From assembly GCA_964521535.1 (NCBI GenBank), contig CAZFSA010000002.1, forward strand, positions 1 to 63,193: DNA of 63,193 nt, given 5' to 3'. This DNA is from an uncultured Gemmatimonas sp. (lineage in GTDB: Bacteria > Gemmatimonadota > Gemmatimonadetes > Gemmatimonadales > GWC2-71-9). The translations under genes were made by a program, and so were the position numbers. Positions 1 to 63,193 of this stretch are shown piece by piece (within the stretch, counting starts at the first letter, position 1; every line of letters begins with the position of its first letter). A model generated the notes under the pieces. That model made no database searches, was not told the DNA's origin, and was given only the letters and a program-made list of their open reading frames with translations.

Positions 1-2
1 CG

Positions 3-695
3 GACCGCGCGGCCCAACGCGCCGCCCTTGCCGAGCTCCGCCGGCGCACCCGGTCGGCGCTGGATGGCGCCCCCGCCGCGGATCCGGTGTTCGCCGGGCT
101 CCAGCGCGTGGTGACGGGGTTCGGCGTGCCGCCGGAGCATCCCTTCGCGCTCCTCGACGGGATGGAAATGGACGTGGAGGGGCGGCAGTACGCCACGTTC
201 GACGAGCTGGTGGACTACTGCTGGCACGTGGCCGGGGTGGTCGGGGTGATGATGGCCTACCTGATGGAGGCCAGCGACCCCGCCACGCTCGACCTCGCCG
301 GCGATCTCGGGATCGCCTTCCAGCTCACCAACATCGCCCGGGACGTGATGGACGACGCGGCGGCCGGTCGGGTCTACCTTCCCCACGACTGGCTGGCCGA
401 GGCCGGGACTCCGGTTGTGTCGGTGGCGGAGCCAGCCTACCGGACAGCCGTGGCCCGCGTGGTCGCCCGGCTCCTCGACCACGCCGACGATTATTACCGC
501 CGGGCCGACCGGGGCCTCGCTCATCTGCCGTTTCGCTCGGCCTGGGCAATCGCCGCCGCCCGGGGCATCTACGCCGACATCGGCACGCTGGTCCGCCGCC
601 GTGGCGCCAGGGCCTGGGATCGCAGGGCGGTGGTGCCCGCTGCGAGGAAGGTCTACTGGATGGGGTGGGGATTGGCCCAGGCGGTGGCGCGCTGA
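3..695 (+). CDS. crtB: Phytoene synthase (squalene/phytoene synthase family), 5' end outside window
   Basis: The frame is open from the window edge; the listed ORF 87..695 is only the part after an internal Met. Family hallmarks are present: YCWHVAGVVGVMMA and the second Asp-rich box FQLTNIARDVMDDAAAGRVYLP. Stop is TGA 693-695. Confidence 0.85.
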   Translation, partial: DRAAQRAALAELRRRTRSALDGAPAADPVFAGLQRVVTGFGVPPEHPFALLDGMEMDVEGRQYATFDELVDYCWHVAGVVGVMMAYLMEASDPATLDLAGDLGIAFQLTNIARDVMDDAAAGRVYLPHDWLAEAGTPVVSVAEPAYRTAVARVVARLLDHADDYYRRADRGLAHLPFRSAWAIAAARGIYADIGTLVRRRGARAWDRRAVVPAARKVYWMGWGLAQAVAR

Positions 696-696
696 C

Positions 697-1146
697 TCAG
701 CGGCCACCGCGCTTCCGCTTGCCGTAGTCCGCCGCGTAGAGAAAGCCGAACGACTCGGCGCCGTCGCGGGTCCGGGTGGCGTGGTGCACGTGATGGGCCT
801 GCACCAGCCGCCGAAGGTACCCCTTCTTCGGGAGCCAGGAATGCGGCACCCGCCGGTGCACCAGGATATCGTGAAAGGCCACGTACGCCGCGCCGTACGC
901 CGTCATCCCGAGCCCCACCGGCAGGAGCCAGGGGACGCCGTGGGTCCCGAACCAGATGCAGAGGATCGACGGCACGGCGAAGAACACGGCGAAGAAGTCG
1001 TTGAGCTCGAACCGGCCGTGGCCGGGTTCGTGGTGGGAGCGGTGGAGGACCCAGAGGGGGCCGTGCATCAGGTACTTGTGGGTGAGGTGGGCGACCAGTT
1101 CCATTCCCACGAAGCTTGCGGTAAAGAGAAGCAGACCGAGCAGCAT
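697..1146 (-). CDS. crtZ: Beta-carotene (carotenoid ring) hydroxylase, fatty-acid-hydroxylase type
   Basis: Listed ORF 697..1422 trimmed to the ATG at 1146 (MLLGLLLFTASFVGME...). His boxes HKYLMH, HRSHH, HDILVH and HHVHH are typical of CrtZ. The upstream 92 codons of the ORF look non-coding. The gene is convergent with crtB, with stops 1 nt apart. Confidence 0.85.
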   Translation of the reverse strand: MLLGLLLFTASFVGMELVAHLTHKYLMHGPLWVLHRSHHEPGHGRFELNDFFAVFFAVPSILCIWFGTHGVPWLLPVGLGMTAYGAAYVAFHDILVHRRVPHSWLPKKGYLRRLVQAHHVHHATRTRDGAESFGFLYAADYGKRKRGGR

Positions 1147-1723
1147 GGGGGGAAAGGTATGCGCGCTGCCACGAGGGAACCAGCGGGGTCCCGGGCCGGA
1201 GGCGGCTGGGAGACTAGTCTGCCCCTGGGGCGAGCGGGCCGTCGCCGGGCGGCTACAAGTCGGATGGGAGGGGAACGGTACAAGCCCTTGCGGAACCAGA
1301 ACTTCGAGCCTCAGAACGTCGGCTGGCGATGCGATTGACGAGGACGGCGCTCCCCAGTCGATACTGCGGCTTCTGGCGTTGGAGCACCTCTTCCGGAGCA
1401 GGCGCCCTCGCCGGAGTGGCATGAGGAGCTATTTTCGCAACCGGGATATGGCCTGAGAGCGGCCCTGGTGTCATCTATCGCAGGCTTCGGAAGCAGGGTT
1501 CGCCAATTACCTCGCAACCAGGCCCGGCCTCTGAGCATTCCAATCGACGATAGGCCGGCCGCCACCATCCTCTGCGACGACCTCCACCGACACGACCGAT
1601 GCGCCGGATACCATACTCCTCCCCAGCCCGTGACCGCGAACCCGCACCGGGTTGGCCGCAACAGGATGCCGTCTCCGCCCGCGCCACTACCACGGTTGGC
1701 CGACGGTCCGATTGCTAGATGAC

Positions 1724-4700
1724 ATGGCGACTACCCTGAACCCCGGGGACCGCGTCCTCCTCCGCGACCGCCCGTGGCGCGTCCGCAGCATCGTGACCGG
1801 GGCTAACGACCACCGCATCCTCGAGGTCGAGGCCCTCGACGGCGACGTGCCGCGGATGCTGTCCGTCGTAACACCACCCGAGGTGCCGAGACCCCTGCCC
1901 ACCCTGGACGTCGAGTTCGATCGCTCGGGCCTCGAGTCCCTCAACGCCTGGTCGAACGCCCACCGGATCCTCGGCGCGACGCTGATCCGCGAAACCGGAC
2001 TCCTGACCGGCGCGCGCTTCGGGCGCGTGGCGCTCGAAGCATACCAGCTGGCTCCCGCGCTTCGGCTCCTGGCCAAGCCGCGACCGAGCCTCCTGGTCGC
2101 CGACGACGTGGGGCTCGGCAAGACAGTAGAAGCAGGGCTCGCTCTGCTCGAGCTGCTGGCGCGCGGCCGCGCGGACCGCACTTTGGTCGTCACTCCCCCG
2201 GGTCTCATGGACCAGTGGCACGACGAACTTCTCGAGAAGTTTGGCTTGGACTTCACCATACTCGACAACGCCGCGGGCGTGGCCCGCGTGCAGACCAGCC
2301 TACCGGCCGGCGTCAATCCCTGGGATGCACTGCCCCGGGTTATCACTTCCCTGGACTTCATCAAGAAAGAGACCGTGCGGCATCGGGCGCTGCGCAAGCG
2401 CTGGGACCTGGTGATCGTGGACGAGGCCCACGCCCTGGCGGAGTCCGGCACGCCCGACAACCCCTATCGCACCCAGCGCACCCGGCTGGGCCTCGAGCTA
2501 CGGAAAGCGAGTCGCGGCCTGATCCTGTTGACGGCAACCCCGCACAACGGCTACTCGCACTCGTTCCGCTCCCTGCTCGAACTCGTCGAACCCGTAGGGG
2601 CGACCTTCAACGGCTCGCGCGAGGACGTTCAGCGCCGGATCGACGGCGCGCGCATTCGCCGGATGAAGGCGCAGATCAAGCGGCGACTGCCGGCTGGCAA
2701 CCAGGAATCGGTGTTCCCGGTCCGGGAAGTCAGGGGCATCCCAGTCGCCGGGCTCAGCGCCGCGGAAGGCGAGCTCATGCGCAAGGTTGCTTCCTACTGT
2801 TCGCGCACGGCGCGCCAAGCGGAGGATACTGAAGCAGCCGAGCTGGTGGGCTTCGCCATGCAAATCGTCAAGAAGCGCGCGCTGTCGAGCCGGGCCGCGT
2901 TGGAGAAGACGATCGAGCACCGGCTCTCGGCGCTCAAGAAGGAGGAGGAACAGGAAGAGCCACCGGACCGCGCGGAGCTGCGCGACTTTCAGGCCGACCT
3001 GCCGCTCGGCGAGGCTGCGGCCGAGCGGACCGCCCGGCGCATCCTCAAGTCGGCAATCCCACCGGACGAGCGGCGCCGGAACCCGGAGTGCCGGCGCCTG
3101 ATTCCGCAGGGGGGCGCTGAGTGCCTGGCGTGCGGCTCCGCCGCACGACCCGCAGCCCTGTGCCGGACCTGCGGGCAGGACTTCGTCAAGGTCCGGTTCG
3201 AGGCGGCGGATGGGCTGGGCAGCGTTCCCGTCGGGACCGGCGACTTCTACAGCGACGAGCGTACGGCGTTTCTCACGCCTCGGCTCCACGAACTCGCCGC
3301 GGCGGGAGAGGAATTAGACGAGGACCAGGAGCCGGAAACCAGCAGAGGTGCCGCCAAGGCGAGGCGTGCAGCGAGCGACGTCGAGGCGAAGCTCGAGCCC
3401 GTGTCGGTATGCCTCTCCTGCGGGCGAGTCATGGAGCCGGAAGGGACCTGTCCGAGCTGCAACCGCGCCGGCACGCCCTACTTCGCTTATCGCTGGCGAA
3501 AGAAGCAGCCCCCCAAGGCCGGAATCCTCCACGTCTGCCCGGCATGCGGTGACACCTACACCAAGGGCGACATCGTCACTCCACTCCGCACCGGCACGGC
3601 CTCCACCGTAGCGACCATCGCGGCCCGCCACCTCGACCTGCTGCAGGGAGACGATCGCAAGCTCCTCATGTTCGCGGACAACCGCCAGGACGTGGCGCAC
3701 CAGGCGGGGTACACCTCCGACCGGCACCGCAACTTCGCGCTGCGTCACGTGGTGGCGCACGAAGTGGGCGCAGCGGCAGAGAGGGGCGTCTACCTTGTCG
3801 AGCTGCCGCAGCGGCTCTTCGACGAGTACAAGCGGCTCGGCATCATTCCGGCCAGAGTAACCCGACCCGAACGCGAGCGGTGGCTCGATGCCCTGACCTA
3901 CGAGGTAGCAAATGAGTTCACGCGGCACGCCCGCCAGCGGGCGTCGCTGGAGAACCTTGGATTGGTCGGCGTTGAGTACGAGTTCCTGGACGAGGTGGGA
4001 CAGGACCCGGAGTTCGTGGCGGCCGCCGCAGAAGCGGGGATGGATGGCCCCATGGCTGCGGCGGTGATTCGGGCCGTGTTGGACGTCATGCGCAAGAACC
4101 GCGCGGTGGGGTTCGATTTCTTTCGGGAGTACGTGGATCCCAACCGCAAACGGCGCTACCGCGAACTCGAAGCCGAGCCGTACGCGGTGCGTTTCCCTGA
4201 TCGGGACAGGAACCCGAAGGGATTCGCCTTGGAGCGGCCGGATCACATCCGGAAGTCAAAGGCCGGCACGATTCTCGGCTTCTACCAGGAGAACCCCAAG
4301 GCCGGGCAGCTCACGGCCGCACAGAAGATCGTGGCTCGAATTCTGGGTGGTAGTCGCGCCCGCGCCGAAGTGTTCCTGCGTGCCGTGGTACCGGTGCTGC
4401 TGCGGCTCGAGCTGCTTCAGGCTGTACCGAACTTCCCGCTTCCCAAGGCCGATCGCACGGCTTCCCTACGTGTGCTCCAGGTGAATCCCAAAGTGGTTCG
4501 GCTGGTGCGTCCCGCTGCCGGGTACCGGTGCGTCGCGTGCCAGACGTGGGTGGCCTACGAGCTGCCGACGTGCCCGACGCCCAAGTGCGCTCAAGGATGC
4601 CTGGAGCCGCGGGAGGTGGACCAAGACAACTACTACGTCAGGCTGTACGCGGATCGGCAGCCGTTGAGAGTCGTCGTGGCCGAGCACAGCGCGGCGATCA

Positions 4701-7030
4701 GCGGGGACGAGCGAGCCAAGCGGGAGACCGGGTTCAAGGAGGGCCGGGTGGATGCGCTGGTGTGTACGCCCACCTTGGAGCTCGGCGTGGATATCGGACC
4801 GCTGCTTACGGTGGTCCTGCGGAATGCCCCTCCCACTCCGGCCAACTACGTTCAGCGCGTGGGGCGCGCGGGGCGCCGGCTGAGGATCGGGTTCGTCTCC
4901 ACGTTCTGCGCCGGGGGGGCCCACGACCGGCACGCGTTCGAGAACCCCGAATGGCTCTTGGGGGGAAGCTTCACGCCGCCACGGCTCAGGCTCGACAACC
5001 CGAAGGTCGTGCACCGCCATCTTCGCTCCTACCTGCTCGCCTGCGTCCCCATCCAACTCCCACGTCTTATGGGAGAGCTGCTTGACGACGTGCGTGCGCC
5101 CACGCGATGCAAGCTCGAGCAACTGGAGGCGCTGTTCGCGGCAGTCGGGCAGGATGCTTCGAAGCTTGCCACGAGACTGGCGGGGGTGTTCGCGGAAGAT
5201 CGTGAGGCTGGCCGGACGACCGGCTTCGGTCCCGACGAGGCGCGCTCGCTCGTAGATCGGTTCGAGAGGGAGTTCCGCGACATCGTTGATCTCTGGTGGC
5301 GCCGCGTCCGCCAGCTCGACAGCGAGTTTCGGCAGTACTCGACCGTGGGCTCACCCCTCCATGACATGAAGAAAGCCGCGGCCCGGCAGCGCGCCTACCG
5401 TGAGATCACGCAGGACCCCGAGCGGGCGTACGCGCTGAACTACCTGGCCACCCAGGGCTTCCTTCCGGCCTATCAGTTTCCGCTCGACACGTTCAGCCTC
5501 GACCCCGGGGTGGCGGACACTCCGACGCTGTTCCGCCCGGCCGCGATCGCCATCGAGGAGTTTGCGCCGGGGAACTACGTGTACGCCAACGGGCACAAGC
5601 TCCGGTCCATTCGGGCGCTCTTCGCGGGTGGACCGGGGCGCTCCGGAGACCGCCCCACGCGGTCCGACGCGGAGGCCTCGGGCCGCCTCCGGTCGTTCCG
5701 CTTCTGTGATCGGTGTGATGAGATCACCGAGCAACCCCGCAACACCTGCGCTCGGTGCGAGGCGCCGTTACCGCCGGCGGTTGACTGCGTTTTCGTGGAT
5801 GCGTTCGAAGCCGAGGAGTCGTTGCGGATCGGGTCCGACGAGGAGTCGCGGCAACGGCAATACCATGTTCGCCGCGAGAGCCTGCTGGCGACTGACCAGA
5901 GCAACGTCACGCTCTTCGCGTATCCCTTCACGCCAGTCGAACTCCATCGCCTGGCGCCTGTGGTCGTCACCAACTGGGGACGACCGGACTCCAAGACCGG
6001 GGACGCCAGGCGCTTCTGGCTCTGCCCCGATTGCGGGCGGCATCTGCCTCAGGATCCGCACGATGTGGAGCATGCGAAGGCCGTCCAGACGTGGCGCGAA
6101 AACCATGCTCGACTCTGCGCGGGGGAGCCTGCTTCGCTGGTACTGGGCTATGAGTTCCGGAGTGACTGTCTGGTATTGAGCTTCCCGACCCGCGAGGATG
6201 CAAGGACTGAGGGCCGCACGACCTTGTCGCCGACGGCGGTGACCCTGGCGGAGGCACTGCTGGCCGGCGCGGGCGACCTGCTGGAACTCGAGCCCTACGA
6301 ACTGGCTGCCTTTCCCCGAAGCGCCAGGCCGGGCGACGTGGCCGACGAGGTGGTCTTTTACGAAACGGTACCAGGCGGCGCCGGTTATGTGGAGGAGATG
6401 GCGCGCCGGTTGCCCGAGGTGGCCCGTGCGGCGCAGCAGCGGCTCTATGGGCACCAGTGCCTCCGCGGTTGCTATCTGTGTCTCAAGCACTACCGCAACC
6501 AGCGCTGGCACGCCTTCTTCGACAAGGACAGCATTCGCGATCTTCTGGCGGCCATCGCCGCGATGGACCCGGTTGGGGAGGCGCCCACCGTGGCCGGCGC
6601 CGGGGCGCGGACGCTTCGAGCCGCACTGGAGGCAAGACAGGAGGAGCTTGCGCCGTCGGCCCCGGGAAGCAGGCGCACCGGACCGCAGTCGGCCATCGAG
6701 GCGCAGCTGCTGGAAGCACTGAGGTTGATCCCGGGGCTGCCGATCCCGACCATGCAATACGAAGTGCGGGACGGCGAGCGTATCATCACTGTACCGGACT
6801 TCGCATATCCGGATGCCAAGATCGCGGTGTTCTGCGACGGGTTCGCCTTTCACGGAAACCAAGACACGCTGGAACTTGACGCACGGAAGCGTAACTGGCT
6901 CCAACGGAATGGCTGGCTTGTGCTCACCTACTGGGGTAGGAGCATCCAGCAAGCCCCCGCGGTGTGTGCGCGGGAAATCGAGGCGGTATATTGGCAGCGC
7001 ACGGCTGGCGGCGGCCCCGTTGCGTGGTGA
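1724..7030 (+). CDS. Giant fused helicase-nuclease: SNF2-like N-lobe + Zn-ribbon inserts + DEAH-type helicase C-lobe + DUF1998/MrfA-type Zn module + Vsr/DUF559-like PD-(D/E)xK endonuclease
   Basis: Single ORF with ATG at 1724; the listed ORF starts at TTG 1652, but those 24 codons look non-coding. Motifs, in order:
- DDVGLGKT (2102-2125)
- VIVDEAH (2411-2431)
- LTATP (2528-2542)
- CxxC clusters (3089-3172, 3410-3460, 3536-3545, 4529-4600)
- LLMFADNRQD (3662-3691)
- VCTPTLELGVDIG (4760-4798)
- QRVGRAGRR (4853-4879)
- LATQGFLPAYQFP (5444-5482)
- CLRGCYLCLKHYRNQRWH (6458-6511)
- VPDFAYPDAKIAVFCDGFAFHG (6791-6856)
- RKRNWLQRNGWLVL. Confidence 0.9.
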   Translation: MATTLNPGDRVLLRDRPWRVRSIVTGANDHRILEVEALDGDVPRMLSVVTPPEVPRPLPTLDVEFDRSGLESLNAWSNAHRILGATLIRETGLLTGARFGRVALEAYQLAPALRLLAKPRPSLLVADDVGLGKTVEAGLALLELLARGRADRTLVVTPPGLMDQWHDELLEKFGLDFTILDNAAGVARVQTSLPAGVNPWDALPRVITSLDFIKKETVRHRALRKRWDLVIVDEAHALAESGTPDNPYRTQRTRLGLELRKASRGLILLTATPHNGYSHSFRSLLELVEPVGATFNGSREDVQRRIDGARIRRMKAQIKRRLPAGNQESVFPVREVRGIPVAGLSAAEGELMRKVASYCSRTARQAEDTEAAELVGFAMQIVKKRALSSRAALEKTIEHRLSALKKEEEQEEPPDRAELRDFQADLPLGEAAAERTARRILKSAIPPDERRRNPECRRLIPQGGAECLACGSAARPAALCRTCGQDFVKVRFEAADGLGSVPVGTGDFYSDERTAFLTPRLHELAAAGEELDEDQEPETSRGAAKARRAASDVEAKLEPVSVCLSCGRVMEPEGTCPSCNRAGTPYFAYRWRKKQPPKAGILHVCPACGDTYTKGDIVTPLRTGTASTVATIAARHLDLLQGDDRKLLMFADNRQDVAHQAGYTSDRHRNFALRHVVAHEVGAAAERGVYLVELPQRLFDEYKRLGIIPARVTRPERERWLDALTYEVANEFTRHARQRASLENLGLVGVEYEFLDEVGQDPEFVAAAAEAGMDGPMAAAVIRAVLDVMRKNRAVGFDFFREYVDPNRKRRYRELEAEPYAVRFPDRDRNPKGFALERPDHIRKSKAGTILGFYQENPKAGQLTAAQKIVARILGGSRARAEVFLRAVVPVLLRLELLQAVPNFPLPKADRTASLRVLQVNPKVVRLVRPAAGYRCVACQTWVAYELPTCPTPKCAQGCLEPREVDQDNYYVRLYADRQPLRVVVAEHSAAISGDERAKRETGFKEGRVDALVCTPTLELGVDIGPLLTVVLRNAPPTPANYVQRVGRAGRRLRIGFVSTFCAGGAHDRHAFENPEWLLGGSFTPPRLRLDNPKVVHRHLRSYLLACVPIQLPRLMGELLDDVRAPTRCKLEQLEALFAAVGQDASKLATRLAGVFAEDREAGRTTGFGPDEARSLVDRFEREFRDIVDLWWRRVRQLDSEFRQYSTVGSPLHDMKKAAARQRAYREITQDPERAYALNYLATQGFLPAYQFPLDTFSLDPGVADTPTLFRPAAIAIEEFAPGNYVYANGHKLRSIRALFAGGPGRSGDRPTRSDAEASGRLRSFRFCDRCDEITEQPRNTCARCEAPLPPAVDCVFVDAFEAEESLRIGSDEESRQRQYHVRRESLLATDQSNVTLFAYPFTPVELHRLAPVVVTNWGRPDSKTGDARRFWLCPDCGRHLPQDPHDVEHAKAVQTWRENHARLCAGEPASLVLGYEFRSDCLVLSFPTREDARTEGRTTLSPTAVTLAEALLAGAGDLLELEPYELAAFPRSARPGDVADEVVFYETVPGGAGYVEEMARRLPEVARAAQQRLYGHQCLRGCYLCLKHYRNQRWHAFFDKDSIRDLLAAIAAMDPVGEAPTVAGAGARTLRAALEARQEELAPSAPGSRRTGPQSAIEAQLLEALRLIPGLPIPTMQYEVRDGERIITVPDFAYPDAKIAVFCDGFAFHGNQDTLELDARKRNWLQRNGWLVLTYWGRSIQQAPAVCAREIEAVYWQRTAGGGPVAW

Positions 7031-7041
7031 ATGGGCGAGGC

Positions 7042-8277
7042 TCAGAGCCGCTCGAACCGCCTGGCCAGGACCCGCGCCACGGCGAGCGCGCCAAGCCCAG
7101 CCGCCAGCAGCAGCCCCACCGGCAGCTGCACTGCGGCCAGGGGCTCATCGCGCCAGAAGAGTGCGCTGTACGCCTCGACCCCCCAGGTGGTGGGCGTCAG
7201 CCATCCCACCTGCTGGAGCACCGGGGGCATCAGGAACCGGGGCACCATGGCCCCGCCAACCGCCGAGATCACCAGGATCGCGATGTTGGACAGCGTCTGT
7301 GCCTGCCGCCGGGTCCGGCACGCCAGGGTGAGCGCCATCGCCAGCCCGGCCGCGGCGAGCGAGGCGGCGAGCGTCACCACCGCGAACGCCGGCAGCCGGG
7401 CGAAGAGCGGCACCTCGTAAAGCGCCCACGCCACCAGGAAGATCACCGTCACCTGAAGCGCGCCCTGCACCACCAGAAACAGGAACTTGCCGCCCACCAC
7501 GGCCCCCATCCCCCCGGGCCCGGCCAGCAGCCGGTCGAGCAGCCCCGAGTCCCGCTCTTCCAGGACGGAGAGCGCGCCGTGCACGGCCGAGAAGAGCAGG
7601 AAGAGCAGCGCCACGGCACCGGCGTAGTAGGCTACGTGGCTCCGCGCCAGCCCCGGTCCACCGACCGGCTCGCGGACCGTGAGTCCGTCGAAAGGACTCT
7701 CGGCGCCCGCCTCGGCCGAGTCGGCGGTGATCTCGTCCCTGAGCTCGCCGAAGCGTTCGTCCAGTTGCTGGAGCTGGTCGTCGGTGTACTCGATGAACCC
7801 CCGGCCGAGCAGCTCCGCCACGCTCTGGAGCGCCACGTCGGGCAGGGCCGAGAAGTAGGCGTTCTGCACCTGGCCGGTGAGCACCCGGGCCGCCACGGCC
7901 CGCACCGGGTCGACCACGATGGCGATCGGGGCGGGGCCGTCGCCGGTGAGGTCCGCGACCGGCCGCGCCTCTGCCCGGATCACGAGCCCGGCGTCGGCCG
8001 CGCCGCGGCGCACCCGCTGGTAAACCTCGGCGGACGGGATCGGTCCAGTCACATCGAGCGCGGCGTCCCGGGCCAGCGCCCGGAGCAGCCGGATCGACTC
8101 CGGCGACCGCTGCTCATCGGCCACGGCCACCGCGATCCGGAGCTGCTCGCCGGAGGCGCCGGCGAAGATCGCGGCGAACACCAGGAACACCGCCACCGGG
8201 AGCACTACGCTCATCGCCAGCGCCGCGCGGTCGCGCAGGAACGCAAGGGCCATTGCCCGGAACACGACGCCGATCAC
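7042..8277 (-). CDS. ABC-2 type transporter permease
   Basis: 411 aa. It has an N-terminal TM segment, a large extracytoplasmic loop and a C-terminal multi-TM ABC-2 domain. There is a 4-nt overlap with the upstream ATPase gene, which suggests translational coupling. Confidence 0.8.
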   Translation of the reverse strand: MIGVVFRAMALAFLRDRAALAMSVVLPVAVFLVFAAIFAGASGEQLRIAVAVADEQRSPESIRLLRALARDAALDVTGPIPSAEVYQRVRRGAADAGLVIRAEARPVADLTGDGPAPIAIVVDPVRAVAARVLTGQVQNAYFSALPDVALQSVAELLGRGFIEYTDDQLQQLDERFGELRDEITADSAEAGAESPFDGLTVREPVGGPGLARSHVAYYAGAVALLFLLFSAVHGALSVLEERDSGLLDRLLAGPGGMGAVVGGKFLFLVVQGALQVTVIFLVAWALYEVPLFARLPAFAVVTLAASLAAAGLAMALTLACRTRRQAQTLSNIAILVISAVGGAMVPRFLMPPVLQQVGWLTPTTWGVEAYSALFWRDEPLAAVQLPVGLLLAAGLGALAVARVLARRFERL

Positions 8278-9209
8278 TGGTCCAGCTCCCGGCCCGCCAG
8301 GCGGAAGAAGACGCCCCGAAGCCCGGGCTCTCGCACCCGGGTCTCCACCACCGCCGCCCCGGCCGCCTCGAGCCGGTGAAGCAGGGCGGGCACCGCGTCG
8401 ACCCCGCCCGGGACGCCACCCGACCAGATGCGTGCGTCCACGCCCGCCGCCAGGCCCGCCTCGGTCAGAACCTCACGGGCCCGGGCCTCGGGCTCGGCGC
8501 GAAGGGTGAGCACCAGTTCACCCGCCGCCCCGAACGCTCCCCGCACCAGCTCTGGCACCGTCCCCTCGGCTCGCAGGGCGCCGTCCACGAGGATCCCGAC
8601 CCGGTCACAGAGTTCAGTCGCCTGATCGAGGTCGTGGGTGGCAAGCAGGAGCGCCGCGCCCCGGGCGCGGAGATCGCGCAGGAGGCCGTGCAGCCGCTCG
8701 CGGGCCGGCAGGTCCACTCCCACCGTAGGCTCGTCGAGCAGGAGCAACGCGGGGTCGTGCAGCGTGCTGGCGGCCAGGTTCACCCGCCGCTTCTGCCCGC
8801 CCGAGAGCTCGCTCACCGCGCTGTTGGCGCGATCGGCCAGCTCGATCCACTCGAGCGCGGGGCCGGTCCGCTGGCGGGCTTCACGCCCGCCGAGGCCGGC
8901 CAGCCGCCCCAACAGCTCCAGGTTCTGGCGGACCGTCAGCTCGGGATAGAGAGCGAGCTCCTGGGGCACGAGGCCCAGCGCCCGCCGCACTCGCCGATCG
9001 TTGCGGGGATCGCCCCCGGCAAGGCGGACCGACCCGCCGTCGAGCCGGAGCCGGCCCGAGATGGCCCGGATCAGACTGGTCTTGCCCGCGCCATTCGGCC
9101 CCAGGAGGCCGTAGATCTCTCCCCGGCGGACGGAGAGATCCACCCCATGAAGCCCGCGGCCCTCGCCGTAGTGGCGCCGGGCGCCCCGCACTTCGAGTAC
9201 GGCGGTCAA
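8274..9209 (-). CDS. ABC transporter ATP-binding protein
   Basis: Walker A GPNGAGKTS, signature LSGGQKRRV and Walker B LLLLDEPTVGVD are all present. Confidence 0.9.
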   Translation of the reverse strand: MTAVLEVRGARRHYGEGRGLHGVDLSVRRGEIYGLLGPNGAGKTSLIRAISGRLRLDGGSVRLAGGDPRNDRRVRRALGLVPQELALYPELTVRQNLELLGRLAGLGGREARQRTGPALEWIELADRANSAVSELSGGQKRRVNLAASTLHDPALLLLDEPTVGVDLPARERLHGLLRDLRARGAALLLATHDLDQATELCDRVGILVDGALRAEGTVPELVRGAFGAAGELVLTLRAEPEARAREVLTEAGLAAGVDARIWSGGVPGGVDAVPALLHRLEAAGAAVVETRVREPGLRGVFFRLAGRELDQ

Positions 9210-9219
9210 GCGGGGAGCT

Positions 9220-10569
9220 CTAGTCGCGCCGGCCCCGGTGCCAGCCGAGACCGTAGTAGAACGCCAGACCCAGGGCCAGGAGGCCGCCGCCCACCAGCGA
9301 TTCGAGCGGCGTCTCCACGATGGTGTTCCCCACCAGGAAGAGCGCGAAGGCGATGAACACGACCGGCGTGACCGGATAGCCCCACGCCCGGTAGGGCCTT
9401 GCCAGCCCCGGCTCCCGCCGCCGGAGCACCATCACCGCCGCGCAGGACATGGCGTAGAACAGGAACGCCACGAACACCACGTAGGTGGCCAGCTGCTCGT
9501 AGGTGCCCGCCAGCACCAGCGTGGCCGCCCAGGCGCCCTGGACCGCGAGCGAGGTGACCGGCACCTGGTAGCGCCGGTTCAGCCTCCCGGCCCAGCGGAA
9601 GAAGCGGCCCTCGCGGGCCATCGCGTAGGGGATCCGGGCGGCGGTGAAGATGATCCCGTTGTTGGCGCCCAGCGTGGACACCAGAATCGCCCCGGCGATC
9701 ACCGAGGCGCCGGCCACGCCGAGGACCACGGTCATCGCATCCGCCGCCACGCGCTCGGAATGGGCCACGGCGGAGTGGCCCAGCACGTAGGTGAACGAGA
9801 TGACCACAGCGATGTACAGTACCGCCACGGCCGCCACCGAGAAGACGATCGACAGCGGCAGGTCCCGGCCCGGCCGGCGGAGCTCGCTGCCCACGTACGT
9901 GATCTCGATCCACCCGTCATAGGCCCAGAGGACGGCCACCATCGCCACGCCCAGGGGTCCGATCAGCGACCAGAAGGACTCCCTGGGCCAGAACGGCGTC
10001 AGGTTGGCCGCCGACCCGCCAGGGAGCGTCACCGCCGCCAACACGATGCCGACCACCGCGGCCAGCTTGAAGAACGTGAGGACGTTCTGGACCACCGCGC
10101 CCAGTTTGACGCCGAAGCAGTTGACCACCGTGAGCACGAGAATCGAGCCGATGGCGGCCGCCTTGATTCCCCAGGGCCCCATCGGCAAGAACTGCCCCAG
10201 GTAGGTGGCGAAGGCTACCGCGATCGCCGCCACGGACGCTGGGTTGATGACCACGGAGCTGCCCCAGCCGTAGAGGTAGCCCCACACCGGCCCGAAGGCC
10301 CGGGTGAGGTAGACGAATTGTCCGCCCGCTCGCGGCATGGCCGCACCCAGCTCGGCCACGCAGAGGGCGCCGCAGAGCGACACCAGCGCGCCCGCTACCC
10401 AGACCAGGATCGCAGGCCCCGGCGCGGAGAACTTGGCCGCGATGATCGCCGGCATCAGGAAGATCGCCGAGGCGACGATCGTCCCCACGTTGATCATGGT
10501 GGCGTCGAGCAGGCCGAGGACGGGTTTCAGGCCATCGTCGTTCGAGTCGCTTGGAGGGTCGGTGTGCAC
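9220..10569 (-). CDS. Amino acid/polyamine/organocation (APC) family permease
   Basis: 449 aa and about 12 hydrophobic segments. The N-terminus (GLLDATMINVGTIVASAIF) is typical of APC permeases. Confidence 0.8.
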   Translation of the reverse strand: MHTDPPSDSNDDGLKPVLGLLDATMINVGTIVASAIFLMPAIIAAKFSAPGPAILVWVAGALVSLCGALCVAELGAAMPRAGGQFVYLTRAFGPVWGYLYGWGSSVVINPASVAAIAVAFATYLGQFLPMGPWGIKAAAIGSILVLTVVNCFGVKLGAVVQNVLTFFKLAAVVGIVLAAVTLPGGSAANLTPFWPRESFWSLIGPLGVAMVAVLWAYDGWIEITYVGSELRRPGRDLPLSIVFSVAAVAVLYIAVVISFTYVLGHSAVAHSERVAADAMTVVLGVAGASVIAGAILVSTLGANNGIIFTAARIPYAMAREGRFFRWAGRLNRRYQVPVTSLAVQGAWAATLVLAGTYEQLATYVVFVAFLFYAMSCAAVMVLRRREPGLARPYRAWGYPVTPVVFIAFALFLVGNTIVETPLESLVGGGLLALGLAFYYGLGWHRGRRD

Positions 10570-10603
10570 TGGACCTCGCCAGGTGGGAGGTGCCTGCCGG
10601 ACG

Positions 10604-11785
10604 TCAGGAACGGGGAGCGCGGGTGATGCGAACCGTCTCCGGCGTCCAGTCGGAGAACCGGACCGCGCGCAGGCAGGCCGAGTAGGTCCGCTTGAGCAGC
10701 GTCTGGAAGTGGTGGACGCCGGATTCCATGTCCGGCGAGAAGCGGCCGCGATCGTAGGCCCGCGAAGCGAGCCCCTGCTGCACCCGCTCGCAGATCTCCC
10801 GGTCCTCGCGCTGCACCGACTCGCTGTAGGCCACGTCCTCGTCGATCTGGCGGGCCCGGCCGGGCGCGTCCGGATCGTCGTAGTAGTACCAGAAGATCAC
10901 CCGGCAACGGTGCGGTCCGTCGGGCAGCACCAGGTTCACCTGCACCCGGTGCGGCAGAATGTTGAGCATCAGGTTGGGCCAGACCCAGTAGTAGAACGCT
11001 TCGCCCCCACCCGAGCCGGTGTAGACGTTGTCGGCCTGGAGCGGACTGTGCTGGAGCGAGTACCAGGGATGGAGCTCGGTCCGGTAGGCGGTGTAGTCAA
11101 GCGCCCGGTTCAATTCCGGATGGACGTGGGGGATGTGATATCCCTCAAGATAGTTGTCGACATACACCTTCCAGTTGGCGTGCACCTCGTAGTCCACCCG
11201 TCGGACCAGGCGTTTGGTGGACAGCCGGTTCGGATGGATCCGCTCGCGAATGCCCTCGAGCAGGGTCCCAAGCCGGGGCTCGGGATGCTCCGCCAGGCTC
11301 ACGAAGACGAAGTCCTCCCAGGTACCGGTTCGGAGCGGGATCAGGCCATAGTCCTTCCGGTCGAAGAGTTCGGTCCGGTCGAACTGGGGTACGCCGCGAA
11401 GCGAGCCGTCGAGCAGGTAGGTCCAGCCGTGGTACTTGCAGGTGAGCGCCTTGACGCAGCCCGTGGGTTCGATGGCCAGCGGGCCGCCGCGATGGCGGCA
11501 GACGTTGTAGAAGCCCCGGAGGCGGCCGTTCCGGTCCCGCAGCACGATCACGGGATCGTCGGCCACGGTGGCGGTGAAGTAGCAGCCAGGCTCGGGCAGC
11601 ATCCCGAGGTGCCCCACCCCTTGCCAGCTCCGGGCGAACACGGCGTCCCGGTCAAGGGCGTGGAATGCGGGGTCGGTGTACCAGCTGGACGGGATGGTCT
11701 CGGCGCGCTCGACCGGCGCTTCCGCCAGTTCCGCCTCGGTCAGGTCGGGGTACCGCGGGGAGCCGGATCCGGCCGGGAGGGACAT
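10604..11785 (-). CDS. Rieske [2Fe-2S] ring-hydroxylating oxygenase alpha subunit-like protein
   Basis: Rieske motif CRHRGGPL...CKYHGWTY, followed by a catalytic domain with conserved His/Asp residues (EGYHIPHVHP). Confidence 0.85.
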   Translation of the reverse strand: MSLPAGSGSPRYPDLTEAELAEAPVERAETIPSSWYTDPAFHALDRDAVFARSWQGVGHLGMLPEPGCYFTATVADDPVIVLRDRNGRLRGFYNVCRHRGGPLAIEPTGCVKALTCKYHGWTYLLDGSLRGVPQFDRTELFDRKDYGLIPLRTGTWEDFVFVSLAEHPEPRLGTLLEGIRERIHPNRLSTKRLVRRVDYEVHANWKVYVDNYLEGYHIPHVHPELNRALDYTAYRTELHPWYSLQHSPLQADNVYTGSGGGEAFYYWVWPNLMLNILPHRVQVNLVLPDGPHRCRVIFWYYYDDPDAPGRARQIDEDVAYSESVQREDREICERVQQGLASRAYDRGRFSPDMESGVHHFQTLLKRTYSACLRAVRFSDWTPETVRITRAPRS

Positions 11786-11910
11786 GGCCGGGAATAATGC
11801 CTGCCAGCCCGCTGGCTGGTAAGGGGACGGGCCGCTCCCCCCCCAGTCAGCGCCGCACCAGAAGAAGGCGGCTGACGACCTCCGCCTCCGGCTTGTGCTC
11901 CGCGCCCAAG

Positions 11911-12720
11911 CTAGCGGCCTGCAGGCGCCCCGCCACGGGGCGCCTCGGCATCAAGAAGTCGCTCGATCCGGGAGGCCACCAGCTGCGCCGAAATCGGTGC
12001 GATCCCGCTGGCCCCGGCGTTCGACCCGGATGGCGAAATTGCGTCCAACTGCAGGCGAAGGAGCGGCCCGGCCATGCCGTGCAGCACGAAGAAGCGACCC
12101 TGCAACTCGACGGCCGGCCCACCGGGCGGAGCAGGGATGGGCTCGACCCTCACCTCCGCGCCCCGTAGCGCGCTGGGCGCGGCGGCGTAGCTCGCCTCCA
12201 GCCAGGCTCGTCCGGCCACTCCGTCCACGTGGTAGACGGACCACCAGAGCCGGCCTGCGGCGATGCGAAATACCGCGACCCGATAGGCCTCGAATCGGAC
12301 CACCCCGTCGCCCCCCACCCGGCCGGGCCACCGGCTTGCCGGCCGAGCACCCCCAGTTCTGGCCGCCGGGCCGAACACAACGGGGAGCGGGGAGCCGTCC
12401 GGGTCGGAATCGCTTCCGCCGGCGGATCGGAACCACAGCTCTTCCCCTACGGCAGCCCTCCACGCCTCGAACTCGCTGTCTGTCGGGCGCTTGCTGCGCC
12501 GCCACAGCAGGTCGCTCATAACGAGACAGGCCCCGGCGCCCACGCCCAGCGCGGAGCCCCCCGTGATGAAAGCCGTGACCGCGAGACCGAATCCGGTCGC
12601 TGCCAGCGCCGGCGCCAGCCAGTATCGGCGGAAGTAGGCGCCAACCGAGGGGATCGCCAGCGATGTCCCGCCCGGCAGGTCCGTCCTCTCCAGGCCCTCC
12701 CCCAACGGCACGCCTGCCAT
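11911..12720 (-). CDS. Hypothetical membrane-anchored protein
   Basis: 269 aa with balanced composition and two predicted TM segments near the N-terminus (WLAPALAATGFGLAVTAFI, ALGVGAGACLVM). The overlapping alternative frame 11951..12745 is Arg/Gly-rich and looks spurious. No family recognised. Confidence 0.55.
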   Translation of the reverse strand: MAGVPLGEGLERTDLPGGTSLAIPSVGAYFRRYWLAPALAATGFGLAVTAFITGGSALGVGAGACLVMSDLLWRRSKRPTDSEFEAWRAAVGEELWFRSAGGSDSDPDGSPLPVVFGPAARTGGARPASRWPGRVGGDGVVRFEAYRVAVFRIAAGRLWWSVYHVDGVAGRAWLEASYAAAPSALRGAEVRVEPIPAPPGGPAVELQGRFFVLHGMAGPLLRLQLDAISPSGSNAGASGIAPISAQLVASRIERLLDAEAPRGGAPAGR

Positions 12721-12853
12721 GACGGCCTCCCTGACTTCCCGCCATGTCTACTCCGACAGCGTCAGGGAGACGTCAGGGGCGCCCACACAGGTCGGGACCT
12801 CCGGCCTTCGAGTTGGTGACCGGCGCGCTGAACCCGTGCGCCGGCATCGGCCG

Positions 12854-13708
12854 TCAGGGAGCTGGCCTCGGGTTCCCTCCGTCGGTAAGGAACCGGAGCG
12901 AGCCGTCCCCCTGCCGGCGCCACACGGTGAGGTATTTGCTGTACACCGGATCGCCGCCCCCCGACGGTCGGATCACCGCCTGCCCCATCGTGACGCCAAG
13001 ATCGCCCGCCGCCGAGGCGAAGGCCGCCACCGGATACCAGCTCCAGTCCGCCTGGCGACGCGCGACCGCCTCGCCGATCGCCTCGGGCCCGTCGATCGGC
13101 GGACCACCGCCTCGCGGGAGGAAGGCATCGGGAGCGGCGTAGTCGCGGAACGCCCGTCCCGCCCCCACTACACCCGCTCGGGCGGCGAAATCGCGGTCGG
13201 CCTGGATCATCGGGGCCGCGGGGCCGGAGGGTTCCAGCGGCGGCAGTTCGCGGGGCCCCCATGCGGGGTCGAAGAGCACCCGGGTGCCAGCCGTGACTCC
13301 TCCCTGCATCAACCCCACCACGTGCCAACGACCGCCCTGGCGACGCCAGGCGGCGATGTAGCTCCCGGTCCCCGGTGCGCCGGCGCCAGCCCGGCGGACC
13401 GCGAGCGTGCCGGTCGTCACTCCGAACCCACCGTCGGAGGACACGAACGCGTGAGTCGCCTCCCAGGTCACCGAAACGGAATCCAGCTCCGGGTCTTGCG
13501 CCAATGCGGCGCGGATCGGCGCGACCCCTACCAGCACCGGCGCGCCAGCGTGGACCAGCACCGCATCGTCCGCCAGGACACCGGCAAGCGCGACGCGAAG
13601 CCCCAGCTCCCCGGACGCGGCAGCGAGCCGTCGGTCTGCCTCGACGAGTTCGGCCCGGGCGTCCGGCGCCTGCGCCAGTGCCAGCACCACGATCAGTGGG
13701 AACACCAT
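12854..13708 (-). CDS. Secreted protein with two SnoaL/DUF4440-like (NTF2-fold) repeats
   Basis: Trimmed to ATG 13708 (MVFPLIVVLALAQA signal peptide). Two similar halves each end in ...YIAAWRRQGGRWHVV / ...YLTVWRRQGDGSLRF, which is typical of DUF4440/SnoaL-like domains. Confidence 0.65.
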   Translation of the reverse strand: MVFPLIVVLALAQAPDARAELVEADRRLAAASGELGLRVALAGVLADDAVLVHAGAPVLVGVAPIRAALAQDPELDSVSVTWEATHAFVSSDGGFGVTTGTLAVRRAGAGAPGTGSYIAAWRRQGGRWHVVGLMQGGVTAGTRVLFDPAWGPRELPPLEPSGPAAPMIQADRDFAARAGVVGAGRAFRDYAAPDAFLPRGGGPPIDGPEAIGEAVARRQADWSWYPVAAFASAAGDLGVTMGQAVIRPSGGGDPVYSKYLTVWRRQGDGSLRFLTDGGNPRPAP

Positions 13709-13740
13709 GGACTCATTTCGGCAACGGGATCGGGTCGGTT

Positions 13741-14175
13741 TCAAACCCGGAGGTAGTCCGGTCGCCACACCGTGATGGCGCGCTTGATCGTGTCCTGGTC
13801 ACGGATGTTCTCCAGCAGCACCCGCCGGACCAGGGCTGGAACCTCGGCGTCGGAGGCGAAGCGGAGTGCCACCAGCTGGCCGGTGCCGAGCTCGTCGATC
13901 CGGCCCCTGAGGTCGTCGGGCAGGAGCTGCGCCAGCCTGAGTCGCTCCTCCAGGCGGATCACGCGATTCTGGACCGTGAGGGCGAACGCCCTGGCATACC
14001 AGGCCAGCAGGATCAGCCCCACCGCGACGAGAACATCCATCAGCGAGTCGACGCCGGGGTCGCGAGCGGCTTCGCGGATGGACCACGCGAGGTTGAGGGT
14101 CAGGATGAGGAACAGGATACCGTGATAGCCAAACACATACCGCTTGTGATTGGCGTAGCTCTGCGACGCGGGCAT
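13741..14175 (-). CDS. Small two-TM membrane protein of unknown function
   Basis: 144 aa. It has an N-terminal YANHKRYVFGYH motif, two hydrophobic helices and a soluble C-terminal tail. Composition is good. Confidence 0.6.
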   Translation of the reverse strand: MPASQSYANHKRYVFGYHGILFLILTLNLAWSIREAARDPGVDSLMDVLVAVGLILLAWYARAFALTVQNRVIRLEERLRLAQLLPDDLRGRIDELGTGQLVALRFASDAEVPALVRRVLLENIRDQDTIKRAITVWRPDYLRV

Positions 14176-14262
14176 GGACGGGGCTCTCCGAAGGAGGAAT
14201 CGGGATCGGTCCGTCCATGATACCGCGTCCGCCCGCCCCTCGTGAAGCCGAGCCGGACCAGA

Positions 14263-14778
14263 CTAGAGCTTGACGACGAGCCCCAGGGAGAGGCCGGCCA
14301 GCGCCTCGTTGGCCACGCCCCACCAGTACCGGACCCGCCCCCGCGCCTGGAGGCCGACGGAATTGGTGACCCAGGCCGTGGCCCCGACCGCGCCATGCAC
14401 GCCACCGCCCGTATACGGCGTCCCGTCCGAGTCGCCGCCCAGGATGCCGCTCGGCCCAGCCGAGAGCGACAACTCGAACGGATCCATGGGGAAACGCACC
14501 CCCAGATCAAGATCCCCGGCCAGGGCGTTCAGGCTGTAGAACCCCTGGTTGAAGATCCCGGTGATCTCGAGCCCCACGAACCCATTCCGTCCCAGCGTCC
14601 TGGTGAGCGAGGCGGCCGGCACCAGGGGTGTGCCGACCAGGTCATCCACCTGGTAGAACCCACCGCCGAGCGCCAGCCGCCAGGCCCGCTCCCGGGCGGG
14701 CGCTTGAGCAACGGCTGGCAGGGCGGCCAGGGCCAGGACGGCGGCGAGAGCGAGCGAAACAACAGGCAACCGGGGCAA
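14263..14778 (-). CDS. Small outer-membrane beta-barrel-like protein
   Basis: Signal peptide MPRLPVVSLALAAVLALAALPAVAQA, followed by alternating hydrophobic beta-strand pattern with Gly/aromatic-rich turns. Confidence 0.55.
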   Translation of the reverse strand: MPRLPVVSLALAAVLALAALPAVAQAPARERAWRLALGGGFYQVDDLVGTPLVPAASLTRTLGRNGFVGLEITGIFNQGFYSLNALAGDLDLGVRFPMDPFELSLSAGPSGILGGDSDGTPYTGGGVHGAVGATAWVTNSVGLQARGRVRYWWGVANEALAGLSLGLVVKL

Positions 14779-14954
14779 GATCCAGCTCCCATCGAAAGCG
14801 ATACCGGCAGCCCGCCGGCGGGGTACGGCACCGAACCCGGCGGCAAGATGAGCCGCCCCTGTGACCCGGGCGTGACCCGGACGGGGACACGATCCCGGCC
14901 GCAGGCGGGATGGGCCTCACGCCAGTAGATTGGCGAACCCGTTCCCGACCCCCC

Positions 14955-16196
14955 ATGACCGCCCTCGACGCCGACGCCACCGACCCCGTCCGACTCGGCT
15001 GGATGGTGGGCTCGCCGCCCCCCGCCGACAAGGTGATCCGATTCTCGGATTCGAGCTTCTTCCGCTTTCCCGCCACCCGGTGGGCGTTCTCGAACTTCCG
15101 CCAGCTCCAGCCCACGGCGGTGGTGCCCCGCCGGAATCACCCTGTGGTTCCGTTCCCCCGGGCCGAACGGGACGACCTCGACCCGGTCCGGTTCCAGCCT
15201 CTTGGGCGGTCCGACTCGATGACCTGGGCCGAGTCGCTCGGGGCAAACTATACCGACGGGATCCTGATCCTGCATCGGGGCCGGATCGTGTACGAGCGCT
15301 ATTTCGGCGCGCTCGACCCTGACCGGCAGCACATCGCCTACTCGGTCTCCAAGTCCTTCGTCGGGACCCTCGCCGCCACGCTGATCGCCGAAGGCCGACT
15401 GGATGACCAGGCCCTGGTCTCCACGTACCTGCCGGAACTGGCGGCGAGCGGCTTCGGCGACGCCACCGTGAGGCAGCTCCTCGACATGACCACGGGCCTC
15501 GATTACACCGAGGACTACACCGACCCCAACTCGCCCGTCTGGGAGTTCAGTCGGGCCGGGGGCTTCCTGCCCAGGCCGCCGGGCTATCAGGGACCGGATT
15601 CCTTCTACGAATTCCTCGCCACGCTCCGCAAAGGGAGCGCTCATGGCGAGCGGGTCGCCTACAAGACCGTCAACACCGATGCACTGGGCTGGATTCTCCG
15701 GCGGATCACCGGCGGCACACTGTGTCAGCTGTTCCACGACCGACTCTGGTCCCGGCTTGGCGTGGAGCAGGACGGCTATTTCATCGTGGATCCCACCGGG
15801 GCCGAGTTCGCCGGCGGGGGATACAACCTGACGCTCCGCGACCTGGCCCGCTTCGGCGAGATGATGCGGCTCGGGGGCCTCTGGAACGGGATCCAGATCG
15901 TGCCCAGGCCGGTGGTCGACGATATCCGCCGCGGCGGCAATCGGGACCACTTCGCGCTGGCGGGCTACACCCTGCTCCAGGGCTGGAGCTACCGGAACCA
16001 GTGGTGGGTGTCGCACAACGAGCACGGGGCCTACACCGCGCGCGGGATCCACGGGCAGGCGCTCTATATCGATCCCCGGGCGGAGATGGTAATCGCGCGG
16101 TTCGCGTCGCATCCGCTCGCGGCCAACGTCAACCTCGACCCGACGTCTCTGCCGGCGTATCACGCCGTGGCCCGCCATCTCCTGGCCCACGGCTAA
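14955..16196 (+). CDS. Beta-lactamase-fold serine hydrolase (6-aminohexanoate-dimer hydrolase / esterase-like)
   Basis: Trimmed to ATG 14955. SxxK nucleophile motif YSVSKSF, with family-typical length and C-terminal region. Confidence 0.8.
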   Translation: MTALDADATDPVRLGWMVGSPPPADKVIRFSDSSFFRFPATRWAFSNFRQLQPTAVVPRRNHPVVPFPRAERDDLDPVRFQPLGRSDSMTWAESLGANYTDGILILHRGRIVYERYFGALDPDRQHIAYSVSKSFVGTLAATLIAEGRLDDQALVSTYLPELAASGFGDATVRQLLDMTTGLDYTEDYTDPNSPVWEFSRAGGFLPRPPGYQGPDSFYEFLATLRKGSAHGERVAYKTVNTDALGWILRRITGGTLCQLFHDRLWSRLGVEQDGYFIVDPTGAEFAGGGYNLTLRDLARFGEMMRLGGLWNGIQIVPRPVVDDIRRGGNRDHFALAGYTLLQGWSYRNQWWVSHNEHGAYTARGIHGQALYIDPRAEMVIARFASHPLAANVNLDPTSLPAYHAVARHLLAHG

Positions 16197-16213
16197 GTTG
16201 CCCGGAGCCAGCG

Positions 16214-16227
16214 CCGCGGATCCGCGG
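16214..16227. terminator. Short GC palindrome between convergent genes (weak bidirectional terminator candidate)
   Basis: CCGCGGATCCGCGG is a perfect 14-nt palindrome (5-bp stem plus GATC loop). It lies between the stop at 16196 (+) and the stop at 16262 (-). There is no U tract. Confidence 0.25.
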
Positions 16228-16261
16228 TCTCGAGCGCGGGGAGCGGGTAGCCGCGTCGCGA

Positions 16262-17977
16262 CTAGCGCACCGCCCGGTACCCCGGCCCCCGCACCACCCG
16301 CCCCGGCTTGGCGCCGGTGTGGACCCCGTCCCGCACCACCGCCACCCCGTTCACGAACACGTGCCGCACCCCGACCGACAGCTGGTGCGGCTCTTCGAAC
16401 GTCGAGCGGTCGGCAATGGTGGCCGGGTCGAACACCACCACGTCGGCGTACATCCCCGCCTTGAGCAGCCCCCGGTCCTCGATCGAGAGCCGGGTGGCCA
16501 CCGCCGAGGACATCTTGCGGATCGCGTCCTCCAGCGTGAGCACGCCTTCGTCGCGCACGTACTTGCCGAGAATCCGGGGATAGGTGCCGTAGGTCCGGGG
16601 ATGCGCCAGGCCCGTGGCCGAGTCGGGGTCCATCCCGCCGGCGTCCGTGCCGATCTTCATCCAGGGCTGCCGGAGGCCGAGCTTGACGTTGTCCTCGCTC
16701 ATCATGAAGTAGATGGTGCCGATCCGCTGTTCCTCCGAGGCGAGCAGATCCATCACGGTGGTCACCCAGTCCTTGTTCATGGCTCGGGCGATCTCCGACA
16801 GCCGCTTGCCGGCCCACTGCTTGTTCTCGTCCTTCCGGAGGCCCAGCACCAGCACCCCGTCCGGCGTGGCCAGATCGCAGAGGTTTTCCCAGTCCTTGAC
16901 GCCAGGCGCCAGGATCTCGGCCCGGATCCGGGCCCGCTCGGCCTCGTCGCGGAGTCGCTCGTAGAGCTTGCCACCCTCGGACACGGCCGGCGGCAGGCAG
17001 GCGGAGAGGCCGGTGCCGCCGGCGATGTAGGGGTACATGTCCGCCTGGACGTCGAGCCCGGCCGCCCGGGCCGAGTCGATCTTGGCGATCATGAGCGGCA
17101 TCTTGTAGTGGTTGCGCCGGCCGCCCGCCTTGAGGTGGTAGATCTCCACCGGCACCCCGGCCTCGCGCCCGATCCGGATGGCCTCGTCCATCGCCTCCAG
17201 GACCTGATCGGCCTCGGACCGCATGTGGGTGATGTAGACGCCGCCGTAGGGCGCCATCGCCTTGTTGATCTCGATCAGCTCCTCGGTCGAGGCGAAGTTG
17301 CCGGGCGGGTAGATCAGCGCCGAGGCGATCCCGAAGGCCCCGTCCTCCATGGCCCAGCGGACTGCCCTCCGCATCGAATCGAGCGCCGCCGGGTCGGCGG
17401 GGCCCATCGCCTGCCCCATGCCGTAGACCCGGATCGTGGTGGCGCCCACGAAGGAACCGACGTTGGCGGAGGCCCCGTTGGCCTCCATGGCCTCGAGCCA
17501 GCGGCCGAAGCCGCCATAGCCCATGAACGAGCGCGAGAGCTCCTGGAGTTCGGGATCGACGACGTCGCCCCCTGCCAGGGTGCGCTCGTTGGCGGGGGCG
17601 TTGGTCCACCCTTCGCCCATGATCTCCGTGGTGATGCCCTGGGTGATCTTGCTCACCACCCGGCCGTCGCCGCGGAGGAAGGCCGCCCGGGAGTGGCTCT
17701 GGATGTCGATGAAGCCCGGCGCCACGACCATCCCGCGGGCGTCGAGGCGGGCCGTCGCGGGCACCTGCGACAGCGCGCCGCGGTGCGCCACCCGGGCGAT
17801 CCGGTCGCCGCGGATGGCCACGTCGCCGTAGAACCAGGCCGCGCCCGTGCCGTCCACCACCCGGCCGCCCTCGATGACCAGGTCGTAAGGCCCACCACCT
17901 TCCGACTCGACGGGCCGGCAGCCCGCCAAACCAGCCATGAGGACAAGCGAGACCAGCAGGACGGCGGACCGGGACAT
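16262..17977 (-). CDS. N-acyl-D-amino-acid deacylase (D-aminoacylase) family amidohydrolase, lipoprotein
   Basis: Trimmed to ATG 17977 (MSRSAVLLVSLVLMAGLAGC lipobox). N-terminal motif YDLVIEGGRVVDGTG and metal-site motif APGFIDIQSHS are typical of D-aminoacylases. Confidence 0.8.
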   Translation of the reverse strand: MSRSAVLLVSLVLMAGLAGCRPVESEGGGPYDLVIEGGRVVDGTGAAWFYGDVAIRGDRIARVAHRGALSQVPATARLDARGMVVAPGFIDIQSHSRAAFLRGDGRVVSKITQGITTEIMGEGWTNAPANERTLAGGDVVDPELQELSRSFMGYGGFGRWLEAMEANGASANVGSFVGATTIRVYGMGQAMGPADPAALDSMRRAVRWAMEDGAFGIASALIYPPGNFASTEELIEINKAMAPYGGVYITHMRSEADQVLEAMDEAIRIGREAGVPVEIYHLKAGGRRNHYKMPLMIAKIDSARAAGLDVQADMYPYIAGGTGLSACLPPAVSEGGKLYERLRDEAERARIRAEILAPGVKDWENLCDLATPDGVLVLGLRKDENKQWAGKRLSEIARAMNKDWVTTVMDLLASEEQRIGTIYFMMSEDNVKLGLRQPWMKIGTDAGGMDPDSATGLAHPRTYGTYPRILGKYVRDEGVLTLEDAIRKMSSAVATRLSIEDRGLLKAGMYADVVVFDPATIADRSTFEEPHQLSVGVRHVFVNGVAVVRDGVHTGAKPGRVVRGPGYRAVR

Positions 17978-18116
17978 TGGCAGGCTCCAGGGGCGTGGTT
18001 GGGACGAGGCTCCATACTGGCCTGACAGGTGGAGGAGCGCAACGGTCGGCCCTCGAAGGGCAAGGGCGGTAAATTGCTGTCGGGCTTCGACCAATCCCAA
18101 TCTCGCCGGAGGGTAC

Positions 18117-19361
18117 ATGGCTCGATGGTGCGTGGTGCTCGGCCTCGCGGCAGGGTTGGCGGTTCCGACGCTGGTTGTCGCGCAGCCGCTGCCCGCGGCC
18201 ACGCCGGGCGAGGCCGGTTTCAGCGCCGCGGGACTCGCCCGGCTCGATTCCGCGATGAACGCCTACGTGGCCGACGGCCGCCTGCCCGGGATCGTGGTGA
18301 CGGTGGCCCGCGGCGGGCGGCTGGTGCACTGGAAGGCCTTCGGCCTCCGGCAAGTCGAGACCGGCACCCCGATGCGGGGCGACGATCTCTTCCGGATCTA
18401 CTCCATGACCAAGCCGGTCACCAGCGTCGCGGCCATGATCCTGGTCGAGGAAGGACGGATCGGCCTGGAGGATCCGATCTCCCGGTACCTGCCCGCCTTC
18501 GCCGAAGCCAGGGTCTGGACACCGGCGGGGCTGGTGGCCCCGCGCCGCCCGATCACAGTCCGCGATCTCCTGCGCCACACCTCGGGCCTCACGTACGGCT
18601 ATTTCGGCCAGACCCCGGTCGACTCGCTCTACCGGGCGGCGGCGCCCGCAGAGCAGGCCACCAGCCTGGCGGATCTGGTGAGCCGGCTCGCCGCCCTGCC
18701 GCTCGTGGCCCACCCTGGCGAGCGGTGGAACTACAGCTTCAGCACCGACCTGGTGGGCCGGATTGTCGAAGTGGTATCGGGGCAGTCGCTGGACCGGTTT
18801 TTCGAGGATCGGATCTTCAAGCCGCTCGGGATGAAGGACACCTTCTTCGAGGTCCCGGCAGGGAAGCGCGCTCGCTTCACCGGGTACTACGCCAGGCAGG
18901 ACGGCCGGTTCGTCCTCAGCGATTCGCCCGACAGTGGGCGCTATACCCGGTCTCCCACGGTGCTCTCGGGCGGGGGCGGTCTGGTGTCCACCCCCGTCGA
19001 CTACCTGCGCTTCACCCAGATGCTGCTCAACGGGGGCGAGCTGGACGGCATCCGGCTGCTCCAGCGCGGCACGGTCGCCGCGATGCTCCGCAACCAGCTT
19101 CCGGGCGAGCTGGTTCCAATCAGCCCGATCGGCGGCATCGGTGGTTCCGGCTTCGGGCTGGGCTTCAGCGTGGTGGTCGACGCGGAGCCGGGCCCGGCGA
19201 ACGACGTGGGCCGGGCCGGATGGGGCGGGTACGGCAACACCTTCTTCTTCCTCGATCCGGCGCGCCAACTGAGTGCGGCGGTGTATACCCAGTTCTTCCC
19301 GTTCGCGGCCTATCCACTGGAAGCGGACTTCCGCCGCCTGGTATACCAGGCACTCCGATGA
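18117..19361 (+). CDS. Beta-lactamase-fold serine hydrolase (secreted)
   Basis: Trimmed to ATG 18117 (MARWCVVLGLAAGLAVPTLVVAQ signal peptide). SxxK motif YSMTKPV. Confidence 0.8.
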   Translation: MARWCVVLGLAAGLAVPTLVVAQPLPAATPGEAGFSAAGLARLDSAMNAYVADGRLPGIVVTVARGGRLVHWKAFGLRQVETGTPMRGDDLFRIYSMTKPVTSVAAMILVEEGRIGLEDPISRYLPAFAEARVWTPAGLVAPRRPITVRDLLRHTSGLTYGYFGQTPVDSLYRAAAPAEQATSLADLVSRLAALPLVAHPGERWNYSFSTDLVGRIVEVVSGQSLDRFFEDRIFKPLGMKDTFFEVPAGKRARFTGYYARQDGRFVLSDSPDSGRYTRSPTVLSGGGGLVSTPVDYLRFTQMLLNGGELDGIRLLQRGTVAAMLRNQLPGELVPISPIGGIGGSGFGLGFSVVVDAEPGPANDVGRAGWGGYGNTFFFLDPARQLSAAVYTQFFPFAAYPLEADFRRLVYQALR

Positions 19362-19831
19362 CCGCCCGGGCGCCGAGCCTGTCGCTCAATCCGGCTTACC
19401 TGGAACGACTCTACCAGGCCGTGAACACGAGCCCGTTCCCGCGCCACCTGCCGATGAACATCGCGGCGATTGGCGAGGGCACGGCCCGGGTGGAGCTCAC
19501 CGTCGCCGAGTGCCACCTCCAGCCCTTCGGGATTGTGCACGGCGGGGTGTTTGCGACGCTGATCGACACGGCCACGTTCTGGGCCGCGTTCTCCCTGCTC
19601 CCGGAGGACGCCGGGCTCGTCAACGTCGACCTCAAGCTCAACTATCTCGCGCCCGCGGCGGGCGGGATGTTGATCGCCGAAGGCCGGTGCCTCCGGTCGG
19701 GCCGTTCGTTGAGCTATGCGGAGGCCCGAATCACCGATGGCGACGGGACCCTGCTCACCCACGGGACCTCCACGTTGATCACTCTGCCCGGCAAGGGAAT
19801 CTCCCTCGGGCTCCCCAAGTTCCTCCCCTGA
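19358..19831 (+). CDS. PaaI-family hotdog-fold thioesterase
   Basis: ATG 19358 overlaps the upstream stop (ATGA). The GIVHGGVFATLIDTA motif is present. The gene is embedded in a longer wrong-frame ORF, 18029..19831. Confidence 0.8.
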   Translation: MTARAPSLSLNPAYLERLYQAVNTSPFPRHLPMNIAAIGEGTARVELTVAECHLQPFGIVHGGVFATLIDTATFWAAFSLLPEDAGLVNVDLKLNYLAPAAGGMLIAEGRCLRSGRSLSYAEARITDGDGTLLTHGTSTLITLPGKGISLGLPKFLP

Positions 19832-19850
19832 ACTCGAGGCCCGCGGGACC

Positions 19851-20360
19851 ATGGCCGACCCCATCATCCGTCTGCTGGTCGAGAACATCCAGCCCCGTCC
19901 GGGCCGCGGAGGGTGGCACGGCGGGCCGTCGCCGCTGGGCGCGCTCAAGGGCGTGTCGGCCCGGCAGGCCAGCTGGCGCCCGGCGCCCGGCCGTCACACC
20001 ATCTGGGAGCTGATGCTCCACCTCGCCTACTGGAAGTATGCGGTGCGCCGGCGGCTCGGGGGCGGCGGTCCGGACTTCGAGCGGAGTCCCGCGAACTTTC
20101 CGAGTCAGCCCGACCGGCCCACCGAGGCGGCCTGGGCGGCCGACAAGGCGCTGCTGGAGCGGGAGCATCGCTTGTTGCTCCGGACCGTGGCGAAGGTGCC
20201 GCGCGGCCGGCTGGGCCGCCGGCCTGAGGGCGGCCGGAGGTGGACCTATGGCGAGACCATACTCGGTATCGCGATGCATGACGCTTATCACGTGGGCCAG
20301 ATCCAGCTGATGAAGCGGCTCTGGCAGGAACGCCGGCGGCTCGGCGCGGGCGGCCGGTAG
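19851..20360 (+). CDS. DinB-family (four-helix bundle) protein
   Basis: 169 aa with conserved His residues (WELMLHLAYW, HDAYHVGQI) typical of the DinB/YfiT-like fold. Confidence 0.75.
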   Translation: MADPIIRLLVENIQPRPGRGGWHGGPSPLGALKGVSARQASWRPAPGRHTIWELMLHLAYWKYAVRRRLGGGGPDFERSPANFPSQPDRPTEAAWAADKALLEREHRLLLRTVAKVPRGRLGRRPEGGRRWTYGETILGIAMHDAYHVGQIQLMKRLWQERRRLGAGGR

Positions 20361-20466
20361 CCAACGGGAGAGCGCGATCCGGTTTCCCTTTCGCCACCTC
20401 GCCCAGGCCTTCGCCGAGCTGGAGGGCACCACCTCCCGCCTGGCCTCGATCGAGATTGTCGCCAGG

Positions 20467-22134
20467 TTGCTCAAACGGGCCCCGCGCGCCGACCTGCCCC
20501 GGGTAGCCTATCTCCTGCAAGGCCAGCTCCGTCCGCCATTCGAAGGAGTGGAGGTCGGCGCCGGCGAGCGGTTGCTGGCCCGGGCCATCGCCCAGGCGGG
20601 CGGCGTCCCGGACGCAACCGTGGCCGCGACCTACCGGCGAACGGGAGATCTGGGATCCACGGCCCAGGCGCTCATCCGGACCCAGCCCCGGCGACGGCTC
20701 GCGGTGAAGGAGGCCTACGACGCCTTGCTCGCTGTGGCCCGTAGCGCAGGGGTCGGCGCCGTCGAGCGCAAGGTTGGCCTGCTGGCCCGGCTCCTCCGCC
20801 ATGCCGACCCCGCCGAGGCCCGGTATCTGGTTCGGATCGCGCAGGGCCGCCTCCGCCTGGGCGTCGGCGATTCCACCGTGATCGAGGCCACGGCCGCCGC
20901 CGCGTTCGGCGATCGCCGCCGAAAGGCCATGGTGGAGCACGCCTACAACGTCCGGTCCGATCTCGGCGAGGTGGTCCGCCTGGCGTTTGCCCGCGGATCG
21001 CGGGGCCTGGAACGGATTGCGCCCCGGGTTGGGGTGCCAGTGCGCCCGGCCCTGGCCCAGCGGCTTCGGTCGGCGCGGGCCATCGTGGAGCGGCTCGGCA
21101 CGGTCCAGGCCGAGCCCAAGTACGACGGCCTCCGGGTCCAGGTGCACCGCAAGGGCGATCGGGTCTGGATCTTCACGCGCCGGCTGGAGAACGTCACTGC
21201 CATGTTCCCGGAGCTGGAGGCTGCGGCCCGCCGGCAGCTGCGGGCCCGCGAGGCGATTCTGGAGGGCGAAGCCATCGCGTACGACCCCCGGACCGGGCGG
21301 TTCCTTCCCTTCCAGGTCACCATCACCCGCAAGCGGCGTCACGGTGTCTCCGAGGCCGCTCGGCGATACCCGCTCAAGCTTTTCGCGTTCGATCTGCTCG
21401 CGCTTGGCGGCCGGGACTGCCTGGCTCTTCCCCTCAGGGAACGGCGCCGCCGGCTCGTGGCTGCGCTCCGGACCGCTCCGGACGCCCCCGTGCAGGTGGC
21501 CGAGGCGCTGGTGACCAACGAGGTACAGGAGCTGGAGGCCTGGTATCGGACCATGCTCCGGCGCGGGCTCGAGGGCATCGTCGCCAAGCGGCCCGACGCG
21601 CCGTATCGCGCCGGGGCGCGCGGCTTCGACTGGATCAAGCTCAAGCGGGTGGATCGTTCGCGGCTCAGCGACACGGTCGACCTGGCGCTGGTAGGCTACC
21701 TGAGGGGCCGGGGCAAGCGCGCCGCCCTTGGCATCGGCTCGCTGCTCGCCGCGGTCTACGATCCCGAGGGGGATCGCTTCCGGACCGTGGCGAAGATCGG
21801 CTCCGGACCTTCGGACGCCGAATGGCGTTCGCTCCGTGCAGCGCTCGACCGCCGCGCCACGCCCGGGCCGCCGCGCCGGGTGGACTCCCGGATCGTGGCG
21901 GACGTCTGGAGCGAGCCCCGGATGGTGGTGGAAGTCCTGGCCGACGAGATCACCCGGTCGCCCCGGCATACCTGCGGCGCGACCGGCGGAGGTACGGGCT
22001 ACGCGCTCCGCTTCCCCCGGATGCTGGGCGTCCGGCGGGACCGGGCGCCGGAGGACGCGACGACCGAGCGCGAGATCCTGGAGCTCTTCCGGCTGCAACG
22101 CTCCGCGAGCCCGGCGGAAACCGGGCGAGCCTGA
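20467..22134 (+). CDS. lig: ATP-dependent DNA ligase (Lig1/LigB-like, with N-terminal DNA-binding domain)
   Basis: Adenylation motif EPKYDGLRVQVHR, plus nucleotidyltransferase and OB-fold regions. The listed ORF starts at TTG 20467. Ligase-like N-terminal sequence (RFPFRHLAQAFAELEGTTSRLASIEIVARLL) continues in frame upstream to about 20377 with no ATG/GTG/TTG, so the true 5' end is uncertain. Confidence 0.85.
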   Translation: MLKRAPRADLPRVAYLLQGQLRPPFEGVEVGAGERLLARAIAQAGGVPDATVAATYRRTGDLGSTAQALIRTQPRRRLAVKEAYDALLAVARSAGVGAVERKVGLLARLLRHADPAEARYLVRIAQGRLRLGVGDSTVIEATAAAAFGDRRRKAMVEHAYNVRSDLGEVVRLAFARGSRGLERIAPRVGVPVRPALAQRLRSARAIVERLGTVQAEPKYDGLRVQVHRKGDRVWIFTRRLENVTAMFPELEAAARRQLRAREAILEGEAIAYDPRTGRFLPFQVTITRKRRHGVSEAARRYPLKLFAFDLLALGGRDCLALPLRERRRRLVAALRTAPDAPVQVAEALVTNEVQELEAWYRTMLRRGLEGIVAKRPDAPYRAGARGFDWIKLKRVDRSRLSDTVDLALVGYLRGRGKRAALGIGSLLAAVYDPEGDRFRTVAKIGSGPSDAEWRSLRAALDRRATPGPPRRVDSRIVADVWSEPRMVVEVLADEITRSPRHTCGATGGGTGYALRFPRMLGVRRDRAPEDATTEREILELFRLQRSASPAETGRA

Positions 22135-22167
22135 CATGCCGAGCCGCCGCTCGCGGCGATCATCGAA

Positions 22168-23370
22168 TCAGCGGGCTCCCTTCGGCGCCTCGATCGCAGC
22201 CACCACCCGCTGGAGGAAGCCGTCCACCGCCTCGTTCCGGATCCAGCGCGCCACCACCACGAGCTCGTGCTCCGGAATGCCGCAGATCAGGTTGGTCCCG
22301 TTGCCCAGATGGCAGAACGTGGATGCCGGCGCACTCGGCCACCGCCGCCGGTCGGTGTTGAGGAACCAGTTCATGAAGCCGTAGTCGGTCTGCACCGGCG
22401 TGGGGGTCAACGCCAGCGTCACCCAGCGGTCGGACAGGATCTGCCGGTCCTTCCACTTCCCCCGGCGGAGCGTGAGCAGGCCGAACCGGGCCTGGTCGAA
22501 GGCGCTGATGAACATCCCCCCGCCCCAGTGCCCGCCGCCGGAGACCGACTGGACCATCTGGCCGTCGACGTTCACCCAGGAGTTCTCGTAGCCCAGCCAG
22601 CGCCAGGTGTTCGACGCGCCGATCGGGTCCATCACCAGCTCCCGCAGCACCTGCGGCAGGGGTCGCCGCCAGACCATGAGGCCCGCGTAGGCCAGCACGT
22701 TCACCCGGACATCGTTGTACTTGTAGGTCGTGCCCGGCTCCGCCCGGGGCCGGTTGATGTAGTCGACCAGCGGCTGGTTGGCCGGCGGCCGGTCGGCCCA
22801 GTCGGGCTTGTCCCAGAGCGTGCCCTCCCAGTCGCTGGTCTGCCGGAGGAGATGGTCCCAGCGGATCTTGCGATTGTGTTCCGAGTCGAACTCGCCGGTG
22901 GTGACGTACCGACGGACGGGATCATCCAGACTGGCGATGAGCCCGCGGTCCAGCGCCAGCCCGATGGTAGTCGAGAGAAAGCTCTTGGTGACGCTGAAGG
23001 TCATGTCCACCCGGTCGGGCTCGCCCCATTCGGCCACGATGTAGCCCTGCCGCACGACCAGACCGGTCTGGTCGCCTCGGGGGGCGAACTTGCCGATCGG
23101 CGCGCTGTGCGGCTCGCGGCCCAGGGAGACCCAGTGGGCCTGCTCCAGGTCCCGCGGGGTGGTGGCCTCGTTGGCCCGCGCGAAGGCGATGGCCGAGTCG
23201 AGGCGGGCGGCGTTCATCCCGAGTTGGGCCGGCGCCCGGCGCTCCCAGGCGGGGTGCCGGTCGGGGAAGTAGGCTCCCGCGGCGCCCTGGGCTCCGAGCG
23301 GCTGGGCCGCCAGCGCCGCGCCGACGACAAACAGGGCGCCGATGGGACGGCACCGGAGCAAACCGGTCAT
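22168..23370 (-). CDS. Beta-lactamase-fold serine hydrolase (secreted)
   Basis: Trimmed to ATG 23370 (MTGLLRCRPIGALFVVGAALAAQ signal peptide). SxxK motif FSVTKSF. Confidence 0.8.
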   Translation of the reverse strand: MTGLLRCRPIGALFVVGAALAAQPLGAQGAAGAYFPDRHPAWERRAPAQLGMNAARLDSAIAFARANEATTPRDLEQAHWVSLGREPHSAPIGKFAPRGDQTGLVVRQGYIVAEWGEPDRVDMTFSVTKSFLSTTIGLALDRGLIASLDDPVRRYVTTGEFDSEHNRKIRWDHLLRQTSDWEGTLWDKPDWADRPPANQPLVDYINRPRAEPGTTYKYNDVRVNVLAYAGLMVWRRPLPQVLRELVMDPIGASNTWRWLGYENSWVNVDGQMVQSVSGGGHWGGGMFISAFDQARFGLLTLRRGKWKDRQILSDRWVTLALTPTPVQTDYGFMNWFLNTDRRRWPSAPASTFCHLGNGTNLICGIPEHELVVVARWIRNEAVDGFLQRVVAAIEAPKGAR

Positions 23371-23427
23371 GTGTAGCCCTCGCTGGCAGAGCGGCGAGGC
23401 CGGAAACATGCTCGATCCGACGGCCTC

Positions 23428-24270
23428 TTACGAGATCCGGATCGTCCGCATCATCCCGTGAGCGGCGTGCGGCTTCCCGTCCCGCGCGTCGGGCACAAAG
23501 CAGATGACGGCGTAGTCGCCTGGCGTGAGTTCAGCCTGGAAGATGTTCACTTCCCCGGCGCCGAGGGCCGTGGTGCCCCCCACGATGCCTTCGGCCGGCG
23601 GCGGACCGTCCATCTTCTCCACCCAGGCCAGGAGATCCTCGGCCGTCTTCCCGGCGGCCAGCCGGGCAATCACCACTTCATGGGGCTGCCCCGGCGCGCT
23701 CTCCACTCGAAACGTATAGCGGCCGGCCGTGAGTTCCCGCGAGAAGGTGAAGGCGTAGTCGGTCAGCCGCACCGTGATGTCGGCCGCCGGAGGCTCGGCC
23801 GGATGGGCCGGTGCCACCACGGTGAGCGGCCGGAGCATTCCCTTCATGAAGTGGAGCTTCCCATCCGGCGAGGGGACCTCGCAGATGAGGAGGTAGTTGC
23901 CGGGGGCAAGATTGACCGTTGCCTCCAGCATCCCGCCGGGATTCGGGGCGCTGGGGCCCCCGACCGCCACCATCCAGGCAGGCATCTCCCCGGGTCCGAG
24001 CGCCATCACGTCGGCGATGGTCTTCCCCTCCGTGAGGCGATACAGGGCGCCGTGATGCAGTTCCTGCCCTTCGTTGTGGATCCGAAGCGTCACCCAGCCG
24101 CCAGGGATCGTGTCCGGCGCCTGATAGGCGAAATCGGCGGCCTGGATGTCCACCACGGGCGGGGGGCCGGCCGGGTGGTCGGCGCGATCCGCGGCGGCGC
24201 CCCCCTGGCCGCCGCATCCGGACAGGGCAACGATGGCGGACAGTGACAGCGGGGGGACGATCCGACGCAT
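23428..24270 (-). CDS. Lipoprotein with two tandem cupredoxin-like domains (putative)
   Basis: Lipobox LSGC. Two homologous halves each carry a His...Cys-x10-11-His-x2-5-Met pattern (LICEVPSPDGKLHFMKGM and VICFVPDARDGKPHAAHGM). Confidence 0.5.
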   Translation of the reverse strand: MRRIVPPLSLSAIVALSGCGGQGGAAADRADHPAGPPPVVDIQAADFAYQAPDTIPGGWVTLRIHNEGQELHHGALYRLTEGKTIADVMALGPGEMPAWMVAVGGPSAPNPGGMLEATVNLAPGNYLLICEVPSPDGKLHFMKGMLRPLTVVAPAHPAEPPAADITVRLTDYAFTFSRELTAGRYTFRVESAPGQPHEVVIARLAAGKTAEDLLAWVEKMDGPPPAEGIVGGTTALGAGEVNIFQAELTPGDYAVICFVPDARDGKPHAAHGMMRTIRIS

Positions 24271-24397
24271 GGGCTTGCTCGACGATGCTGGGGGGACGTG
24301 GAACCTAGTCCCCCATCCCTCGCTTGCAAACCATGACGCCTCGACGGGCGCGGGCCAGCATGGAGCGGCCGGCGTGCAGAGTGGCTAGAATTCGGTC

Positions 24398-25912
24398 ATG
24401 ATGGCGCAGATCGGGCACCGCCGCCGCGGATGGTGGCGGGTGGCGGGGGACGCAACCCGGGCCGCGTTCCTCACCGGCACGCTGGCGACATCCGGCCAGC
24501 CGGTCGTGGCCCAGTCCGCAGCAGCCGTCCAGTATCGGGCGGTCCTGGCACCAGGCGATTCCGTCCTCCAGGTCACGATCACCCTGTCCGAAGCCGTCCA
24601 AAGCCCGGCGCACCTGGTCATGCCGGCGGCGATTCCGATGGGCTATGGCAGTCAGCCGTACCGACGCTTCGTCTCCGGGCTCACGGCCCGCGACGCGGCC
24701 GGGGCGCCGTTGCCACTGGCCGCACTGGAGGGTACCCGCTGGCTCGTCGAGGCCAGCGGGCAGCGATCGCTTCAGCGAATCGAGTATGTCGTCAACCTGG
24801 CGGCGATGGAGCGACAGGTGCGCTCGGCCGGTGACGCGTCTCGGGTTCGCCCGGGGTTCGTGGGGCTGCTGGGCTACAGCGTCTTCGCATTCGTCGATGG
24901 CCTGGAGTCGCTGCCCATCCAGCTCTCGATCACGGTGCCGCCCGGCTGGCCGTTGATCTCGACGCTCGACCCCGGACGGACCGGCACCGGGTCATTGACG
25001 GTGAGCGCCCGCGACTTCTACCACCTCGCCGACAGCCAGATCATGGGTGGGCCCGATCTGACCGTGAGACGACTTTCGTCGGCCGTGCCGCTCACGGTGG
25101 CGGTCTACGCCGAGGGTCCCTTCGAGGTCGACACCCTGGCGATGCTGTCCGACCGGGCCCTCCGGGCGGCCGTGGAGTACTTCGGGTCGGCGCCGTTCCC
25201 CCACTTCACCGTGTCGCTGGAAGCGCTCTGGCCGGTGTCGCCCGACCACGAGTACCGGTTCTCGATGGAGCACCTGGAGAGCGCCACCTTCCGCTTCGAG
25301 GCCGGCCGCGTGAGCATGAACGGCCCCGACCGGACCCGGTTCTTCTACAACCTGCTCCATCATCTGGCGCACGCCTGGATTCCGAAGCGGTGTGCACCCG
25401 CCGGATATTACCCGTTCATGTGGGATTATCCCGAGCCGATCGACGGGATCTGGTTCTCCGAGGGGTGGGGGCAGTACGCGGCCGCGGACATGCTGGGCCG
25501 GAGCGACCCCCGCAGGGACGAGGCCCGGCGCGCCCTGCTGGCCTTCCGCTTCGAGGCGGCCGCGCGGGATTCCGGGCCGCCGCTTGGCGGTCGCAGCGTG
25601 CCGGAGCTGTCCCGGATCGCGTCGCAGCGTTATTCGGAGGAGTTTCGCATCGCCCAGGCAGTGTTTTCCCGCGGCGCCATGATGGCGGCGGCGATCGACG
25701 ACCGGATCCGGCGGGAAACCGGCGGCCGCCAGACCTTTCGCGAGGTGGCCCGCGCGCTTCTGGCCCGGTGCGCGGCCGATCCCGCGCCGGTGACGGCCGA
25801 AGGAGTCGGGCGGCTCATCCAGGAGGCCACCGGGGTCCGGGTCGACGACCTCATCGCCGAGGGGCTCGCGCCTCGCGGGCGACGTGGTCCGTCGCCCCGA
25901 TCCCGCCCCTGA
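24398..25912 (+). CDS. M61 (glycyl aminopeptidase)-like peptidase family protein with variant HHxxH site
   Basis: 504 aa. LLHHLAHAWIPKR (25358-25372 encodes HHLAH) resembles the M61 motif HEFFHxWNxKR, but with His in place of the catalytic Glu. Confidence 0.5.
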   Translation: MMAQIGHRRRGWWRVAGDATRAAFLTGTLATSGQPVVAQSAAAVQYRAVLAPGDSVLQVTITLSEAVQSPAHLVMPAAIPMGYGSQPYRRFVSGLTARDAAGAPLPLAALEGTRWLVEASGQRSLQRIEYVVNLAAMERQVRSAGDASRVRPGFVGLLGYSVFAFVDGLESLPIQLSITVPPGWPLISTLDPGRTGTGSLTVSARDFYHLADSQIMGGPDLTVRRLSSAVPLTVAVYAEGPFEVDTLAMLSDRALRAAVEYFGSAPFPHFTVSLEALWPVSPDHEYRFSMEHLESATFRFEAGRVSMNGPDRTRFFYNLLHHLAHAWIPKRCAPAGYYPFMWDYPEPIDGIWFSEGWGQYAAADMLGRSDPRRDEARRALLAFRFEAAARDSGPPLGGRSVPELSRIASQRYSEEFRIAQAVFSRGAMMAAAIDDRIRRETGGRQTFREVARALLARCAADPAPVTAEGVGRLIQEATGVRVDDLIAEGLAPRGRRGPSPRSRP

Positions 25913-25958
25913 GGCGAAGCCGGACCCGGCGAGTCACCCCCAGGCTGGTGAGGGATTC

Positions 25959-26975
25959 ATGGCATTTGTCACTCGAGTCGGAATCGTACTCGCGGCCCTC
26001 GTGGCGGCCACCGCGGTCAGGTCCCCTGCGCACAACCCGGCCACAGTACCCGGCGATGGTGCATCGGCCGCCGGGGCCCTGGCCCGCGACGTGAAAGTGA
26101 CCGTGCTGTCCACGATGCTCGCCGGCGACCCTGGCGCCGGGATCGGTGAATGGGGCTTCGCCGCGCTGGTGGAAGTGGACGGCCGGCGGTTCCTGTTCGA
26201 CACCGGCGCCCGCCCCGACGTGGTCCTGGCCAACGCCCGCGAGCTGGGCATCGACCTGAGCGACGTGACCGACGTGATCCTGAGCCACAACCACGCCGAC
26301 CACGTGGGGGGCCTGGTAACGCTTCGGCGGGAACTCCGTACCGCGAACCCGGCCGCGCTCTCCCGCGCACACGTGGCGCGGGGCATTTTCTGGAGCCGCC
26401 GCGGCCCCAACGGCCGAGAGGACAACGGCCTCCTCCCACTCCGGACGGAGTTTGAGCGACTGGGTGGAACGTTCGTGGAGCACGGCGGCCCGACCTCGCT
26501 CGCCCCGGGCGTGTGGTTCACCGGCCCCGTGGACCGGGTCCATCCCGAGCGGAACTGGAGCGTCACCGGCACCGTGACCACACCCGATCGGGGCGAGGTC
26601 GAGGACAATGTCCCGGAAGACGCCTCGTTGGTGATCGACACCGCGGAGGGGCTGGTGCTGGTCGCGGGGTGCGGTCACGCCGGCGTGATCAACACCGTCG
26701 AGTTTGCGCGGCGCGCAATCCGCCAGGCGCCGATCCACGCCGCGATTGGCGGGTTTCACCTCTTCCGCGCCACGGACGAGCAACTCGCCTGGACCGCCGC
26801 CCACCTCCGGGCGGCCGGCCTCCAGCACCTGCTCGGCGCCCACTGCACCGGGATCGAAGCGGTCTATCGGCTCCGGGAGCTGGCGGGGCTGGACCGGCGC
26901 CGCGCGGTGGTGAGCGCGGTGGGGTCGAGCTTCACGCTGGGCGCGGGGATCGAGCCGCGGGCGCTGGCCCGATAG
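25959..26975 (+). CDS. Metallo-beta-lactamase fold hydrolase (secreted)
   Basis: Trimmed to ATG 25959 (signal-like MAFVTRVGIVLAALVAATAV). Contains the HxHxDH motif ILSHNHADHVGG. Confidence 0.8.
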   Translation: MAFVTRVGIVLAALVAATAVRSPAHNPATVPGDGASAAGALARDVKVTVLSTMLAGDPGAGIGEWGFAALVEVDGRRFLFDTGARPDVVLANARELGIDLSDVTDVILSHNHADHVGGLVTLRRELRTANPAALSRAHVARGIFWSRRGPNGREDNGLLPLRTEFERLGGTFVEHGGPTSLAPGVWFTGPVDRVHPERNWSVTGTVTTPDRGEVEDNVPEDASLVIDTAEGLVLVAGCGHAGVINTVEFARRAIRQAPIHAAIGGFHLFRATDEQLAWTAAHLRAAGLQHLLGAHCTGIEAVYRLRELAGLDRRRAVVSAVGSSFTLGAGIEPRALAR

Positions 26976-26977
26976 CT

Positions 26978-28273
26978 CTACTTCACGCGAACGATCTTGA
27001 GCCCGCCGAGGCCCCCCGCCACCAGGAGATGCTTGGCCCGGTAGGCCACATGGTTGGCGGACTGGAGCCGGGCGAACCGAAGCCGGCCGAGCACCGCGAT
27101 CGTCTGGGGCGCTTCGCTGCCGGTCGACGAGAAGGCGGTGGCGCCCTGGGCCAGGTAGACGCCCGCCTCGCCGTTCGAGATGAACAGCAGGTCGTCCTCC
27201 GCCGACACCGCATTGGTCACGACCACCGAGGGCGACAGGCCCAGCTCCGCCGGATCCGGGCGGGGTACCGAGCCCAGCAGCGCGCCGGTTACCGTGCTCA
27301 GCACCTGCACCCCTGCCGGGCCCGCGGCGAGGAACGCCTTCCCGCCGGCCACCTCGACCGTGGACTTCGACTCGGCCACGTCGGCGCCCTGAAAGGGGAA
27401 GGTGCCCAGGCTGGACAGCGTCGCCTCGTCAAGGACGGCCAGCCGGCCCGGGGTACCCTGCGCCACAAGAACCCGACCGCCCGCGACAGCCACCCATCGG
27501 GCGTCGTCCATCGGAAGGAACCGGACCAGCGTCAGCGAACTGCGGTCCAGCACGAAGAGACCCCCACCATCGCCCGCGGTGGCATAGACCCGGTTGCCCG
27601 AGGCGGTAACACCCGTCCCGGCATAGCTGGAAAGCCCGGCACGGCGACTGGCCGCGCCGGCCAACACGCTGCCCCGCAGCTCGAGCAGGTCCAGCGCCGC
27701 CGGGGCCTCCAGCGACTCGTCGCCGGTCGCACCAGCCAGCAGCACGTCGCCGCCGAGCACGTCGACCGCGTTGACATCCATGTTCTTGTAGAGCGCCTGC
27801 GACTTGAGGACCGGCCGGCTTTCGTTGGTGATGTCGATCACGTCCACCCCACCCAGGTACGGCTCGCCGATCATCGCGTAACTCACGACCGCGAGGTTGC
27901 CCCGGACCGCCACGGACGTGGCCTGAAGAAGCTGTCCGCCGATCGAAGGTGGCGCGATCTCCGCCGTCAACTCCAGCGACGGGGCAAGCATGGCCGACTG
28001 ACTGCCACCAGCCCAGCCGCTGGTGGCCGCAGCCCTGGAGTACCCGACGCCGACCTGGTCCACCTGGACCACCTCGGCGTGGTAGGTGATCCGGCTGGCG
28101 AAGGCAGCCGGATCGCTGGTGATCGAGACGTGGGCGTCAGAGTAGTCCGGCGGCGGGGCCGGCGGCGCCACCGGCCCGGTGGAGTCGCCGCACGCCGCCA
28201 GGAGGACTGGCAGCATGCAGCCCGCGACTACGAGACGCAACCGGCTGAAAGCCAAAGGCCATCCCCTGAGCAT
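26978..28273 (-). CDS. Beta-propeller lipoprotein (LVIVD-repeat-like)
   Basis: Signal/lipobox MLRGWPLAFSRLRLVVAGCMLPVLLAACG. Repeated ~40-aa units are present (NLAVVSY..., DVLLAGA..., NRVYATA..., GRVLVAQ..., GKAFLAA..., DLLFISN..., KHLLVAG...). An alternative start lies at 28216. Confidence 0.65.
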   Translation of the reverse strand: MLRGWPLAFSRLRLVVAGCMLPVLLAACGDSTGPVAPPAPPPDYSDAHVSITSDPAAFASRITYHAEVVQVDQVGVGYSRAAATSGWAGGSQSAMLAPSLELTAEIAPPSIGGQLLQATSVAVRGNLAVVSYAMIGEPYLGGVDVIDITNESRPVLKSQALYKNMDVNAVDVLGGDVLLAGATGDESLEAPAALDLLELRGSVLAGAASRRAGLSSYAGTGVTASGNRVYATAGDGGGLFVLDRSSLTLVRFLPMDDARWVAVAGGRVLVAQGTPGRLAVLDEATLSSLGTFPFQGADVAESKSTVEVAGGKAFLAAGPAGVQVLSTVTGALLGSVPRPDPAELGLSPSVVVTNAVSAEDDLLFISNGEAGVYLAQGATAFSSTGSEAPQTIAVLGRLRFARLQSANHVAYRAKHLLVAGGLGGLKIVRVK

Positions 28274-31088
28274 TCACGGACCTCAGGGATGGCAAGTCCC
28301 GTTCCCAGCTGAACGAGCACCCGGAATGCACGCCCTTGCACCTCCGGGCCTTCGAGCCTGGGGGCGAGCCTCGCCCCACCATTCCGCCGGCTCCCAGCCG
28401 GTACGGAAGGGCATCGGCAGCGCGCCCTGCCTGCGACCCGCCGGTGGCGCGGTTGGAGCGATCCAGCCCGGCGAGCCGCCTCGTGGCCAGCGCCGACAGC
28501 ACGGGCCAGGTCTCGAAATCGGGATCGGGGATCCGGAACCGCTCCACCGCGCGGTACAGCTCCGCCGCGCGGCCGCGGTCACCGGCAAGCATCGCCACGT
28601 CCGCCTCGAACAAGGCCACTGTGCTGGTCGACCGCCCGTGGAAGGTCTCCTCCCGGCTCGCCGCGAGATGCCAGGCGGCCTCGGCAGGCCGCCCCTCAAG
28701 TGCGGCCCGGGCGCCCGCCACCGTACGCAGAGCGAGACTGTAACTCCTGAGGCCGCGGCCGGCATCGAGAAGGCGAAGGGCAGCGCCCTCCGCCGTGACC
28801 AGCCGGTGATCGCGAAGCCACGCGCCCAGGATCGCCACCCGCTCGTGAAGCCGGGCGAGGGCCGCCGCCGAGAGGTCGGCGCGGTCCACCCAGGCCTTTG
28901 CCTCCCACGCCAGCCTGCGGGCGCCCCCGGTGTCGCCCGCCGCGCTCTCGGCGATGGCCTGGAGAATCAGAGCGCGTACCGCGAACTGGCGCGGCGGCAC
29001 GATGCGAGCGAGCTCGGGAATCATCGCCCGGGCTTCCTCCAGCCGGCCCAGCGCCAGGGTCGGCGCGTGCCGGCGGTAGTCCCGGCGGCGGGCGGCGTCG
29101 TCTGCCGGGAGACCCTGGAGCGTGGAATCGAGCACCGCGAGCGCGCCCGGCCAGTCGCGGCGGATCAGCGCCGTGAGGTACCTCGCCTCGTGGTAGGGCC
29201 GGGGGTCACGCGCCGCCAGCGCGCCAGTGACGGCGAGGGCCGCAGCTGTATCGCCGACCGAGATCAGGGCGTAGAGCCGGTTGTTGATCGCCGGGACCCC
29301 CGCCGACGGGTCGAGCTGGTAGGCGGTGTCGGCTGCCGCGGCCGCGGCCCGATGCTGACCGAGCGCCCGAAGGGTCCAGGCCATCCCCTCATAGGCCAGC
29401 ACCTCGTTCGGGTACGCGCTCCGAAGCTGCAGGTAGTTGGCGAGCGCGCTGTCGGGACGATCGGCGACCAGCTGGTAATACCGCGCCCCCACCAGCAGCC
29501 GCTCACGGATCGGGGCCAGATCGGCCAGCGCCCGCGCGCGGGTGAGGTGCGTCTCGGCATGGCGCTGCTCGTCGGCCCACCAGAGGAGGTCACCCACGAG
29601 GTAATGGGCCAGGGGAAAGAGGCTGTCGTGCGCGAGGGCTCCCTCGCCCAGCGCAAGCGCCGCCGGCCGGTCGCCGCGGGCGAGCGCCACCCGGGCGAGG
29701 GCATACTGTTCCAGCGCCTCGAGGGAGGCGGTGGTGACCGCAGGGAGCGGCCGAGCCGCCGAGTCCACGGGTAGCCTGCTCAGCTTGGCCCGAAGCTTCC
29801 GGGCCACGCGGCCCACTTCGGCGATCACCTGATCGGCCCGTTCCGGGCGGGCGCTCACCGTAACCACGGGGCTCCGGGCGCGTGAGGGCACAACCTGGAT
29901 CACCAGCTGCAAGCCCCCGGCCAGCGGCGCCACGCTGCCCGTGATTGCGTATTGCGCGCCGTGCCGCTCGGCGACGTCCAGCACCACGGGCGGAGTGAGG
30001 CGGGTGGTGGGCGGTAGCTGCATCAGGGCCAGCACCTCCCGGATCCGGAACTCGTCCACCAGACGGATCCCACCGTCACCGGCGAGCTCAGCCCGGAGGG
30101 CCTCTCGCACGGCCATCGCCATCACGGAGTCGGCGCCCGCCAACTCCCCGAGCACCGCAACCCGGGGTGCGGCGGGAGCGTGTGACAGGAAGCGCGGCAG
30201 CACGAGGCCGACGGCGAGCCCAGCCGCGGCCACCGCCAGCACCAGGCTCGACTTCCGGGTCCCGCTCCCCCGCCGCGGGCGCAGTCCCGATCCCAGGGCG
30301 TCGGCGGAGCGTCCCGCAGGCTCTACGGCCGGCGTGGCGCTCGCACCTACGGCTACCGGCTCCGGTCCACCCGGCGGCGGTGCCAGGCGGAGCTGCCCCG
30401 CGAACCCCTCCACCGCCGGATCCGGCTCGGCATCCAGCTCGGCACGGAGCAGTTCGGCGTGAACGCGGGCGTGCCGGATGGCGGCGGCGCGGTCGCCGGC
30501 GGCGCTCAACGCCTCCATCAGTGAGAGCGTCACCCGGGCATCGAGGGGATCGAGCGCCGCCCGGCGGCGCCACCACCTGGCTGCCACCGCGTGATCGCCG
30601 GCCGTGGCGGCGCGGGTGGCGAGCGCTTCCAGCGCCTCTGCCATCGCCGCCGCCAGCTCGCTCCGCTCGGCTTCCACCCACCGATCAAACTCGGGAGCAC
30701 CGTCGATGAAGAACCCGTCCAGGAAGGGACCCGCGTAGATCGAGACCGCCCGCTCGGGATCGCCTCGCTTGAGCGCGGCGCGCAGCTCGCGCACATCCGA
30801 CCGGACGATCGCAGGATCGAGCCTGAGCTCGTCGACGCCGGCCATGATCGCCGCCTCGCCCAGGTCCCGCCGGAGCGCCGACAGCAGCTGCGAGAGCGAG
30901 TGCCGTCCCCGCTCCTCGTCCCGTTCCGGCCAGAGCAGCGCGACGATCTTGTCGCGGCGTACCGGTCGCTCGTCAGCAGCCGCGAGGTAGGCGAGCAGCG
31001 CCAGGCGGCGGCGCTGGGTGGCCCGGCCCTCGAGCGGCCGACCGTCCCGCTCCAGGGAGATACCGCCCAAGGTCCTGAGCCGGAACAT
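28137..31088 (-). CDS. SARP/BTAD-family transcriptional regulator with TM segment and C-terminal TPR array
   Basis: Trimmed to ATG 31088 (MFRLRTLGGISLERDGRPLEG...). Domains, in order:
- Winged-helix OmpR/SARP domain (RRRLALLAYLAA..., LWPERDEERGRHSLSQLLSALRR).
- BTAD domain (...RAVSIYAGPFLDGF...EAER).
- Hydrophobic segment SSLVLAVAAAGLAVGLVL.
- About 600 aa of TPR-like helices.
The last ~100 codons are low-complexity and overlap the next gene. Confidence 0.8.
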   Translation of the reverse strand: MFRLRTLGGISLERDGRPLEGRATQRRRLALLAYLAAADERPVRRDKIVALLWPERDEERGRHSLSQLLSALRRDLGEAAIMAGVDELRLDPAIVRSDVRELRAALKRGDPERAVSIYAGPFLDGFFIDGAPEFDRWVEAERSELAAAMAEALEALATRAATAGDHAVAARWWRRRAALDPLDARVTLSLMEALSAAGDRAAAIRHARVHAELLRAELDAEPDPAVEGFAGQLRLAPPPGGPEPVAVGASATPAVEPAGRSADALGSGLRPRRGSGTRKSSLVLAVAAAGLAVGLVLPRFLSHAPAAPRVAVLGELAGADSVMAMAVREALRAELAGDGGIRLVDEFRIREVLALMQLPPTTRLTPPVVLDVAERHGAQYAITGSVAPLAGGLQLVIQVVPSRARSPVVTVSARPERADQVIAEVGRVARKLRAKLSRLPVDSAARPLPAVTTASLEALEQYALARVALARGDRPAALALGEGALAHDSLFPLAHYLVGDLLWWADEQRHAETHLTRARALADLAPIRERLLVGARYYQLVADRPDSALANYLQLRSAYPNEVLAYEGMAWTLRALGQHRAAAAAADTAYQLDPSAGVPAINNRLYALISVGDTAAALAVTGALAARDPRPYHEARYLTALIRRDWPGALAVLDSTLQGLPADDAARRRDYRRHAPTLALGRLEEARAMIPELARIVPPRQFAVRALILQAIAESAAGDTGGARRLAWEAKAWVDRADLSAAALARLHERVAILGAWLRDHRLVTAEGAALRLLDAGRGLRSYSLALRTVAGARAALEGRPAEAAWHLAASREETFHGRSTSTVALFEADVAMLAGDRGRAAELYRAVERFRIPDPDFETWPVLSALATRRLAGLDRSNRATGGSQAGRAADALPYRLGAGGMVGRGSPPGSKARRCKGVHSGCSFSWERDLPSLRSVNAQGMAFGFQPVASRSRGLHAASPPGGVRRLHRAGGAAGPAAGLL

Positions 31089-31154
31089 CTTGCGCGCGGT
31101 TGACGATAGCCGGAGAGATGGATGACCGGCGACTTCTATCATACCGGCCGAACC

Positions 31155-31195
31155 GGGGGGGCAGCAAGCAGAGCCCGACGGGGCTCTCCCCCCCC
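31155..31195 (+). promoter_or_regulatory. Structured 5' leader element upstream of the PCC-module operon
   Basis: A G7 run (31155-31161) and a C8 run (31188-31195) flank a perfect hairpin, AGAGCCC-GACG-GGGCTCT (31170-31187). The element ends 8 nt before the GGAGG RBS (31203-31207) of the gene starting at 31215. Confidence 0.35.
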
Positions 31196-31214
31196 ACGAA
31201 TCGGAGGTCACCGC

Positions 31215-31775
31215 ATGCGCCGCCTGGTTGGCACCCTCCTGGCAATCGCGGGGTGGGCCGTACCCGCCGTGGCTCAGCAAGGCGGGGCCCGGCCCGCGTC
31301 GGCCACGCCGTGCTGCGCCATCGCCTCGATCGACCGGTCCACCGGGGTGGTCACCGCGCGTGAGACCGCCACCGGCCACGTGTTCCGCTTCACGGTGAAG
31401 GATCGTACGCTCCTGTCGCAGCTTCGGACCGGCCAGCAGGTCTGGGCCGACTACGCCTCGGGGACGGTGAGCGTCGAGCCCGGCGACCCCTGCTGCGCGA
31501 TCATGCCGGCCCCGGCTGCGGACGCCCAGCCGGATCCGGTAGAGCCCTGTTGTGGCGTGACGGCGGTGGATCGTGCCACCGGCGTCGTAACCGCCCGGGT
31601 AACGGCCAGCGGCCGGCTCTTTCGCTTCCAGGTCACCGACGCCGCGCTGCTCCGTTCGCTGGCGCCACGCGCCAGGGTCTGGGTCCTCACGAGGGGCGGT
31701 ACCCGGCAGGTAGGGCTTCGTCCGGGAGAACCATGCTGCAACGTGGTCGGCGCCCTCCCGCCGGACCTGCCATGA
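31215..31775 (+). CDS. Secreted protein with two tandem ~60-aa modules each bracketed by vicinal Cys-Cys (PCC) motifs
   Basis: GGAGG RBS lies 7 nt upstream of ATG 31215. Signal peptide is MRRLVGTLLAIAGWAVPAVAQQ. Module 1 is PCCAIASIDRSTGVVTARETATGHVFRFTV...GDPCCAI. Module 2 is PCCGVTAVDRATGVVTARVTASGRLFRFQV...GEPCCNV. Confidence 0.75.
   Translation: MRRLVGTLLAIAGWAVPAVAQQGGARPASATPCCAIASIDRSTGVVTARETATGHVFRFTVKDRTLLSQLRTGQQVWADYASGTVSVEPGDPCCAIMPAPAADAQPDPVEPCCGVTAVDRATGVVTARVTASGRLFRFQVTDAALLRSLAPRARVWVLTRGGTRQVGLRPGEPCCNVVGALPPDLP
31308..31742 (+). repeat. Intragenic tandem duplication (two PCC-bracketed modules)
   Basis: Module 1 spans 31308-31499 and module 2 spans 31545-31742. Shared pattern: PCC-x3-(I/V)D(R)xTGVVTARxTAxGxxFRFxVxDxxLLxxL...VW...PG(D/E)PCC. 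Confidence 0.8.
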
Positions 31776-31808
31776 GGGGTGCAAAACCGCGCGAACAGCC
31801 ACCCCTCA
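31773..31808 (+). terminator. Intra-operon stem-loop (attenuator / partial terminator candidate)
   Basis: Perfect 9-bp stem TGAGGGGTG (31773-31781, includes the stop codon) / CACCCCTCA (31800-31808) with an 18-nt loop. It lies in the 64-nt gap between the first and second operon genes. No U tract. Confidence 0.35.
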
Positions 31809-31839
31809 TCCCGCCCACCCTTCATGTTCGAGGCTTTCC

Positions 31840-33519
31840 GTGACTTTGTCCCCTGATGGGACCCGCTCGGCCGCCCCAAGGCTCGTGATCGGGGTGATGC
31901 TCATGCTCGCCTCGCCGGCCGCCGCGCAGGCGCCGACCGCCCGCGGCCCCGCGTTCAAGGGTATCTGGGAGCCGGTGAGCTACTCCGAGGACCTCGACCT
32001 GGCCGACGTGTTCTTCGTCACCACCGACATCGGCTGGGCCTCCGGTAAGGGGGGAACCATCCTCCACACCCGCGACGGCGGGGCCACCTGGACCGCACAG
32101 CTGGGCGGCGATCCGGCGTCGACCGACTCCCGGATCGACCGGCTCCGCTTCCTGGACGAGCACCGGGGCTGGGCGATCCAGGACAAGAAGCTGCTGCAGA
32201 CCGCCGACGGGGAATCGTGGGAGGAGGTTGCAACCTTCCCGTTCCGGCCCGGCGACCTCGCGTTCGTCTCGCCCCGCCGGGGCGTGGTCGCCCTGGGCGC
32301 CACCGCCCAGAGCTACCCTGATCAGGTGCAGCTCACCACGGATGGCGGCCGCACCTGGAAGCCGGTGGCAGCCTGCGTGGTCAAGGTGACCATCGACGGC
32401 CTCAACCGGACCCTGCGCTGCCAGATCGAGCAGTTCCACTTTCCCAGCGCCTCGGTGGGATACTTCGTGGCGCGCGTGCAATGCGTGGGCATGGGATGCG
32501 GCGGGCCGCCGATCCTGGGGAAGACCGAGGATGCTGGCGAGACCTGGCAGCTCCTGATCGGTCCGGGCGACGTCAAGCTGACGGCGCTCCGCGATCTCTT
32601 CTTCACCGATGAGGCCACCGGCGTGGTGACGGCGTCGGACAAGAGGGTCTACCTCACCACGGATGGCGGCGCCACCTGGCGGGGTATCGTCGCCACGCCC
32701 GGCACCTGGACCCGCTTCGCCGATCCCGAGGTGGGCTGGTCCTTCCACGAATACCACCTGAGCTACACCGTCGACGGCGGCACGCGCTGGCTGTCCCGGC
32801 CGCATCGGTTTCCCGCCGCTCCGCGGGCCCTGAGCCTCCCCCGGCGGGATCGAGCCTACGTGGCCGGCGACCACGGCATGGTCTTTCGTTACCGGGTCGT
32901 GCCCGCGTCCACCCCGACGGCGCAGGGCGTGATCGTGACCGCAGCCATGCCCGCCTTCACCTCGCCCCTCGAAAACGAGGCGGCCCGGGTGATCCCGGTG
33001 ATCGACGAACTGAAGGCAGCGGTGGCGAAGGCGCCCGGACCGGGCGCGCCCAATGGCGGTGCGGCAGCCCGTGACAGTGCCGCCAGCGTCGACCCGCCGA
33101 GCCCGGAACAGGTCGTGGCGCAGGCGCCCTCGGGCTTCACCAGGACCTGCTGCACTCAGCCACTCAACAAGCTCGGGCTCCTGATCACCGCACTGGGCCG
33201 AAGTCTGCCCGCCTTCCTGGCGCAGTACCGGAACACCAACCTGCTTGCCGCCGGCCTCCGGATGATGGCCGACCTGCCGGGCCGCTTCGGCGAGCTGCGC
33301 GCGGCCCTCGGCGCCTTCAAGCAGGCAGGCGACAAGGCGGCGGCCGAGGCCGCGCTGGTCCGGATCGAGGCCGCGGCCGCCGAACTCCACCAGTCGGCCA
33401 GGGCAGCGTTCCAGAGCGAGGTGCCGCCGCCCAGCCGCGACGCGGCGGAGGACGATCGGGCGGAAGGACAGAGTCCCGTGACCACGCCCCGCTCGCTCCT
33501 TGCCCCCAACCGCTCCTGA
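31840..33519 (+). CDS. Secreted BNR/Asp-box (Ycf48/sialidase-like) beta-propeller protein with C-terminal helical extension
   Basis: GTG start with signal peptide (…RLVIGVMLMLASPAAAQA). Repeated S/TxDGGxTW boxes are present (TRDGGATW, TADGESW, TTDGGRTW, TEDAGETW, TTDGGATW, TVDGGTRW). The ~190-aa Ala-rich helical tail contains TRTCCTQP (CC at 33148-33153). Confidence 0.8.
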   Translation: MTLSPDGTRSAAPRLVIGVMLMLASPAAAQAPTARGPAFKGIWEPVSYSEDLDLADVFFVTTDIGWASGKGGTILHTRDGGATWTAQLGGDPASTDSRIDRLRFLDEHRGWAIQDKKLLQTADGESWEEVATFPFRPGDLAFVSPRRGVVALGATAQSYPDQVQLTTDGGRTWKPVAACVVKVTIDGLNRTLRCQIEQFHFPSASVGYFVARVQCVGMGCGGPPILGKTEDAGETWQLLIGPGDVKLTALRDLFFTDEATGVVTASDKRVYLTTDGGATWRGIVATPGTWTRFADPEVGWSFHEYHLSYTVDGGTRWLSRPHRFPAAPRALSLPRRDRAYVAGDHGMVFRYRVVPASTPTAQGVIVTAAMPAFTSPLENEAARVIPVIDELKAAVAKAPGPGAPNGGAAARDSAASVDPPSPEQVVAQAPSGFTRTCCTQPLNKLGLLITALGRSLPAFLAQYRNTNLLAAGLRMMADLPGRFGELRAALGAFKQAGDKAAAEAALVRIEAAAAELHQSARAAFQSEVPPPSRDAAEDDRAEGQSPVTTPRSLLAPNRS

Positions 33520-33531
33520 GGGGAGGCTCTC

Positions 33532-34443
33532 ATGAGGCGTGTATCGTTCGCCCGAGCGAGCCCGTGCGGCGCGTTCGCCGCGGTGTCACTGTTCGCCCTG
33601 GCTTCGACCCTCGCCGCACAGCGGCCGGCGCCGACGCTACCTGTGAATCCGGCCGCGGCGGCGGCGGTCGCCGCGGCGTTTCGCGAGGCACTGGGACAGC
33701 CCGCCGGGCGCGCTGCGGTCCGCGCCGAGGTCCTGCGCCAGTTGCGCCGCAACCACCCCGCCGCGCTGGTATCGGGGCTCTGGGTGACCCCGGCCGATCT
33801 GGGTTCCATCCTCGCCGCGCCGGCCGTCCGCGTCGTGCTCACCGCCAAGCTCGGCACCGCGGGGCTTCGGACCGTCGACGCTATGATCGCCGACCCCTCA
33901 CGCCGCATCGGCCTGATCCTCACCCCCTCGTGGCTGGGCCCACTGCTCATGGGCGACCTGGCCCGCGACATCCTTGCCTCGATGGGTGTCGAGGCGGCGC
34001 GGAACCAGCGGACGGACGTGGCCGCCGTCGACGACGTCCTCCTCGTCACCATGGCCTTGTTCGGCGCTGGCCTGATTATCGGCCTTTGGGGCGGCGAACT
34101 GATTCACCACTGGTTGGATCCTGCCCCTGATCCCGCGCCGCCGCCATTCAACCCCAATGCGGACCTCGATGGCGACGGCCTTCCAAACTACAAGGACGAC
34201 GATGACGACGGTGACGGGTACAACGACGAGGATGAACACTACCCCGATGATTCCACCCGGCACATCTGCGACTGCGGCCGACCGGGCGCCTACTTCGGGT
34301 CGAGCCTCACCCCGGGCGCGATCCGCGGGATCAACGCGGCCATCGATCTCGCCCAGTCCCAGCTCCGGAGCGCGATCCCGGTGGGTCCGGTGGCAGCGGG
34401 CCGCGCCGGAACGATCCGGGTCATCGTCCCGACCGTTCCCTGA
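33532..34443 (+). CDS. Secreted/membrane protein with Asp-rich Ca-binding-like (thrombospondin type-3-like) segment
   Basis: GGGGAGG RBS upstream of ATG 33532. The protein has a signal peptide, an internal hydrophobic helix (VLLVTMALFGAGLIIGLWGG) and the segment NADLDGDGLPNYKDDDDDGDGYNDEDEHYPDD (34153-34251), followed by a CDC motif. Confidence 0.7.
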   Translation: MRRVSFARASPCGAFAAVSLFALASTLAAQRPAPTLPVNPAAAAAVAAAFREALGQPAGRAAVRAEVLRQLRRNHPAALVSGLWVTPADLGSILAAPAVRVVLTAKLGTAGLRTVDAMIADPSRRIGLILTPSWLGPLLMGDLARDILASMGVEAARNQRTDVAAVDDVLLVTMALFGAGLIIGLWGGELIHHWLDPAPDPAPPPFNPNADLDGDGLPNYKDDDDDGDGYNDEDEHYPDDSTRHICDCGRPGAYFGSSLTPGAIRGINAAIDLAQSQLRSAIPVGPVAAGRAGTIRVIVPTVP

Positions 34444-34470
34444 ACCCGCCGACCCGCGAGGAGGTACCTC

Positions 34471-34992
34471 GTGACCATCGCCTCTCTCGACCACGCTGCC
34501 ACTCTCCTCGGCGCCGGATTGCTGGCCGGCCTGGCACTGGCCCCCACGAAGGCCGCCATGCGCGAGCAGGACCCGGCGGAACCGTGCTGCAGCATCACGG
34601 CCATCGATGCCTCCAGACGCCAGGTCACCCTGCAGCACAACCAGGGATCCACCACCTTCGAGGTCCTGCTCGCCGCCGGCGCTCAACTCCGACAGCTCCA
34701 GGTGGGCCAGCGGGTGAGCCTCTCCGGCGTGTCGCGGACGCTCGTAGTCCCCCGCGGGGTCTCGCCCCTGCTGCTCCGGGCCGCCACGATTCGCGCGATC
34801 CCGCGCGAGCCAGCCCCGGGTGGCGCGGTGGCGAGCGCCGCGAGCGCGCCGTCCGGCGATTTCCGCCGCTCGCCCGCCACCAAGGGTAGGTGCCCAAGCA
34901 TCAAGGAGACGCCCACCGAGCAGTGCGTGCTCACCCACGACCTGAGCGGCTCCGGCCAGGGATGCGAGTACTACTGCGTCCCGCGCAAGTGA
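34471..34992 (+). CDS. Secreted protein with one PCC-type module and Cys-rich tail
   Basis: GAGGAGG RBS lies 6 nt upstream of GTG 34471. After a hydrophobic N-terminus comes EPCCSITAIDASRRQVTLQHNQGSTTFEVLL...LQVGQRVSL, the same module as in gene 31215-31775. The C-terminal tail carries 4 Cys (CPS...QC...GC..YC). Confidence 0.65.
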   Translation: MTIASLDHAATLLGAGLLAGLALAPTKAAMREQDPAEPCCSITAIDASRRQVTLQHNQGSTTFEVLLAAGAQLRQLQVGQRVSLSGVSRTLVVPRGVSPLLLRAATIRAIPREPAPGGAVASAASAPSGDFRRSPATKGRCPSIKETPTEQCVLTHDLSGSGQGCEYYCVPRK

Positions 34993-34993
34993 C

Positions 34994-35014
34994 CGGCTGA
35001 CGGAACGTCGGCCG
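34994..35014. terminator. Hairpin between convergent genes
   Basis: CGGCTGACG-GAA-CGTCGGCCG forms a 9-bp stem with one G-U pair and a 3-nt loop. It starts 2 nt after the stop at 34992. No U tract. Confidence 0.3.
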
Positions 35015-35065
35015 AGGCTCCGGTGTTCGGCACGTCGAGGGACCCGGAGCGCGCCGCGCGAAGCG

Positions 35066-36751
35066 TCACCGTCGAGTCGAATGCACGACCTCGCCCGCGA
35101 TCACGGTCATCACCGGCGTCGCCGTAAGAATCTCGGCCTCCGGCACCGTCATCAGGTCGCGATCGAAGACGGTCAGGTCCGCCCACTTGCCCGGCTCGAG
35201 GGTGCCCCGGACGTGCTCCTCGAAGGCCGCGTAGGCCGCCCACACCGTGAACATCCTGAGCGCCTGCTCCCGCGTCACCTTCTCCTCAGGATGCCAGAGC
35301 GAATCAGGCCCGGCGTTCCCGCGGATGTCCCGTCGGGCCACCGCCGCGTAGAACTCGATCCGCGGATCGCCCCGTTCCACCGGCGCGTCCGACCCGCCGG
35401 CCACCGGCAACCCGAGCTGAATGAAGCTCTGCCAGGCGTAGGCCCCCGCCAGCCGCCGGGCGCCAAGCCGGGCGGGCGCGAAGTAGAGGTCGCCGATCGC
35501 ATGGGAGGGCTGCATCGAGGGAATCACGTTCAACGTCCGGAACCGGGGAATGTCCGCGGGGCTCACAATCTGCGCATGCTCGATCCGCCACCGCGGCTCC
35601 GCCACCACCCGATCGCCAGCCGGGACCGCGCGGAACGCCCGCTCGTAGAAATTCAGCGTGAGCCGGTTCCCCCGATCGCCGATGGCGTGAGTTTCCACCT
35701 GCACCCCGCGCCGGAGCGCCCGCTCGAGCATCGCCAGGTAGGCGACCGTGTCGGTCGTGAGCAGCCCGCTGGTCGCGCGATCGTCCGAGTACGAATCCAG
35801 GAGCAGCGCGCCCCGGGAGCCCAGGGCGCCATCGATCGCCACCTTGATGGCCCGCACCGTGAGCCGACCGCCGAACTCCCGCGGCCCCGGGCCCAGCGCC
35901 AGGAGCGAGTCCGCGTCGGGGCCGGGACCCCGGATCGCCTGGTAGACCCGGAGCTTCATCCGGCCCTCGCGATAGAGCCGCCGCATCCGGGCCACCTCGT
36001 CCCAGTCGCCCCCGGCGTTCTGGACCTGAGTCCAGCCCCACTCGGCGCTCTTGCGGGCGCCGATCACCAGGGCCGAGTCGCGGTGGGCCTCGTCGGGCGG
36101 GGGGATGTGGCGCGCCACCAGCCCCTGCGCCCGGTCGATCAGCATCCCGGTCAGGTCGCCGCCAGCGTCCTTGTTGAGCGCTCCCCCCTCGGGGGCGGGC
36201 GTCGCGCGGGTGACGCCAGCCAGCTCCAGCGCCCGGGTGTTGACCACCGACGCGTGGCCATCGGCGCGGACCAGGAACACCGGGTGGTTGGGCGCGATGG
36301 CGTCCAGGTCGTGCCGGCTGGGAAACGCCTGCGGCGTCCAGAAGGTCTCGATCCAGCCCCGCCCCACCACCCACTCGCCGGCCGGAGTCTGATCAACCCG
36401 CTCCTTGACCCGGGCCAGGAAGGCCTCCTTGGTATCCGTGCCTTCCAGGTTGAGCACCATCTCCCGCTCACCCACCCCACTCAGGTGGTAATGCGCGTCG
36501 GCCCAACCGGGAAAGACGGTGGCGCCCTCGAGATCCACCACCCGGGTCGCCCGACCCTGGTGCCGCTCGGCATCGGCGCGGCTGCCGACGAACAGAATCG
36601 TCCCGCCCTGGATGGCGACCGCCTCGGCCCGGGGCGCACCGTCCACCCCGGTGTACACGTTGCCGTTGACCAGGAGCAGGTCGGCGGTGGGGGCACCGTC
36701 GCAGCCAACCGCGGCCAGCGCGATCGTCAGAAAAAACAAGGAGGCGCGCAT
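35066..36751 (-). CDS. Amidohydrolase-3 family metal-dependent hydrolase (YtcJ-like), lipoprotein
   Basis: MRASLFFLTIALAAVGC lipobox. Motifs LLVNGNVYTG, FPGWADAHYHL and the C-terminal GSDAPVE are typical of the family. Confidence 0.8.
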   Translation of the reverse strand: MRASLFFLTIALAAVGCDGAPTADLLLVNGNVYTGVDGAPRAEAVAIQGGTILFVGSRADAERHQGRATRVVDLEGATVFPGWADAHYHLSGVGEREMVLNLEGTDTKEAFLARVKERVDQTPAGEWVVGRGWIETFWTPQAFPSRHDLDAIAPNHPVFLVRADGHASVVNTRALELAGVTRATPAPEGGALNKDAGGDLTGMLIDRAQGLVARHIPPPDEAHRDSALVIGARKSAEWGWTQVQNAGGDWDEVARMRRLYREGRMKLRVYQAIRGPGPDADSLLALGPGPREFGGRLTVRAIKVAIDGALGSRGALLLDSYSDDRATSGLLTTDTVAYLAMLERALRRGVQVETHAIGDRGNRLTLNFYERAFRAVPAGDRVVAEPRWRIEHAQIVSPADIPRFRTLNVIPSMQPSHAIGDLYFAPARLGARRLAGAYAWQSFIQLGLPVAGGSDAPVERGDPRIEFYAAVARRDIRGNAGPDSLWHPEEKVTREQALRMFTVWAAYAAFEEHVRGTLEPGKWADLTVFDRDLMTVPEAEILTATPVMTVIAGEVVHSTRR

Positions 36752-36868
36752 CGGAGTTCAGGCGGAAGGGGAACGTGTAGCTTAGCGTGACTCATCAGGC
36801 GGCACAAATCGCGGGCGCGAGCCGGCGCCCCCGTCCGATTACCTTTCGGGCAGGAATTCCGCGGACCG

Positions 36869-37939
36869 GTGGCAGACCCGAACGAGCCCATGACGGCACC
36901 GAGCACCTACCAGCGACTCAAGGCCATCCTCCACGACGTGGTCCCGGACGCCGAGCTCCGCTACAAGGCGGAGCTGGCCGACGAGGTGAACCGGCTCAAG
37001 GCCCAGCGCAACGCCGTCATCCTGGGTCACAACTACATGGAGCCGGCCCTCTTCCACTCGGTCCCCGATTATACCGGCGACTCGCTGGAGCTGTCCCGGA
37101 TCGCGGCCCGCACCGACAGGGACGTGATCGTCTTCTGCGGGGTCCGGTTCATGGCGGAGACGGCCAAGATCCTGAACCCCGCCAAGACCGTCCTGCTCCC
37201 GGCGGCGAAGGCCGGCTGCTCGCTGGCCGCCGGCATCACGGCCGAGGACGTCAGGCAGCTCAAGGCCCGCTACCCCGGCGTGCCGGTGGTGACCTACGTC
37301 AACACCTATGCCGACGTGAAGGCCGAAACCGACGTCTGCTGCACCTCCAGCAACGCGGTGGCCGTGGTCGAGTCGCTGAGCGACGGGCCGGTGATCTTCC
37401 TGCCGGACGAGTACCTGGCGCGGAACGTGGCCCGGGAGACCGGCAGGCCGATCGTCTTCCCCAACCTCGACGACCCGCCCGACATGGCCCGGCTCGACCG
37501 CCATCTGATCGGCTGGCGGGGCCGCTGCGAGGTCCACGAACTCTTCACCGTGGACGACATCCGGACCGCCCGGGCCCAGTTCCCCGACGTGATGGTCCTC
37601 GCCCACCCGGAGTGCAGCCCCGACGTGGTCGAGGCCGCCGACTTCTCCGGCAGCACCACGGCGATGATCCGGAAGGTGGAGCAGTCCGACGCCCCCCGGT
37701 TCCTGATGCTCACCGAGTGCTCCATGGCCGACAACGTGATGGCCGCCAACCCGGGCAAGGAGCTGCTCCGCCTCTGCAGCCACCGCTGCCCCCACATGGC
37801 GGAGATCACCCTGGAGGGGACTCGGGACGCGCTGCTCCACAACCGCTACGTGATCGAGGTGCCCGAGGACATCCGGATCCGGGCCGCTCGTGCCCTGGAG
37901 CGGATGATCGCGATCGGCCCGGTGGGCCGGAAGGACTGA
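36869..37939 (+). CDS. nadA: Quinolinate synthase
   Basis: Motifs ILGHNYM, FCGVRFMAETAKILNP, TYVNT, and the conserved Cys positions of NadA. GTG 36869 or in-frame ATG 36890 could be the start. Confidence 0.9.
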   Translation: MADPNEPMTAPSTYQRLKAILHDVVPDAELRYKAELADEVNRLKAQRNAVILGHNYMEPALFHSVPDYTGDSLELSRIAARTDRDVIVFCGVRFMAETAKILNPAKTVLLPAAKAGCSLAAGITAEDVRQLKARYPGVPVVTYVNTYADVKAETDVCCTSSNAVAVVESLSDGPVIFLPDEYLARNVARETGRPIVFPNLDDPPDMARLDRHLIGWRGRCEVHELFTVDDIRTARAQFPDVMVLAHPECSPDVVEAADFSGSTTAMIRKVEQSDAPRFLMLTECSMADNVMAANPGKELLRLCSHRCPHMAEITLEGTRDALLHNRYVIEVPEDIRIRAARALERMIAIGPVGRKD

Positions 37940-37951
37940 CCCGCCTCCCCC

Positions 37952-39520
37952 ATGCACGATCCCCTCGAGGCCGAGGTCCTGGTAATCGGCTGCGGCATCG
38001 CCGGCGGCACGGTGGCGCTGGAGCTGGCCGACGCCGGCGTGCCGGTCACGGTGGTCACCCGCGCGGCCGATCCCGACGAGTCGAACAGCGCCTACGCCCA
38101 GGGCGGGATCATCTACCGCGCCCCCGGCGACTCACCCGACCTCCTGGCCCGCGACATCGAAGTGGCGGGCGCAGGACACTGCCAACCCCGGGCCGTCCGG
38201 ATCCTGGCCGAGGAGGGACCACCACTGGTGGAGCGGATCCTGGTGGAGCGAGTCGCGGTGCCGTTCGATCGCGACGCGAGCGGCGGTCTGGCGCTGGTAC
38301 TGGAGGGCGGCCACAGCCTGCCCCGGATCGTCCACGCGGCCGACGCGACCGGCAAGGTGATCGTCGACGCCCTGATGGCGGTGCTCGCCGCCCATCCCAA
38401 CGTCACCCTCCTCCCCGGCTACACCGCGATCGACCTCCTGACGCCCTCGCACCAGGGCCTCGACCGCCACGCGGTGTACGATCCGCCCTCCTGCGTCGGC
38501 GCCTACCTCTTCGAGCAGACCACCGGACGGGTGATCCGCTGCATCGCCCGCCAGACCGTGCTCGCCACCGGCGGGCTGGGCCAGATCTTTCTCGGCACCA
38601 CCAACCCGCCCGGCGCGCGGGGCGACGGGGTGGCGATGGCCAACCGGGCCGGGGCGCGGGTGATCAACCTGGAGTTCATCCAGTTTCACCCCACCACCTT
38701 CTTCCGGACCGGCGCGCCCAGCTTTCTCATCTCCGAGGCGGTGCGGGGCGACGGGGCCCGGCTTTGCCACGCCGACGGCAAGCCGTTCATGGAGCGCTAC
38801 GATCCGGAGCGAAAGGACCTAGCCCCGCGCGACGTGGTCGCCCGGAGCATCTACCGCGAGATGCTGGCCCGTGACCTCCCCAACGTGTACCTCGACCTCC
38901 GGTCCTACATTCCGGAGGCCCGGATCCGGGAGCACTTCCCCAACATCCTCCGGGCCTGCGCCGACTGGGGCGTGGACATCACCCGGGATCTGGTGCCGGT
39001 GCGTCCCGGCGCCCACTACGCCTGCGGCGGGCTCTGGGTGGACGAGTGGGGCCGGACCACGATCGACCGGCTCTACGCGGTGGGCGAGGTGTCCTGTACC
39101 GGGGTGCACGGCGCCAATCGCCTGGCCAGCACCGGCCTCCTGGAGGGGCTGGTCTGGGGCGTGCGGGCAGCGCGCCACATCCGGGAGACCCGTCCCTCGC
39201 GCCAACCCCATCCGGCCAGCGACATCCCGCCCTGGAAGGTGGAGGCCACCCAGCCGCCGGACCCGGCCCTGCTGGCCCAGGACCTGAGCGTGATCCAGCA
39301 CGTCATGTGGCACTATGTGGGTCTGGTCCGGACCACCCGGCGACTGGAGCGCGCGGTGCGGGAACTCCGGCACCTGGAGACCGAGATCGAGCAGTTCTAT
39401 CGCCAGAGCTCGCTCACCGACGACCTGATCGGGCTCCGGAACGCGGTCCGGACCGCGATGATCGTGACGATGGCAGCGTGGCAGAACCGGACCAGCATGG
39501 GGTGCCACTACCGGGAGTAG
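37952..39520 (+). CDS. nadB: L-aspartate oxidase
   Basis: FAD dinucleotide fold VLVIGCGIAGG. NadB/succinate-dehydrogenase flavoprotein-like motifs are present (AQGGI, FIQFHPT, RPGAHYACGG, GANRLASTGLLEG). The gene starts 12 nt after nadA. Confidence 0.9.
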   Translation: MHDPLEAEVLVIGCGIAGGTVALELADAGVPVTVVTRAADPDESNSAYAQGGIIYRAPGDSPDLLARDIEVAGAGHCQPRAVRILAEEGPPLVERILVERVAVPFDRDASGGLALVLEGGHSLPRIVHAADATGKVIVDALMAVLAAHPNVTLLPGYTAIDLLTPSHQGLDRHAVYDPPSCVGAYLFEQTTGRVIRCIARQTVLATGGLGQIFLGTTNPPGARGDGVAMANRAGARVINLEFIQFHPTTFFRTGAPSFLISEAVRGDGARLCHADGKPFMERYDPERKDLAPRDVVARSIYREMLARDLPNVYLDLRSYIPEARIREHFPNILRACADWGVDITRDLVPVRPGAHYACGGLWVDEWGRTTIDRLYAVGEVSCTGVHGANRLASTGLLEGLVWGVRAARHIRETRPSRQPHPASDIPPWKVEATQPPDPALLAQDLSVIQHVMWHYVGLVRTTRRLERAVRELRHLETEIEQFYRQSSLTDDLIGLRNAVRTAMIVTMAAWQNRTSMGCHYRE

Positions 39521-39565
39521 GTAACCGGGGCGGTGGCCTTCCCGGTTCGAGGTCGCCGCACCGCG

Positions 39566-40201
39566 CTACAGCCGAGCGGCCAGCGTGACCCCCAGCCCAA
39601 AGGACCGGTATTGGGAATCGATCAGCACCGCCCGCCTCGGTCCGCCGACCGAGGTGCGCCAGTACCCGGTCGGGCGCAGCTCCAGCCGGCGCCCTGCCGG
39701 GATGGCCCAAGCCCCCGCGAGGTACAGGGCGGGCGCGGTGGCCGCGCCCCCTGATTCCGACGGGCCGGCCGCGATGGACACGTTCGATTTCTGTCGATAC
39801 CGGAGCGCCCCGGCACCGACCCCGACGCGCAGGCCCAGCGAAGGCAGCGGCGCGACGGCGAGGGTCGCGAGGCCGGTCAACAGCTCATGCCCCTGCGGAG
39901 GATGGTGCCAGAGGGCGAGACTCAGCCCGAGCTCGATGTGGCCGCTCACGGGTACCCAGGTGCTGAGCTGGACTTCGATACCCGTCCGTCCCTCCGCCAG
40001 CCTGGAGCCCGTGACCGGCAAGCGGCCCGCCCTGATCACGCGTCCCGCCGCGAGACCTACGCCCAGAACCGGCCCTCGTCCGGGCGACTCGGGCAGGCTT
40101 CCTTCGAGGGTCTGCGCCGCGAGGCCACTCGCCCCAACCCCGACCGCGACCAAGACGCCGGCGATCGCGGCACGTGCTGCCGCCCAGGACGCAGGGCACA
40201 C
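39566..40201 (-). CDS. Outer-membrane beta-barrel-like hypothetical protein
   Basis: Signal-like N-terminus (AIAGVLVAVGVGASGLAAQ) and alternating beta-strand pattern. No family motif recognised. Confidence 0.45.
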   Translation of the reverse strand: MCPASWAAARAAIAGVLVAVGVGASGLAAQTLEGSLPESPGRGPVLGVGLAAGRVIRAGRLPVTGSRLAEGRTGIEVQLSTWVPVSGHIELGLSLALWHHPPQGHELLTGLATLAVAPLPSLGLRVGVGAGALRYRQKSNVSIAAGPSESGGAATAPALYLAGAWAIPAGRRLELRPTGYWRTSVGGPRRAVLIDSQYRSFGLGVTLAARL

Positions 40202-40275
40202 CGGCGATGCCAGTCCACGGAAACGCCTCCCATCATAGCCTCCGCCTGCCGGCCCATGGAGCCACTCCTGTGCGG

Positions 40276-41671
40276 CTACTGGGGACAGTCCGTGCTAATC
40301 GATGTGACCGTCACGAATTTCGTGGCAGTGCCGCGGTAAGACTGCCCAGCGGTCGACGCCTCAACGAAGATGGTCCCGGAGTTCGGACGCGTCGTCCGCA
40401 GCGAATCCGCCGTCGTGAGCAACACGTCGACCCAGTTGAACTGCCACCGATAGACGAAGGGCCCGCCTCCGCCGGATACTGTCGCACGCCAGGTGCAGAG
40501 CGACCCGAACTTCACCGTGGACCGACCGACTACGTTCACCGTCAAGGGATTCGCCGGGTAGAGGTAGCCGACGTTGAGCAGCCGGCCCGTGGTACCGGGG
40601 CCTGGATAGCTGATCCGCTGAGGAAGAGCAGCGGACGTTATAGACGCGGTCACCTGGCCCGGGCTGTTGCTGGGCCAGGCTTGGAGGTGCATCGCGGCGG
40701 CGCCGGCAACATGAGGCGCCGAAATCGAACTACCGCCCCCGGTGACCACCTGGTTGCCGCTGGTGTCGATCGAGATGACCCCATGGCCGGGGGCGAACAG
40801 GTCTACACAAGCCCCGTAGTTGGAGATAGGGGTCCTGGCGTCTGACGAGGTGCTGCTCGCGACCGTAAGCGCGGCCGCCACTCCCCCCGGCGACGTGTTA
40901 GCGCATTGATCCTGCCCGTTCAGCACCGCTCTTGTTGCCTGTCAAGCTGATATTGACGACAGCGGGGCGCTGCGCGAACTGCGTGACCCAGTTCACAGCG
41001 TCAATCACTGGTTCCCAGTCACCGCCCCCACCAACACCCCCTTCGCAACCAATCGCCCGCAACGCAACTACACTCGCGGCCTTGGCGACACCGACGGCCG
41101 AGCCAGCAGCGACCGCCGCGACGCTCGTCCCATGACCGTGGCAATCTCGAGACTCTGTGGTGGGTGTGATGAAATCGGGACCGCGACTGGCCCTGCCACC
41201 AAACTCGGAGAGCGTTTCGATGATTCCAGTATCAATCACATACACGTAAACCCCGGCGCCAGTACGCCCGTACATGTACGAGCCATCCAGTGGAAGCAGG
41301 TACTGGTCAATCCGATCCAGTCCCCACGATGGTACCGGGTTCTGCTCTGTCGCGATCCGCACGCCGGCGGAGTCCAATCGCTCCACAAGAAGAACCTCAG
41401 GCCGGCTCTTGAGCCGGCTGGCGGCGGAATCGGTAAGCATTGACGAAAAGCCCCGAATGGCGTGGCTCCAGATGCGCCTGGGGGTAGCGCCCTCGGACTC
41501 TGCCAGCGCGTTGGCCATCAACGCAACGTCGCCTACCATCGAGTCTCGAAAGAGAACGGCGAACTTGTGGGCTTCTTCAGTCTGACGGCCATCCTGGGCA
41601 GCCCAGATCGTGCCCCGACGAGAATCCAGCGCGTCGGCACCGTGTGCGCGTCGCGTCGGCGCGACCCCCAC
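40276..41671 (-). pseudogene. Disrupted subtilisin-like (S8, proteinase-K-type) serine protease gene
   Basis: Two overlapping ORFs lie in different frames.
- 40898..41671 carries an I9-like propeptide, the Asp box YVIDTGI and the His box HGHGTSVA.
- 40276..40926 carries the Asn region and the Ser box GGSSISAPHVAG, plus a C-terminal extension.
The frame switch is at about 40898-40926, and about 20 aa normally found between the SLGG-like box (NISLTG) and the Asn box appear to be missing. There is no signal peptide. Hand-counted G+C is 52-60% in lines 41161-41280. Confidence 0.7.
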
Positions 41672-41678
41672 GGGCGCT

Positions 41679-42224
41679 TCAGTGCACCTTGCTCAGCAGC
41701 TTCCCGGCCAGCCCCGCGAACTTCGTCTGGGCGCTGGGCACCAGCGCCAGGTTCACCTCGAACAGCACGTCATCCTTGAGCACCAGCGACGGCAGCAGCT
41801 CGCTGAAGTAGGCGGCGTCACCGATGCCCGGTACCAGTCCCTGGCTGACGACGCTATCGATGGCGACGCCCTCGGCCCGCTGCATCGCCCGGTTGCCGAG
41901 CCCCTGGGCGGTGCGCCAGGTCTCCCATTGCTCCTTGCCACCCGACCAGTAGGCGGTGAGGCTCACGGCGGTGGTGCCGTCGCCCGTCTGCCACTCGCAG
42001 GTGGACCAGGTGTCGCCGGCCTCGGTCTGGTCGGCCATCACGATCGGGACCCCGACCAGGGCGGACACGTCTTCGTGAGTCAGGAGGTGGCAGGCATTCC
42101 GGTCCTGGCCGGCGGCGGCCTCGGCCCCCGGAGAGCCGGCTTCGCCACCGGATGCTCCCTGACCACATCCCGCACCGCTCAGCGTCAAAGCAAGGGTCAG
42201 TGCACTCCACCTGCGGACCGTCAT
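41679..42224 (-). CDS. Lipoprotein of unknown function
   Basis: Trimmed to ATG 42224 ([21 protein letters not shown] lipobox). 181 aa with balanced composition. Confidence 0.6.
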
Positions 42225-42449
42225 CGGCACCTCCGCTTCGGTCGGCGGAGCGAGATGCTCCACCAGGTAATGAGGCGACGGCGGACGTGGCCGGCCCGAG
42301 TTGTCCGTCAGGCCCCCGGTAGAGCCCCAGACCGCCGGCGTCCCTGCTCGTTCGAGATGGCTCCGGGCTTGACAGCTCCCCCCACCCAACGAGTTATCGT
42401 GGCGGGTGGAGTTCCGTTCCTCGAGCTAAAGTAAGGAAGGAGGAGTGGG

Positions 42450-43668
42450 ATGCAATGGCGTCCGGCAGTCCTGGCCCCAGGGGTGAGCCTGATGCTCCTC
42501 GGCAGCAGTCCGTCGAAGCCGCTGGTTGTCTCCGCCTGGTTCGGGACGCCCACCGCTCTCGCCCAGACCCGCGCCGGCGGAGTCAAGTGGCCGCGGTTCG
42601 CCGTCCCCACCACCCGACTCCTCGCCGAACAGGTGCGCGGCGTTCCCGCAGTGCGGATCGGCCCGTCGCCCACCCAGGAGTACACGCTATGGCACGGTAT
42701 CGCCGGCGCCGTCCGGATGCCCGACGGGACGCTGGCTGTCTTCGATGCCGGGAACTTCCGGATGGTGCTGTTCGACGGCCAGGGCCGATTCCTGCGCGCC
42801 GCTGGCCGCGAGGGCGACGCGCCCGGCATCCATGCCTGGCTCACGTTCCTCCATCCCTCCGGAGCGGTGGACACGACCATCGCCCTGCCCGCGGGGCACC
42901 AACTTCGATCAACTGCTCTGGTGCTCCCGCACCGGCCGCCTCCTGATGCTGCTCAACCGGCTGGCGCCGACGCCGGCGGGGGCGCCGCCGCACCGCACGG
43001 TGCCAACCCACCTGGTCGCGGCCGGTGACGGCCGGATCGACACCCTCGCCACGGTGGGTAGGCAGCAGTACTTCGTTGGCGGGAACCCGCGGGCCTCGTC
43101 GACTGTGCCCCTTGGCACCGCCACGCTTGCGGCCGGCGGGCGGACTCGGGTGTACACCTGCGATGGCCACGAGGCCACATGCGCGTCATACGACACCACC
43201 GGCGCCCGCCGTAGCGAGTTCGTGCTGCCGCTCGTTCGCCTCAAGATGACCGGTGGGCACTGGCGGGCCGCCGTGCGCGAGCACCTGCTCGAGGACCCCA
43301 CTCGGTGGGCTCGTCCCATCCTGGAGAAGGTGCTGAACGAGGTCCCACCGCCCCGAGTCCTGCCCCTGATCGATCGGGTGCGGGTGGACGCCGACGATAA
43401 CCTCTGGGCTCGGACACTCGACAACTACCTCTCGCCGGTCGCCACCTGGGTGGTGGTGTCGCCCGAGGGCCGCCTTCTCCGCCTGGTCGCGACCCCCCGA
43501 CCGCTCCTGCTCCGGGACCTCGGCCCGGACTACCTCCTCGGCGTCACCGAGGATCAGGACGGGGTGGAGGAAGTCCAGCTGTACCGCCGGCCCGGTGCCG
43601 ATGGCGTCAGCGGATCAGGTACCAGGCCTCCTGCCGCGGCTGGAAGAAGCGCCAGCCGTCCTCGGTGA
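42450..43668 (+). pseudogene. Frameshifted 6-bladed beta-propeller (NHL-like) family gene
   Basis: The N-terminal part is in frame 3 (42450 to about 42897: ...MPDGTLAVFDAGNFRMVLFDGQGRFLRAAGREGDAPG...). The sensible continuation is in frame 1 from about 42898 (TNFDQLLWCSRTGRLLMLLNR ... DNLWARTLD ... YLLGVTEDQDGVEEVQLYR). The switch coincides with a GGGG run at 42893-42896. Confidence 0.6.
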
Positions 43669-44968
43669 GATAGGCGTCGTCCTCCATCATCACGTACATC
43701 ACCTGCCCGCCCCACTCCGGGACCGGGGTGGCGGTGTTGAGCTCGATCGAGATGTAGCTGCCAAGCCGGAGCGGCTTGCCCGGCCGGCCCGGCGGCCCGC
43801 CCGAGTTGATCGAGGCGCCCAGCCCGTGGCCCTGGTTGCCGATCGGGTGGGAGTAGATCTGGGCCACGATCCCCCGCCGCTCCATCTCCGCCATGGCGCA
43901 GGCCGCCACCTCGGTGTTGAGTCGCCCGGGCCGGGAACACTGGAGCATCACGGCGTCCTGGAGCGCGTTGGTGTTGGCCATCGCGCGCTTCAACCCCTCC
44001 GGCACGTCGCGCTCCCCGGGCTTGAGCACGTAGGCCATCTTCTGCCAGTCGCTGTCGAAGCCCATATAGGTGATGCCGAAGTCGACGTGGATCGCGTCGC
44101 CGCGCTGGATCACCGTGCCCTCCAGCGCCGGGCCCGGCGCGCTCGGCGTGGCGGCATGCCTCCCGATCTCGGTGGCGGCGCCGCCCGGGCGCTGCACCCG
44201 GAGATCGGGCTGGAACCAGGTCCGGACCCCGCGCCGCCAGAGTTCGTCGAAGAGCCACCGGCGCACGTCGCCCACCGTGGTGACGCCAGGGGTGATCACC
44301 TCGTTGGAAAGCGCCCGCCGGGTGATCTCGTCGGTGAGCGCCACCAGGGTGGTGTAGTGGGCGTGCTCCTCCGGAATCCGGGTGTCCAGGTACTCCTCGA
44401 TCAGGTCGGCCGCGCTCACGAACCGGGCCGCCGTCTCCTGCCCCAGCCACTCCACCAGCGCCTGGTAGGTCGCGTGGGTAAGCCCGCGCGTCACCCCGCG
44501 CGTCCCATCCATCGCCAGCGCGATCGTGGCGGGCCGGAATCGCTCGACCAGCTGAGCCAGCATCTTCCCCGGGTTCCGCCCCTCGGGCATCGGCTCGAAG
44601 AACCGGCCCAGGTTCTCCTCCGGGTACCCGGTGATGCTGAACCGCTTGAGCCCCTCGGCGCCGGCGTCCACGAACACGAAGAAGTCCCGGTTCCCGGCAT
44701 AGGGTCGGGGCGGGGCCACGAACTGGGTGAGCGGATCGTCGTGGAACTCCTCGTTCACCACGATCCACATCGCCACCCCGTGCCGGCGCATCATCGGCAG
44801 CAGCAGCTCCCGGTGGCGCTTCTCCAGCCAGCGCTCCCGCTCGGCCAGCTGGCGGGACCAGGAGAGCAGCGCCACGAGCCCGCGCTGCTGGGCCGGCAGG
44901 GGCGCACCGGTGGCCAGCAGGGCGGCCACCGCCATGGCGGACAGAGACCAACGCATCGGGCACCTCAT
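43607..44968 (-). CDS. M24-family Xaa-Pro aminopeptidase/dipeptidase (secreted)
   Basis: Signal peptide present. Pita-bread metal-ligand regions are present: GDAIHVDFGITYMGFDSD, HPIGNQGHGLG, ISIELN and MMEDD. Confidence 0.8.
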   Translation of the reverse strand: MRCPMRWSLSAMAVAALLATGAPLPAQQRGLVALLSWSRQLAERERWLEKRHRELLLPMMRRHGVAMWIVVNEEFHDDPLTQFVAPPRPYAGNRDFFVFVDAGAEGLKRFSITGYPEENLGRFFEPMPEGRNPGKMLAQLVERFRPATIALAMDGTRGVTRGLTHATYQALVEWLGQETAARFVSAADLIEEYLDTRIPEEHAHYTTLVALTDEITRRALSNEVITPGVTTVGDVRRWLFDELWRRGVRTWFQPDLRVQRPGGAATEIGRHAATPSAPGPALEGTVIQRGDAIHVDFGITYMGFDSDWQKMAYVLKPGERDVPEGLKRAMANTNALQDAVMLQCSRPGRLNTEVAACAMAEMERRGIVAQIYSHPIGNQGHGLGASINSGGPPGRPGKPLRLGSYISIELNTATPVPEWGGQVMYVMMEDDAYLTEDGWRFFQPRQEAWYLIR

Positions 44969-45171
44969 CCGAACCCGGGGACTGTTTAGGAGCGACCGGA
45001 GGGGTCTGCTTCAATGATGCCCCGGGGAACCGGGCCCGGCAAATCGCTGCCAGGATCCGGATCCGGCCGGATGCGGGACCTCACGGGCTTGCCGGCGCGA
45101 CACCGACCTGCACGATGGCGGGATGGCAATCGGGGCCGCCCGCGACCCCCCTCGATGGCGGCGGCCACGGG

Positions 45172-45375
45172 TCAGCTGGCGACCGCGACCTCGGCGGCCG
45201 TGGCCCACCGCCAATCCATGACCTCGTCGTGGTTGGGATGGGGCTCCCCCTGGAAGCACCCCAGGATCAGATGATCGCTCCCACAGCCCGTTGTCGAGCC
45301 GCCGCTGTCGGCGCGGATCGCCGGGATCTTTTCCCTGGGTGCCAGCCAGAAACGGGAAGTCGACGTGGGCCGGGC
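45172..45375 (-). pseudogene. Possible 3' fragment of an isopentenyl-diphosphate isomerase / NUDIX-type gene
   Basis: A 67-codon open frame with no start codon is bounded by TGA at 45376-45378 and the stop at 45172-45174. Hand-counted third-position G+C is 57/67. The translation ...DHLILGCFQGEPHPNHDEVMDWRWATAAEV resembles the C-terminal region of type-1 IDI (E. coli ...[27 protein letters not shown]). Confidence 0.3.
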
Positions 45376-45405
45376 TCAATAGTCGCTGCGAAGAGACCGG
45401 GCGTC

Positions 45406-45909
45406 TCACGACACCGGGCCCGCCTCGGGCGGAAAGGGACGCATCCGCTCCCTCACCACTTGCAGCAGCTCCCGAAGCTGCTGGAGGCGCTGCCTTCCGA
45501 TTCCCCCGACGGCCTGAGCCACGAAGACCTGCACGGGCTCGTCCAGCCGGCCAAGCATCTCAAGCCCAGCCTGAGTGATGAAGAGCCGAACGACTCGCCG
45601 ATCGGCGGTGCCGCGAAGGCGGCGGGCCAGGCCCCGGGCAACCAGGTGGTCGGCGAGCCGCGTGACGTCAGGATCCCGGTTGATCATCCGCTCCGCGATC
45701 TCGCTCATGGTCCGGCCTTCCTCCCCCGCGCCCCGAAGGATCCGCAGGATGTTGTACTGGCTGGGCGAGATCTTCTCAGTTCGGCGGAGGTACCGGATCC
45801 AGGGCTGGTCGACCAGCTGGGACGTGAGCCGGAGGCTGACGTAGACCTCTTCCTCGAGGCTGGCGTACGGGCGGGTCTGGCGAATCGCGCCGGCAAGGGA
45901 AGCTGACAT
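45406..45909 (-). CDS. MarR-family transcriptional regulator
   Basis: Winged-helix region PSQYNILRILRGAGEEGRTMSEIAERMINRDPDVTRLADHLVARGLARR..DRRVV is present. ATG 45909 is preferred over the listed TTG 45918. Confidence 0.85.
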   Translation of the reverse strand: MSASLAGAIRQTRPYASLEEEVYVSLRLTSQLVDQPWIRYLRRTEKISPSQYNILRILRGAGEEGRTMSEIAERMINRDPDVTRLADHLVARGLARRLRGTADRRVVRLFITQAGLEMLGRLDEPVQVFVAQAVGGIGRQRLQQLRELLQVVRERMRPFPPEAGPVS

Positions 45910-45915
45910 ACGTTT

Positions 45916-45930
45916 CAACGATACTCGTTG
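45916..45930. promoter_or_regulatory. Inverted repeat upstream of marR (candidate operator)
   Basis: CAACGA-TAC-TCGTTG is a perfect 6-bp inverted repeat. It lies 7 nt upstream of the marR ATG, in an AT-rich 53-nt gap. Confidence 0.35.
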
Positions 45931-45962
45931 TCACAAACAAATACAACACCCCCCCCACCGCT

Positions 45963-46613
45963 TCACGGGAACGCCCGCTCCACCAGACCCACGACCCCGG
46001 CCGCTACCACCCTCGGTCTGGCAGCGCGCTCCACGGCCCGGGCACAGCGGTCCCCGAAGCGCAGCGCCTCGTCCTCGGGCGCGGCGGGCTCGAGGGCGTG
46101 GAACCCCTCGTGGGCGATCGCGCCCGCCACCCAGGCGAGCGGCCGGTCGAACGTGGGGGCCCAGAACTGCATCGCCAGCGGCCGGCCGTCCGTGGACACG
46201 TAGGTCGCGCCGAAATAGACCAGGCCCCCAACGGTGTCCGGTTGCTCCCAGACGCTCACCCGCCCCGCTCGCTCGAGCCGGGCGGCCTCGATGGCGGCCA
46301 TCCGGCACCCCTCGTCCACCTCGGACAGCCGGGCCAGCACCCGGTCCCAGACTCGCCGCTCCTCGCCGCCTAACGCTCGGGTCGGGGTCCACGCCGTACC
46401 GGCTCGGTCGCATCCGGAAAGCGGCCCCGTCACGCCGCCCAGGGGATGGGCGGCGAGCAACCGCTCGACGACCCCCGCTCCGGATTCGCAGGCCGGAATC
46501 CGGAGTGCCAGCTCGGCCAGGGGGGGCTGAACCTGCGCCAGGGACAGCCCGGGCAGGAACGCGACGGCCCCGAGAGCGGCGAGTACCGCACTCCGACCGA
46601 GATTCGCGTTCAT
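45963..46613 (-). CDS. Secreted HExxH-motif protein (putative zinc metalloprotease), unknown family
   Basis: Trimmed to ATG 46613 (MNANLGRSAVLAALGAVAFLPGLSLAQ signal peptide). The HEGFH motif is encoded at 46098-46112. The gene is on the same strand as marR and immediately upstream of it. Confidence 0.6.
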   Translation of the reverse strand: MNANLGRSAVLAALGAVAFLPGLSLAQVQPPLAELALRIPACESGAGVVERLLAAHPLGGVTGPLSGCDRAGTAWTPTRALGGEERRVWDRVLARLSEVDEGCRMAAIEAARLERAGRVSVWEQPDTVGGLVYFGATYVSTDGRPLAMQFWAPTFDRPLAWVAGAIAHEGFHALEPAAPEDEALRFGDRCARAVERAARPRVVAAGVVGLVERAFP

Positions 46614-46638
46614 GGGCACCTCCCTGGCTGCAAGGACC

Positions 46639-46661
46639 ACGTTGATAACTTGCGTCAACGT
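46639..46661. promoter_or_regulatory. Inverted repeat upstream of the HExxH-marR pair (candidate operator)
   Basis: ACGTTGA-N9-TCAACGT has 7-bp arms. It lies 26 nt upstream of ATG 46613 in a lower-GC intergenic region and shares the CGTTGA half-site with the repeat at 45916-45930. Direct repeats of GTTACAAA lie nearby (46682-46689, 46694-46701). Confidence 0.35.
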
Positions 46662-46771
46662 CAGCCAATCGTCACCTGAATGTTACAAACACCGTTACAA
46701 AGAATGCAGAAAGCGGCCGGTTGCCTGTCCCGGCCCGCTCGAGCTGTAGCGGCGTGAGTTCAATCAGGCGA

Positions 46772-49030
46772 TCAGGGCGAGCCGCTCGCCTGCCGCGGCG
46801 CCGCCCCGGCGCCCGGTTCCTCCAGGGTCCGGAGCAGGTCCTGCCAGCGGAACCAGTCCTGCTTGCCGCGGATCCACCGGTCGAACCAGGCCATCTCCGC
46901 CACGGCCTTGGTGAGCTGGTTCCGGGGATCCGGGATGCCGTGGGTATTGCCGGGATACACGAAGAACTCCGTGGGCACCCCGAGCTGGCGGAGGGCCATG
47001 TGGAGCTCCTCGCTCTGGGGCCGCGGCACCCGGGGATCGCCGTCGACCACGTGGATCATGGTCGGCGTCCTGGCGTTCCGGATGTAGCGAAGCGGCGAGA
47101 CCCGCCAGTACGCGTCGAAGTCGTCGTACGGAAGGCGGCCACCCAGGTACCACTGTCGATTGCGCTGGATATCGCTCTGGGCATACATCGAGATCCAGTT
47201 CATCGTACCGGCGCCGGAGGAGATCGCCTTGAACCGGTCGGTGTGGGTGAGAATCCAGTTGGAGTAGTGCCCGCCGGCGCTCCACCCCATTGCCCCCAGA
47301 CTGTCGCCGTGGGCCAGCCCCACAGCGATCAGGTGATCCACCCCGGTCATGATGTCGTCGAAGCCGCGGTCGAAGTACTTCCCGAGCCCGGCCGTTTCCA
47401 TCCGGTGCCGCTCGCCGTAGCTGCTCGAACCCCGGTAGTTGGGCAGGAGGACGAGGTATCCGGCGCCGGCGTAGACCTGTGACCCGTAGCCCCGGTTGAA
47501 GCCGACCTGATCGGCGCCGGCCGGGCCGCCGTGGATCTGCACGATGAGCGGGTAGCGCCGGCCCGCGGTCCAGCCCACCGGCTTGACCAGCACCCCGCCC
47601 ACCATCCGTCCGTCGCGGGAGCGCCAGGTGATCTCCTCCACCGCGCCGAGCGCCAGGTCGGCCACCTGAGGGTTGGGGCGGGTCAGCCGGGTCCAGCGCC
47701 CCCGATCGCCGAGGTCGGCCTCCGAGGCGGCGAGGTACCAGGCGGCGGGGTCGTGCGCGGTTTCGTAGGTGATGAGGAGCCGGCCTGTGTCCTCGTCGCG
47801 GATCGCCGACGTAAGGGCCGGCTCGCGGGTCACCTGCCGCACCTGACCCGTGGCCACGTCCACGGCCATGACCTGGGTCGTCACCCGGAGGCCGGTGTTG
47901 TAGTAGATGGCTTGGCCATCCGCCGCCCACCAGCCCACGGTCACCGGGCCGTCGTGCTCGCCTCCCAGCTTGCGCCAGGGAGCGCCCGCGTCGGCCACCC
48001 GGCGGAGATAGATCTTGGGATCGCGGGCATAGGTGAAGTCGTTCGCGGCCGAGAACGCCATCCACTGGCCGTCGGGCGAGAAGCTGAGCTGGCTCTCGTC
48101 GATCTCGCTGTTGGTGGTGAGGCGTTCGATCCGACCGGTGGCGACTTCCAGCAGATACAGGTCGTCGTAGATCCCGGATTCGGTCACGGTCCGCCGATAG
48201 CGGTCGTTCGGCGCGCCCTGGAAGCCCACCCACCGGCCGTCGTCGGAGAGGGTAACGCCGCCCACGCTGTAGTCGGTCCCGCCCGTGAGTCGCCGCTCCT
48301 CGCGGCCAGTGAGATCCAGCGTCCAGAGGTGCTGGAGGGGCGGGTCCTCGTTGCGGACCTGCACCGTGAACTTCTTCTCCTTCCGCTCCTGGTTGGCCCG
48401 GTCCACCGTGTCCGGTGCGAGGAAGAAGAGCCGCCCGCCGTCGCGGGAGAGGGCCCACCACGACACCGGCGTCGGGTGCCTGGTGATCTGGACCGGCGCC
48501 GGATCGCCACCCGGCAGCTCGCCGGCCGGCAGGGCCCAGACCTGGCGGTCCTCGGTCTTGCCCGCCGAGTAGACCAGCCAGCGTCCGTCGCGGGTAAAGG
48601 CGAACTGGTTGACGCCATCCTTCGCGTCGGTGATTCGGCGCGCTTCGCCGCCATCGGGGCGCATCGCGAAGAGCTGATTCGGGGCGTCGGCCCCGGTCCC
48701 GTCCCGGTTCGACAGGAAGACGAAGAAGCTCCCGTCCCGCGCCCATTGGGGGCCGGTTTCGTTCCGGTCGCGGGTGAACGTGAGCTGCCGTTCCGAGCCC
48801 AGGCCCCGGGTCGTCGAGACCAGCCAGATGTCGGTGGTGCGGCGGGCCTCCTTCCAGTCGGGGACGGCGAGGGTGTAGAGGAGCCATCCTCCGTCGGGGC
48901 TCAGGGCCGGAGCGCCGGCCTGGCGGAGGTGCTGGACGTCGAGGAAGGTCATCGGCCGCTGCTGGGCGGGGGCGGAGACGGCGGCGGCGAGCATCGCCGC
49001 CAGATGGAAGCCGAACCGGACGCGACGCAT
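46772..49030 (-). CDS. S9-family prolyl oligopeptidase / dipeptidyl peptidase with N-terminal beta-propeller (secreted)
   Basis: Signal peptide and TolB-like propeller repeats are followed by a C-terminal alpha/beta-hydrolase domain with nucleophile elbow GWSAGGH and distal D/H residues. Confidence 0.85.
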   Translation of the reverse strand: MRRVRFGFHLAAMLAAAVSAPAQQRPMTFLDVQHLRQAGAPALSPDGGWLLYTLAVPDWKEARRTTDIWLVSTTRGLGSERQLTFTRDRNETGPQWARDGSFFVFLSNRDGTGADAPNQLFAMRPDGGEARRITDAKDGVNQFAFTRDGRWLVYSAGKTEDRQVWALPAGELPGGDPAPVQITRHPTPVSWWALSRDGGRLFFLAPDTVDRANQERKEKKFTVQVRNEDPPLQHLWTLDLTGREERRLTGGTDYSVGGVTLSDDGRWVGFQGAPNDRYRRTVTESGIYDDLYLLEVATGRIERLTTNSEIDESQLSFSPDGQWMAFSAANDFTYARDPKIYLRRVADAGAPWRKLGGEHDGPVTVGWWAADGQAIYYNTGLRVTTQVMAVDVATGQVRQVTREPALTSAIRDEDTGRLLITYETAHDPAAWYLAASEADLGDRGRWTRLTRPNPQVADLALGAVEEITWRSRDGRMVGGVLVKPVGWTAGRRYPLIVQIHGGPAGADQVGFNRGYGSQVYAGAGYLVLLPNYRGSSSYGERHRMETAGLGKYFDRGFDDIMTGVDHLIAVGLAHGDSLGAMGWSAGGHYSNWILTHTDRFKAISSGAGTMNWISMYAQSDIQRNRQWYLGGRLPYDDFDAYWRVSPLRYIRNARTPTMIHVVDGDPRVPRPQSEELHMALRQLGVPTEFFVYPGNTHGIPDPRNQLTKAVAEMAWFDRWIRGKQDWFRWQDLLRTLEEPGAGAAPRQASGSP

Positions 49031-49114
49031 GAGAGACTCCGGGACTTGGAAGGACGCGGGGGTCCGGCCGGACCGGCCCGGACCCCGCCTAATGTATCGC
49101 GGGTCGCGCGGAGT

Positions 49115-52100
49115 CTAGGGCCTCCGGATTTGCTCCGGCACCGGCGGGTAGACCCCGGCGTCGGCGAGCCGGCGGTAGACGTCCCTGAGCCGGCCCAGGA
49201 ATCCGTTCACGGTGTCGACCGCCGCCGGCGCCTCGCGGCGGACCTCGTCCAGCTGCTGAAGCTGGGTCCGCGTTGGGGGCGCCATCACACCTCCGATATT
49301 GCCCGCCAGCATCCCGACCTTGATCGGGAGCGCCCGCCTCAGCTCCGCGAAGTCGAAGTTGAACGGCTCGCCAGGATCGCGGATCCCGAAGGTGCGCTTG
49401 ATCGGCGCCAGGTCAGCGGTCACCGAATCGACGGCCGATCGCAGCGCGGCCGGCACCTTGGCGGTATCCGCCAGGGACTGCTTGACGTCGCGGAGCTGCC
49501 GGTCGGCGGTCCGCACGGCGTCGGCCGCGTCGGACACCGAGGCCCGGACCCGCTGAAGCTCGGCGAGAATCCGCTGCCGGTTCTGCCGATCGGCCTCGGT
49601 GATCTGCACGGCGGGGTCGCCCCGGACCTGGACCGGCCGGGTGGCGACCTCGCGGCCGTTTACCACCAGCGCGGCCCGGTACTCGCCCGGGAGCACGATC
49701 GGCCCCGGCGTGTTGCCGCCGCCCGCGCCGAAGAAGGACTCGATCGACCCGGCGGCTGCCGGCGGGGCCTTCCGCGCCGGCTCGATCGGCTCGGTCCGGA
49801 GGTCCCAGACCACCGTGTTCATGCCCGCCGCCAACCGATCCTTGAAGTCCTCGCCTTTGAGCTCCCGGACCGCGCCGCCTTGCGCGTCACGGATCACGAT
49901 CCGGGCGCTGTCCGCCTTCTCGCGGAGCTGATAGGTGATCGCCGCGCCGATCGGCGGGTTCTTCCCCAGGAATTGCATGTCGCCGCCGAAGAACCGGGTG
50001 CGATCCTCGGCGGGGGGCCGATACACCGCCCGCGGGATGTCGTAGAGATGCGCGGCGGCGGTCGCGGTCTGCGCGGCGGCGAATTGCTGGATCGGGGTGA
50101 GGTCGTCGAGGATCCAGAGGGCGCGCCCGTGGGTCGCCAGGATCATGGCGTTGTCGCGGGGATGCAGGGTGATCTCGTAGACCGGCACCGTGGGGAGGTT
50201 GGCCCGGAGCCGCACCCAGCTTCGCCCCCGGTCGGTGGTGACGAAGACACCGGTCTCGGTCCCCAGGTAGAGCACGTCGGGGTTCCGGAGGTCCTCGGAG
50301 ATGGTGCGCGCCACCTCGCCCGCCGGGATGCCGGCGGCGATCGATCGCCAGGTGACACCGAAGTCGGTGCTGGTGTAGACGTAGGTTCCGTAGTCGCCGG
50401 TCCGGTGGGCGTCGAACGTGGCGTACACCGTGCCGTCGGCGAACCTGGAGGGTTCCACCTTGGACACGTAGGCCCAGCGCGGCGCGCCGGGGATCCGGCT
50501 GGTCGCGTTGGTCCAGGTCGCGCCGCCGTCCCGCGAGACGTGAAGCTGGCCGTCGTCCGACCCCGTATAGAAGAGCCCCGGACGCCGGTGCGACTCGGCG
50601 ATGGTGAACAGGGTGCCGTAGACGGACACCCCGTCGTTCCTGGCCAGCTTGATGTCCTTGCCCGCCACGCCCATCAGTCGCAGGGTGTCGCGGTCCACGC
50701 CGGTCGTGAGATCGGGACTCACCGGGGTCCAGCTCATCCCCCGATCGGTGGACTTGAAGAGCCGGTTGGCGCCCACATAGATCGTGGCCGGATCGTGGGG
50801 CGACAGCATCATCGGCGTGTCCCAGTTCCAGCGATACGGGGGCTCGCCCGCCGGCGGCTCGGGACGGATGCTCTGCCGCTCGTTGGTGATCCGGTCCACC
50901 CGGCTCATGAAGCCGTCCTGCGATTCGGCGTAGATGATCCGGTGGTTGGTGGGGTCGATCAGGCCCACGAAGCCGTCGCCACCCTGGACCACGAACCACT
51001 CGTCGTTCCCGATCCCCTCACCCGAGCGAACCTGGCTCGGCCCGCACCAGGTGTCGTTGTCCTGGAGTCCTCCACAGAGGTTGTAGGGCTCCTCCATGTC
51101 GAACCCCACGTGATAGAACTGGCCCACCGGCAGGTGCGGCAGCCAGAGCCAGCTGCGGGCCCGGTCGTGGCTGATCGCCACCCCGCCGTCGCTTCCGATG
51201 ATGAGGTGCGAGGGATCGGCGGGGTTGATCCAGAGGGCGTGATGGTCGACGTGGACCCGCCCGGCGCCGTCCGTCCGGAAGGTCTTCCCCCCGTCGTCGG
51301 AGATGGCGAGTTCGACCTGGGGGAGATAGATCCGGAGGTCGTCCTCGGGATCGACCCGGATGATCCCGAAGTACATCGGCCGCTGGTTGGTGGTGCCCAT
51401 CTTCCGCCAGGAGAGGCCGGCGTCGTCCGACCGGTAGACTCCGCTCTCCTTTTCGTGCTCCACCCGGGCGTAGAGGATGTCCGGATTGCGGCGGAAGACG
51501 TCGAGCCCGATCCTGCCCAGATCACCGGCGGGCAGGCCCCGGGAGAGTCTGGTCCAGGTCCGGCCCGCGTCCGCGGTCCGGTAGATCCCGCTCGCCGGGC
51601 CGCCACCGTTCATCCCCCAGCTGGAGCGACGCCGCTGGTAGATGGCGGCGTAGAGCACCTTGTTGTTCCGGGGGTCCATGACCAGCTCGGTGCCGCCGGC
51701 GTCCGGGCCGCCGTCCAGCACCCGGGCCCAGGTCCGGCCGCCGTCGGTGGTCTTGTAGATGCCACGCTCGCCACCGGCCGCCCAGAGGTCGCCGAGGGCC
51801 GCCACGTATACCACCTCAGGGTCGACCGGGTCCACCACGATCCGGGCGATCTGCTTCGAGGCGCGGAGCCCCATGTTGGCCCAGGTGCGCCCGCCGTCGG
51901 TGGACTTGTAGACCCCGTCGCCCCAGGACGAGCTCTGCCGGTTGTTGGCTTCGCCGGTGCCGACCCAGACCAGATTGGGATCCCGCTGGGCGATGGCCAC
52001 CGCGCCCACGGAGCCGGAGCCGGCCGAGTCGAACACGGGGGTGAGGGTGGTGCCGCCGTTGGTGGTCTTCCAGAGCCCGCCGGTGGCCGCCGCGATGTAG

Positions 52101-52333
52101 AAGATCCTGGGATTCTTCTCCAGCACCGCGAAGTCGTTGATCCGCCCGCTCATGGTGGCCGGCCCGATGCTGCGGAACGCCAGGCGGTCGAAGGGCCCGC
52201 CTGCCGGTCGAGCCGTGTCGGCGGCAGGTGACGGGGCCGCGGCCCCTTGGCGCTGGGCGGTGGCGGGAATCGGCGCGGCGAACAGGGCAACTACGGGAAG
52301 GGACGACAGGACGCGGCGGACGGCGGATCGCAC
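49115..52333 (-). CDS. Large secreted BNR/Asp-box repeat protein (sortilin/VPS10-like double propeller)
   Basis: Signal peptide present. There are many SxDxGxTW boxes (TTNGGTTL, STDGGRTW, TTDGGRTW, TADAGRTW, SDDAGLSW, SDDGGKTF, SRDGGATW, STDFGVTW, TTDRGRSW). Paralog of 59959..63021. Confidence 0.8.
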   Translation of the reverse strand: MRSAVRRVLSSLPVVALFAAPIPATAQRQGAAAPSPAADTARPAGGPFDRLAFRSIGPATMSGRINDFAVLEKNPRIFYIAAATGGLWKTTNGGTTLTPVFDSAGSGSVGAVAIAQRDPNLVWVGTGEANNRQSSSWGDGVYKSTDGGRTWANMGLRASKQIARIVVDPVDPEVVYVAALGDLWAAGGERGIYKTTDGGRTWARVLDGGPDAGGTELVMDPRNNKVLYAAIYQRRRSSWGMNGGGPASGIYRTADAGRTWTRLSRGLPAGDLGRIGLDVFRRNPDILYARVEHEKESGVYRSDDAGLSWRKMGTTNQRPMYFGIIRVDPEDDLRIYLPQVELAISDDGGKTFRTDGAGRVHVDHHALWINPADPSHLIIGSDGGVAISHDRARSWLWLPHLPVGQFYHVGFDMEEPYNLCGGLQDNDTWCGPSQVRSGEGIGNDEWFVVQGGDGFVGLIDPTNHRIIYAESQDGFMSRVDRITNERQSIRPEPPAGEPPYRWNWDTPMMLSPHDPATIYVGANRLFKSTDRGMSWTPVSPDLTTGVDRDTLRLMGVAGKDIKLARNDGVSVYGTLFTIAESHRRPGLFYTGSDDGQLHVSRDGGATWTNATSRIPGAPRWAYVSKVEPSRFADGTVYATFDAHRTGDYGTYVYTSTDFGVTWRSIAAGIPAGEVARTISEDLRNPDVLYLGTETGVFVTTDRGRSWVRLRANLPTVPVYEITLHPRDNAMILATHGRALWILDDLTPIQQFAAAQTATAAAHLYDIPRAVYRPPAEDRTRFFGGDMQFLGKNPPIGAAITYQLREKADSARIVIRDAQGGAVRELKGEDFKDRLAAGMNTVVWDLRTEPIEPARKAPPAAAGSIESFFGAGGGNTPGPIVLPGEYRAALVVNGREVATRPVQVRGDPAVQITEADRQNRQRILAELQRVRASVSDAADAVRTADRQLRDVKQSLADTAKVPAALRSAVDSVTADLAPIKRTFGIRDPGEPFNFDFAELRRALPIKVGMLAGNIGGVMAPPTRTQLQQLDEVRREAPAAVDTVNGFLGRLRDVYRRLADAGVYPPVPEQIRRP

Positions 52334-52437
52334 CGGGCACCTCGAGCGGAGTTGGGAGACGGTCGGGGGTCGGACCCGGGATTAGGATATCCGCCCGACG
52401 GCCCGGGCGACAGAGGGCCCCGGCGCAACCTCCTGCG

Positions 52438-53340
52438 TCAGCAGCGGGCCCCGCGACCCAGCATCACCGGCAGGCCCTCGACGGCCAGAGGCCCCCGGAC
52501 CATGAGCACTCCATTGTCGCCGCCCTGATCCATCGACCAGGGCCCACCGGCAAGGTCGTGGGGCCGCGGCCGAAAGTCCGGCCCCAGGGCGTCGGGATTG
52601 AAGAAGGCGACCACCTCCCGCACCGCGCCCGGCCACCCGGCCATGACCTCCGCGAGTGACGGCGCCCGGGGCGCCACCACGTCGAAGAGCCGGAGCAGGT
52701 CGCCGGCCTGCTCCCCGACGATCACGGCGTCCAGCGCCGGCAGGTACCTGAGCTCGCTCCCCGCCTCGTAGAATGCCCAGACGCACTTCTCGGGGCCGAG
52801 GGCCAGCACCCGGGAGAGCGGAGCGCGCCGATCCAGGAGCCGATGCATCAGGGACCGGTCGGCGTCGCTGGAGAGATCGAGCAATCGACCCGCGAGCGGC
52901 GCGGGCGCGGGCGGCGCCGGCGAGACGAACACGCTCTCCGGGATCGCCCGGAATCCGAAGGGTTCGAAGTATTCGGGGTGGGCGGTGGTGAGGAGCAGCG
53001 TCCGGTACCGGGGCGCGGCGTACCCGAGCGCTTCTTCAATGAGCGATCGGAAGAGTCCCTGCCGACGGTGGCCGGGACGGGTTGCCACGCCGTGCACACC
53101 GCCCACCCGCAGCGCCCGGCCCGCCACCACCAGCTGGATCTCGAGCAGACCCACGTGACTCACCAGCCGGCCCTCGACCTCCCGGACGAACGGCGTGGAC
53201 GCTTCCTCCCAGGGCGCGCCGAAGCGCTCGGCGCCCCGGCGAGCTTCGTCCAGCCCGATCCCGGGAAACACCCCGCCCAGCAACTCGAAGACCCGGTCTG
53301 CAAGCGTCGGGTCGGCCCGGTAATCACGGCGAAAGGTCAC
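52438..53340 (-). CDS. GNAT-family N-acetyltransferase with C-terminal extra domain (Eis-like architecture)
   Basis: Acetyl-CoA motif A is VHGVATRPGHRRQGLFRSLI. About 170 aa of C-terminal domain follow. Confidence 0.65.
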   Translation of the reverse strand: MTFRRDYRADPTLADRVFELLGGVFPGIGLDEARRGAERFGAPWEEASTPFVREVEGRLVSHVGLLEIQLVVAGRALRVGGVHGVATRPGHRRQGLFRSLIEEALGYAAPRYRTLLLTTAHPEYFEPFGFRAIPESVFVSPAPPAPAPLAGRLLDLSSDADRSLMHRLLDRRAPLSRVLALGPEKCVWAFYEAGSELRYLPALDAVIVGEQAGDLLRLFDVVAPRAPSLAEVMAGWPGAVREVVAFFNPDALGPDFRPRPHDLAGGPWSMDQGGDNGVLMVRGPLAVEGLPVMLGRGARC

Positions 53341-53362
53341 GGCGCCCCTCCGTCCGGCGTGG

Positions 53363-54793
53363 TCACAGCCGCTTGTGCTTCCACCAGCCCTGGCGGAAGA
53401 TCAGCAGACTCACCACGGCCAGGAGCGAGAACGCCAGGGTGATCGCAACGAACGCCCCCGCCGGCCCGAACCCGAGCGGCCGCGCCAGGACGTACGCCAG
53501 CGGGATCTCGAACAGCCAGAAGCAGGCGATGTTGATCAGCGTGGGCGTGGTGGTGTCGCCCGCGCCGTTGAAGGAGTTCGACAGGACCATTCCGTAGGCG
53601 TAGAACAGATAGCCGGCGCTCACGATCCGGAGCGCCTGGACCGCGTACCGCGCCACACCCGGGTCCGAGGTGAAGGCCCGCACGATGAGCGGGGCGAACG
53701 CAATGAACAGCGCCCCGATCACGCCCAGGAACAGCATGTTGTAGAACCCGGCGCGCCAGACCGATCGCTCGGCCCGGTCGGGCTTGCCCGCGCCCAGCGA
53801 CTGTCCCACCATCGTGGCTGCGGCGTTGCTCAGGCCCCATGACGGCAGCAGCGCGAACAGGACCACCCGGATGGCCACGGTGTAGCCGGCCACCGCGGTG
53901 GCGCCAAAGGTCGAGATGATCCGCACCAGGGCGACCCAGCTGGTGGTACCGACCAGGATCTGGAGGATCCCGGTGGACGAGAGCCGTACCAGGGTGCGCA
54001 TGATCCCGAAGTCGAGCCTGACGTGCCGCGGCTCGATCACGAACCGGCGGTCGCGCCCGGCGAGCCGGTAGAACTGGTACAGCACCCCGACGCCCCGTCC
54101 CACCGTGGTGGCCACGGCCGCGCCGGTCACGCCCAGCTCCGGGAAGGGGCCAATCCCGAAGATCAGGAGCGGATCGAGCACCAGGTTGCAGGCGTTGGCG
54201 AGCCAGAGACAGCGCATCGCAATGGCTGCGTCGCCCGACCCCCGGAAGATGGCGTTGATCAGGAACAGGAGGAGCACCACGAAGTTCCCGATGAACATCA
54301 CCCGCGCGAATCCGGTCCCCGCCGCCACCACGTCCGGGTCGGCGCCCATCAGCCGGAGGAGATCGGGCGCGAAGATGCCACCGCCCACCGCGATCGGCAG
54401 CGCCACCAGCATCCCGAGGGCGATGGCCTGGACGGCCACCCGCCCGGCCTCCTCCGGTCGCTTCTCGCCGATCCGACGGGCCACCAGTGCGGTCGCGCCG
54501 ATGCCGAGCCCCATGCCGAGGGCGTAGATCAGGCTGAACATCGCCTCGGTGAGGCCCACCACGGCCACGGCCCGCGCCCCGAGCCGGTTGACCCAGAACA
54601 CGTTCACCACCGCGAACACCGACTCCAGCGCCACCTCCAGGACCATCGGGATGGCAAGCAGGAGCAGCGCCCGGCCGATCGGCCCCTCGGTGAAGTCGCG
54701 GCCCTCCGCCCCGCGGAGCGCCTCGCGGGCCGTGGCCCAGAACGACTGCGGCGGTTCGGCTTCTTCCACTCTGACCGCTGATCGTCCGGTCAT
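53363..54793 (-). CDS. MATE-family multidrug/toxin efflux transporter
   Basis: Trimmed to ATG 54793. The N-terminus (GPIGRALLLLAIPMVLEVALESVF) is typical of the family, and there are 12 hydrophobic segments in two homologous halves. Confidence 0.85.
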   Translation of the reverse strand: MTGRSAVRVEEAEPPQSFWATAREALRGAEGRDFTEGPIGRALLLLAIPMVLEVALESVFAVVNVFWVNRLGARAVAVVGLTEAMFSLIYALGMGLGIGATALVARRIGEKRPEEAGRVAVQAIALGMLVALPIAVGGGIFAPDLLRLMGADPDVVAAGTGFARVMFIGNFVVLLLFLINAIFRGSGDAAIAMRCLWLANACNLVLDPLLIFGIGPFPELGVTGAAVATTVGRGVGVLYQFYRLAGRDRRFVIEPRHVRLDFGIMRTLVRLSSTGILQILVGTTSWVALVRIISTFGATAVAGYTVAIRVVLFALLPSWGLSNAAATMVGQSLGAGKPDRAERSVWRAGFYNMLFLGVIGALFIAFAPLIVRAFTSDPGVARYAVQALRIVSAGYLFYAYGMVLSNSFNGAGDTTTPTLINIACFWLFEIPLAYVLARPLGFGPAGAFVAITLAFSLLAVVSLLIFRQGWWKHKRL

Positions 54794-54927
54794 GGTTTCG
54801 ATCTTTCCTGTCCAGCCCGTCGTTCGACTGGTTCCCCGGAGGCCGCTGGATGTTACCTGCGCAAGGAACCCGACCCGGTTTGGTGGCGGGCCACGCGCTC
54901 GGCCTGGTTTTCTCGATTTGAGGGGAC

Positions 54928-55038
54928 TTAGCCGAGGGTGGCGCCGCGCCGTGGGATGAAGGGAATGGTCGACATCGGCGACGGTGCCTCGAGCGGGAGG
55001 AGGAACGGGCCCGATGGAATCGGGAAGTCCACCATCAT
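54928..55038 (-). CDS. Speculative 36-aa Pro-rich upstream ORF in the MATE leader
   Basis: ATGATG...TAA encodes MMVDFPIPSGPFLLPLEAPSPMSTIPFIPRRGATLG. Hand-counted third-position G+C is 32/36, against roughly half in the frame of the long listed ORF over the same bases. No homology recognised. Confidence 0.2.
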   Translation of the reverse strand: MMVDFPIPSGPFLLPLEAPSPMSTIPFIPRRGATLG

Positions 55039-55129
55039 AGTGACCCGAGATCCGCCGCGCCGTGATCTGGCCCACACTTGGGGGAGTGGGGGGTAGCAGG
55101 ACTTGACCAGTAGTTCATATTGTAACGAA

Positions 55130-55158
55130 CGATATATCTTGACAAGCGCGATATATCG
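55130..55158. promoter_or_regulatory. Pair of CGATATATC(G) palindromic boxes (candidate repressor operator)
   Basis: CGATATATC lies at 55130-55138, and the perfect 10-nt palindrome CGATATATCG at 55149-55158. They flank the TTGACA box of the efflux-operon promoter in the most AT-rich stretch of the window. Confidence 0.4.
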
Positions 55159-55168
55159 TGCATATCAT
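55139..55168 (+). promoter_or_regulatory. Sigma-70-like promoter for the HlyD/ABC/FtsX operon
   Basis: TTGACA (55139-55144), an 18-nt spacer, then TATCAT (55163-55168), 40 nt upstream of ATG 55208. A second TTGACC lies at 55103-55108. Confidence 0.45.
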
Positions 55169-55207
55169 GGTCGCCCGAGCCGGCCGAAACCGCGAGACCC
55201 GAGAGCG

Positions 55208-56434
55208 ATGACCGCCACCGGACCAGACCTGGGACGCCTTCGGATCGATCGCAGCGACACGAACGCCGGCCAGCGGCGTGCGCTCCGCCGGTCGGCCCTC
55301 CTCGCGCTCCTGGCCATCGGGATCATCGGCGCGGCGTACCTCTCGGTACGCGGCCGGGCGAGCCTCACGGTTCGGGTGGCGCGGGCAGAGATCGTGGGGG
55401 GGGCCGGGTCGGGCAGCGTGGGGATCACGGCCAACGGCTACGTGGTGGCCCGGACCAGGGCCTCGGTCTCGTCGCGGATCTCCGGCCGGCTGGCATCGCT
55501 GGGAGTGGAGGAGGGCTCCCGGGTTCGCCGGGGCCAGGTCCTGGCCCGGCTGGAGAACGCGGACTATCTGGCCGCGGTGACCCAGGCCGTGGCCGACAGC
55601 GTTCGGGCCGAGGCCGGGCTTCGAGAAGCCCGTGCCGCGCGAGAGCAGCTGGTTCGCGACTTGGCGAGGGCCCGCGATCTTCTGGCGAAGAACCTCGAGG
55701 CGGCCCGTACCGTTGAGGATCTGGGCTCCCAGCTCGCGGCGGCCGAGGCGCGGGTGGGGGTGCAGGAGGCGCAGGTGCAGTCCGCCACGGCGGGGATCGC
55801 CTTCGCCCGTGCCAATCTGGACAACACCTACATCCGGGCGCCGTTCGACGGGACCGTGCTCCGGAAGGACGCCGAAGTGGGCGAGGTGGTGGCGCCGGTT
55901 GCAACCGGCGGTGGTCTCACCCGCGGCGCCGTCGTCACCATGGCCGACCTCGAGACGCTGGAAGTTGAAGTGGACGTCAACGAGGCCTACATCGCCCAGA
56001 TCGAGGCGCAGCAGCCGACCCGAATCGTCCTCGACGCCTACCCGGCGGTGAGCTTCGCCGGACGGGTCCGCCAGATCGTGCCCACGGCCGACCGGCAACG
56101 CGCTACCGTCCAGGTCAAGGTGAGCATCACCGACCGCGATCCGCGGATCCTGCCGGAAATGGGCGCCCGGGTCGAGTTCCTGAGCGCGGCCGAGGAGAGA
56201 CCGGACGCCCGGGCCCGGATCTTCGTGCCGGCGGCCGCCGTTCGCGCAGAAGGTGCCGCGACGGTAGTCTGGGTGGTGCGCGAGGGTCGGGTGGGGCGCA
56301 CGGTGGTGGACGCGGGCCCGGTGTCCGGCGGGCGCCGGGAGATCAGGTCGGGCCTTTCCGGCGGGGAAAGCGTCGTGCTCGAGCCGCCCCAGAACCTCAA
56401 GGATGGAGATCGCGTCAATGTCGTCACCCCGTAG
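55208..56434 (+). CDS. HlyD/MacA-type periplasmic adaptor (membrane fusion protein)
   Basis: Trimmed to ATG 55208. It has an N-terminal TM segment (SALLALLAIGIIGAAYL), coiled-coil hairpin and the lipoyl/barrel motif YIRAPFDGTV. Confidence 0.85.
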   Translation: MTATGPDLGRLRIDRSDTNAGQRRALRRSALLALLAIGIIGAAYLSVRGRASLTVRVARAEIVGGAGSGSVGITANGYVVARTRASVSSRISGRLASLGVEEGSRVRRGQVLARLENADYLAAVTQAVADSVRAEAGLREARAAREQLVRDLARARDLLAKNLEAARTVEDLGSQLAAAEARVGVQEAQVQSATAGIAFARANLDNTYIRAPFDGTVLRKDAEVGEVVAPVATGGGLTRGAVVTMADLETLEVEVDVNEAYIAQIEAQQPTRIVLDAYPAVSFAGRVRQIVPTADRQRATVQVKVSITDRDPRILPEMGARVEFLSAAEERPDARARIFVPAAAVRAEGAATVVWVVREGRVGRTVVDAGPVSGGRREIRSGLSGGESVVLEPPQNLKDGDRVNVVTP

Positions 56435-57143
56435 CGAGCCCGCCGTGGCCACGCCCGAGCGCCCGACTGGCCGGGTGCTGGTGGAGATTCGCGACCTGAC
56501 CAAGCAGTACCGCCGGGGCGCCGAGACCATCAAGGTGCTCGAGGGCGTGGACCTCGACATCCACGAGGGGGAGTTCCTGGCGCTGATGGGTCCCTCGGGC
56601 AGCGGCAAGTCCACGCTGCTCAACATCCTGGCCGGCCTGGACACGCCGGACCGCGGCCGGGTGGTGGTGAACGGCGAGACCATCACCGGGATGAACGGTC
56701 GACAGCTGGCCGCGTGGCGGGCCGCCCACATCGGATTCATCTTCCAGTTCTACAACCTGCTCCCGGTGCTCACCGCCGCGCAGAACGTGGAGCTGCCGCT
56801 GCTGCTCACCTCGCTCCCCAGGAAGCGCCGGCGGGAGCACGTGATGACGGCGCTGGAGGTGGTGGGTCTCACCGACCGGGCCGACCACTTTCCCCGGCAG
56901 CTCTCCGGGGGCCAGCAGCAGCGGGTGGGAATCGCCCGGGCGATCGTGAGCGATCCCACCATCATCCTGGGCGACGAGCCCACTGGCGATCTCGACGCGC
57001 AGTCCGGCAACGAGATCCTGACGCTGCTGGAGCGGCTGAACCGGGAGTTCAACAAGACCATCCTGATGGTGACCCACGACGCCCATGCGGCCGAGCGGGC
57101 CCAGGCCATCATGCACCTGGACAAGGGAGTGCTGACCCGATGA
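56418..57143 (+). CDS. ABC transporter ATP-binding protein (MacB/LolD-type)
   Basis: Walker A GPSGSGKST, signature LSGGQQQRV and Walker B ILGDEPTGDLD are present. Alternative in-frame starts are ATG 56403 and GTG 56475. Confidence 0.9.
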   Translation: MSSPRSEPAVATPERPTGRVLVEIRDLTKQYRRGAETIKVLEGVDLDIHEGEFLALMGPSGSGKSTLLNILAGLDTPDRGRVVVNGETITGMNGRQLAAWRAAHIGFIFQFYNLLPVLTAAQNVELPLLLTSLPRKRRREHVMTALEVVGLTDRADHFPRQLSGGQQQRVGIARAIVSDPTIILGDEPTGDLDAQSGNEILTLLERLNREFNKTILMVTHDAHAAERAQAIMHLDKGVLTR

Positions 57144-58279
57144 CCCGCGGCGCGCTGGTCCGGGCCAACCTGTTCCGGAACAAGAAGCGGACGCTGCTCA
57201 CCGTGGCCAGCGTCATGGTGGCCTTCTTCCTCTACGGCACGCTCCGGTCGGTGATCACCACGCTCGACGCGGCCGCCAGGGTGGGGAGCGAGGCCCGGCT
57301 CGTCACCTCCAACGCCTCGGGGATCACCTTCCCCCTCCCCGAGGCGCACGCGGCCCGGCTCCAGGCGGTCGACGGGGTGGAGAGCGTCAGCTGGGCCAAC
57401 TGGTTCGGCGGCTACTACCAGGATCCCCAGGACTTCTTCGCCCAGTTCGCCATCAAGGCCGAGACCTACCTGCCGATGTACCCCGAGATCCAGATCACGG
57501 CCGGGGACCTGGAGGCGTTCCGGCGGGAGCGGACCGCGGCGATCGTGGGGGTGGGGCTGCTCCAGAAGTACGGCTGGCAGGTGGGACAGTCGATCACGCT
57601 CAAGGGCACCTTCCTGCCCGGGGACTGGCAGTTCACCATCCGGGCCGCATACACGCCCAGCGTGCCAAGCTTCGGCGATCAGATGATGCTGTTCCACTAC
57701 GAGTACCTGTACGAGCGGAGCAACGGGCAGATCTCACCGGGGTGGTTCATCCTGAAGGTGCGCGACCCCGAGCGCGCGGCTGATCTCGCGGCGACGATCG
57801 ATGCGCAGTTCCGCAATTCGACCGCGCCCACCAAGACCGAGACCGAACGGGCCTTCCAGGCGGGCTTCGTCACCATGTGGGGGAACATCGGATTTCTGGT
57901 GCGGGCGATCGGCACCGCGGTGTTCTTCGCCATCCTGTTCGTGGCCGCGAACACCATGATGATGGCCGTCCGGGAGCGGGTGGGTGAAACCGCGGTGCTC
58001 AAGACCCTGGGCTTTCGGGATGGGGCTCTCTCGGCGATGGTGCTGGCCGAGTCGACCCTGATCGCGATCGTCGGTGGAGCGCTGGGCCTGGGCCTCGCCC
58101 GCTTCGCCTTTTCCCGCCCGACCCCGCTCGAGGCCTTCTTTCCGGGGTTTGGCGTCACCAGCAGCACCCTCCTCCTCGGGCTGGGCCTGGCCGTTGCCCT
58201 GGGACTGGTGAGCGGGGCGGTTCCGGCCTGGCAGGCGGCGCGGCTCTCGGTGGTCGACGCACTCCGGAAGGTCGCATGA
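57140..58279 (+). CDS. FtsX/MacB-type ABC transporter permease
   Basis: ATG 57140 overlaps the upstream stop (ATGA). Starting MTRGALVRANLFRNKKRTLLTV..., it has a large periplasmic domain and a C-terminal 3-TM FtsX domain. Confidence 0.85.
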   Translation: MTRGALVRANLFRNKKRTLLTVASVMVAFFLYGTLRSVITTLDAAARVGSEARLVTSNASGITFPLPEAHAARLQAVDGVESVSWANWFGGYYQDPQDFFAQFAIKAETYLPMYPEIQITAGDLEAFRRERTAAIVGVGLLQKYGWQVGQSITLKGTFLPGDWQFTIRAAYTPSVPSFGDQMMLFHYEYLYERSNGQISPGWFILKVRDPERAADLAATIDAQFRNSTAPTKTETERAFQAGFVTMWGNIGFLVRAIGTAVFFAILFVAANTMMMAVRERVGETAVLKTLGFRDGALSAMVLAESTLIAIVGGALGLGLARFAFSRPTPLEAFFPGFGVTSSTLLLGLGLAVALGLVSGAVPAWQAARLSVVDALRKVA

Positions 58280-58310
58280 ACCCCGGGCGGGCGGCGTGGA
58301 GGACGCGGCG

Positions 58311-59477
58311 ATGAAGATCCCGATCGTCTACAACCTCCGGAGTCTCTGGCAACGACCGGTGTCGACGCTGAGCACCGCGCTGGGGATGGCCCTGGTGGTG
58401 GCGGTGTTCGTGGCGATGAACGCTCTGGCCAACGGCTTCCGGTCGGCCATGGTGGGCACCGGCTCGGCCGACAACGTGATGGTGCTCCGCAAGGGGGCCA
58501 ATGCCGAGATGAACAGCGGCCTGAGCCGCCAGACGGCCAGCATTATCACCGGCCTCCCGTTCGTGGAGCGGAACGCCGACGGGCAGCCGCTGGTGAGCGC
58601 CGAGACGTTCGTGGTGGTGCCGCTGGAGCGCGCGGGCGGCGGTGGGATGGCCAACGTGGTGGTGCGGGGCGTGAGCCCACTGGCATTCGAGGTCCGGAAG
58701 GGCGTCCGGATCGACGAGGGCCGCGCCTTCCGGCCCGGGGCGCGCGAAGTGGTGGTGGGAACCACGTACGCCCGCCGCTTCCCCAATTCGGGGGTGGGCC
58801 AGGTGGTCCGGTTCGCCGACGAGGACTGGACCATCGTCGGGCACTTCAGCGCCGGCGGCTCCTCGTTCGAGTCGGAGATCTGGGGCGAGAACGAGCAGTT
58901 CATGCCGGTGTTCCGGGGTCAGGTCTTTCAGACCCTGACCTTTCGGATGAAGGACCCCTCGGCCTTCGACGGGATCAAGGCGTCGCTGGAGAACGACGCC
59001 CGGCTCACCGTGGACGCGTTCCGGGAGCGGACCTTCTACGAGAACCAGTCGAGCATGCTCACCCAGGTGCTGAGCTTCATCGCCATCTTCATCGCCTCGA
59101 TCATGGCGATTGGCGCGATCTTCGGGGCGGTGAACACCATGTACGCGGCGGTGGCGTCGCGGGGGCCGGAGATCGGGGTGCTGCTCACGCTGGGGTTCCG
59201 GCCCCGGAGCGTGATGGCGTCGTTCCTGGTGGAGTCGCTCCTGATCGCAGGCCTGGGTGGAGCGCTGGGCTGCCTGATGGCGCTCCCCATCAACGGGCTG
59301 GTCACCAGCACCACCAACTGGGCGTCGTTCAGCGAGGTGGCGTTCGCGTTCCGGGTCACCCCGCAGCTCCTCCTCAACGGAATGATCTTCGCGCTGGTGA
59401 TGGGCACGCTCGGCGGGCTGCTCCCGGCCCGGCACGCCGCCCGGCAGCAGGTGGTGGATGCGCTCCGGCAGGCCTGA
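58311..59477 (+). CDS. FtsX/MacB-type ABC transporter permease (second copy)
   Basis: Starts MKIPIVYNLRSLWQRPVSTLSTALGMALVV... and has the same architecture as the preceding gene. GTG 58296 is an alternative start. Confidence 0.85.
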   Translation: MKIPIVYNLRSLWQRPVSTLSTALGMALVVAVFVAMNALANGFRSAMVGTGSADNVMVLRKGANAEMNSGLSRQTASIITGLPFVERNADGQPLVSAETFVVVPLERAGGGGMANVVVRGVSPLAFEVRKGVRIDEGRAFRPGAREVVVGTTYARRFPNSGVGQVVRFADEDWTIVGHFSAGGSSFESEIWGENEQFMPVFRGQVFQTLTFRMKDPSAFDGIKASLENDARLTVDAFRERTFYENQSSMLTQVLSFIAIFIASIMAIGAIFGAVNTMYAAVASRGPEIGVLLTLGFRPRSVMASFLVESLLIAGLGGALGCLMALPINGLVTSTTNWASFSEVAFAFRVTPQLLLNGMIFALVMGTLGGLLPARHAARQQVVDALRQA

Positions 59478-59480
59478 CCG

Positions 59481-59945
59481 ATGATCCCCGATCCGGCGGC
59501 GCCCATCGCGGTCCGACCGGTTGCGCCGGAGGACCGTGCCGCCTGGCTCCGGATGCGGAGCGAGCTCTGGCCCGAGGACGACCACGCTACCGAGGTCGAC
59601 GCCTTCCTGGGCGGCGAGCGGCGGATCGCCGAGACGGTGCTGGTAGCGTCCCACGGGGCGGACCTGGTGGGCTTCATCGAGGTGAACCTCCGGTCGCACG
59701 GCGAGGGGTGCGTGGCGAGCCCGGTGGCCTACGTCGAGGGCTGGTTCGTGGACGCGGCCTGGCGCCGCCAGGGCGTGGGCCGGGCGCTGATGGAGGCGGC
59801 GGAGCGCTGGGCCCGGGCCCGCGGCCTCACCGAACTGGGCTCGGACGCGAACATCGACAACCAGGCCAGCGAAGCCGCGCATCGGGCGCTCGGCTTCGCC
59901 GTCACCTCCCGGATCGTCACCTTCCGGAAGCCGCTCGCCGACTGA
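59481..59945 (+). CDS. GNAT acetyltransferase resembling aminoglycoside 6'-N-acetyltransferase type I
   Basis: 154 aa. The sequences W..MR.ELWPEDD, SPVAYVEGWFV and RRQGVGRALMEAAERWAR match my recollection of chromosomal AAC(6')-I enzymes. The gene starts 3 nt after the permease stop. Confidence 0.6.
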   Translation: MIPDPAAPIAVRPVAPEDRAAWLRMRSELWPEDDHATEVDAFLGGERRIAETVLVASHGADLVGFIEVNLRSHGEGCVASPVAYVEGWFVDAAWRRQGVGRALMEAAERWARARGLTELGSDANIDNQASEAAHRALGFAVTSRIVTFRKPLAD

Positions 59946-59958
59946 CGCCCGGTCCCGC

Positions 59959-62900
59959 TCAGGTCGTGGGCAGCCGGGCGAGATACCGCCGCACCCGTTC
60001 CAGCGCCTCCCGAAGCTCCACTGCCAGCTCGCGGGCCAGCGCGGTCTGCGGCCCGGTCGGCGGGAAGTTGCCGCTGTCCACGTTCCGGAGCAGCGCACCG
60101 ATCCGGTCGCTCACCCGCGGTCCCTCGCTCCAGAACGGGCGATTCGTGGGCTTGACCAGCAGGTCGATCAGCGAATCCGCCTGCGCGATCTCCCGGCCCA
60201 GCTCCCTTGCAGCGGCCGCGCCCTCGTTGTTGGGCGCCGCGAGGGCCGCCCGGCGGCGGGCGTCGAGTTCGGACTTCCGGCCATCCAGGGCCCGGAGGGT
60301 GTCGTTGGCCAGCGACTGGAGGTCGCGGAGCTCGCTCGCCAGCACGAACTGCTCCCGGAGCGCGGCCGGCGTGGTCCGGCTCGTGGGATCGATCCTGACA
60401 TCGAGGGGCCGCTCCAGCACCTGGTCGCCCACCACCAGCCGGACCGTGTAGCGGCCGGGCAGGGCCCGGGGGCCGCTCGGCGGGCCGAAGAACTGGACCA
60501 TCGGGTCGTCGGGATCGATGGGGCGGCGCTGCCGGGGACCCTCGTGGCCCAGGTTCCAGGAGGTGGTGTTGATGCCGGCCTCGCGGGGCACGTTGGCGAG
60601 GGTGCGAATCACCGTGCCGCTGCCGTCCACGATTTCGACCCGGACGGGCGTGTCCGCCGCGGGCCTGGCCGCGAGGTGGTATCGGATGATCGCCCCGTAG
60701 GGCGGGTTCGGGCCCAGGAAGACGGCGTCGCCGAGCGAACCCTTGTTGGCCTTGGTGGCGAAGCGGGTGGCGGTGCGCATCCCGAACAGATGCGCCGGGC
60801 GGGCCAGCGCGCCTGCCAGCTCCTGGATCACGGAGGCATCGTCCAGGATGTAGATCCCCCTTGCGTGGGTGGCCACGATCAGGTCGTTCTCCCGGCCGTG
60901 CACCAGGACCTCATGCACCGGTACCGGCGGGAGATTTCCGCCGAGCCGGAACCAGCTCCCGCCGCCGGTGACGCTCACGTAGAGGCCGATCTCGGTGCCG
61001 GCGTAGAGCACCTCGGGGTTCCGGGGATCCTCGCGGAGCACCTGGAGATACGCCCCCTCCGGCAGATTGCCGTGGATCGCGGTCCAGGTGGCGCCGCAGT
61101 CGGCGGTCCGGTAGACGTACGGCCGATAGTCGTCCATGAAGTGCCGCTCGAACGTGGCGTAGGCCGTGCAGGCGGCACGCCGACTGGCCTCCACATGGCT
61201 CACCACCGCCTCCGGGCCCACGCCTGGCACGTTGCGGTCCACCCGGGTCCAGGTGCGGCCGTCGTCGCGGGTCACCTGGAGGTTGCCGTCATCGAGCCCC
61301 ACCCAGATGACGCCCTTCTCGACCGGCGACTCGGCCACGCTGTAGATGGTGTTGTAGAACTCCGCGGTGGTGGCCTCGGTAAGCGCCGGCCCACCGGCCC
61401 ATCCGTGGCGGGTGGTGTCGTTCTTCGACAGGTCAGGGGAGATCACCTCCCAGGTGCTGCCGAAGTCCCGCGAGCGGAAGAGGACCTGGGCGCCGAAGTA
61501 CAGGGTCTTGCCGTCATGCGGCGATGCCACGATCGGCGCGTTCCAGTTGAACCGGTACTTGAGCTGATTGACGGGTCCACCGTCGTTCCGCCGGGGCTGT
61601 GGGGAGATGTCCTCCTGCTCCCGGGTCTGCATCCGGGTCCGGTAGATCCAGCCCCCCTGCGCGTCGGTGACGATGTAATCGGGATCGTCGGGGTGGGAGA
61701 CCTGATAGTAGCCGTCGCCGTAGCTCACCAGGTTCCAGTCGTCGACCAGAATGCCGAGCGGATCGCGGGTGCGGCTCGGGCCGAGCCAGTTGCCGTTGTC
61801 CTGCAACCCGCCACCCACCCAGTAGAAGGGCTCCCGGTTGTCGGCATGGAGCTGGTAGAACTGGGCCAGCGGGAACCGGTTCGGGAAGGTCCAGGTGGCC
61901 CCCTGGTCGCGGGAGACCGCGATCCCGCCGTCGTTCGCCTGCCACATCCGGCGGGGATCGAGCGGATCGATCCAGAGGCCGTGGTGGTCGCCGTGAATGT
62001 TCTGGGAGAACCGGCGGAACGTGCGCCCGCCGTCGATCGAATACGAGAACTGGCAGGCCAGGGTGTAGACCCGATCGGGATTCCGGGGATCGACCCGGAG
62101 ATCCGCGTAGTAGAAGCCGCGGCAGAGGGTCGCGGCATCGTCGCTGGTCTTCCGCCAGGTGGCGCCGTAGTCGTCGCTTCGCCAGACGTAGCCCTGCTGG
62201 GATTCGGTCACGGCGTACACCACGTTGGGACTGGAGGGCGCCACCTTGACCCCGACCCGTCCGAGAAGCCGCGGCAGCCCGCCCGCCAGCCTGGTCCAGG
62301 TGAGCCCCCCGTCCACCGACTTGAAGATCCCGCCCTCCTCCGATCCGCTCCGGAAGGTCCACTGCTTCCGGTCGAAGTGCCACATGACGGCGTAGGCCAG
62401 GTTGGGGTTCCGGGGGTCGAGGTCGAGGTCGGCGCAGCCGTGGCGGTCGTCGACGAAGAGGGTCTTCCGCCAGGTGGCGCCCCCGTCCCGCGAGAGGAAC
62501 ACGCCCCGCTCCGCGTTGGGTCCTCCGATGTGCCCCACGGCGCACACCAGCACCGTCTTCGGGTCGGCCGGGCTCACCATCACCCGGGCGATGTGGCGGG
62601 TGTCGGCGAGGCCCAGGTGACGCCACGACTTCCCGCCATCGGTGGACTGGTACACCCCCCGGCCGAACGACACCGAGTTCCGGGTGTTGGACTCGCCGGT
62701 GCCGACGTAAATGACCTCGGGGTTGCCCGGTTCGAGCGCCAGGTCGCCGACGGAGAGCGTGGGCTGGCTGTCGAAGATCGGCGTCCAGGTGGTGCCGCCG
62801 TTGGTGGTCTTCCACACTCCGCCCGCCGCCGCCCCGACGTAGACGATGTTGGGATCGCCGGGCACCCCCTCGATGTCGGTGGTGCGGCCCATCATGTTGG

Positions 62901-63021
62901 CGGGGCCGATGGCCCGGAACTGGAGGCGCTGGAGCGCCAGCGTGTCGACGGCCGGGCGCTGGGCGGCAAGCCCGGCGGCGGTGACCGCGCCGAGGACGAG
63001 CGCGGCCCACGCCGCGCGCAT
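59959..63021 (-). CDS. Large secreted BNR/Asp-box repeat protein (sortilin/VPS10-like), paralog of 49115..52333
   Basis: Trimmed to ATG 63021 (MRAAWAALVLGAVTAAGLAAQ signal peptide). It has many SxDGGxTW boxes. N-terminal alignment with the paralog is clear (FRAIGPANMMGR...GGVWKTTNGGTTW vs FRSIGPATMSGR...GGLWKTTNGGTTL). The listed ORF continues upstream into a different gene remnant. Confidence 0.8.
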   Translation of the reverse strand: MRAAWAALVLGAVTAAGLAAQRPAVDTLALQRLQFRAIGPANMMGRTTDIEGVPGDPNIVYVGAAAGGVWKTTNGGTTWTPIFDSQPTLSVGDLALEPGNPEVIYVGTGESNTRNSVSFGRGVYQSTDGGKSWRHLGLADTRHIARVMVSPADPKTVLVCAVGHIGGPNAERGVFLSRDGGATWRKTLFVDDRHGCADLDLDPRNPNLAYAVMWHFDRKQWTFRSGSEEGGIFKSVDGGLTWTRLAGGLPRLLGRVGVKVAPSSPNVVYAVTESQQGYVWRSDDYGATWRKTSDDAATLCRGFYYADLRVDPRNPDRVYTLACQFSYSIDGGRTFRRFSQNIHGDHHGLWIDPLDPRRMWQANDGGIAVSRDQGATWTFPNRFPLAQFYQLHADNREPFYWVGGGLQDNGNWLGPSRTRDPLGILVDDWNLVSYGDGYYQVSHPDDPDYIVTDAQGGWIYRTRMQTREQEDISPQPRRNDGGPVNQLKYRFNWNAPIVASPHDGKTLYFGAQVLFRSRDFGSTWEVISPDLSKNDTTRHGWAGGPALTEATTAEFYNTIYSVAESPVEKGVIWVGLDDGNLQVTRDDGRTWTRVDRNVPGVGPEAVVSHVEASRRAACTAYATFERHFMDDYRPYVYRTADCGATWTAIHGNLPEGAYLQVLREDPRNPEVLYAGTEIGLYVSVTGGGSWFRLGGNLPPVPVHEVLVHGRENDLIVATHARGIYILDDASVIQELAGALARPAHLFGMRTATRFATKANKGSLGDAVFLGPNPPYGAIIRYHLAARPAADTPVRVEIVDGSGTVIRTLANVPREAGINTTSWNLGHEGPRQRRPIDPDDPMVQFFGPPSGPRALPGRYTVRLVVGDQVLERPLDVRIDPTSRTTPAALREQFVLASELRDLQSLANDTLRALDGRKSELDARRRAALAAPNNEGAAAARELGREIAQADSLIDLLVKPTNRPFWSEGPRVSDRIGALLRNVDSGNFPPTGPQTALARELAVELREALERVRRYLARLPTT

Positions 63022-63193
63022 GTCGGCGAACTCGGTGTTCCCGCCTCGGTCGGGAATCGCGCGCGCCGACAGCAGCGAGTACTTCGCGGGGATCGACTTG
63101 TACGAACTGTCGGTGTGCCAGAGGAGGTTGCCGAGCTGGAACAGTCGATGGCGGTCGTCGCGCGGCAAAGGCTTGTTGTCGCGATCGAGGTTC
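63022..63193 (-). pseudogene. TauD/TfdA-family Fe(II)/2-oxoglutarate dioxygenase fragment, in frame with the downstream BNR gene
   Basis: The translation runs ...NLDRDNKPLPRDDRHRLFQLGNLLWHTDSSYKSIPAKYSLLSARAIPDRGGNTEFADMRAAW. It has the HxD iron-ligand box and the GG.T.FAD.RAAY-like box of TfdA/TauD enzymes. The distal ~120 aa, including the second His ligand, are absent. The frame is open to the window edge. Confidence 0.55.

What the first reader, a model, noticed from the sequence alone, without database searches (positions are those of the whole stretch)
1724..7030. Stand-alone 1,768-aa fusion of SNF2-like lobe, DEAH C-lobe, DUF1998/MrfA Zn module and Vsr-like endonuclease: candidate single-gene defence (or repair) helicase-nuclease
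What is seen: one uninterrupted ORF carries, in order:
- A ~110-aa N-terminal domain.
- An SNF2-type RecA lobe 1: DDVGLGKT 2102-2125, VIVDEAH 2411-2431, LTATP 2528-2542.
- A Cys-rich insert.
- LLMFADNRQD (3662-3691).
- A second insert.
- Helicase motifs V/VI: VCTPTLELGVDIG 4760-4798 and QRVGRAGRR 4853-4879.
- A DUF1998-like region, from LATQGFLPAYQFP (5444-5482) to the terminal CLRGCYLCLKHYRNQRWH cluster (6458-6511).
- A C-terminal Vsr/DUF559-like nuclease (6689-6976).

Established knowledge:
- DUF1998 helicases are the cores of DISARM (DrmA/DrmB) and Druantia (DruE), and of the MrfA repair helicase.
- SNF2 helicases occur in DISARM class 1 (DrmD).
- To my recollection, helicase plus Vsr-endonuclease fusions define the Hhe defence gene of Gao et al. 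2020, but on an SF1 scaffold.

Inference: here these modules are combined in one polypeptide. There is no adjacent methyltransferase, PLD nuclease, DruH-like or other partner gene. The gene is wedged between carotenoid and ABC-transporter genes. I do not recognise this architecture as a described system. A self-contained translocase that senses and cleaves foreign DNA is the most attractive hypothesis. A dedicated DNA-repair enzyme is the alternative.
Basis: partly seen in the sequence, partly recalled or inferred. Interest (0 to 1): 0.85.

Follow-up and report, generated by a model that had tools for sequence, protein, structure and literature searches.

The report
Deletion-fused remnant of an ARMADA defence locus
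The giant "all-in-one" helicase-nuclease gene is real, but it is a one-off in-frame splice of two neighbouring genes of a recently described anti-phage system (ARMADA) that lost its middle, including the methyltransferase, so it is most likely a fresh relic rather than a new single-gene immune system.

Summary
It is not a recurrent architecture.

- Residues 1-452 are 86% identical to the N-terminal half of ~1004-aa SNF2/BrxHII-like helicases.
- Residues 453-1768 are 84% identical to residues 450-1761 of ~1750-aa YprA-like helicase-Vsr nucleases.
- The DNA junction lies at nt 3080/3081, in frame, at about 2 nt of microhomology.

In relatives from many phyla the two parent genes are separate, in the order SNF2 - PglX/DrmMI-like methyltransferase - YprA helicase. 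Bell et al. 2025 list the closest relatives' records as ARMADA Type I.

The window therefore lacks the methyltransferase, SNF2 lobe 2 and the Walker A/B lobe of the YprA helicase. In E. coli ARMADA Type II, each gene and these Walker motifs are essential for defence.

No other hybrid turned up in 5.8 billion protein clusters, 1.84 billion representatives or two DNA collections. A relative with 96% identical flanking protein lacks the whole 5.9-kb segment.

The ORF shows no decay: all 323 family-invariant residues are kept and dN/dS is about 0.07-0.11.

Best reading: a recent deletion relic. Rivals: a functional lobe-swapped hybrid, or an assembly artefact.

The parts
1161..7041 (.). Strain-specific segment of 5881 bp. 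It replaces 904 bp that carry a 207-aa SAM methyltransferase gene in the closest relative.
   Evidence: blastn: window 2-1160 matches L087 5301-4143 at 92.4%, and window 7042-10279 matches L087 3238-1 at 95.6%. Nothing between is shared. L087 gene list; boundary sequences.
1161..1723 (.). Upstream part of the inserted segment, 563 bp, with no convincing coding signal and no match to any fetched locus.
   Evidence: The ORFs here have non-coding codon-position GC. blastn against all fetched loci finds nothing beyond the L087 flank. No sigma-70-like promoter or terminator.
1724..7030 (+). Fused ORF of 1768 aa, uninterrupted. GC3 is 0.82, against 0.83-0.94 for the seven filter-passing ORFs within about 5 kb on either side.
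1724..3079 (+). armA-derived part (aa 1-452): N-terminal domain, SNF2 RecA lobe 1 and the helical region before lobe 2. Lobe 1 carries Walker A GLGKT (2102-2125), DEAH (2411-2431) and TATP (2528-2542). SNF2 lobe 2 and the C-terminal domain are missing.
   Evidence: 86% identity to P0055 aa 1-452 of 1004. PADLOC DrmD 6.5e-78 over aa 4-415. Pfam SNF2-rel_dom aa 120-290. In full-length P0055 the lobe-2 matches begin at aa 453-465.
3080..3081 (+). Deletion junction ('AA'). It is in frame, between codon 452 (CGG, Arg) and codon 453 (AAC, Asn). The parental sequences share only an imperfect GCCnCAA microhomology.
   Evidence: blastn: window 1736-3081 matches the L002 SNF2 gene and window 3080-6999 matches the L002 YprA gene. 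Base-by-base view.
3080..7027 (+). armC-derived part (aa 453-1768), equal to residues 450-1761 of ARMADA Type I YprA-like helicases. Missing: the N-terminal strand, RecA lobe 1 with Walker A/B, the BrxA-like insert, the conserved PRLRPKLHTFFHG segment and the invariant Cys448.
   Evidence: 84% identity over 1314 aa to P0002. Invariant columns of family A. Domain order from Bell et al. 2025.
3080..3640 (+). Cys-rich insert (the zinc-binding beta-barrel module of Bell et al.), now lacking its first invariant cysteine.
   Evidence: Family invariants C448, C453, C464, C467, C477, C480, C559, C562, C572, C575, C601 and C604. The window sequence begins at NPEC. Extent is inferred.
4667..4876 (+). 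RecA lobe 2 core of the YprA helicase (Helicase_C), with motifs V and VI at 4760-4798 and 4853-4879.
   Evidence: Pfam PF00271, aa 982-1051, 45.4 bits. Motifs verified.
5444..6511 (+). OB-CON-DUF1998 canopy region, ending in the four-Cys MZB cluster (Pfam MZB aa 1508-1587 = nt 6245-6484).
   Evidence: Pfam PF09369, 37.2 bits. PADLOC DruE1 3.8e-79 over aa 1005-1609. Module naming.
6689..6976 (+). Vsr-type PD-(D/E)xK nuclease domain, with family-invariant D1692, D1705, H1710 and K1722 intact.
   Evidence: Sub-threshold Pfam MTES_1575 and DUF559. AF2 model pLDDT 87. Foldseek 3r3p and 3hrl, probability at least 0.99. Invariants. Bell et al. call this domain a predicted active Vsr nuclease.
697..1104 (-). 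Left flank: fatty-acid-hydroxylase-family gene. By comparison with the relative it is probably 135 aa; the ORF extension to 1422 runs into the inserted DNA.
   Evidence: Pfam hit lies in aa 102-227 of the 241-aa ORF. The L087 gene is 135 aa. Homology stops at window 1160.
7042..8277 (-). Right flank: ABC-2 permease. Its stop codon abuts the inserted segment, 11 bp after the fused ORF's stop.

Best explanation
The ORF is a relic of a Type I ARMADA anti-phage locus.

The ancestral arrangement, as seen in relatives, was:
- armA, a BrxHII/RapA-like SNF2 helicase of about 1004 aa
- armB, a PglX/DrmMI-like methyltransferase of about 1400 aa
- in the Gemmatimonadales relatives, an embedded cassette of other defence genes
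- armC, a YprA-like helicase of about 1760 aa with a C-terminal Vsr nuclease

One illegitimate-recombination deletion of roughly 7-10 kb joined armA codon 452 to armC codon 450, in frame, at about 2 nt of microhomology. (Shown: the two-part homology and the junction. Inferred: that a single event made it.)

The product keeps:
- the ArmA N-terminal domain and RecA lobe 1
- ArmC from its zinc module onward: lobe 2, the OB-CON-DUF1998 canopy and the Vsr nuclease

It has lost:
- the methyltransferase
- ArmA lobe 2
- the ArmC N-terminal strand, Walker A/B lobe and BrxA-like insert
- one zinc-ligand cysteine

In E. coli ARMADA Type II each gene, and the Walker motifs of ArmA and ArmC, are required for defence. 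So the locus is predicted to have no ARMADA activity. (This step is inferred.)

The reading frame is still clean because the event is young. A close relative lacks the whole 5.9-kb segment, so the acquisition itself is recent.
For: Two-part homology and precise junction:
- Window aa 1-452 are 86% identical to P0055 aa 1-452, and window aa 453-1768 are 84% identical to P0002 aa 450-1761.
- At DNA level the homology switches at nt 3080/3081.

The parents are separate genes of one conserved system:
- L001 has SNF2 (1004 aa), then a DrmMI-like methyltransferase (PADLOC 2.9e-107), then a cassette, then the YprA helicase of 1761 aa.
- L012 is a clean three-gene operon.
- The order SNF2, methyltransferase, YprA helicase recurs in 26 fetched loci from many phyla.

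Published classification:
- Supplement 1 of Bell et al. lists DATLYZ010000010.1 (L003, holding P0003, 83% identical), DATMAW010000158.1 (L006), JABLWX010000081.1, DASRFY010000064.1, JACRLX010000022.1 and BTVJ01000041.1 as 'ARMADA Type I helicase'.
- The system is defined.
- Every E. coli Type II gene, ArmA K136/D236, ArmC K110/D234 and the ArmB NPPW motif are essential for defence.

The hybrid is unique:
- Its 90%-identity cluster holds one member on one contig, and all other top hits cover only 26% or 67-79% of the query.
- A junction-specific DNA pattern finds nothing in metagenome or genome collections.
- A junction-spanning query against 1.84 billion representatives finds no hybrid. The few alignments that cross the junction are ordinary YprA proteins.

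The missing parts are absent from the whole window.

The segment is strain-specific: window 1161-7041 is absent from a relative with 92-96% identical flanks.

Relatives show parallel erosion: L002 has a truncated armA (748 aa) and no armB.
Against: - The ORF shows no decay over 5.3 kb. All 217 family-A and 106 family-B invariant residues in the retained parts are kept.
- dN/dS against relatives is 0.07-0.11, the same as among intact relatives.
- Lineage-unique substitutions in the YprA part are not in excess. The SNF2 part has more than its peers (21 against 1-15), which may only reflect the window being the outgroup of that set.
- The junction is in frame. It falls close to the boundary between the two RecA lobes in both parents, so the product has a complete set of helicase motifs and nearly the parental ArmC length. 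The native start and stop codons are both kept, although the flanks are tight.

A selected, working hybrid would also give these features.

The essentiality data come from E. coli Type II, not Type I.

Without reads, I cannot show that the junction exists in the organism.
Confidence: 0.66

Rival explanations
1. Functional hybrid. The deletion produced a working lobe-swapped SF2 motor: SNF2 RecA lobe 1 from ArmA pairs with RecA lobe 2, the DUF1998 canopy and the Vsr nuclease of ArmC. This methyltransferase-independent helicase-nuclease is kept by selection, as a single-gene defence or for another DNA transaction.
For: - The 5.3-kb ORF is intact, all 323 family-invariant residues are kept, and dN/dS is about 0.07-0.11.
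- The junction is in frame, next to the inter-lobe boundary in both parents.
- Walker A/B, motifs V/VI, the MZB cysteines and the nuclease residues are all present.
- armC-type genes persist without an adjacent intact armA and armB in relatives L002 and L004. So a YprA-Vsr protein without a nearby methyltransferase is tolerated.
Against: - It is a singleton in every collection searched.
- The two lobes come from different SF2 families that never co-evolved.
- The ArmC N-terminal strand, which Bell et al. describe as inserted into the RecA2 sheet, is lost. So are the conserved segment before the zinc module and the invariant Cys448.
- In E. coli ARMADA Type II, ArmC's own Walker A/B, ArmA and ArmB are each essential.
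- dS to the nearest relatives is saturated (above 1), so the low dN/dS mostly reflects evolution before the fusion.
Confidence: 0.12
2. Artefact. The join at 3080/3081 was made during sequencing or assembly, for example by a chimeric read or a minority deletion variant. The organism actually carries a complete armA-armB-armC locus.
For: - Both halves look exactly like functional genes.
- The window is a metagenome-style contig, and its exact protein is not on record elsewhere.
Against: - The parental sequences share only about 2-7 nt at the junction. That is far too little for a k-mer graph misjoin.
- The contig runs continuously through conserved chromosomal flanks on both sides.
- Similar erosion of ARMADA loci is seen in independent assemblies of relatives.
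Confidence: 0.14
3. This is a genuine, evolved single-polypeptide architecture of a new defence or repair family, with homologs that share the domain order.
For: The domain series is real, and no partner genes flank it.
Against: - No homolog shares the domain order. Every relative is either SNF2-only or YprA-only.
- The sharp switch of homology at one nucleotide position shows recent chimerism.
- The segment is absent from a close relative, which argues against a housekeeping repair role.
Confidence: 0.03

Closest known systems
ARMADA Type I (disARM-related Antiviral Defense Array; Bell et al. 2025, bioRxiv 10.1101/2025.09.15.676423, PMC12458937)
   Same: - Both halves of the ORF are 83-86% identical to the SNF2 (BrxHII/RapA-like) and YprA-like helicase-Vsr genes of loci whose records that paper lists as ARMADA Type I.
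- The Vsr-type C-terminal nuclease, the zinc modules and the OB-CON-DUF1998 canopy match the published domain description.
   Different: - There is one fused ORF instead of three genes.
- The methyltransferase, SNF2 lobe 2 and YprA lobe 1 are deleted.
- In the loci I fetched the gene order is armA-armB-armC. The paper describes that order for Type II and for some Type I.
DISARM class 1 (DrmD SNF2 helicase, DrmMI methyltransferase, DrmA helicase, DrmB DUF1998 protein, DrmC PLD nuclease)
   Same: - The N-terminal part hits DrmD models (PADLOC 6.5e-78; NCBIfam DISARM_DrmD 4.1e-78).
- The relatives' methyltransferase hits DrmMI (2.9e-107).
- The system logic of helicase, DUF1998 and nuclease is shared.
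   Different: - The NCBIfam DrmD score is 263.7, far below the cut-off of 610. Even the full-length parent scores 491.
- The helicase and DUF1998 parts are fused, not split into DrmA and DrmB.
- The nuclease is Vsr-type, not PLD.
- DrmA models hit the YprA parent only weakly (about 1e-17).
Druantia DruE (large YprA-family helicase)
   Same: - The best PADLOC matches of the C-terminal part and of the intact parent are DruE models: DruE1 at 3.8e-79 for the window and 5e-139 for P0002.
- The closest solved structures by sequence are 9tu7 (2108 aa) and 9wae (1970 aa). Their PDB titles say only 'helicase'; taking them as Druantia-type is my assumption.
   Different: - No DruH or DruA-D partner genes are present.
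- The C-terminal nuclease is Vsr-type, whereas Druantia III DruE has PLD-like domains.
- The relatives sit with an SNF2 helicase and a methyltransferase instead.
MrfA/YprA DNA-repair helicase (PDB 6ZNP)
   Same: The MZB/DUF1998 zinc domain and the YprA-type helicase core are shared (Pfam PF09369; PDB hit 6znp at 2.9e-32 for the parent).
   Different: - The protein belongs to the defence branch of the YprA family, not the repair branch.
- There is no MrfB partner.
- The segment is strain-specific.
Hhe
   Same: It pairs a helicase with a Vsr-like nuclease in one polypeptide.
   Different: - Hhe is not among the 25 best of 58 PADLOC matches.
- The scaffold here is SF2 (SNF2 and DEAD/YprA), not SF1.
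- The nuclease fusion here is inherited from ARMADA ArmC.

Membership tests
ARMADA Type I system | The YprA-like helicase sequence belongs to the ARMADA clade and carries a C-terminal Vsr-type nuclease. | tested here: met
   Window aa 453-1768 are 83-84% identical to P0002 and P0003. P0003's record DATLYZ010000010.1 is listed as 'ARMADA Type I helicase'. Vsr-like fold.
ARMADA Type I system | The YprA helicase core is complete: N-terminal strand, RecA1 with Walker A/B, BrxA-like insert. | tested here: not met
   Parental residues 1-449 are absent from the ORF and from the whole window. The ArmC Walker A/B motifs are essential in E. coli Type II.
ARMADA Type I system | A separate, complete BrxHII/RapA-like SNF2 helicase gene (ArmA). 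| tested here: not met
   Only aa 1-452 of about 1004 are present, fused to ArmC. The C-terminal 552 aa, including lobe 2, are absent.
ARMADA Type I system | A PglX-like DNA methyltransferase gene (ArmB). | tested here: not met
   tblastn with the L001 methyltransferase finds nothing in the 63-kb window. The neighbours are carotenoid and ABC-transporter genes.
DISARM class 1 | DrmD equivalog score at or above the curated NCBIfam cut-off. | tested here: not met
   NF038317 scores 263.7 bits against a cut-off of 610, covering only aa 6-424.
DISARM class 1 | Separate DrmA helicase and DrmB DUF1998 genes, plus a DrmC PLD nuclease and a DrmM methyltransferase. | tested here: not met
   Helicase lobe 2 and DUF1998 lie in one ORF. 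There is no PLD hit and no methyltransferase.
Druantia (types I-III) | A DruE helicase together with DruH or DruA-D / DruM-F-G partner genes. | tested here: not met
   DruE models match only aa 985-1613. None of the flanking genes is a large Druantia-type partner by Pfam. They were not scanned against PADLOC.
MrfA/YprA repair helicases | A conserved housekeeping context or MrfB partner, and membership of the repair branch. | tested here: not met
   The closest relatives are classified in the defence branch. The segment is absent from a relative with 92-96% identical flanks. No exonuclease partner lies nearby.
Hhe (Gao et al. 2020) | A match to the Hhe model, on an SF1 helicase scaffold. | tested here: inconclusive
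   Hhe is not among the 25 best of 58 PADLOC matches shown. The Pfam helicase domains are SF2. The remaining 33 matches were not displayed.

The most novel reading that the evidence does not exclude
A natural lobe swap: an accidental deletion created a working hybrid SF2 motor. SNF2 RecA lobe 1 pairs with YprA RecA lobe 2, the DUF1998 canopy and the Vsr nuclease. The hybrid acts without a methyltransferase, as a self-contained helicase-nuclease, and is held by selection. That would explain why a 5.3-kb ORF with tight flanks shows no decay.
Probability: 0.1. Interest if true: 0.8.

Novelty: new variant of a known kind. Interest (0 to 1): 0.3.

Why it matters
As a relic, it is a clean snapshot of how multi-gene restriction-like defence loci fall apart. 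One deletion removes the modification gene and cripples both motors together, which avoids a stage where restriction acts without modification.

It is also a warning for annotation and discovery pipelines. A long, intact, multi-domain ORF can be a days-old chimera rather than a new architecture. Checking whether homologs share the domain order settles the question quickly.

If the hybrid were active, it would show that RecA lobes from different SF2 families are interchangeable in nature. It would also give a minimal ARMADA-derived effector.

Tried and rejected
- **Conserved fusion family.** Rejected. The 5.8-billion-cluster search and the 1.84-billion-representative search with a junction-spanning query gave only SNF2-only or YprA-only proteins. 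Four candidates were read:
  - P0284 is an ordinary YprA fragment, and P0281 and P0292 are full YprA proteins. Their alignments merely run on across the junction.
  - P0243 is an ArmA-ArmB read-through, a different fusion.
- **Other copies of the junction.** A degenerate 32-nt pattern for the peptide DERRRNPECRR found no match in JGI metagenome contigs or GTDB genomes. The window's own record is not in those collections either, so this is weaker than it looks.
- **Exact-protein look-up.** Nothing is on record.
- **Relaxed selection.** Invariant residues, pairwise dN/dS and lineage-unique substitutions gave no signal. dS above 1 means dN/dS cannot isolate the period after the fusion.
- **Mobile-element marks.** I found no tRNA genes in the window, no promoter or terminator consensus upstream, and no similarity of 1161-1723 to any fetched locus. 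I did not run a repeat search across the two boundaries.
- **DISARM membership.** Considered and rejected on curated cut-offs and on gene content.
- **Structure of the whole chimera.** Not attempted. The tool returns no inter-domain confidence, so it could not show whether the two foreign lobes cooperate.
Full report

Yes. An uninterrupted ORF runs from the ATG at 1724 to the stop at 7028-7030, giving 1768 aa. The longest form starts at TTG 1652.

Pfam supports three domains above the gathering score:

| Domain | Residues | Score |
|---|---|---|
| SNF2-rel_dom | 120-290 | 47 bits |
| Helicase_C | 982-1051 | 45.4 bits |
| MZB/DUF1998 | 1508-1587 | 37.2 bits |

The C-terminal nuclease is below the Pfam cut-offs (MTES_1575 23.3 against 38.2; DUF559 18.8 against 20.6). 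I therefore modelled aa 1601-1768 on an alignment of relatives. The model has mean pLDDT 87.

Its best PDB fold matches are the I-Bth0305I homing-endonuclease catalytic domain (3r3p, probability 1.00, target TM 0.71) and the DUF559 protein 3hrl (probability 0.99). The Foldseek E-values are modest, at 0.012 and 0.076. That both are Vsr-like folds is my own knowledge. The family-invariant D1692, D1705, H1710 and K1722 are present.

The neighbours are as described:
- phytoene synthase
- a fatty-acid-hydroxylase-family gene
- an ABC-2 permease
- an ABC ATPase

**2. What the ORF is made of**

PADLOC and NCBIfam split the protein in two:
- aa 4-415 match DrmD models (6.5e-78; NCBIfam DISARM_DrmD 263.7 bits, cut-off 610).
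- aa 985-1613 match Druantia DruE models (3.8e-79).

The homology search across 5.8 billion clusters made the reason plain. The exact architecture is a singleton, with one member on one contig. All other strong hits fall into two families:
- Family A: proteins of about 1750 aa with DEAD, MZB and MTES_1575 domains. They cover 67-79% of the query, the C-terminal part.
- Family B: SNF2 helicases of about 1004 aa. They cover 26%, the N-terminal part.

Pairwise alignment gives 86% identity of window aa 1-452 to P0055 aa 1-452. It gives 84% identity of window aa 453-1768 to P0002 aa 450-1761.

At DNA level, window 1736-3081 aligns to the SNF2 gene of locus L002 and window 3080-6999 aligns to its family-A gene. 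The switch is at the dinucleotide AA at 3080/3081. There the two parental sequences share only an imperfect GCCnCAA. The join is in frame.

**3. What the parents are**

In relatives the two families are separate genes of one locus.
- **L001** (JGI contig, 16 kb) has the following:
  - the SNF2 gene (1004 aa)
  - a 1392-aa methyltransferase overlapping it by 4 nt (PADLOC DrmMI 2.9e-107)
  - four opposite-strand genes: a 147-aa protein with no Pfam match, a ThsB-type TIR protein, DUF3368 and an HTH plus M78 peptidase
  - the 1761-aa family-A gene
- **L012** (Acidobacteria MAG) is a clean operon of SNF2, methyltransferase and family A, followed by a Septu PtuAB pair.

A scan of GTDB genomes with a family-A alignment returned 80 loci. 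tblastn shows the order SNF2, methyltransferase, family A in 26 loci. These span Gemmatimonadales, Gamma- and Betaproteobacteria, Acidobacteria, Binatia, Streptomyces, Micromonospora, Nostoc, Planctomycetota, Lachnospiraceae and others.

The literature search led to Bell et al. 2025 (PMC12458937). They define ARMADA as three components:
- a YprA-like helicase with a C-terminal predicted active Vsr nuclease
- a BrxHII/RapA-like SNF2 helicase
- a PglX-like methyltransferase

Their YprA helicases are closest to Druantia DruE. Their Supplement 1 lists six of my fetched records as 'ARMADA Type I helicase'. These include DATLYZ010000010.1, which is L003 and encodes P0003 (83% identical to the window's C-terminal part), and DATMAW010000158.1, which is L006. 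So the parents are armA-like and armC-like genes of a Type I ARMADA locus.

**4. What was lost**

By comparison with L001, L002 and L012, the deletion spans roughly 7-10 kb. It removed:
- ArmA residues 453-1004. Lobe-2 matches in the intact parent start at aa 453-465.
- The whole methyltransferase, and any embedded cassette.
- ArmC residues 1-449.

In Bell et al.'s domain scheme, ArmC 1-449 holds the N-terminal strand that inserts into the RecA2 sheet, RecA1 with Walker A/B, and the BrxA-like insert. The conserved segment PRLRPKLHTFFHGVYDVxLC lies just before the zinc beta-barrel. I infer that this segment is the start of RecA2.

The join falls between the family-invariant Cys448 and Cys453, so one zinc ligand is gone. 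None of the missing parts is found elsewhere in the 63-kb window.

In the E. coli Type II system, deleting any gene abolishes defence. So do the ArmA K136A and D236N, ArmC K110A and D234N, and ArmB N971A mutations. By that standard the window's locus cannot be a working ARMADA. This extrapolates from Type II to Type I.

**5. Genomic setting**

The closest homolog of the flanking permease (P0121, 96% identical) lies on a 5.9-kb Logan contig, L087.
- Window 2-1160 matches L087 at 92.4%.
- Window 7042-10279 matches L087 at 95.6%.
- Window 1161-7041 has no counterpart. L087 carries 904 bp with a 207-aa SAM methyltransferase gene there.

So the fused ORF, 563 bp upstream of it and 11 bp downstream form a strain-specific segment in an otherwise ordinary chromosomal region. 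Its GC3 (0.82) is below that of the ORFs flanking it (0.83-0.94). This argues against a housekeeping repair role and fits a horizontally acquired defence element that has since been trimmed.

Relatives show similar erosion and rearrangement:
- L002 has a truncated armA (748 aa) and no armB.
- In one JGI contig, armB and armC are 22.7 kb apart.

**6. Relic, working hybrid or artefact?**

The surprising point is that the chimera looks healthy.
- It keeps all 217 family-A and all 106 family-B invariant residues in the retained parts.
- dN/dS against relatives is 0.07-0.11, as among intact relatives.
- Lineage-unique substitutions are unremarkable in the YprA part. They are somewhat higher in the SNF2 part (21 against 1-15), which may only reflect the window being the outgroup of that set.

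dS to the nearest relatives exceeds 1, so these measures mostly describe the time before the fusion. What they do show is that little neutral time has passed since. My rough estimate is that a 5.3-kb ORF drifting neutrally would be disrupted within well under 1% divergence.

The join is in frame and lies near the inter-lobe boundary in both parents. The product therefore has one complete set of helicase motifs and nearly the parental ArmC length. That is why it read as a designed architecture.

The three readings, with my confidence in each:

| Reading | For | Against | Confidence |
|---|---|---|---|
| Recent deletion relic | Uniqueness, loss of genetically essential parts, structural damage at the join, erosion in relatives | No decay | 0.66 |
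| Selected, active lobe-swapped hybrid | No decay, junction placement | Singleton status; the two lobes never co-evolved; missing RecA2 elements and one zinc ligand | 0.12 |
| Assembly or sequencing artefact | Both halves look functional | Only 2-7 nt shared at the junction; flanks continuous | 0.14 |

I give it 0.03.

**7. Comparison and verdict**

The thing works like nothing in particular. Most probably it does not work. By descent it belongs to ARMADA Type I, but it fails three of the four features I take as defining ARMADA, so I file it as a deletion-derived variant, not as a member system.

DISARM class 1 and Druantia are the next nearest relatives and fail on curated scores and gene content.

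Interest is modest. It is a tidy example of defence-locus decay and a caution against reading long intact multi-domain ORFs as new architectures. There is a small chance of a genuinely interesting natural lobe swap.

Noticed in passing
L001 7044-9818; L002 4044-9994; L003 254-3402; L006 8435-9691: In the Gemmatimonadales ARMADA loci, an opposite-strand module sits between armB and armC. It always includes an HTH_3 plus Peptidase_M78 (ImmA/IrrE-like) gene and, except in L006, a DUF3368 gene. Variable cargo rides with it: a ThsB-type TIR protein in L001 and a SAVED-domain protein in L002. In L002 and L003, an unannotated gene of about 280 aa with no Pfam or PADLOC match lies directly upstream of armC. 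This may be a conserved regulator or accessory of this ARMADA subgroup.
   Followed up: partly
L002 1718-3964: A relative carries a truncated armA (748 aa) and no armB next to an intact 1761-aa armC, with an IS110 transposase just downstream. This is an independent case of ARMADA erosion. It also shows that armC persists without an adjacent methyltransferase.
   Followed up: partly
L086 10001-18751 and L004 10001-15244 (same JGI record Ga0187892_10000150): The ARMADA locus is split. An AAA_21 ATPase and a 209-aa gene are inserted between armA and armB. armC lies 22.7 kb downstream of armB, beyond other island genes (an adenosine-deaminase-domain giant protein, DUF87, SLFN/AlbA_2).
   Followed up: no
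L001 15286-15666: The gene overlapping the stop codon of armC in L001 matches the DUF499/HmaC anti-phage ATPase (PADLOC HmaC 6e-21; NCBIfam DUF499_antiphage). This could be an ARMADA-Hma hybrid locus or just an adjacent system. The contig ends inside the gene.
   Followed up: no
P0243 (1609 aa, from the representative library): This protein joins a full-length ArmA-like SNF2 helicase to the N-terminal part of a PglX-like methyltransferase. It is a different fusion of ARMADA genes, perhaps a read-through or frameshift.
   Followed up: no
window 697-1422 (-): The 241-aa fatty-acid-hydroxylase ORF is probably over-extended. The relative's gene is 135 aa, and homology to it stops at window 1160. 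The true gene is likely 697-1104, and the 5' extension runs into the inserted DNA.
   Followed up: partly
L087 3377-4000: At the site occupied by the fused ORF, the closest relative carries a 207-aa class-I SAM methyltransferase (Methyltransf_11/25/31). A more distant relative (L088) has a sigma-70/anti-sigma pair, DoxX and CMD genes at the site. So the spot downstream of the ABC-2 permease is a variable hotspot.
   Followed up: partly
window 20467-22134 (+): An ATP-dependent DNA ligase (DNA_ligase_A_N/M/C) lies 13 kb from the finding, among amidohydrolase and beta-lactamase-family genes. I did not check whether a ligase-associated helicase or exonuclease set accompanies it.
   Followed up: no
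window 28137-31802 (-): A 1221-aa ORF whose only Pfam match is a BTAD transcriptional-activator domain (aa 329-466). Most of the protein is unassigned.
   Followed up: no
window aa 338-452 against YprA proteins P0281, P0284, P0292: HMMER alignments of three YprA proteins run on across the junction. They pair the ArmA helical region after lobe 1 with the BrxA-like region of YprA at 30-45% overall identity. This is probably alignment run-on in charged helical sequence, but a real similarity between the two inserts was not excluded.
   Followed up: no

Follow-up and report, generated by a model that had tools for sequence, protein, structure and literature searches.

A minimal, cargo-less copy of an apparently undescribed soil-bacterial cassette that joins a Ycf48-like propeller to secreted proteins with vicinal cysteine pairs

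Several described systems resemble parts of the locus considered here. Ycf48/HCF136, a BNR-type propeller with chains of 326–347 aa, serves in the assembly of photosystem II. CusF binds Cu(I) or Ag(I) through His36, Met47 and Met49, with Trp44 as a cap. Vicinal cysteine pairs bind soft metals in MerA/MerT, ArsD, Cox17 and CopG. The classical SARPs of Streptomyces work in the cytoplasm, where they activate antibiotic clusters, whilst ToxR and CadC carry a single transmembrane segment and a periplasmic sensor part. Polymorphic effectors and modular secreted enzymes combine a constant module with a variable enzyme.

The window, by which we mean the whole stretch of 63,193 nucleotides that was analysed, contains a regulator gene (28137–31088, minus strand) divergent from four plus-strand genes: A (31215–31775, 186 aa, secreted), B (31840–33519, 559 aa, secreted), C (33532–34443, 303 aa, exported) and D (34471–34992, 173 aa, exported). 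These five open reading frames, and the gaps of 64, 12 and 27 nt at A–B, B–C and C–D, are as the preliminary description had them. All five show coding-type GC3 values of 0.84–0.89 (C, 0.84). The GGAGG-type ribosome-binding sites ascribed to three of the genes are present at A (GGAGGTCACCGCATG), C (GGGGAGGCTCTCATG) and D (GAGGAGGTACCTCGTG); B has GAGG only. The convergent gene said to bound the cluster downstream encodes an amidohydrolase (35066–36751, minus strand; Amidohydro_3 match, E = 9e-101). A GC-rich hairpin with a 9-bp stem does lie 3' of D (34993–35014, plus strand); it has no T-run, its fold is not significant (z = -1.3) and a terminator scan found no T-run terminator after D. The divergent intergenic region between the regulator and A (31089–31214, plus strand) contains the 5' leader of A, within which a hairpin flanked by a G-run and a C-run is located at about 31154–31197. 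This region is 92% identical to that of the closely related locus L001, a value above that of the flanking proteins, and folds with z = -2.84. A promoter scan found no sigma-70 consensus site ahead of A, and an Rfam scan of 30900–35200 gave no match.

The locus is a minimal, cargo-less copy of a widespread soil-bacterial cassette that appears to have been undescribed so far. The core of this cassette is a Ycf48-like propeller with a Cys-Cys tail (B) together with at least one secreted protein, encoded on the same strand, that carries what we call the PCC module. Our preferred reading, to which we assign a probability of about 0.4, is that the module would be a disulfide-stapled handle that partners B and so localizes or assembles exported enzymes.

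The PCC module proves to be a genuine domain of approximately 62 aa. The HMM search proposed in the preliminary description returned 1068 protein clusters (50% identity) with E ≤ 1e-3, of which 628 had E ≤ 1e-10. In relatives one to five copies of the module directly follow the signal peptide. The median start of the first copy is residue 33, and in 156 of 167 proteins it begins no later than residue 70. The stretch of 40 residues behind the last copy is enriched in Ala, Pro, Gly and Ser; at least 150 aa follow that copy in 76 of the 167 proteins, and 67 are module-only. The cargo behind the module includes GH25 muramidase/lysozyme, alpha/beta-hydrolase, DUF5122 propeller and CARDB/PKD domains, as well as a conserved 600-aa domain with ten cysteines (PCC-L). 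Several module paralogs often share one locus.

Gene A consists of two such modules and nothing else (31308–31502 and 31545–31745, plus strand; module HMM scores of 111 and 94 bits). As had been noted, each is bracketed by PCC motifs: all eight cysteines (33/34, 93/94, 112/113 and 174/175) sit in the four motifs, and every pair is kept in homologs. The description of D as a second PCC-module protein holds in part. Its module (34579–34770, plus strand; 65 bits) is degenerate, with the opening PCC retained and the closing pair replaced by the previously noted Cys-rich tail, which carries four cysteines (C..IKE..T.QCVLTH..CEYYCVP, 34891–34983, plus strand). Among five D homologs the CC and all four tail cysteines are invariant; in the D relative of L001, Cys39 and the tail residue Cys165 are lost together, leaving four cysteines of six. 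A comparison of the D tail with that of a 179-aa protein encoded upstream of B in Acidobacteriota-type loci gave a marginal match (E = 0.007, a single comparison).

The cysteines of the module behave as a set. All four are present in 246 of 273 unique modules (90%), and their losses within a module are correlated (Fisher p of 1e-6 to 1e-18). Direct-coupling analysis places C4–C64, C5–C64 and C4–C65 in the top 13 pairs, beside genuine hairpin contacts. Of the family proteins, 133 have an even number of cysteines and 34 an odd one. Since modules without any cysteine exist, the cysteines are not required for the fold itself. Seven of the 273 modules have the opening CC only and eight have three cysteines; a simple two-staple model does not explain either kind. 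We also note that it would be chemically unusual for vicinal pairs to make two disulfides across strands, a point that counts against the handle.

An AlphaFold2 model of a single module (pLDDT 78) predicts a strand-strand-strand-helix-strand-strand order followed by a terminal strand that bears the closing CC; the model of full-length A was poor (pLDDT 58). When AlphaFold2 models were compared with the PDB using Foldseek the best matches were OB domains (Mpa, HypC and CSD), none below E = 0.03. Taken with weak profile matches, this suggests that the module may be a remote CusF/TOBE-like OB barrel.

This resemblance bears on the suggestion, made in the preliminary description, of a role in soft-metal binding. 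On that view each module would be a periplasmic barrel derived from CusF, in which Cu(I), Ag(I), Hg(II), Cd(II) or As(III) would be coordinated by four thiolates or by a single vicinal pair. A and D would then serve as metallochaperones or metal sponges, and the enzymes attached to modules would be metal-loaded or metal-protected. The similarity to CusF_Ec is remote but consistent: 19 of 23 modules match weakly (best E = 2e-4), multi-module relatives sum to 34–44 bits, one is named CusF by JGI, and CusF chains are among the few PDB sequence matches of the module. A also has the size of a periplasmic chaperone, vicinal pairs bind soft metals in several established proteins, and joint loss of four cysteines would be expected of a shared metal site too. 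Against this, A and D score 18.3 and 14.7 bits with CusF_Ec (PF11604), under the Pfam cutoff of 27, and the CusF ligands are missing. In the profile alignment 'GrtFqF' of the module lies opposite 'MTMRF' of CusF (3e6z), and an alignment of 69 module sequences shows no conserved His, Met or Trp. Six-frame open reading frames from about 110 loci yielded no motifs of P-type ATPases, HMA domains, multicopper oxidases, MerA or CusA; recurrent neighbour clusters contained no metal-efflux or detoxification genes, and neither a metal riboswitch (Rfam) nor a metal-type regulator was found. Modules are moreover fused to lysozyme, hydrolases and adhesin-like domains. The absence of the CusF ligands and of metal-transport or oxidase motifs, together with the lytic-enzyme fusions, weakens the metal proposal, and export to an oxidizing periplasm combined with even cysteine parity points to disulfides instead. 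What stands of the proposal is the remote likeness to CusF, and we regard a metal-binding role as unlikely.

The module matched no well-characterized family. Scans of Pfam, NCBIfam and PADLOC, which took in A–D and the neighbouring proteins of related loci, assigned no family to the module, C, the D tail or the PCC-L domain, the module remaining below the Pfam cutoff. PDB sequence searches with module, PCC-L and C profiles returned chance-level matches only. No description of the module or the cassette was found in the literature, and full-text term checks of a polymorphic-toxin catalogue and of an ECF review gave nothing relevant to either, in keeping with the earlier remark that this is not a recognized system.

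The assignment of B as a BNR/Ycf48-like propeller proved sound. The propeller (approximately 31951–32919, plus strand) matches PSII_BNR (PF14870) with 55.1 bits against a cutoff of 27, and B matches PDB Ycf48 chains (2xbg, 5ojr and 8am5) with E of about 1e-17. Its C-terminal tail (approximately 33130–33423, plus strand), predicted to be helical, opens with the vicinal pair noted before (33148–33153, plus strand; TCC, residues 437/438). Fifteen of 18 homologs retain this CC, its two residues always being present or absent together; two cysteines of the propeller are invariant. Conservation of the cysteine pairs extends from A-type modules to the B tail, and it is seen again in the invariant ICDCGR motif of C. 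The tails of phospholipase C (PLC)-like proteins match the B-tail HMM with E of 2e-4 to 3e-3, and their CC aligns with that of B. Presence of the B tail CC does not co-vary with that of a neighbouring module (Fisher p = 0.70), an observation that counts against the handle.

The recurrence of CC on modules, B tails and PLC-like tails, and as an internal 'FPCCKNPF' in a second PCC protein, might also be read as thiol docking or cross-linking. Exposed cysteines would form intermolecular disulfides, reversible or permanent, among these elements and give a covalently assembled surface or matrix, or a redox relay, both of which were among the roles first proposed. Module variants that keep one CC would suit this, and the predicted helical segment behind the CC of B could pair as a stapled dimer. 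The strong coupling between opening and closing CC of the same module, however, favours intradomain pairing, clustering of the neighbours brought out no recurrent gene of thioredoxin or Dsb type, and the lack of co-variation between B tail and module speaks against it as well. We consider this reading doubtful.

Is the association of B with the module real? Module-bearing loci in metagenome-assembled genomes (MAGs) were found by a genome scan using a consensus-type module alignment; a scan for the A-type pattern found no relative among 185,579 species genomes. Of 25 MAG loci anchored on the module, from at least four phyla, 20 encode a B homolog of 36–50% identity no more than a few kb away. 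Starting from B, a module is present in 40 of 80 loci and in 23 of the 35 whose downstream flank reaches 2.5 kb or more. Modules near B are always on its strand and usually no more than 500 bp away. The cassette loci span Gemmatimonadota, Acidobacteriota, Dormiibacterota and Proteobacteria. About one third of the B homologs with adequate flank lack a nearby module, and this too counts against the handle.

These counts largely refute the notion that there is no system, with A–D unrelated exported proteins, their adjacency due to chance and their cysteine pairs incidental. That third of B homologs could be cited in its favour, as could the absence of C and the decay of the regulator in the closest relatives and the occurrence of a D-type protein elsewhere without B. 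The linkage of module and B was nevertheless recovered independently from both anchors across phyla, C homologs occur within the same type of cassette in two other lineages, and the four genes share one strand with gaps of 12–64 nt. We judge chance adjacency very improbable. The synteny check thus upholds a conserved extracytoplasmic cassette. It does not uphold a fixed unit of four genes, since the constant part is B with its module proteins, C is sporadic and the D type also exists without B.

C is a rare but recurrent member of the cassette. Both features previously attributed to it are present: an Asp-rich, TSP3-like stretch of acidic Ca-binding type (34162–34251, plus strand) and the CDC (residues 246/248; 34267–34275, plus strand) of the ICDCGR motif. 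A search of 5.8 billion proteins found only five homologs. In the alignment of the C family (seven sequences) ICDCGR and D.D.DG..D.DDD.DG..D are invariant, whereas an internal hydrophobic segment is not conserved in a C paralog. The score against Bacterial TSP3 (PF18884) is 12.2 bits, with a cutoff of 25. The homologs occur in two distinct contexts, both with B-type propellers; in one of these, L034, a BTAD regulator, PCC proteins and a phospholipase C-like protein are encoded as well.

The regulator (983 aa) has a predicted N-terminal wHTH and a BTAD domain (PF03704, residues 91–228; 46.6 bits against a cutoff of 22.1), a transmembrane segment at 280–298 and a periplasmic part of about 685 aa. 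Trans_reg_C scores 24.1 bits, under its cutoff of 26.2; a Pfam match to it is present in the regulator homologs of L001 and L034. The preliminary description spoke of a membrane-anchored SARP-TPR protein, and of this the BTAD domain and the single transmembrane segment are borne out. The TPR assignment is sub-threshold, with TPR_2 at E = 0.1 only and a partial match of residues 313–822 to the repeat region of TIGR04510 (123 bits; cutoff 400). On its domain matches the protein is a membrane-spanning SARP-type one-component regulator whose periplasmic part is predicted to form a helical repeat (TPR-like). A homolog of 45% identity is divergent from B in L019, and SARP-type regulators recur beside B in L019, L034 and 11 metagenome loci, where the divergent arrangement is repeated; it is this arrangement that marks the regulator as a putative activator of the adjacent operon. 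In the nearest relatives (L001–L004, 85–89% identical), however, the regulator is a pseudogene whilst A, B and D persist, and the class of regulator varies by lineage: SARP, CadC-like-TPR or ECF sigma/anti-sigma/TPR-CHAT sets recur upstream of B.

We return to the handle. Disulfides between its two terminal strands would pair the four cysteines of the module, which would be a robust handle outside the cytoplasm and not a site for metal. Through this handle a protein would dock onto B, which may act as a receptor, scaffold or chaperone; in this way exported enzymes, some of them lytic, would be localized or assembled as a set. A and D, as free handles, would serve as adaptors, competitors or structural units, and C would be an accessory partner of Ca-binding type. 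Expression would be set by an envelope-spanning regulator of lineage-dependent class, here a SARP-type wHTH-BTAD protein. Adjacency is the sole link from which the partnership of module and B is drawn. Since A and D of the window carry no cargo, their role as handles is extrapolated from relatives.

A bolder extension is that the module and the CC-tailed propeller would constitute a new extracytoplasmic targeting or docking pathway. The cysteine pairs would then be docking chemistry instead of simple staples, and exported lytic enzymes (muramidase, phospholipase and a putative 600-aa effector) would be handed to the propeller, covalently or reversibly. We think this quite unlikely. If it were true, the antibacterial or predatory enzymes of Gemmatimonadota, Acidobacteriota and neighbouring soil phyla would have a sorting system of a new kind, acting by surface display or release. 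Clustering of neighbours brought out no recurrent small downstream gene family, immunity gene or known secretion-system marker.

Gemmatimonadota and Acidobacteriota are abundant, hard-to-culture soil phyla whose exported proteomes are mostly unannotated. Defined here are a domain of unusual signature, with a vicinal cysteine pair on each terminal strand, that occurs in over 1000 protein clusters, its Ycf48-like propeller partner in lineages that appear non-photosynthetic, and the enzymes that the module carries. A targeting role would make the module the marker of a whole group of secreted enzymes, some of them lytic, and of the machinery that organizes them; a tetrathiolate metal site would make it a new branch of the CusF fold. 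On either reading there is a searchable HMM and a defined minimal locus (A–B–C–D).

How, then, does the locus differ from the systems it resembles? B shares with Ycf48/HCF136 the BNR/Ycf48-type propeller over its N-terminal 330 aa or so. It scores only 61.9 bits with the Ycf48 equivalog NF010237, far under the cutoff of 326, and Ycf48 chains lack its linker of about 200 aa and its CC-capped helical tail. B adjoins secreted PCC proteins in apparently non-cyanobacterial soil lineages. The regulator has in common with the SARP family the BTAD domain, a predicted OmpR-type wHTH and a position divergent from putative target genes, and it is like ToxR and CadC in its single transmembrane segment and periplasmic sensor part. 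Unlike the cytoplasmic Streptomyces SARPs, it spans the membrane, with a 685-aa periplasmic domain predicted to be a helical repeat, and in cassettes of other lineages its position is taken by CadC-like-TPR or ECF/anti-sigma/TPR-CHAT sets. With CusF_Ec and TOBE (PF03459) the module would share a small, exported, five-stranded barrel with one short helix. The metal site of CusF is absent from it, and it differs in its extra terminal strand, in the near-invariant vicinal cysteine pairs on its first and last strands, in its tandem copies and N-terminal place on large enzymes, and in lacking cusCBA or other metal context. Relatives of A and D resemble polymorphic effectors and modular secreted enzymes in their constant N-terminal module, Ala/Pro/Gly/Ser-rich segment and variable cargo; A and D themselves do not follow that plan, and the module matches no known trafficking or carbohydrate-binding family.

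ORF calling reproduced exactly the positions and gaps of the preliminary description: a 983-aa SARP-type regulator on the minus strand (28137-31088) and, divergent from it on the plus strand, genes A (31215-31775), B (31840-33519), C (33532-34443) and D (34471-34992), separated by 64, 12 and 27 nt. In this window of about 70% GC all five ORFs have a coding-type GC3 of 0.84-0.89, and the shadow frames differ. GGAGG-type ribosome-binding sites precede three genes, as described, namely A, C and D, and B has GAGG only. The eight cysteines of A all fall in its four PCC motifs, which enclose two repeats, in agreement with the two modules assigned to it; B is a PSII_BNR/Ycf48-like propeller with its vicinal pair in a TCC at residues 437/438; C carries the acidic stretch DLDGDG...DDDDDGDG and the CDC motif attributed to it. 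D, described as a PCC-module protein with a Cys-rich tail, has the four-Cys tail and an opening PCC and lacks a closing one. Downstream, the convergent gene is present and encodes an amidohydrolase; the proposed boundary hairpin exists, but its fold is not significant and it has no T-run.

The divergent intergenic region with the leader of A (31089-31214) shares 92% identity with the related locus L001, a higher conservation than that of the proteins on either side. Between a G7 and a C8 run it has a hairpin (fold z=-2.84), but neither a sigma-70 consensus nor an Rfam family was identified there, and an Rfam scan of the locus gave no match. On the regulator strand, an ORF for an LVIVD-repeat-like exported protein (26978-28273) shares 137 nt with the 3' end of the regulator gene; its true start probably lies further downstream, and among relatives only the close ones, L001, L002 and L004, conserve it.

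The PCC module, a predicted OB-like barrel domain of about 62 residues with a vicinal Cys pair at each end, is a real domain family and apparently an undescribed one. A word-indexed search with A returned only 20 relatives, all of which keep the bracket [E/T/D]PCC-x-I..ID..TG.VTA....TG..F.F.V.D..LL..LK.GQ.V.A[DN]F....V.......PCC. The profile search suggested previously revealed a widespread family: among 1.84 billion cluster representatives, 1068 reached E<=1e-3, and 628 of these E<=1e-10. In the 167 family proteins used for architecture counts the first module starts at a median of residue 33, straight after the signal peptide; two modules are present in 122, at least 150 residues follow the last module in 76, and 67 are module-only, as is A. 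Ala, Pro, Gly and Ser abound in the 40 residues that follow the last module.

All four cysteines are retained in 246 of 273 unique complete modules, and the losses are strongly correlated. Mean-field direct-coupling analysis places C4-C64, C5-C64 and C4-C65 in the top 13 pairs, beside true beta-hairpin contacts. Since the opening and closing pairs disappear jointly and show direct coupling, the two pairs of one module probably form mutual disulfides. A preponderance of even Cys counts (133 proteins, against 34 with an odd count) argues in the same direction, as does the L001 copy of D (L001:12427-12951), in which Cys39, the first of the CC, and tail Cys165 are both lost. That joint loss also hints that the opening pair of D may be bonded to its tail. 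The existence of Cys-less modules also fits disulfides, as the cysteines would then stabilize the fold, not create it.

An AF2 model from a 69-sequence module alignment (pLDDT 78) has three strands followed by a short helix, two further strands and a last strand bearing the closing CC; the model of full-length A was poor. Foldseek returned OB domains only, with non-significant E-values, and sequence searches of NCBIfam, PADLOC and the PDB gave nothing for the module. A weak match to Pfam CusF_Ec was seen in 19 of 23 modules (18.3 bits for A and 14.7 for D, where the cutoff is 27). This resemblance, with the known metal chemistry of vicinal cysteines, is what the soft-metal role proposed earlier can draw on, the module then being a tetrathiolate site. 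We consider it unlikely, since the CusF ligands are missing, modules are fused to lytic enzymes and the genomic context does not fit: about 110 loci had none of the motifs typical of metal pumps, HMA domains, multicopper oxidases, MerA and CusA.

A module-anchored scan of 185,579 species genomes gave 25 loci, all in soil MAGs (Gemmatimonadota, Acidobacteriota/Terriglobia, Dormiibacterota, Nitrospirota and Proteobacteria). In 20 of them a same-strand homolog of B (36-50% identity over ~520 aa) lies no more than a few kb away; of the remaining five, four are short in flanking sequence. The best matches of B, of the regulator and of the C contexts make it probable that the window comes from one of the Gemmatimonadota. 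Conversely, of 80 loci retrieved from metagenomes with B as anchor, 40 have a module; where at least 2.5 kb of downstream sequence was available the count was 23 of 35. These modules are always on the strand of B and usually less than 500 bp away. Such two-way counts make chance adjacency of the cassette genes extremely improbable, and they show that the Ycf48-like CC-tailed propeller and secreted proteins opening with Cys-bracketed OB-like modules are a conserved pairing.

The four-gene synteny envisaged at the outset holds in part. In L001-L004 (85-89% protein identity, four samples or sequencing runs) A, B and D are kept and intact and C is absent. C has only five homologs among 5.8 billion proteins, with the motif D.D.DG..D.DDD.DG..D..P.D..ICDCGR invariant, and those examined are embedded in the same type of cassette: L034/L035 combine a divergent BTAD regulator, two C paralogs, a small PCC protein, a PCC-L protein, a phospholipase C-like protein and B, and L036/L037 combine B, a 191-aa protein and C. 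The five homologs of D share the opening CC and all four tail cysteines, as well as the tail motif C..IKE..T.QCVLTH..CEYYCVP (34891-34983); one of them does not adjoin B. A tail of marginal similarity, C..C..C.Y.CVP, is found at the end of a 179-aa protein encoded directly upstream of B in L009, L010, L061 and L078. Small PCC proteins also occur in a second recurrent neighbourhood that lacks B (L005-L007, L009:9739-11343, L023), followed by an OmpA-like protein and membrane proteins with Coa1-like/DUF3592-like matches.

Module proteins of related loci carry a GH25 muramidase, an alpha/beta-hydrolase, a DUF5122 propeller, CARDB and PKD domains, or chitobiase-type and lamin-tail domains. The commonest cargo, absent from the window, is the 600-aa 'PCC-L' domain with ten conserved cysteines, found in 16 of the 25 loci from genomes and in 15 of the 80 from metagenomes (L015:7896-10097, L009:5518-7761, L019:7935-10052, L034:9330-11516 and others) and without a match in Pfam, NCBIfam or the PDB. 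It follows one PCC module and a Pro/Ala linker, and its motifs are GESDHYIVN, FYIPCLPF, PPTGGP.IPI, DLDWG and HLWFRDLAPGGSNALV.

Across phyla, 15 of 18 homologs of B keep its tail CC, so that here, as in the module, the anticipated conservation of Cys pairs is observed; this CC is retained or lost only as a pair, and two propeller cysteines are also invariant. Zn-phospholipase C-like cassette proteins (L028:9983-12151, L034:11435-13693, L020:6360-7445, L033:11262-12242, L057:5647-7905) end in a CC-capped helical tail, WG.RCC..D(I/V)A.LR. The B-tail HMM matches these tails with the CC aligned (E 2e-4 to 3e-3), which suggests a common tail module. That CC motifs occur on several different cassette proteins would be accounted for by thiol docking or cross-linking between molecules, yet the tail CC of B does not track the presence of a neighbouring module (p=0.70) and no Dsb- or Trx-like gene recurs among the clustered neighbours; we regard it as a rather doubtful explanation.

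Instead, we favour a disulfide-stapled module that would act as a binding or anchoring handle, as its N-terminal position, tandem copies, following Ala/Pro/Gly/Ser-rich segment and diverse cargo suggest. B, the constant neighbour of modules, is the candidate partner. The free handles would be A and D, with C as an auxiliary protein of Ca-binding type. We put the probability of this scheme at roughly 0.4. Module variants with CCxx and CCCx patterns, which it leaves unexplained, and B homologs that have no nearby module count against it.

The window regulator was taken to be a membrane-anchored SARP-TPR protein. BTAD (46.6 bits) and one TM segment (residues 280-298) bear out the anchored SARP part; Trans_reg_C comes near its threshold, and the TPR region gives sub-threshold matches only. 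Regulators upstream of B fall into three classes: SARP-type (seen in the window, in L019 with 45% identity, in L034 and in 11 loci from metagenomes), CadC/HilA-like wHTH-TM-TPR, and a set of ECF sigma factor, zf-HC2 anti-sigma factor and TPR-CHAT protein, the last with a lipoprotein-signal-like N-terminus. The three classes are interchangeable and putatively envelope-sensing. The third set occupies the regulator slot in Gemmatimonadaceae-type loci (L015:304-4440, L020-L022, L024, L025, L028), where its CHAT domain matches at E=5e-60; it could be a protease-gated sigma switch. In L001-L004 the regulator is a pseudogene, with an in-frame stop after 'AIV' (L001:8600-9900 compared with window 28137-31088) and residues ~166-688, including the TM segment, deleted.

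As the preliminary description had anticipated, we found neither module nor cassette in the literature, and term checks of a polymorphic-toxin catalogue and an ECF review gave nothing relevant. B is not Ycf48 proper on equivalog score and architecture, and the module is not a CusF on score, ligands and context. The cassette therefore appears to lack a described counterpart, and its function is one that we infer. Its closest known entities are the CusF/TOBE OB domains, Ycf48, SARP/ToxR-like regulators and the modular secreted-enzyme/polymorphic-effector families; CusF itself differs in that its Met ligands align to non-ligand residues of the PCC module, which has no conserved His, Met or Trp.
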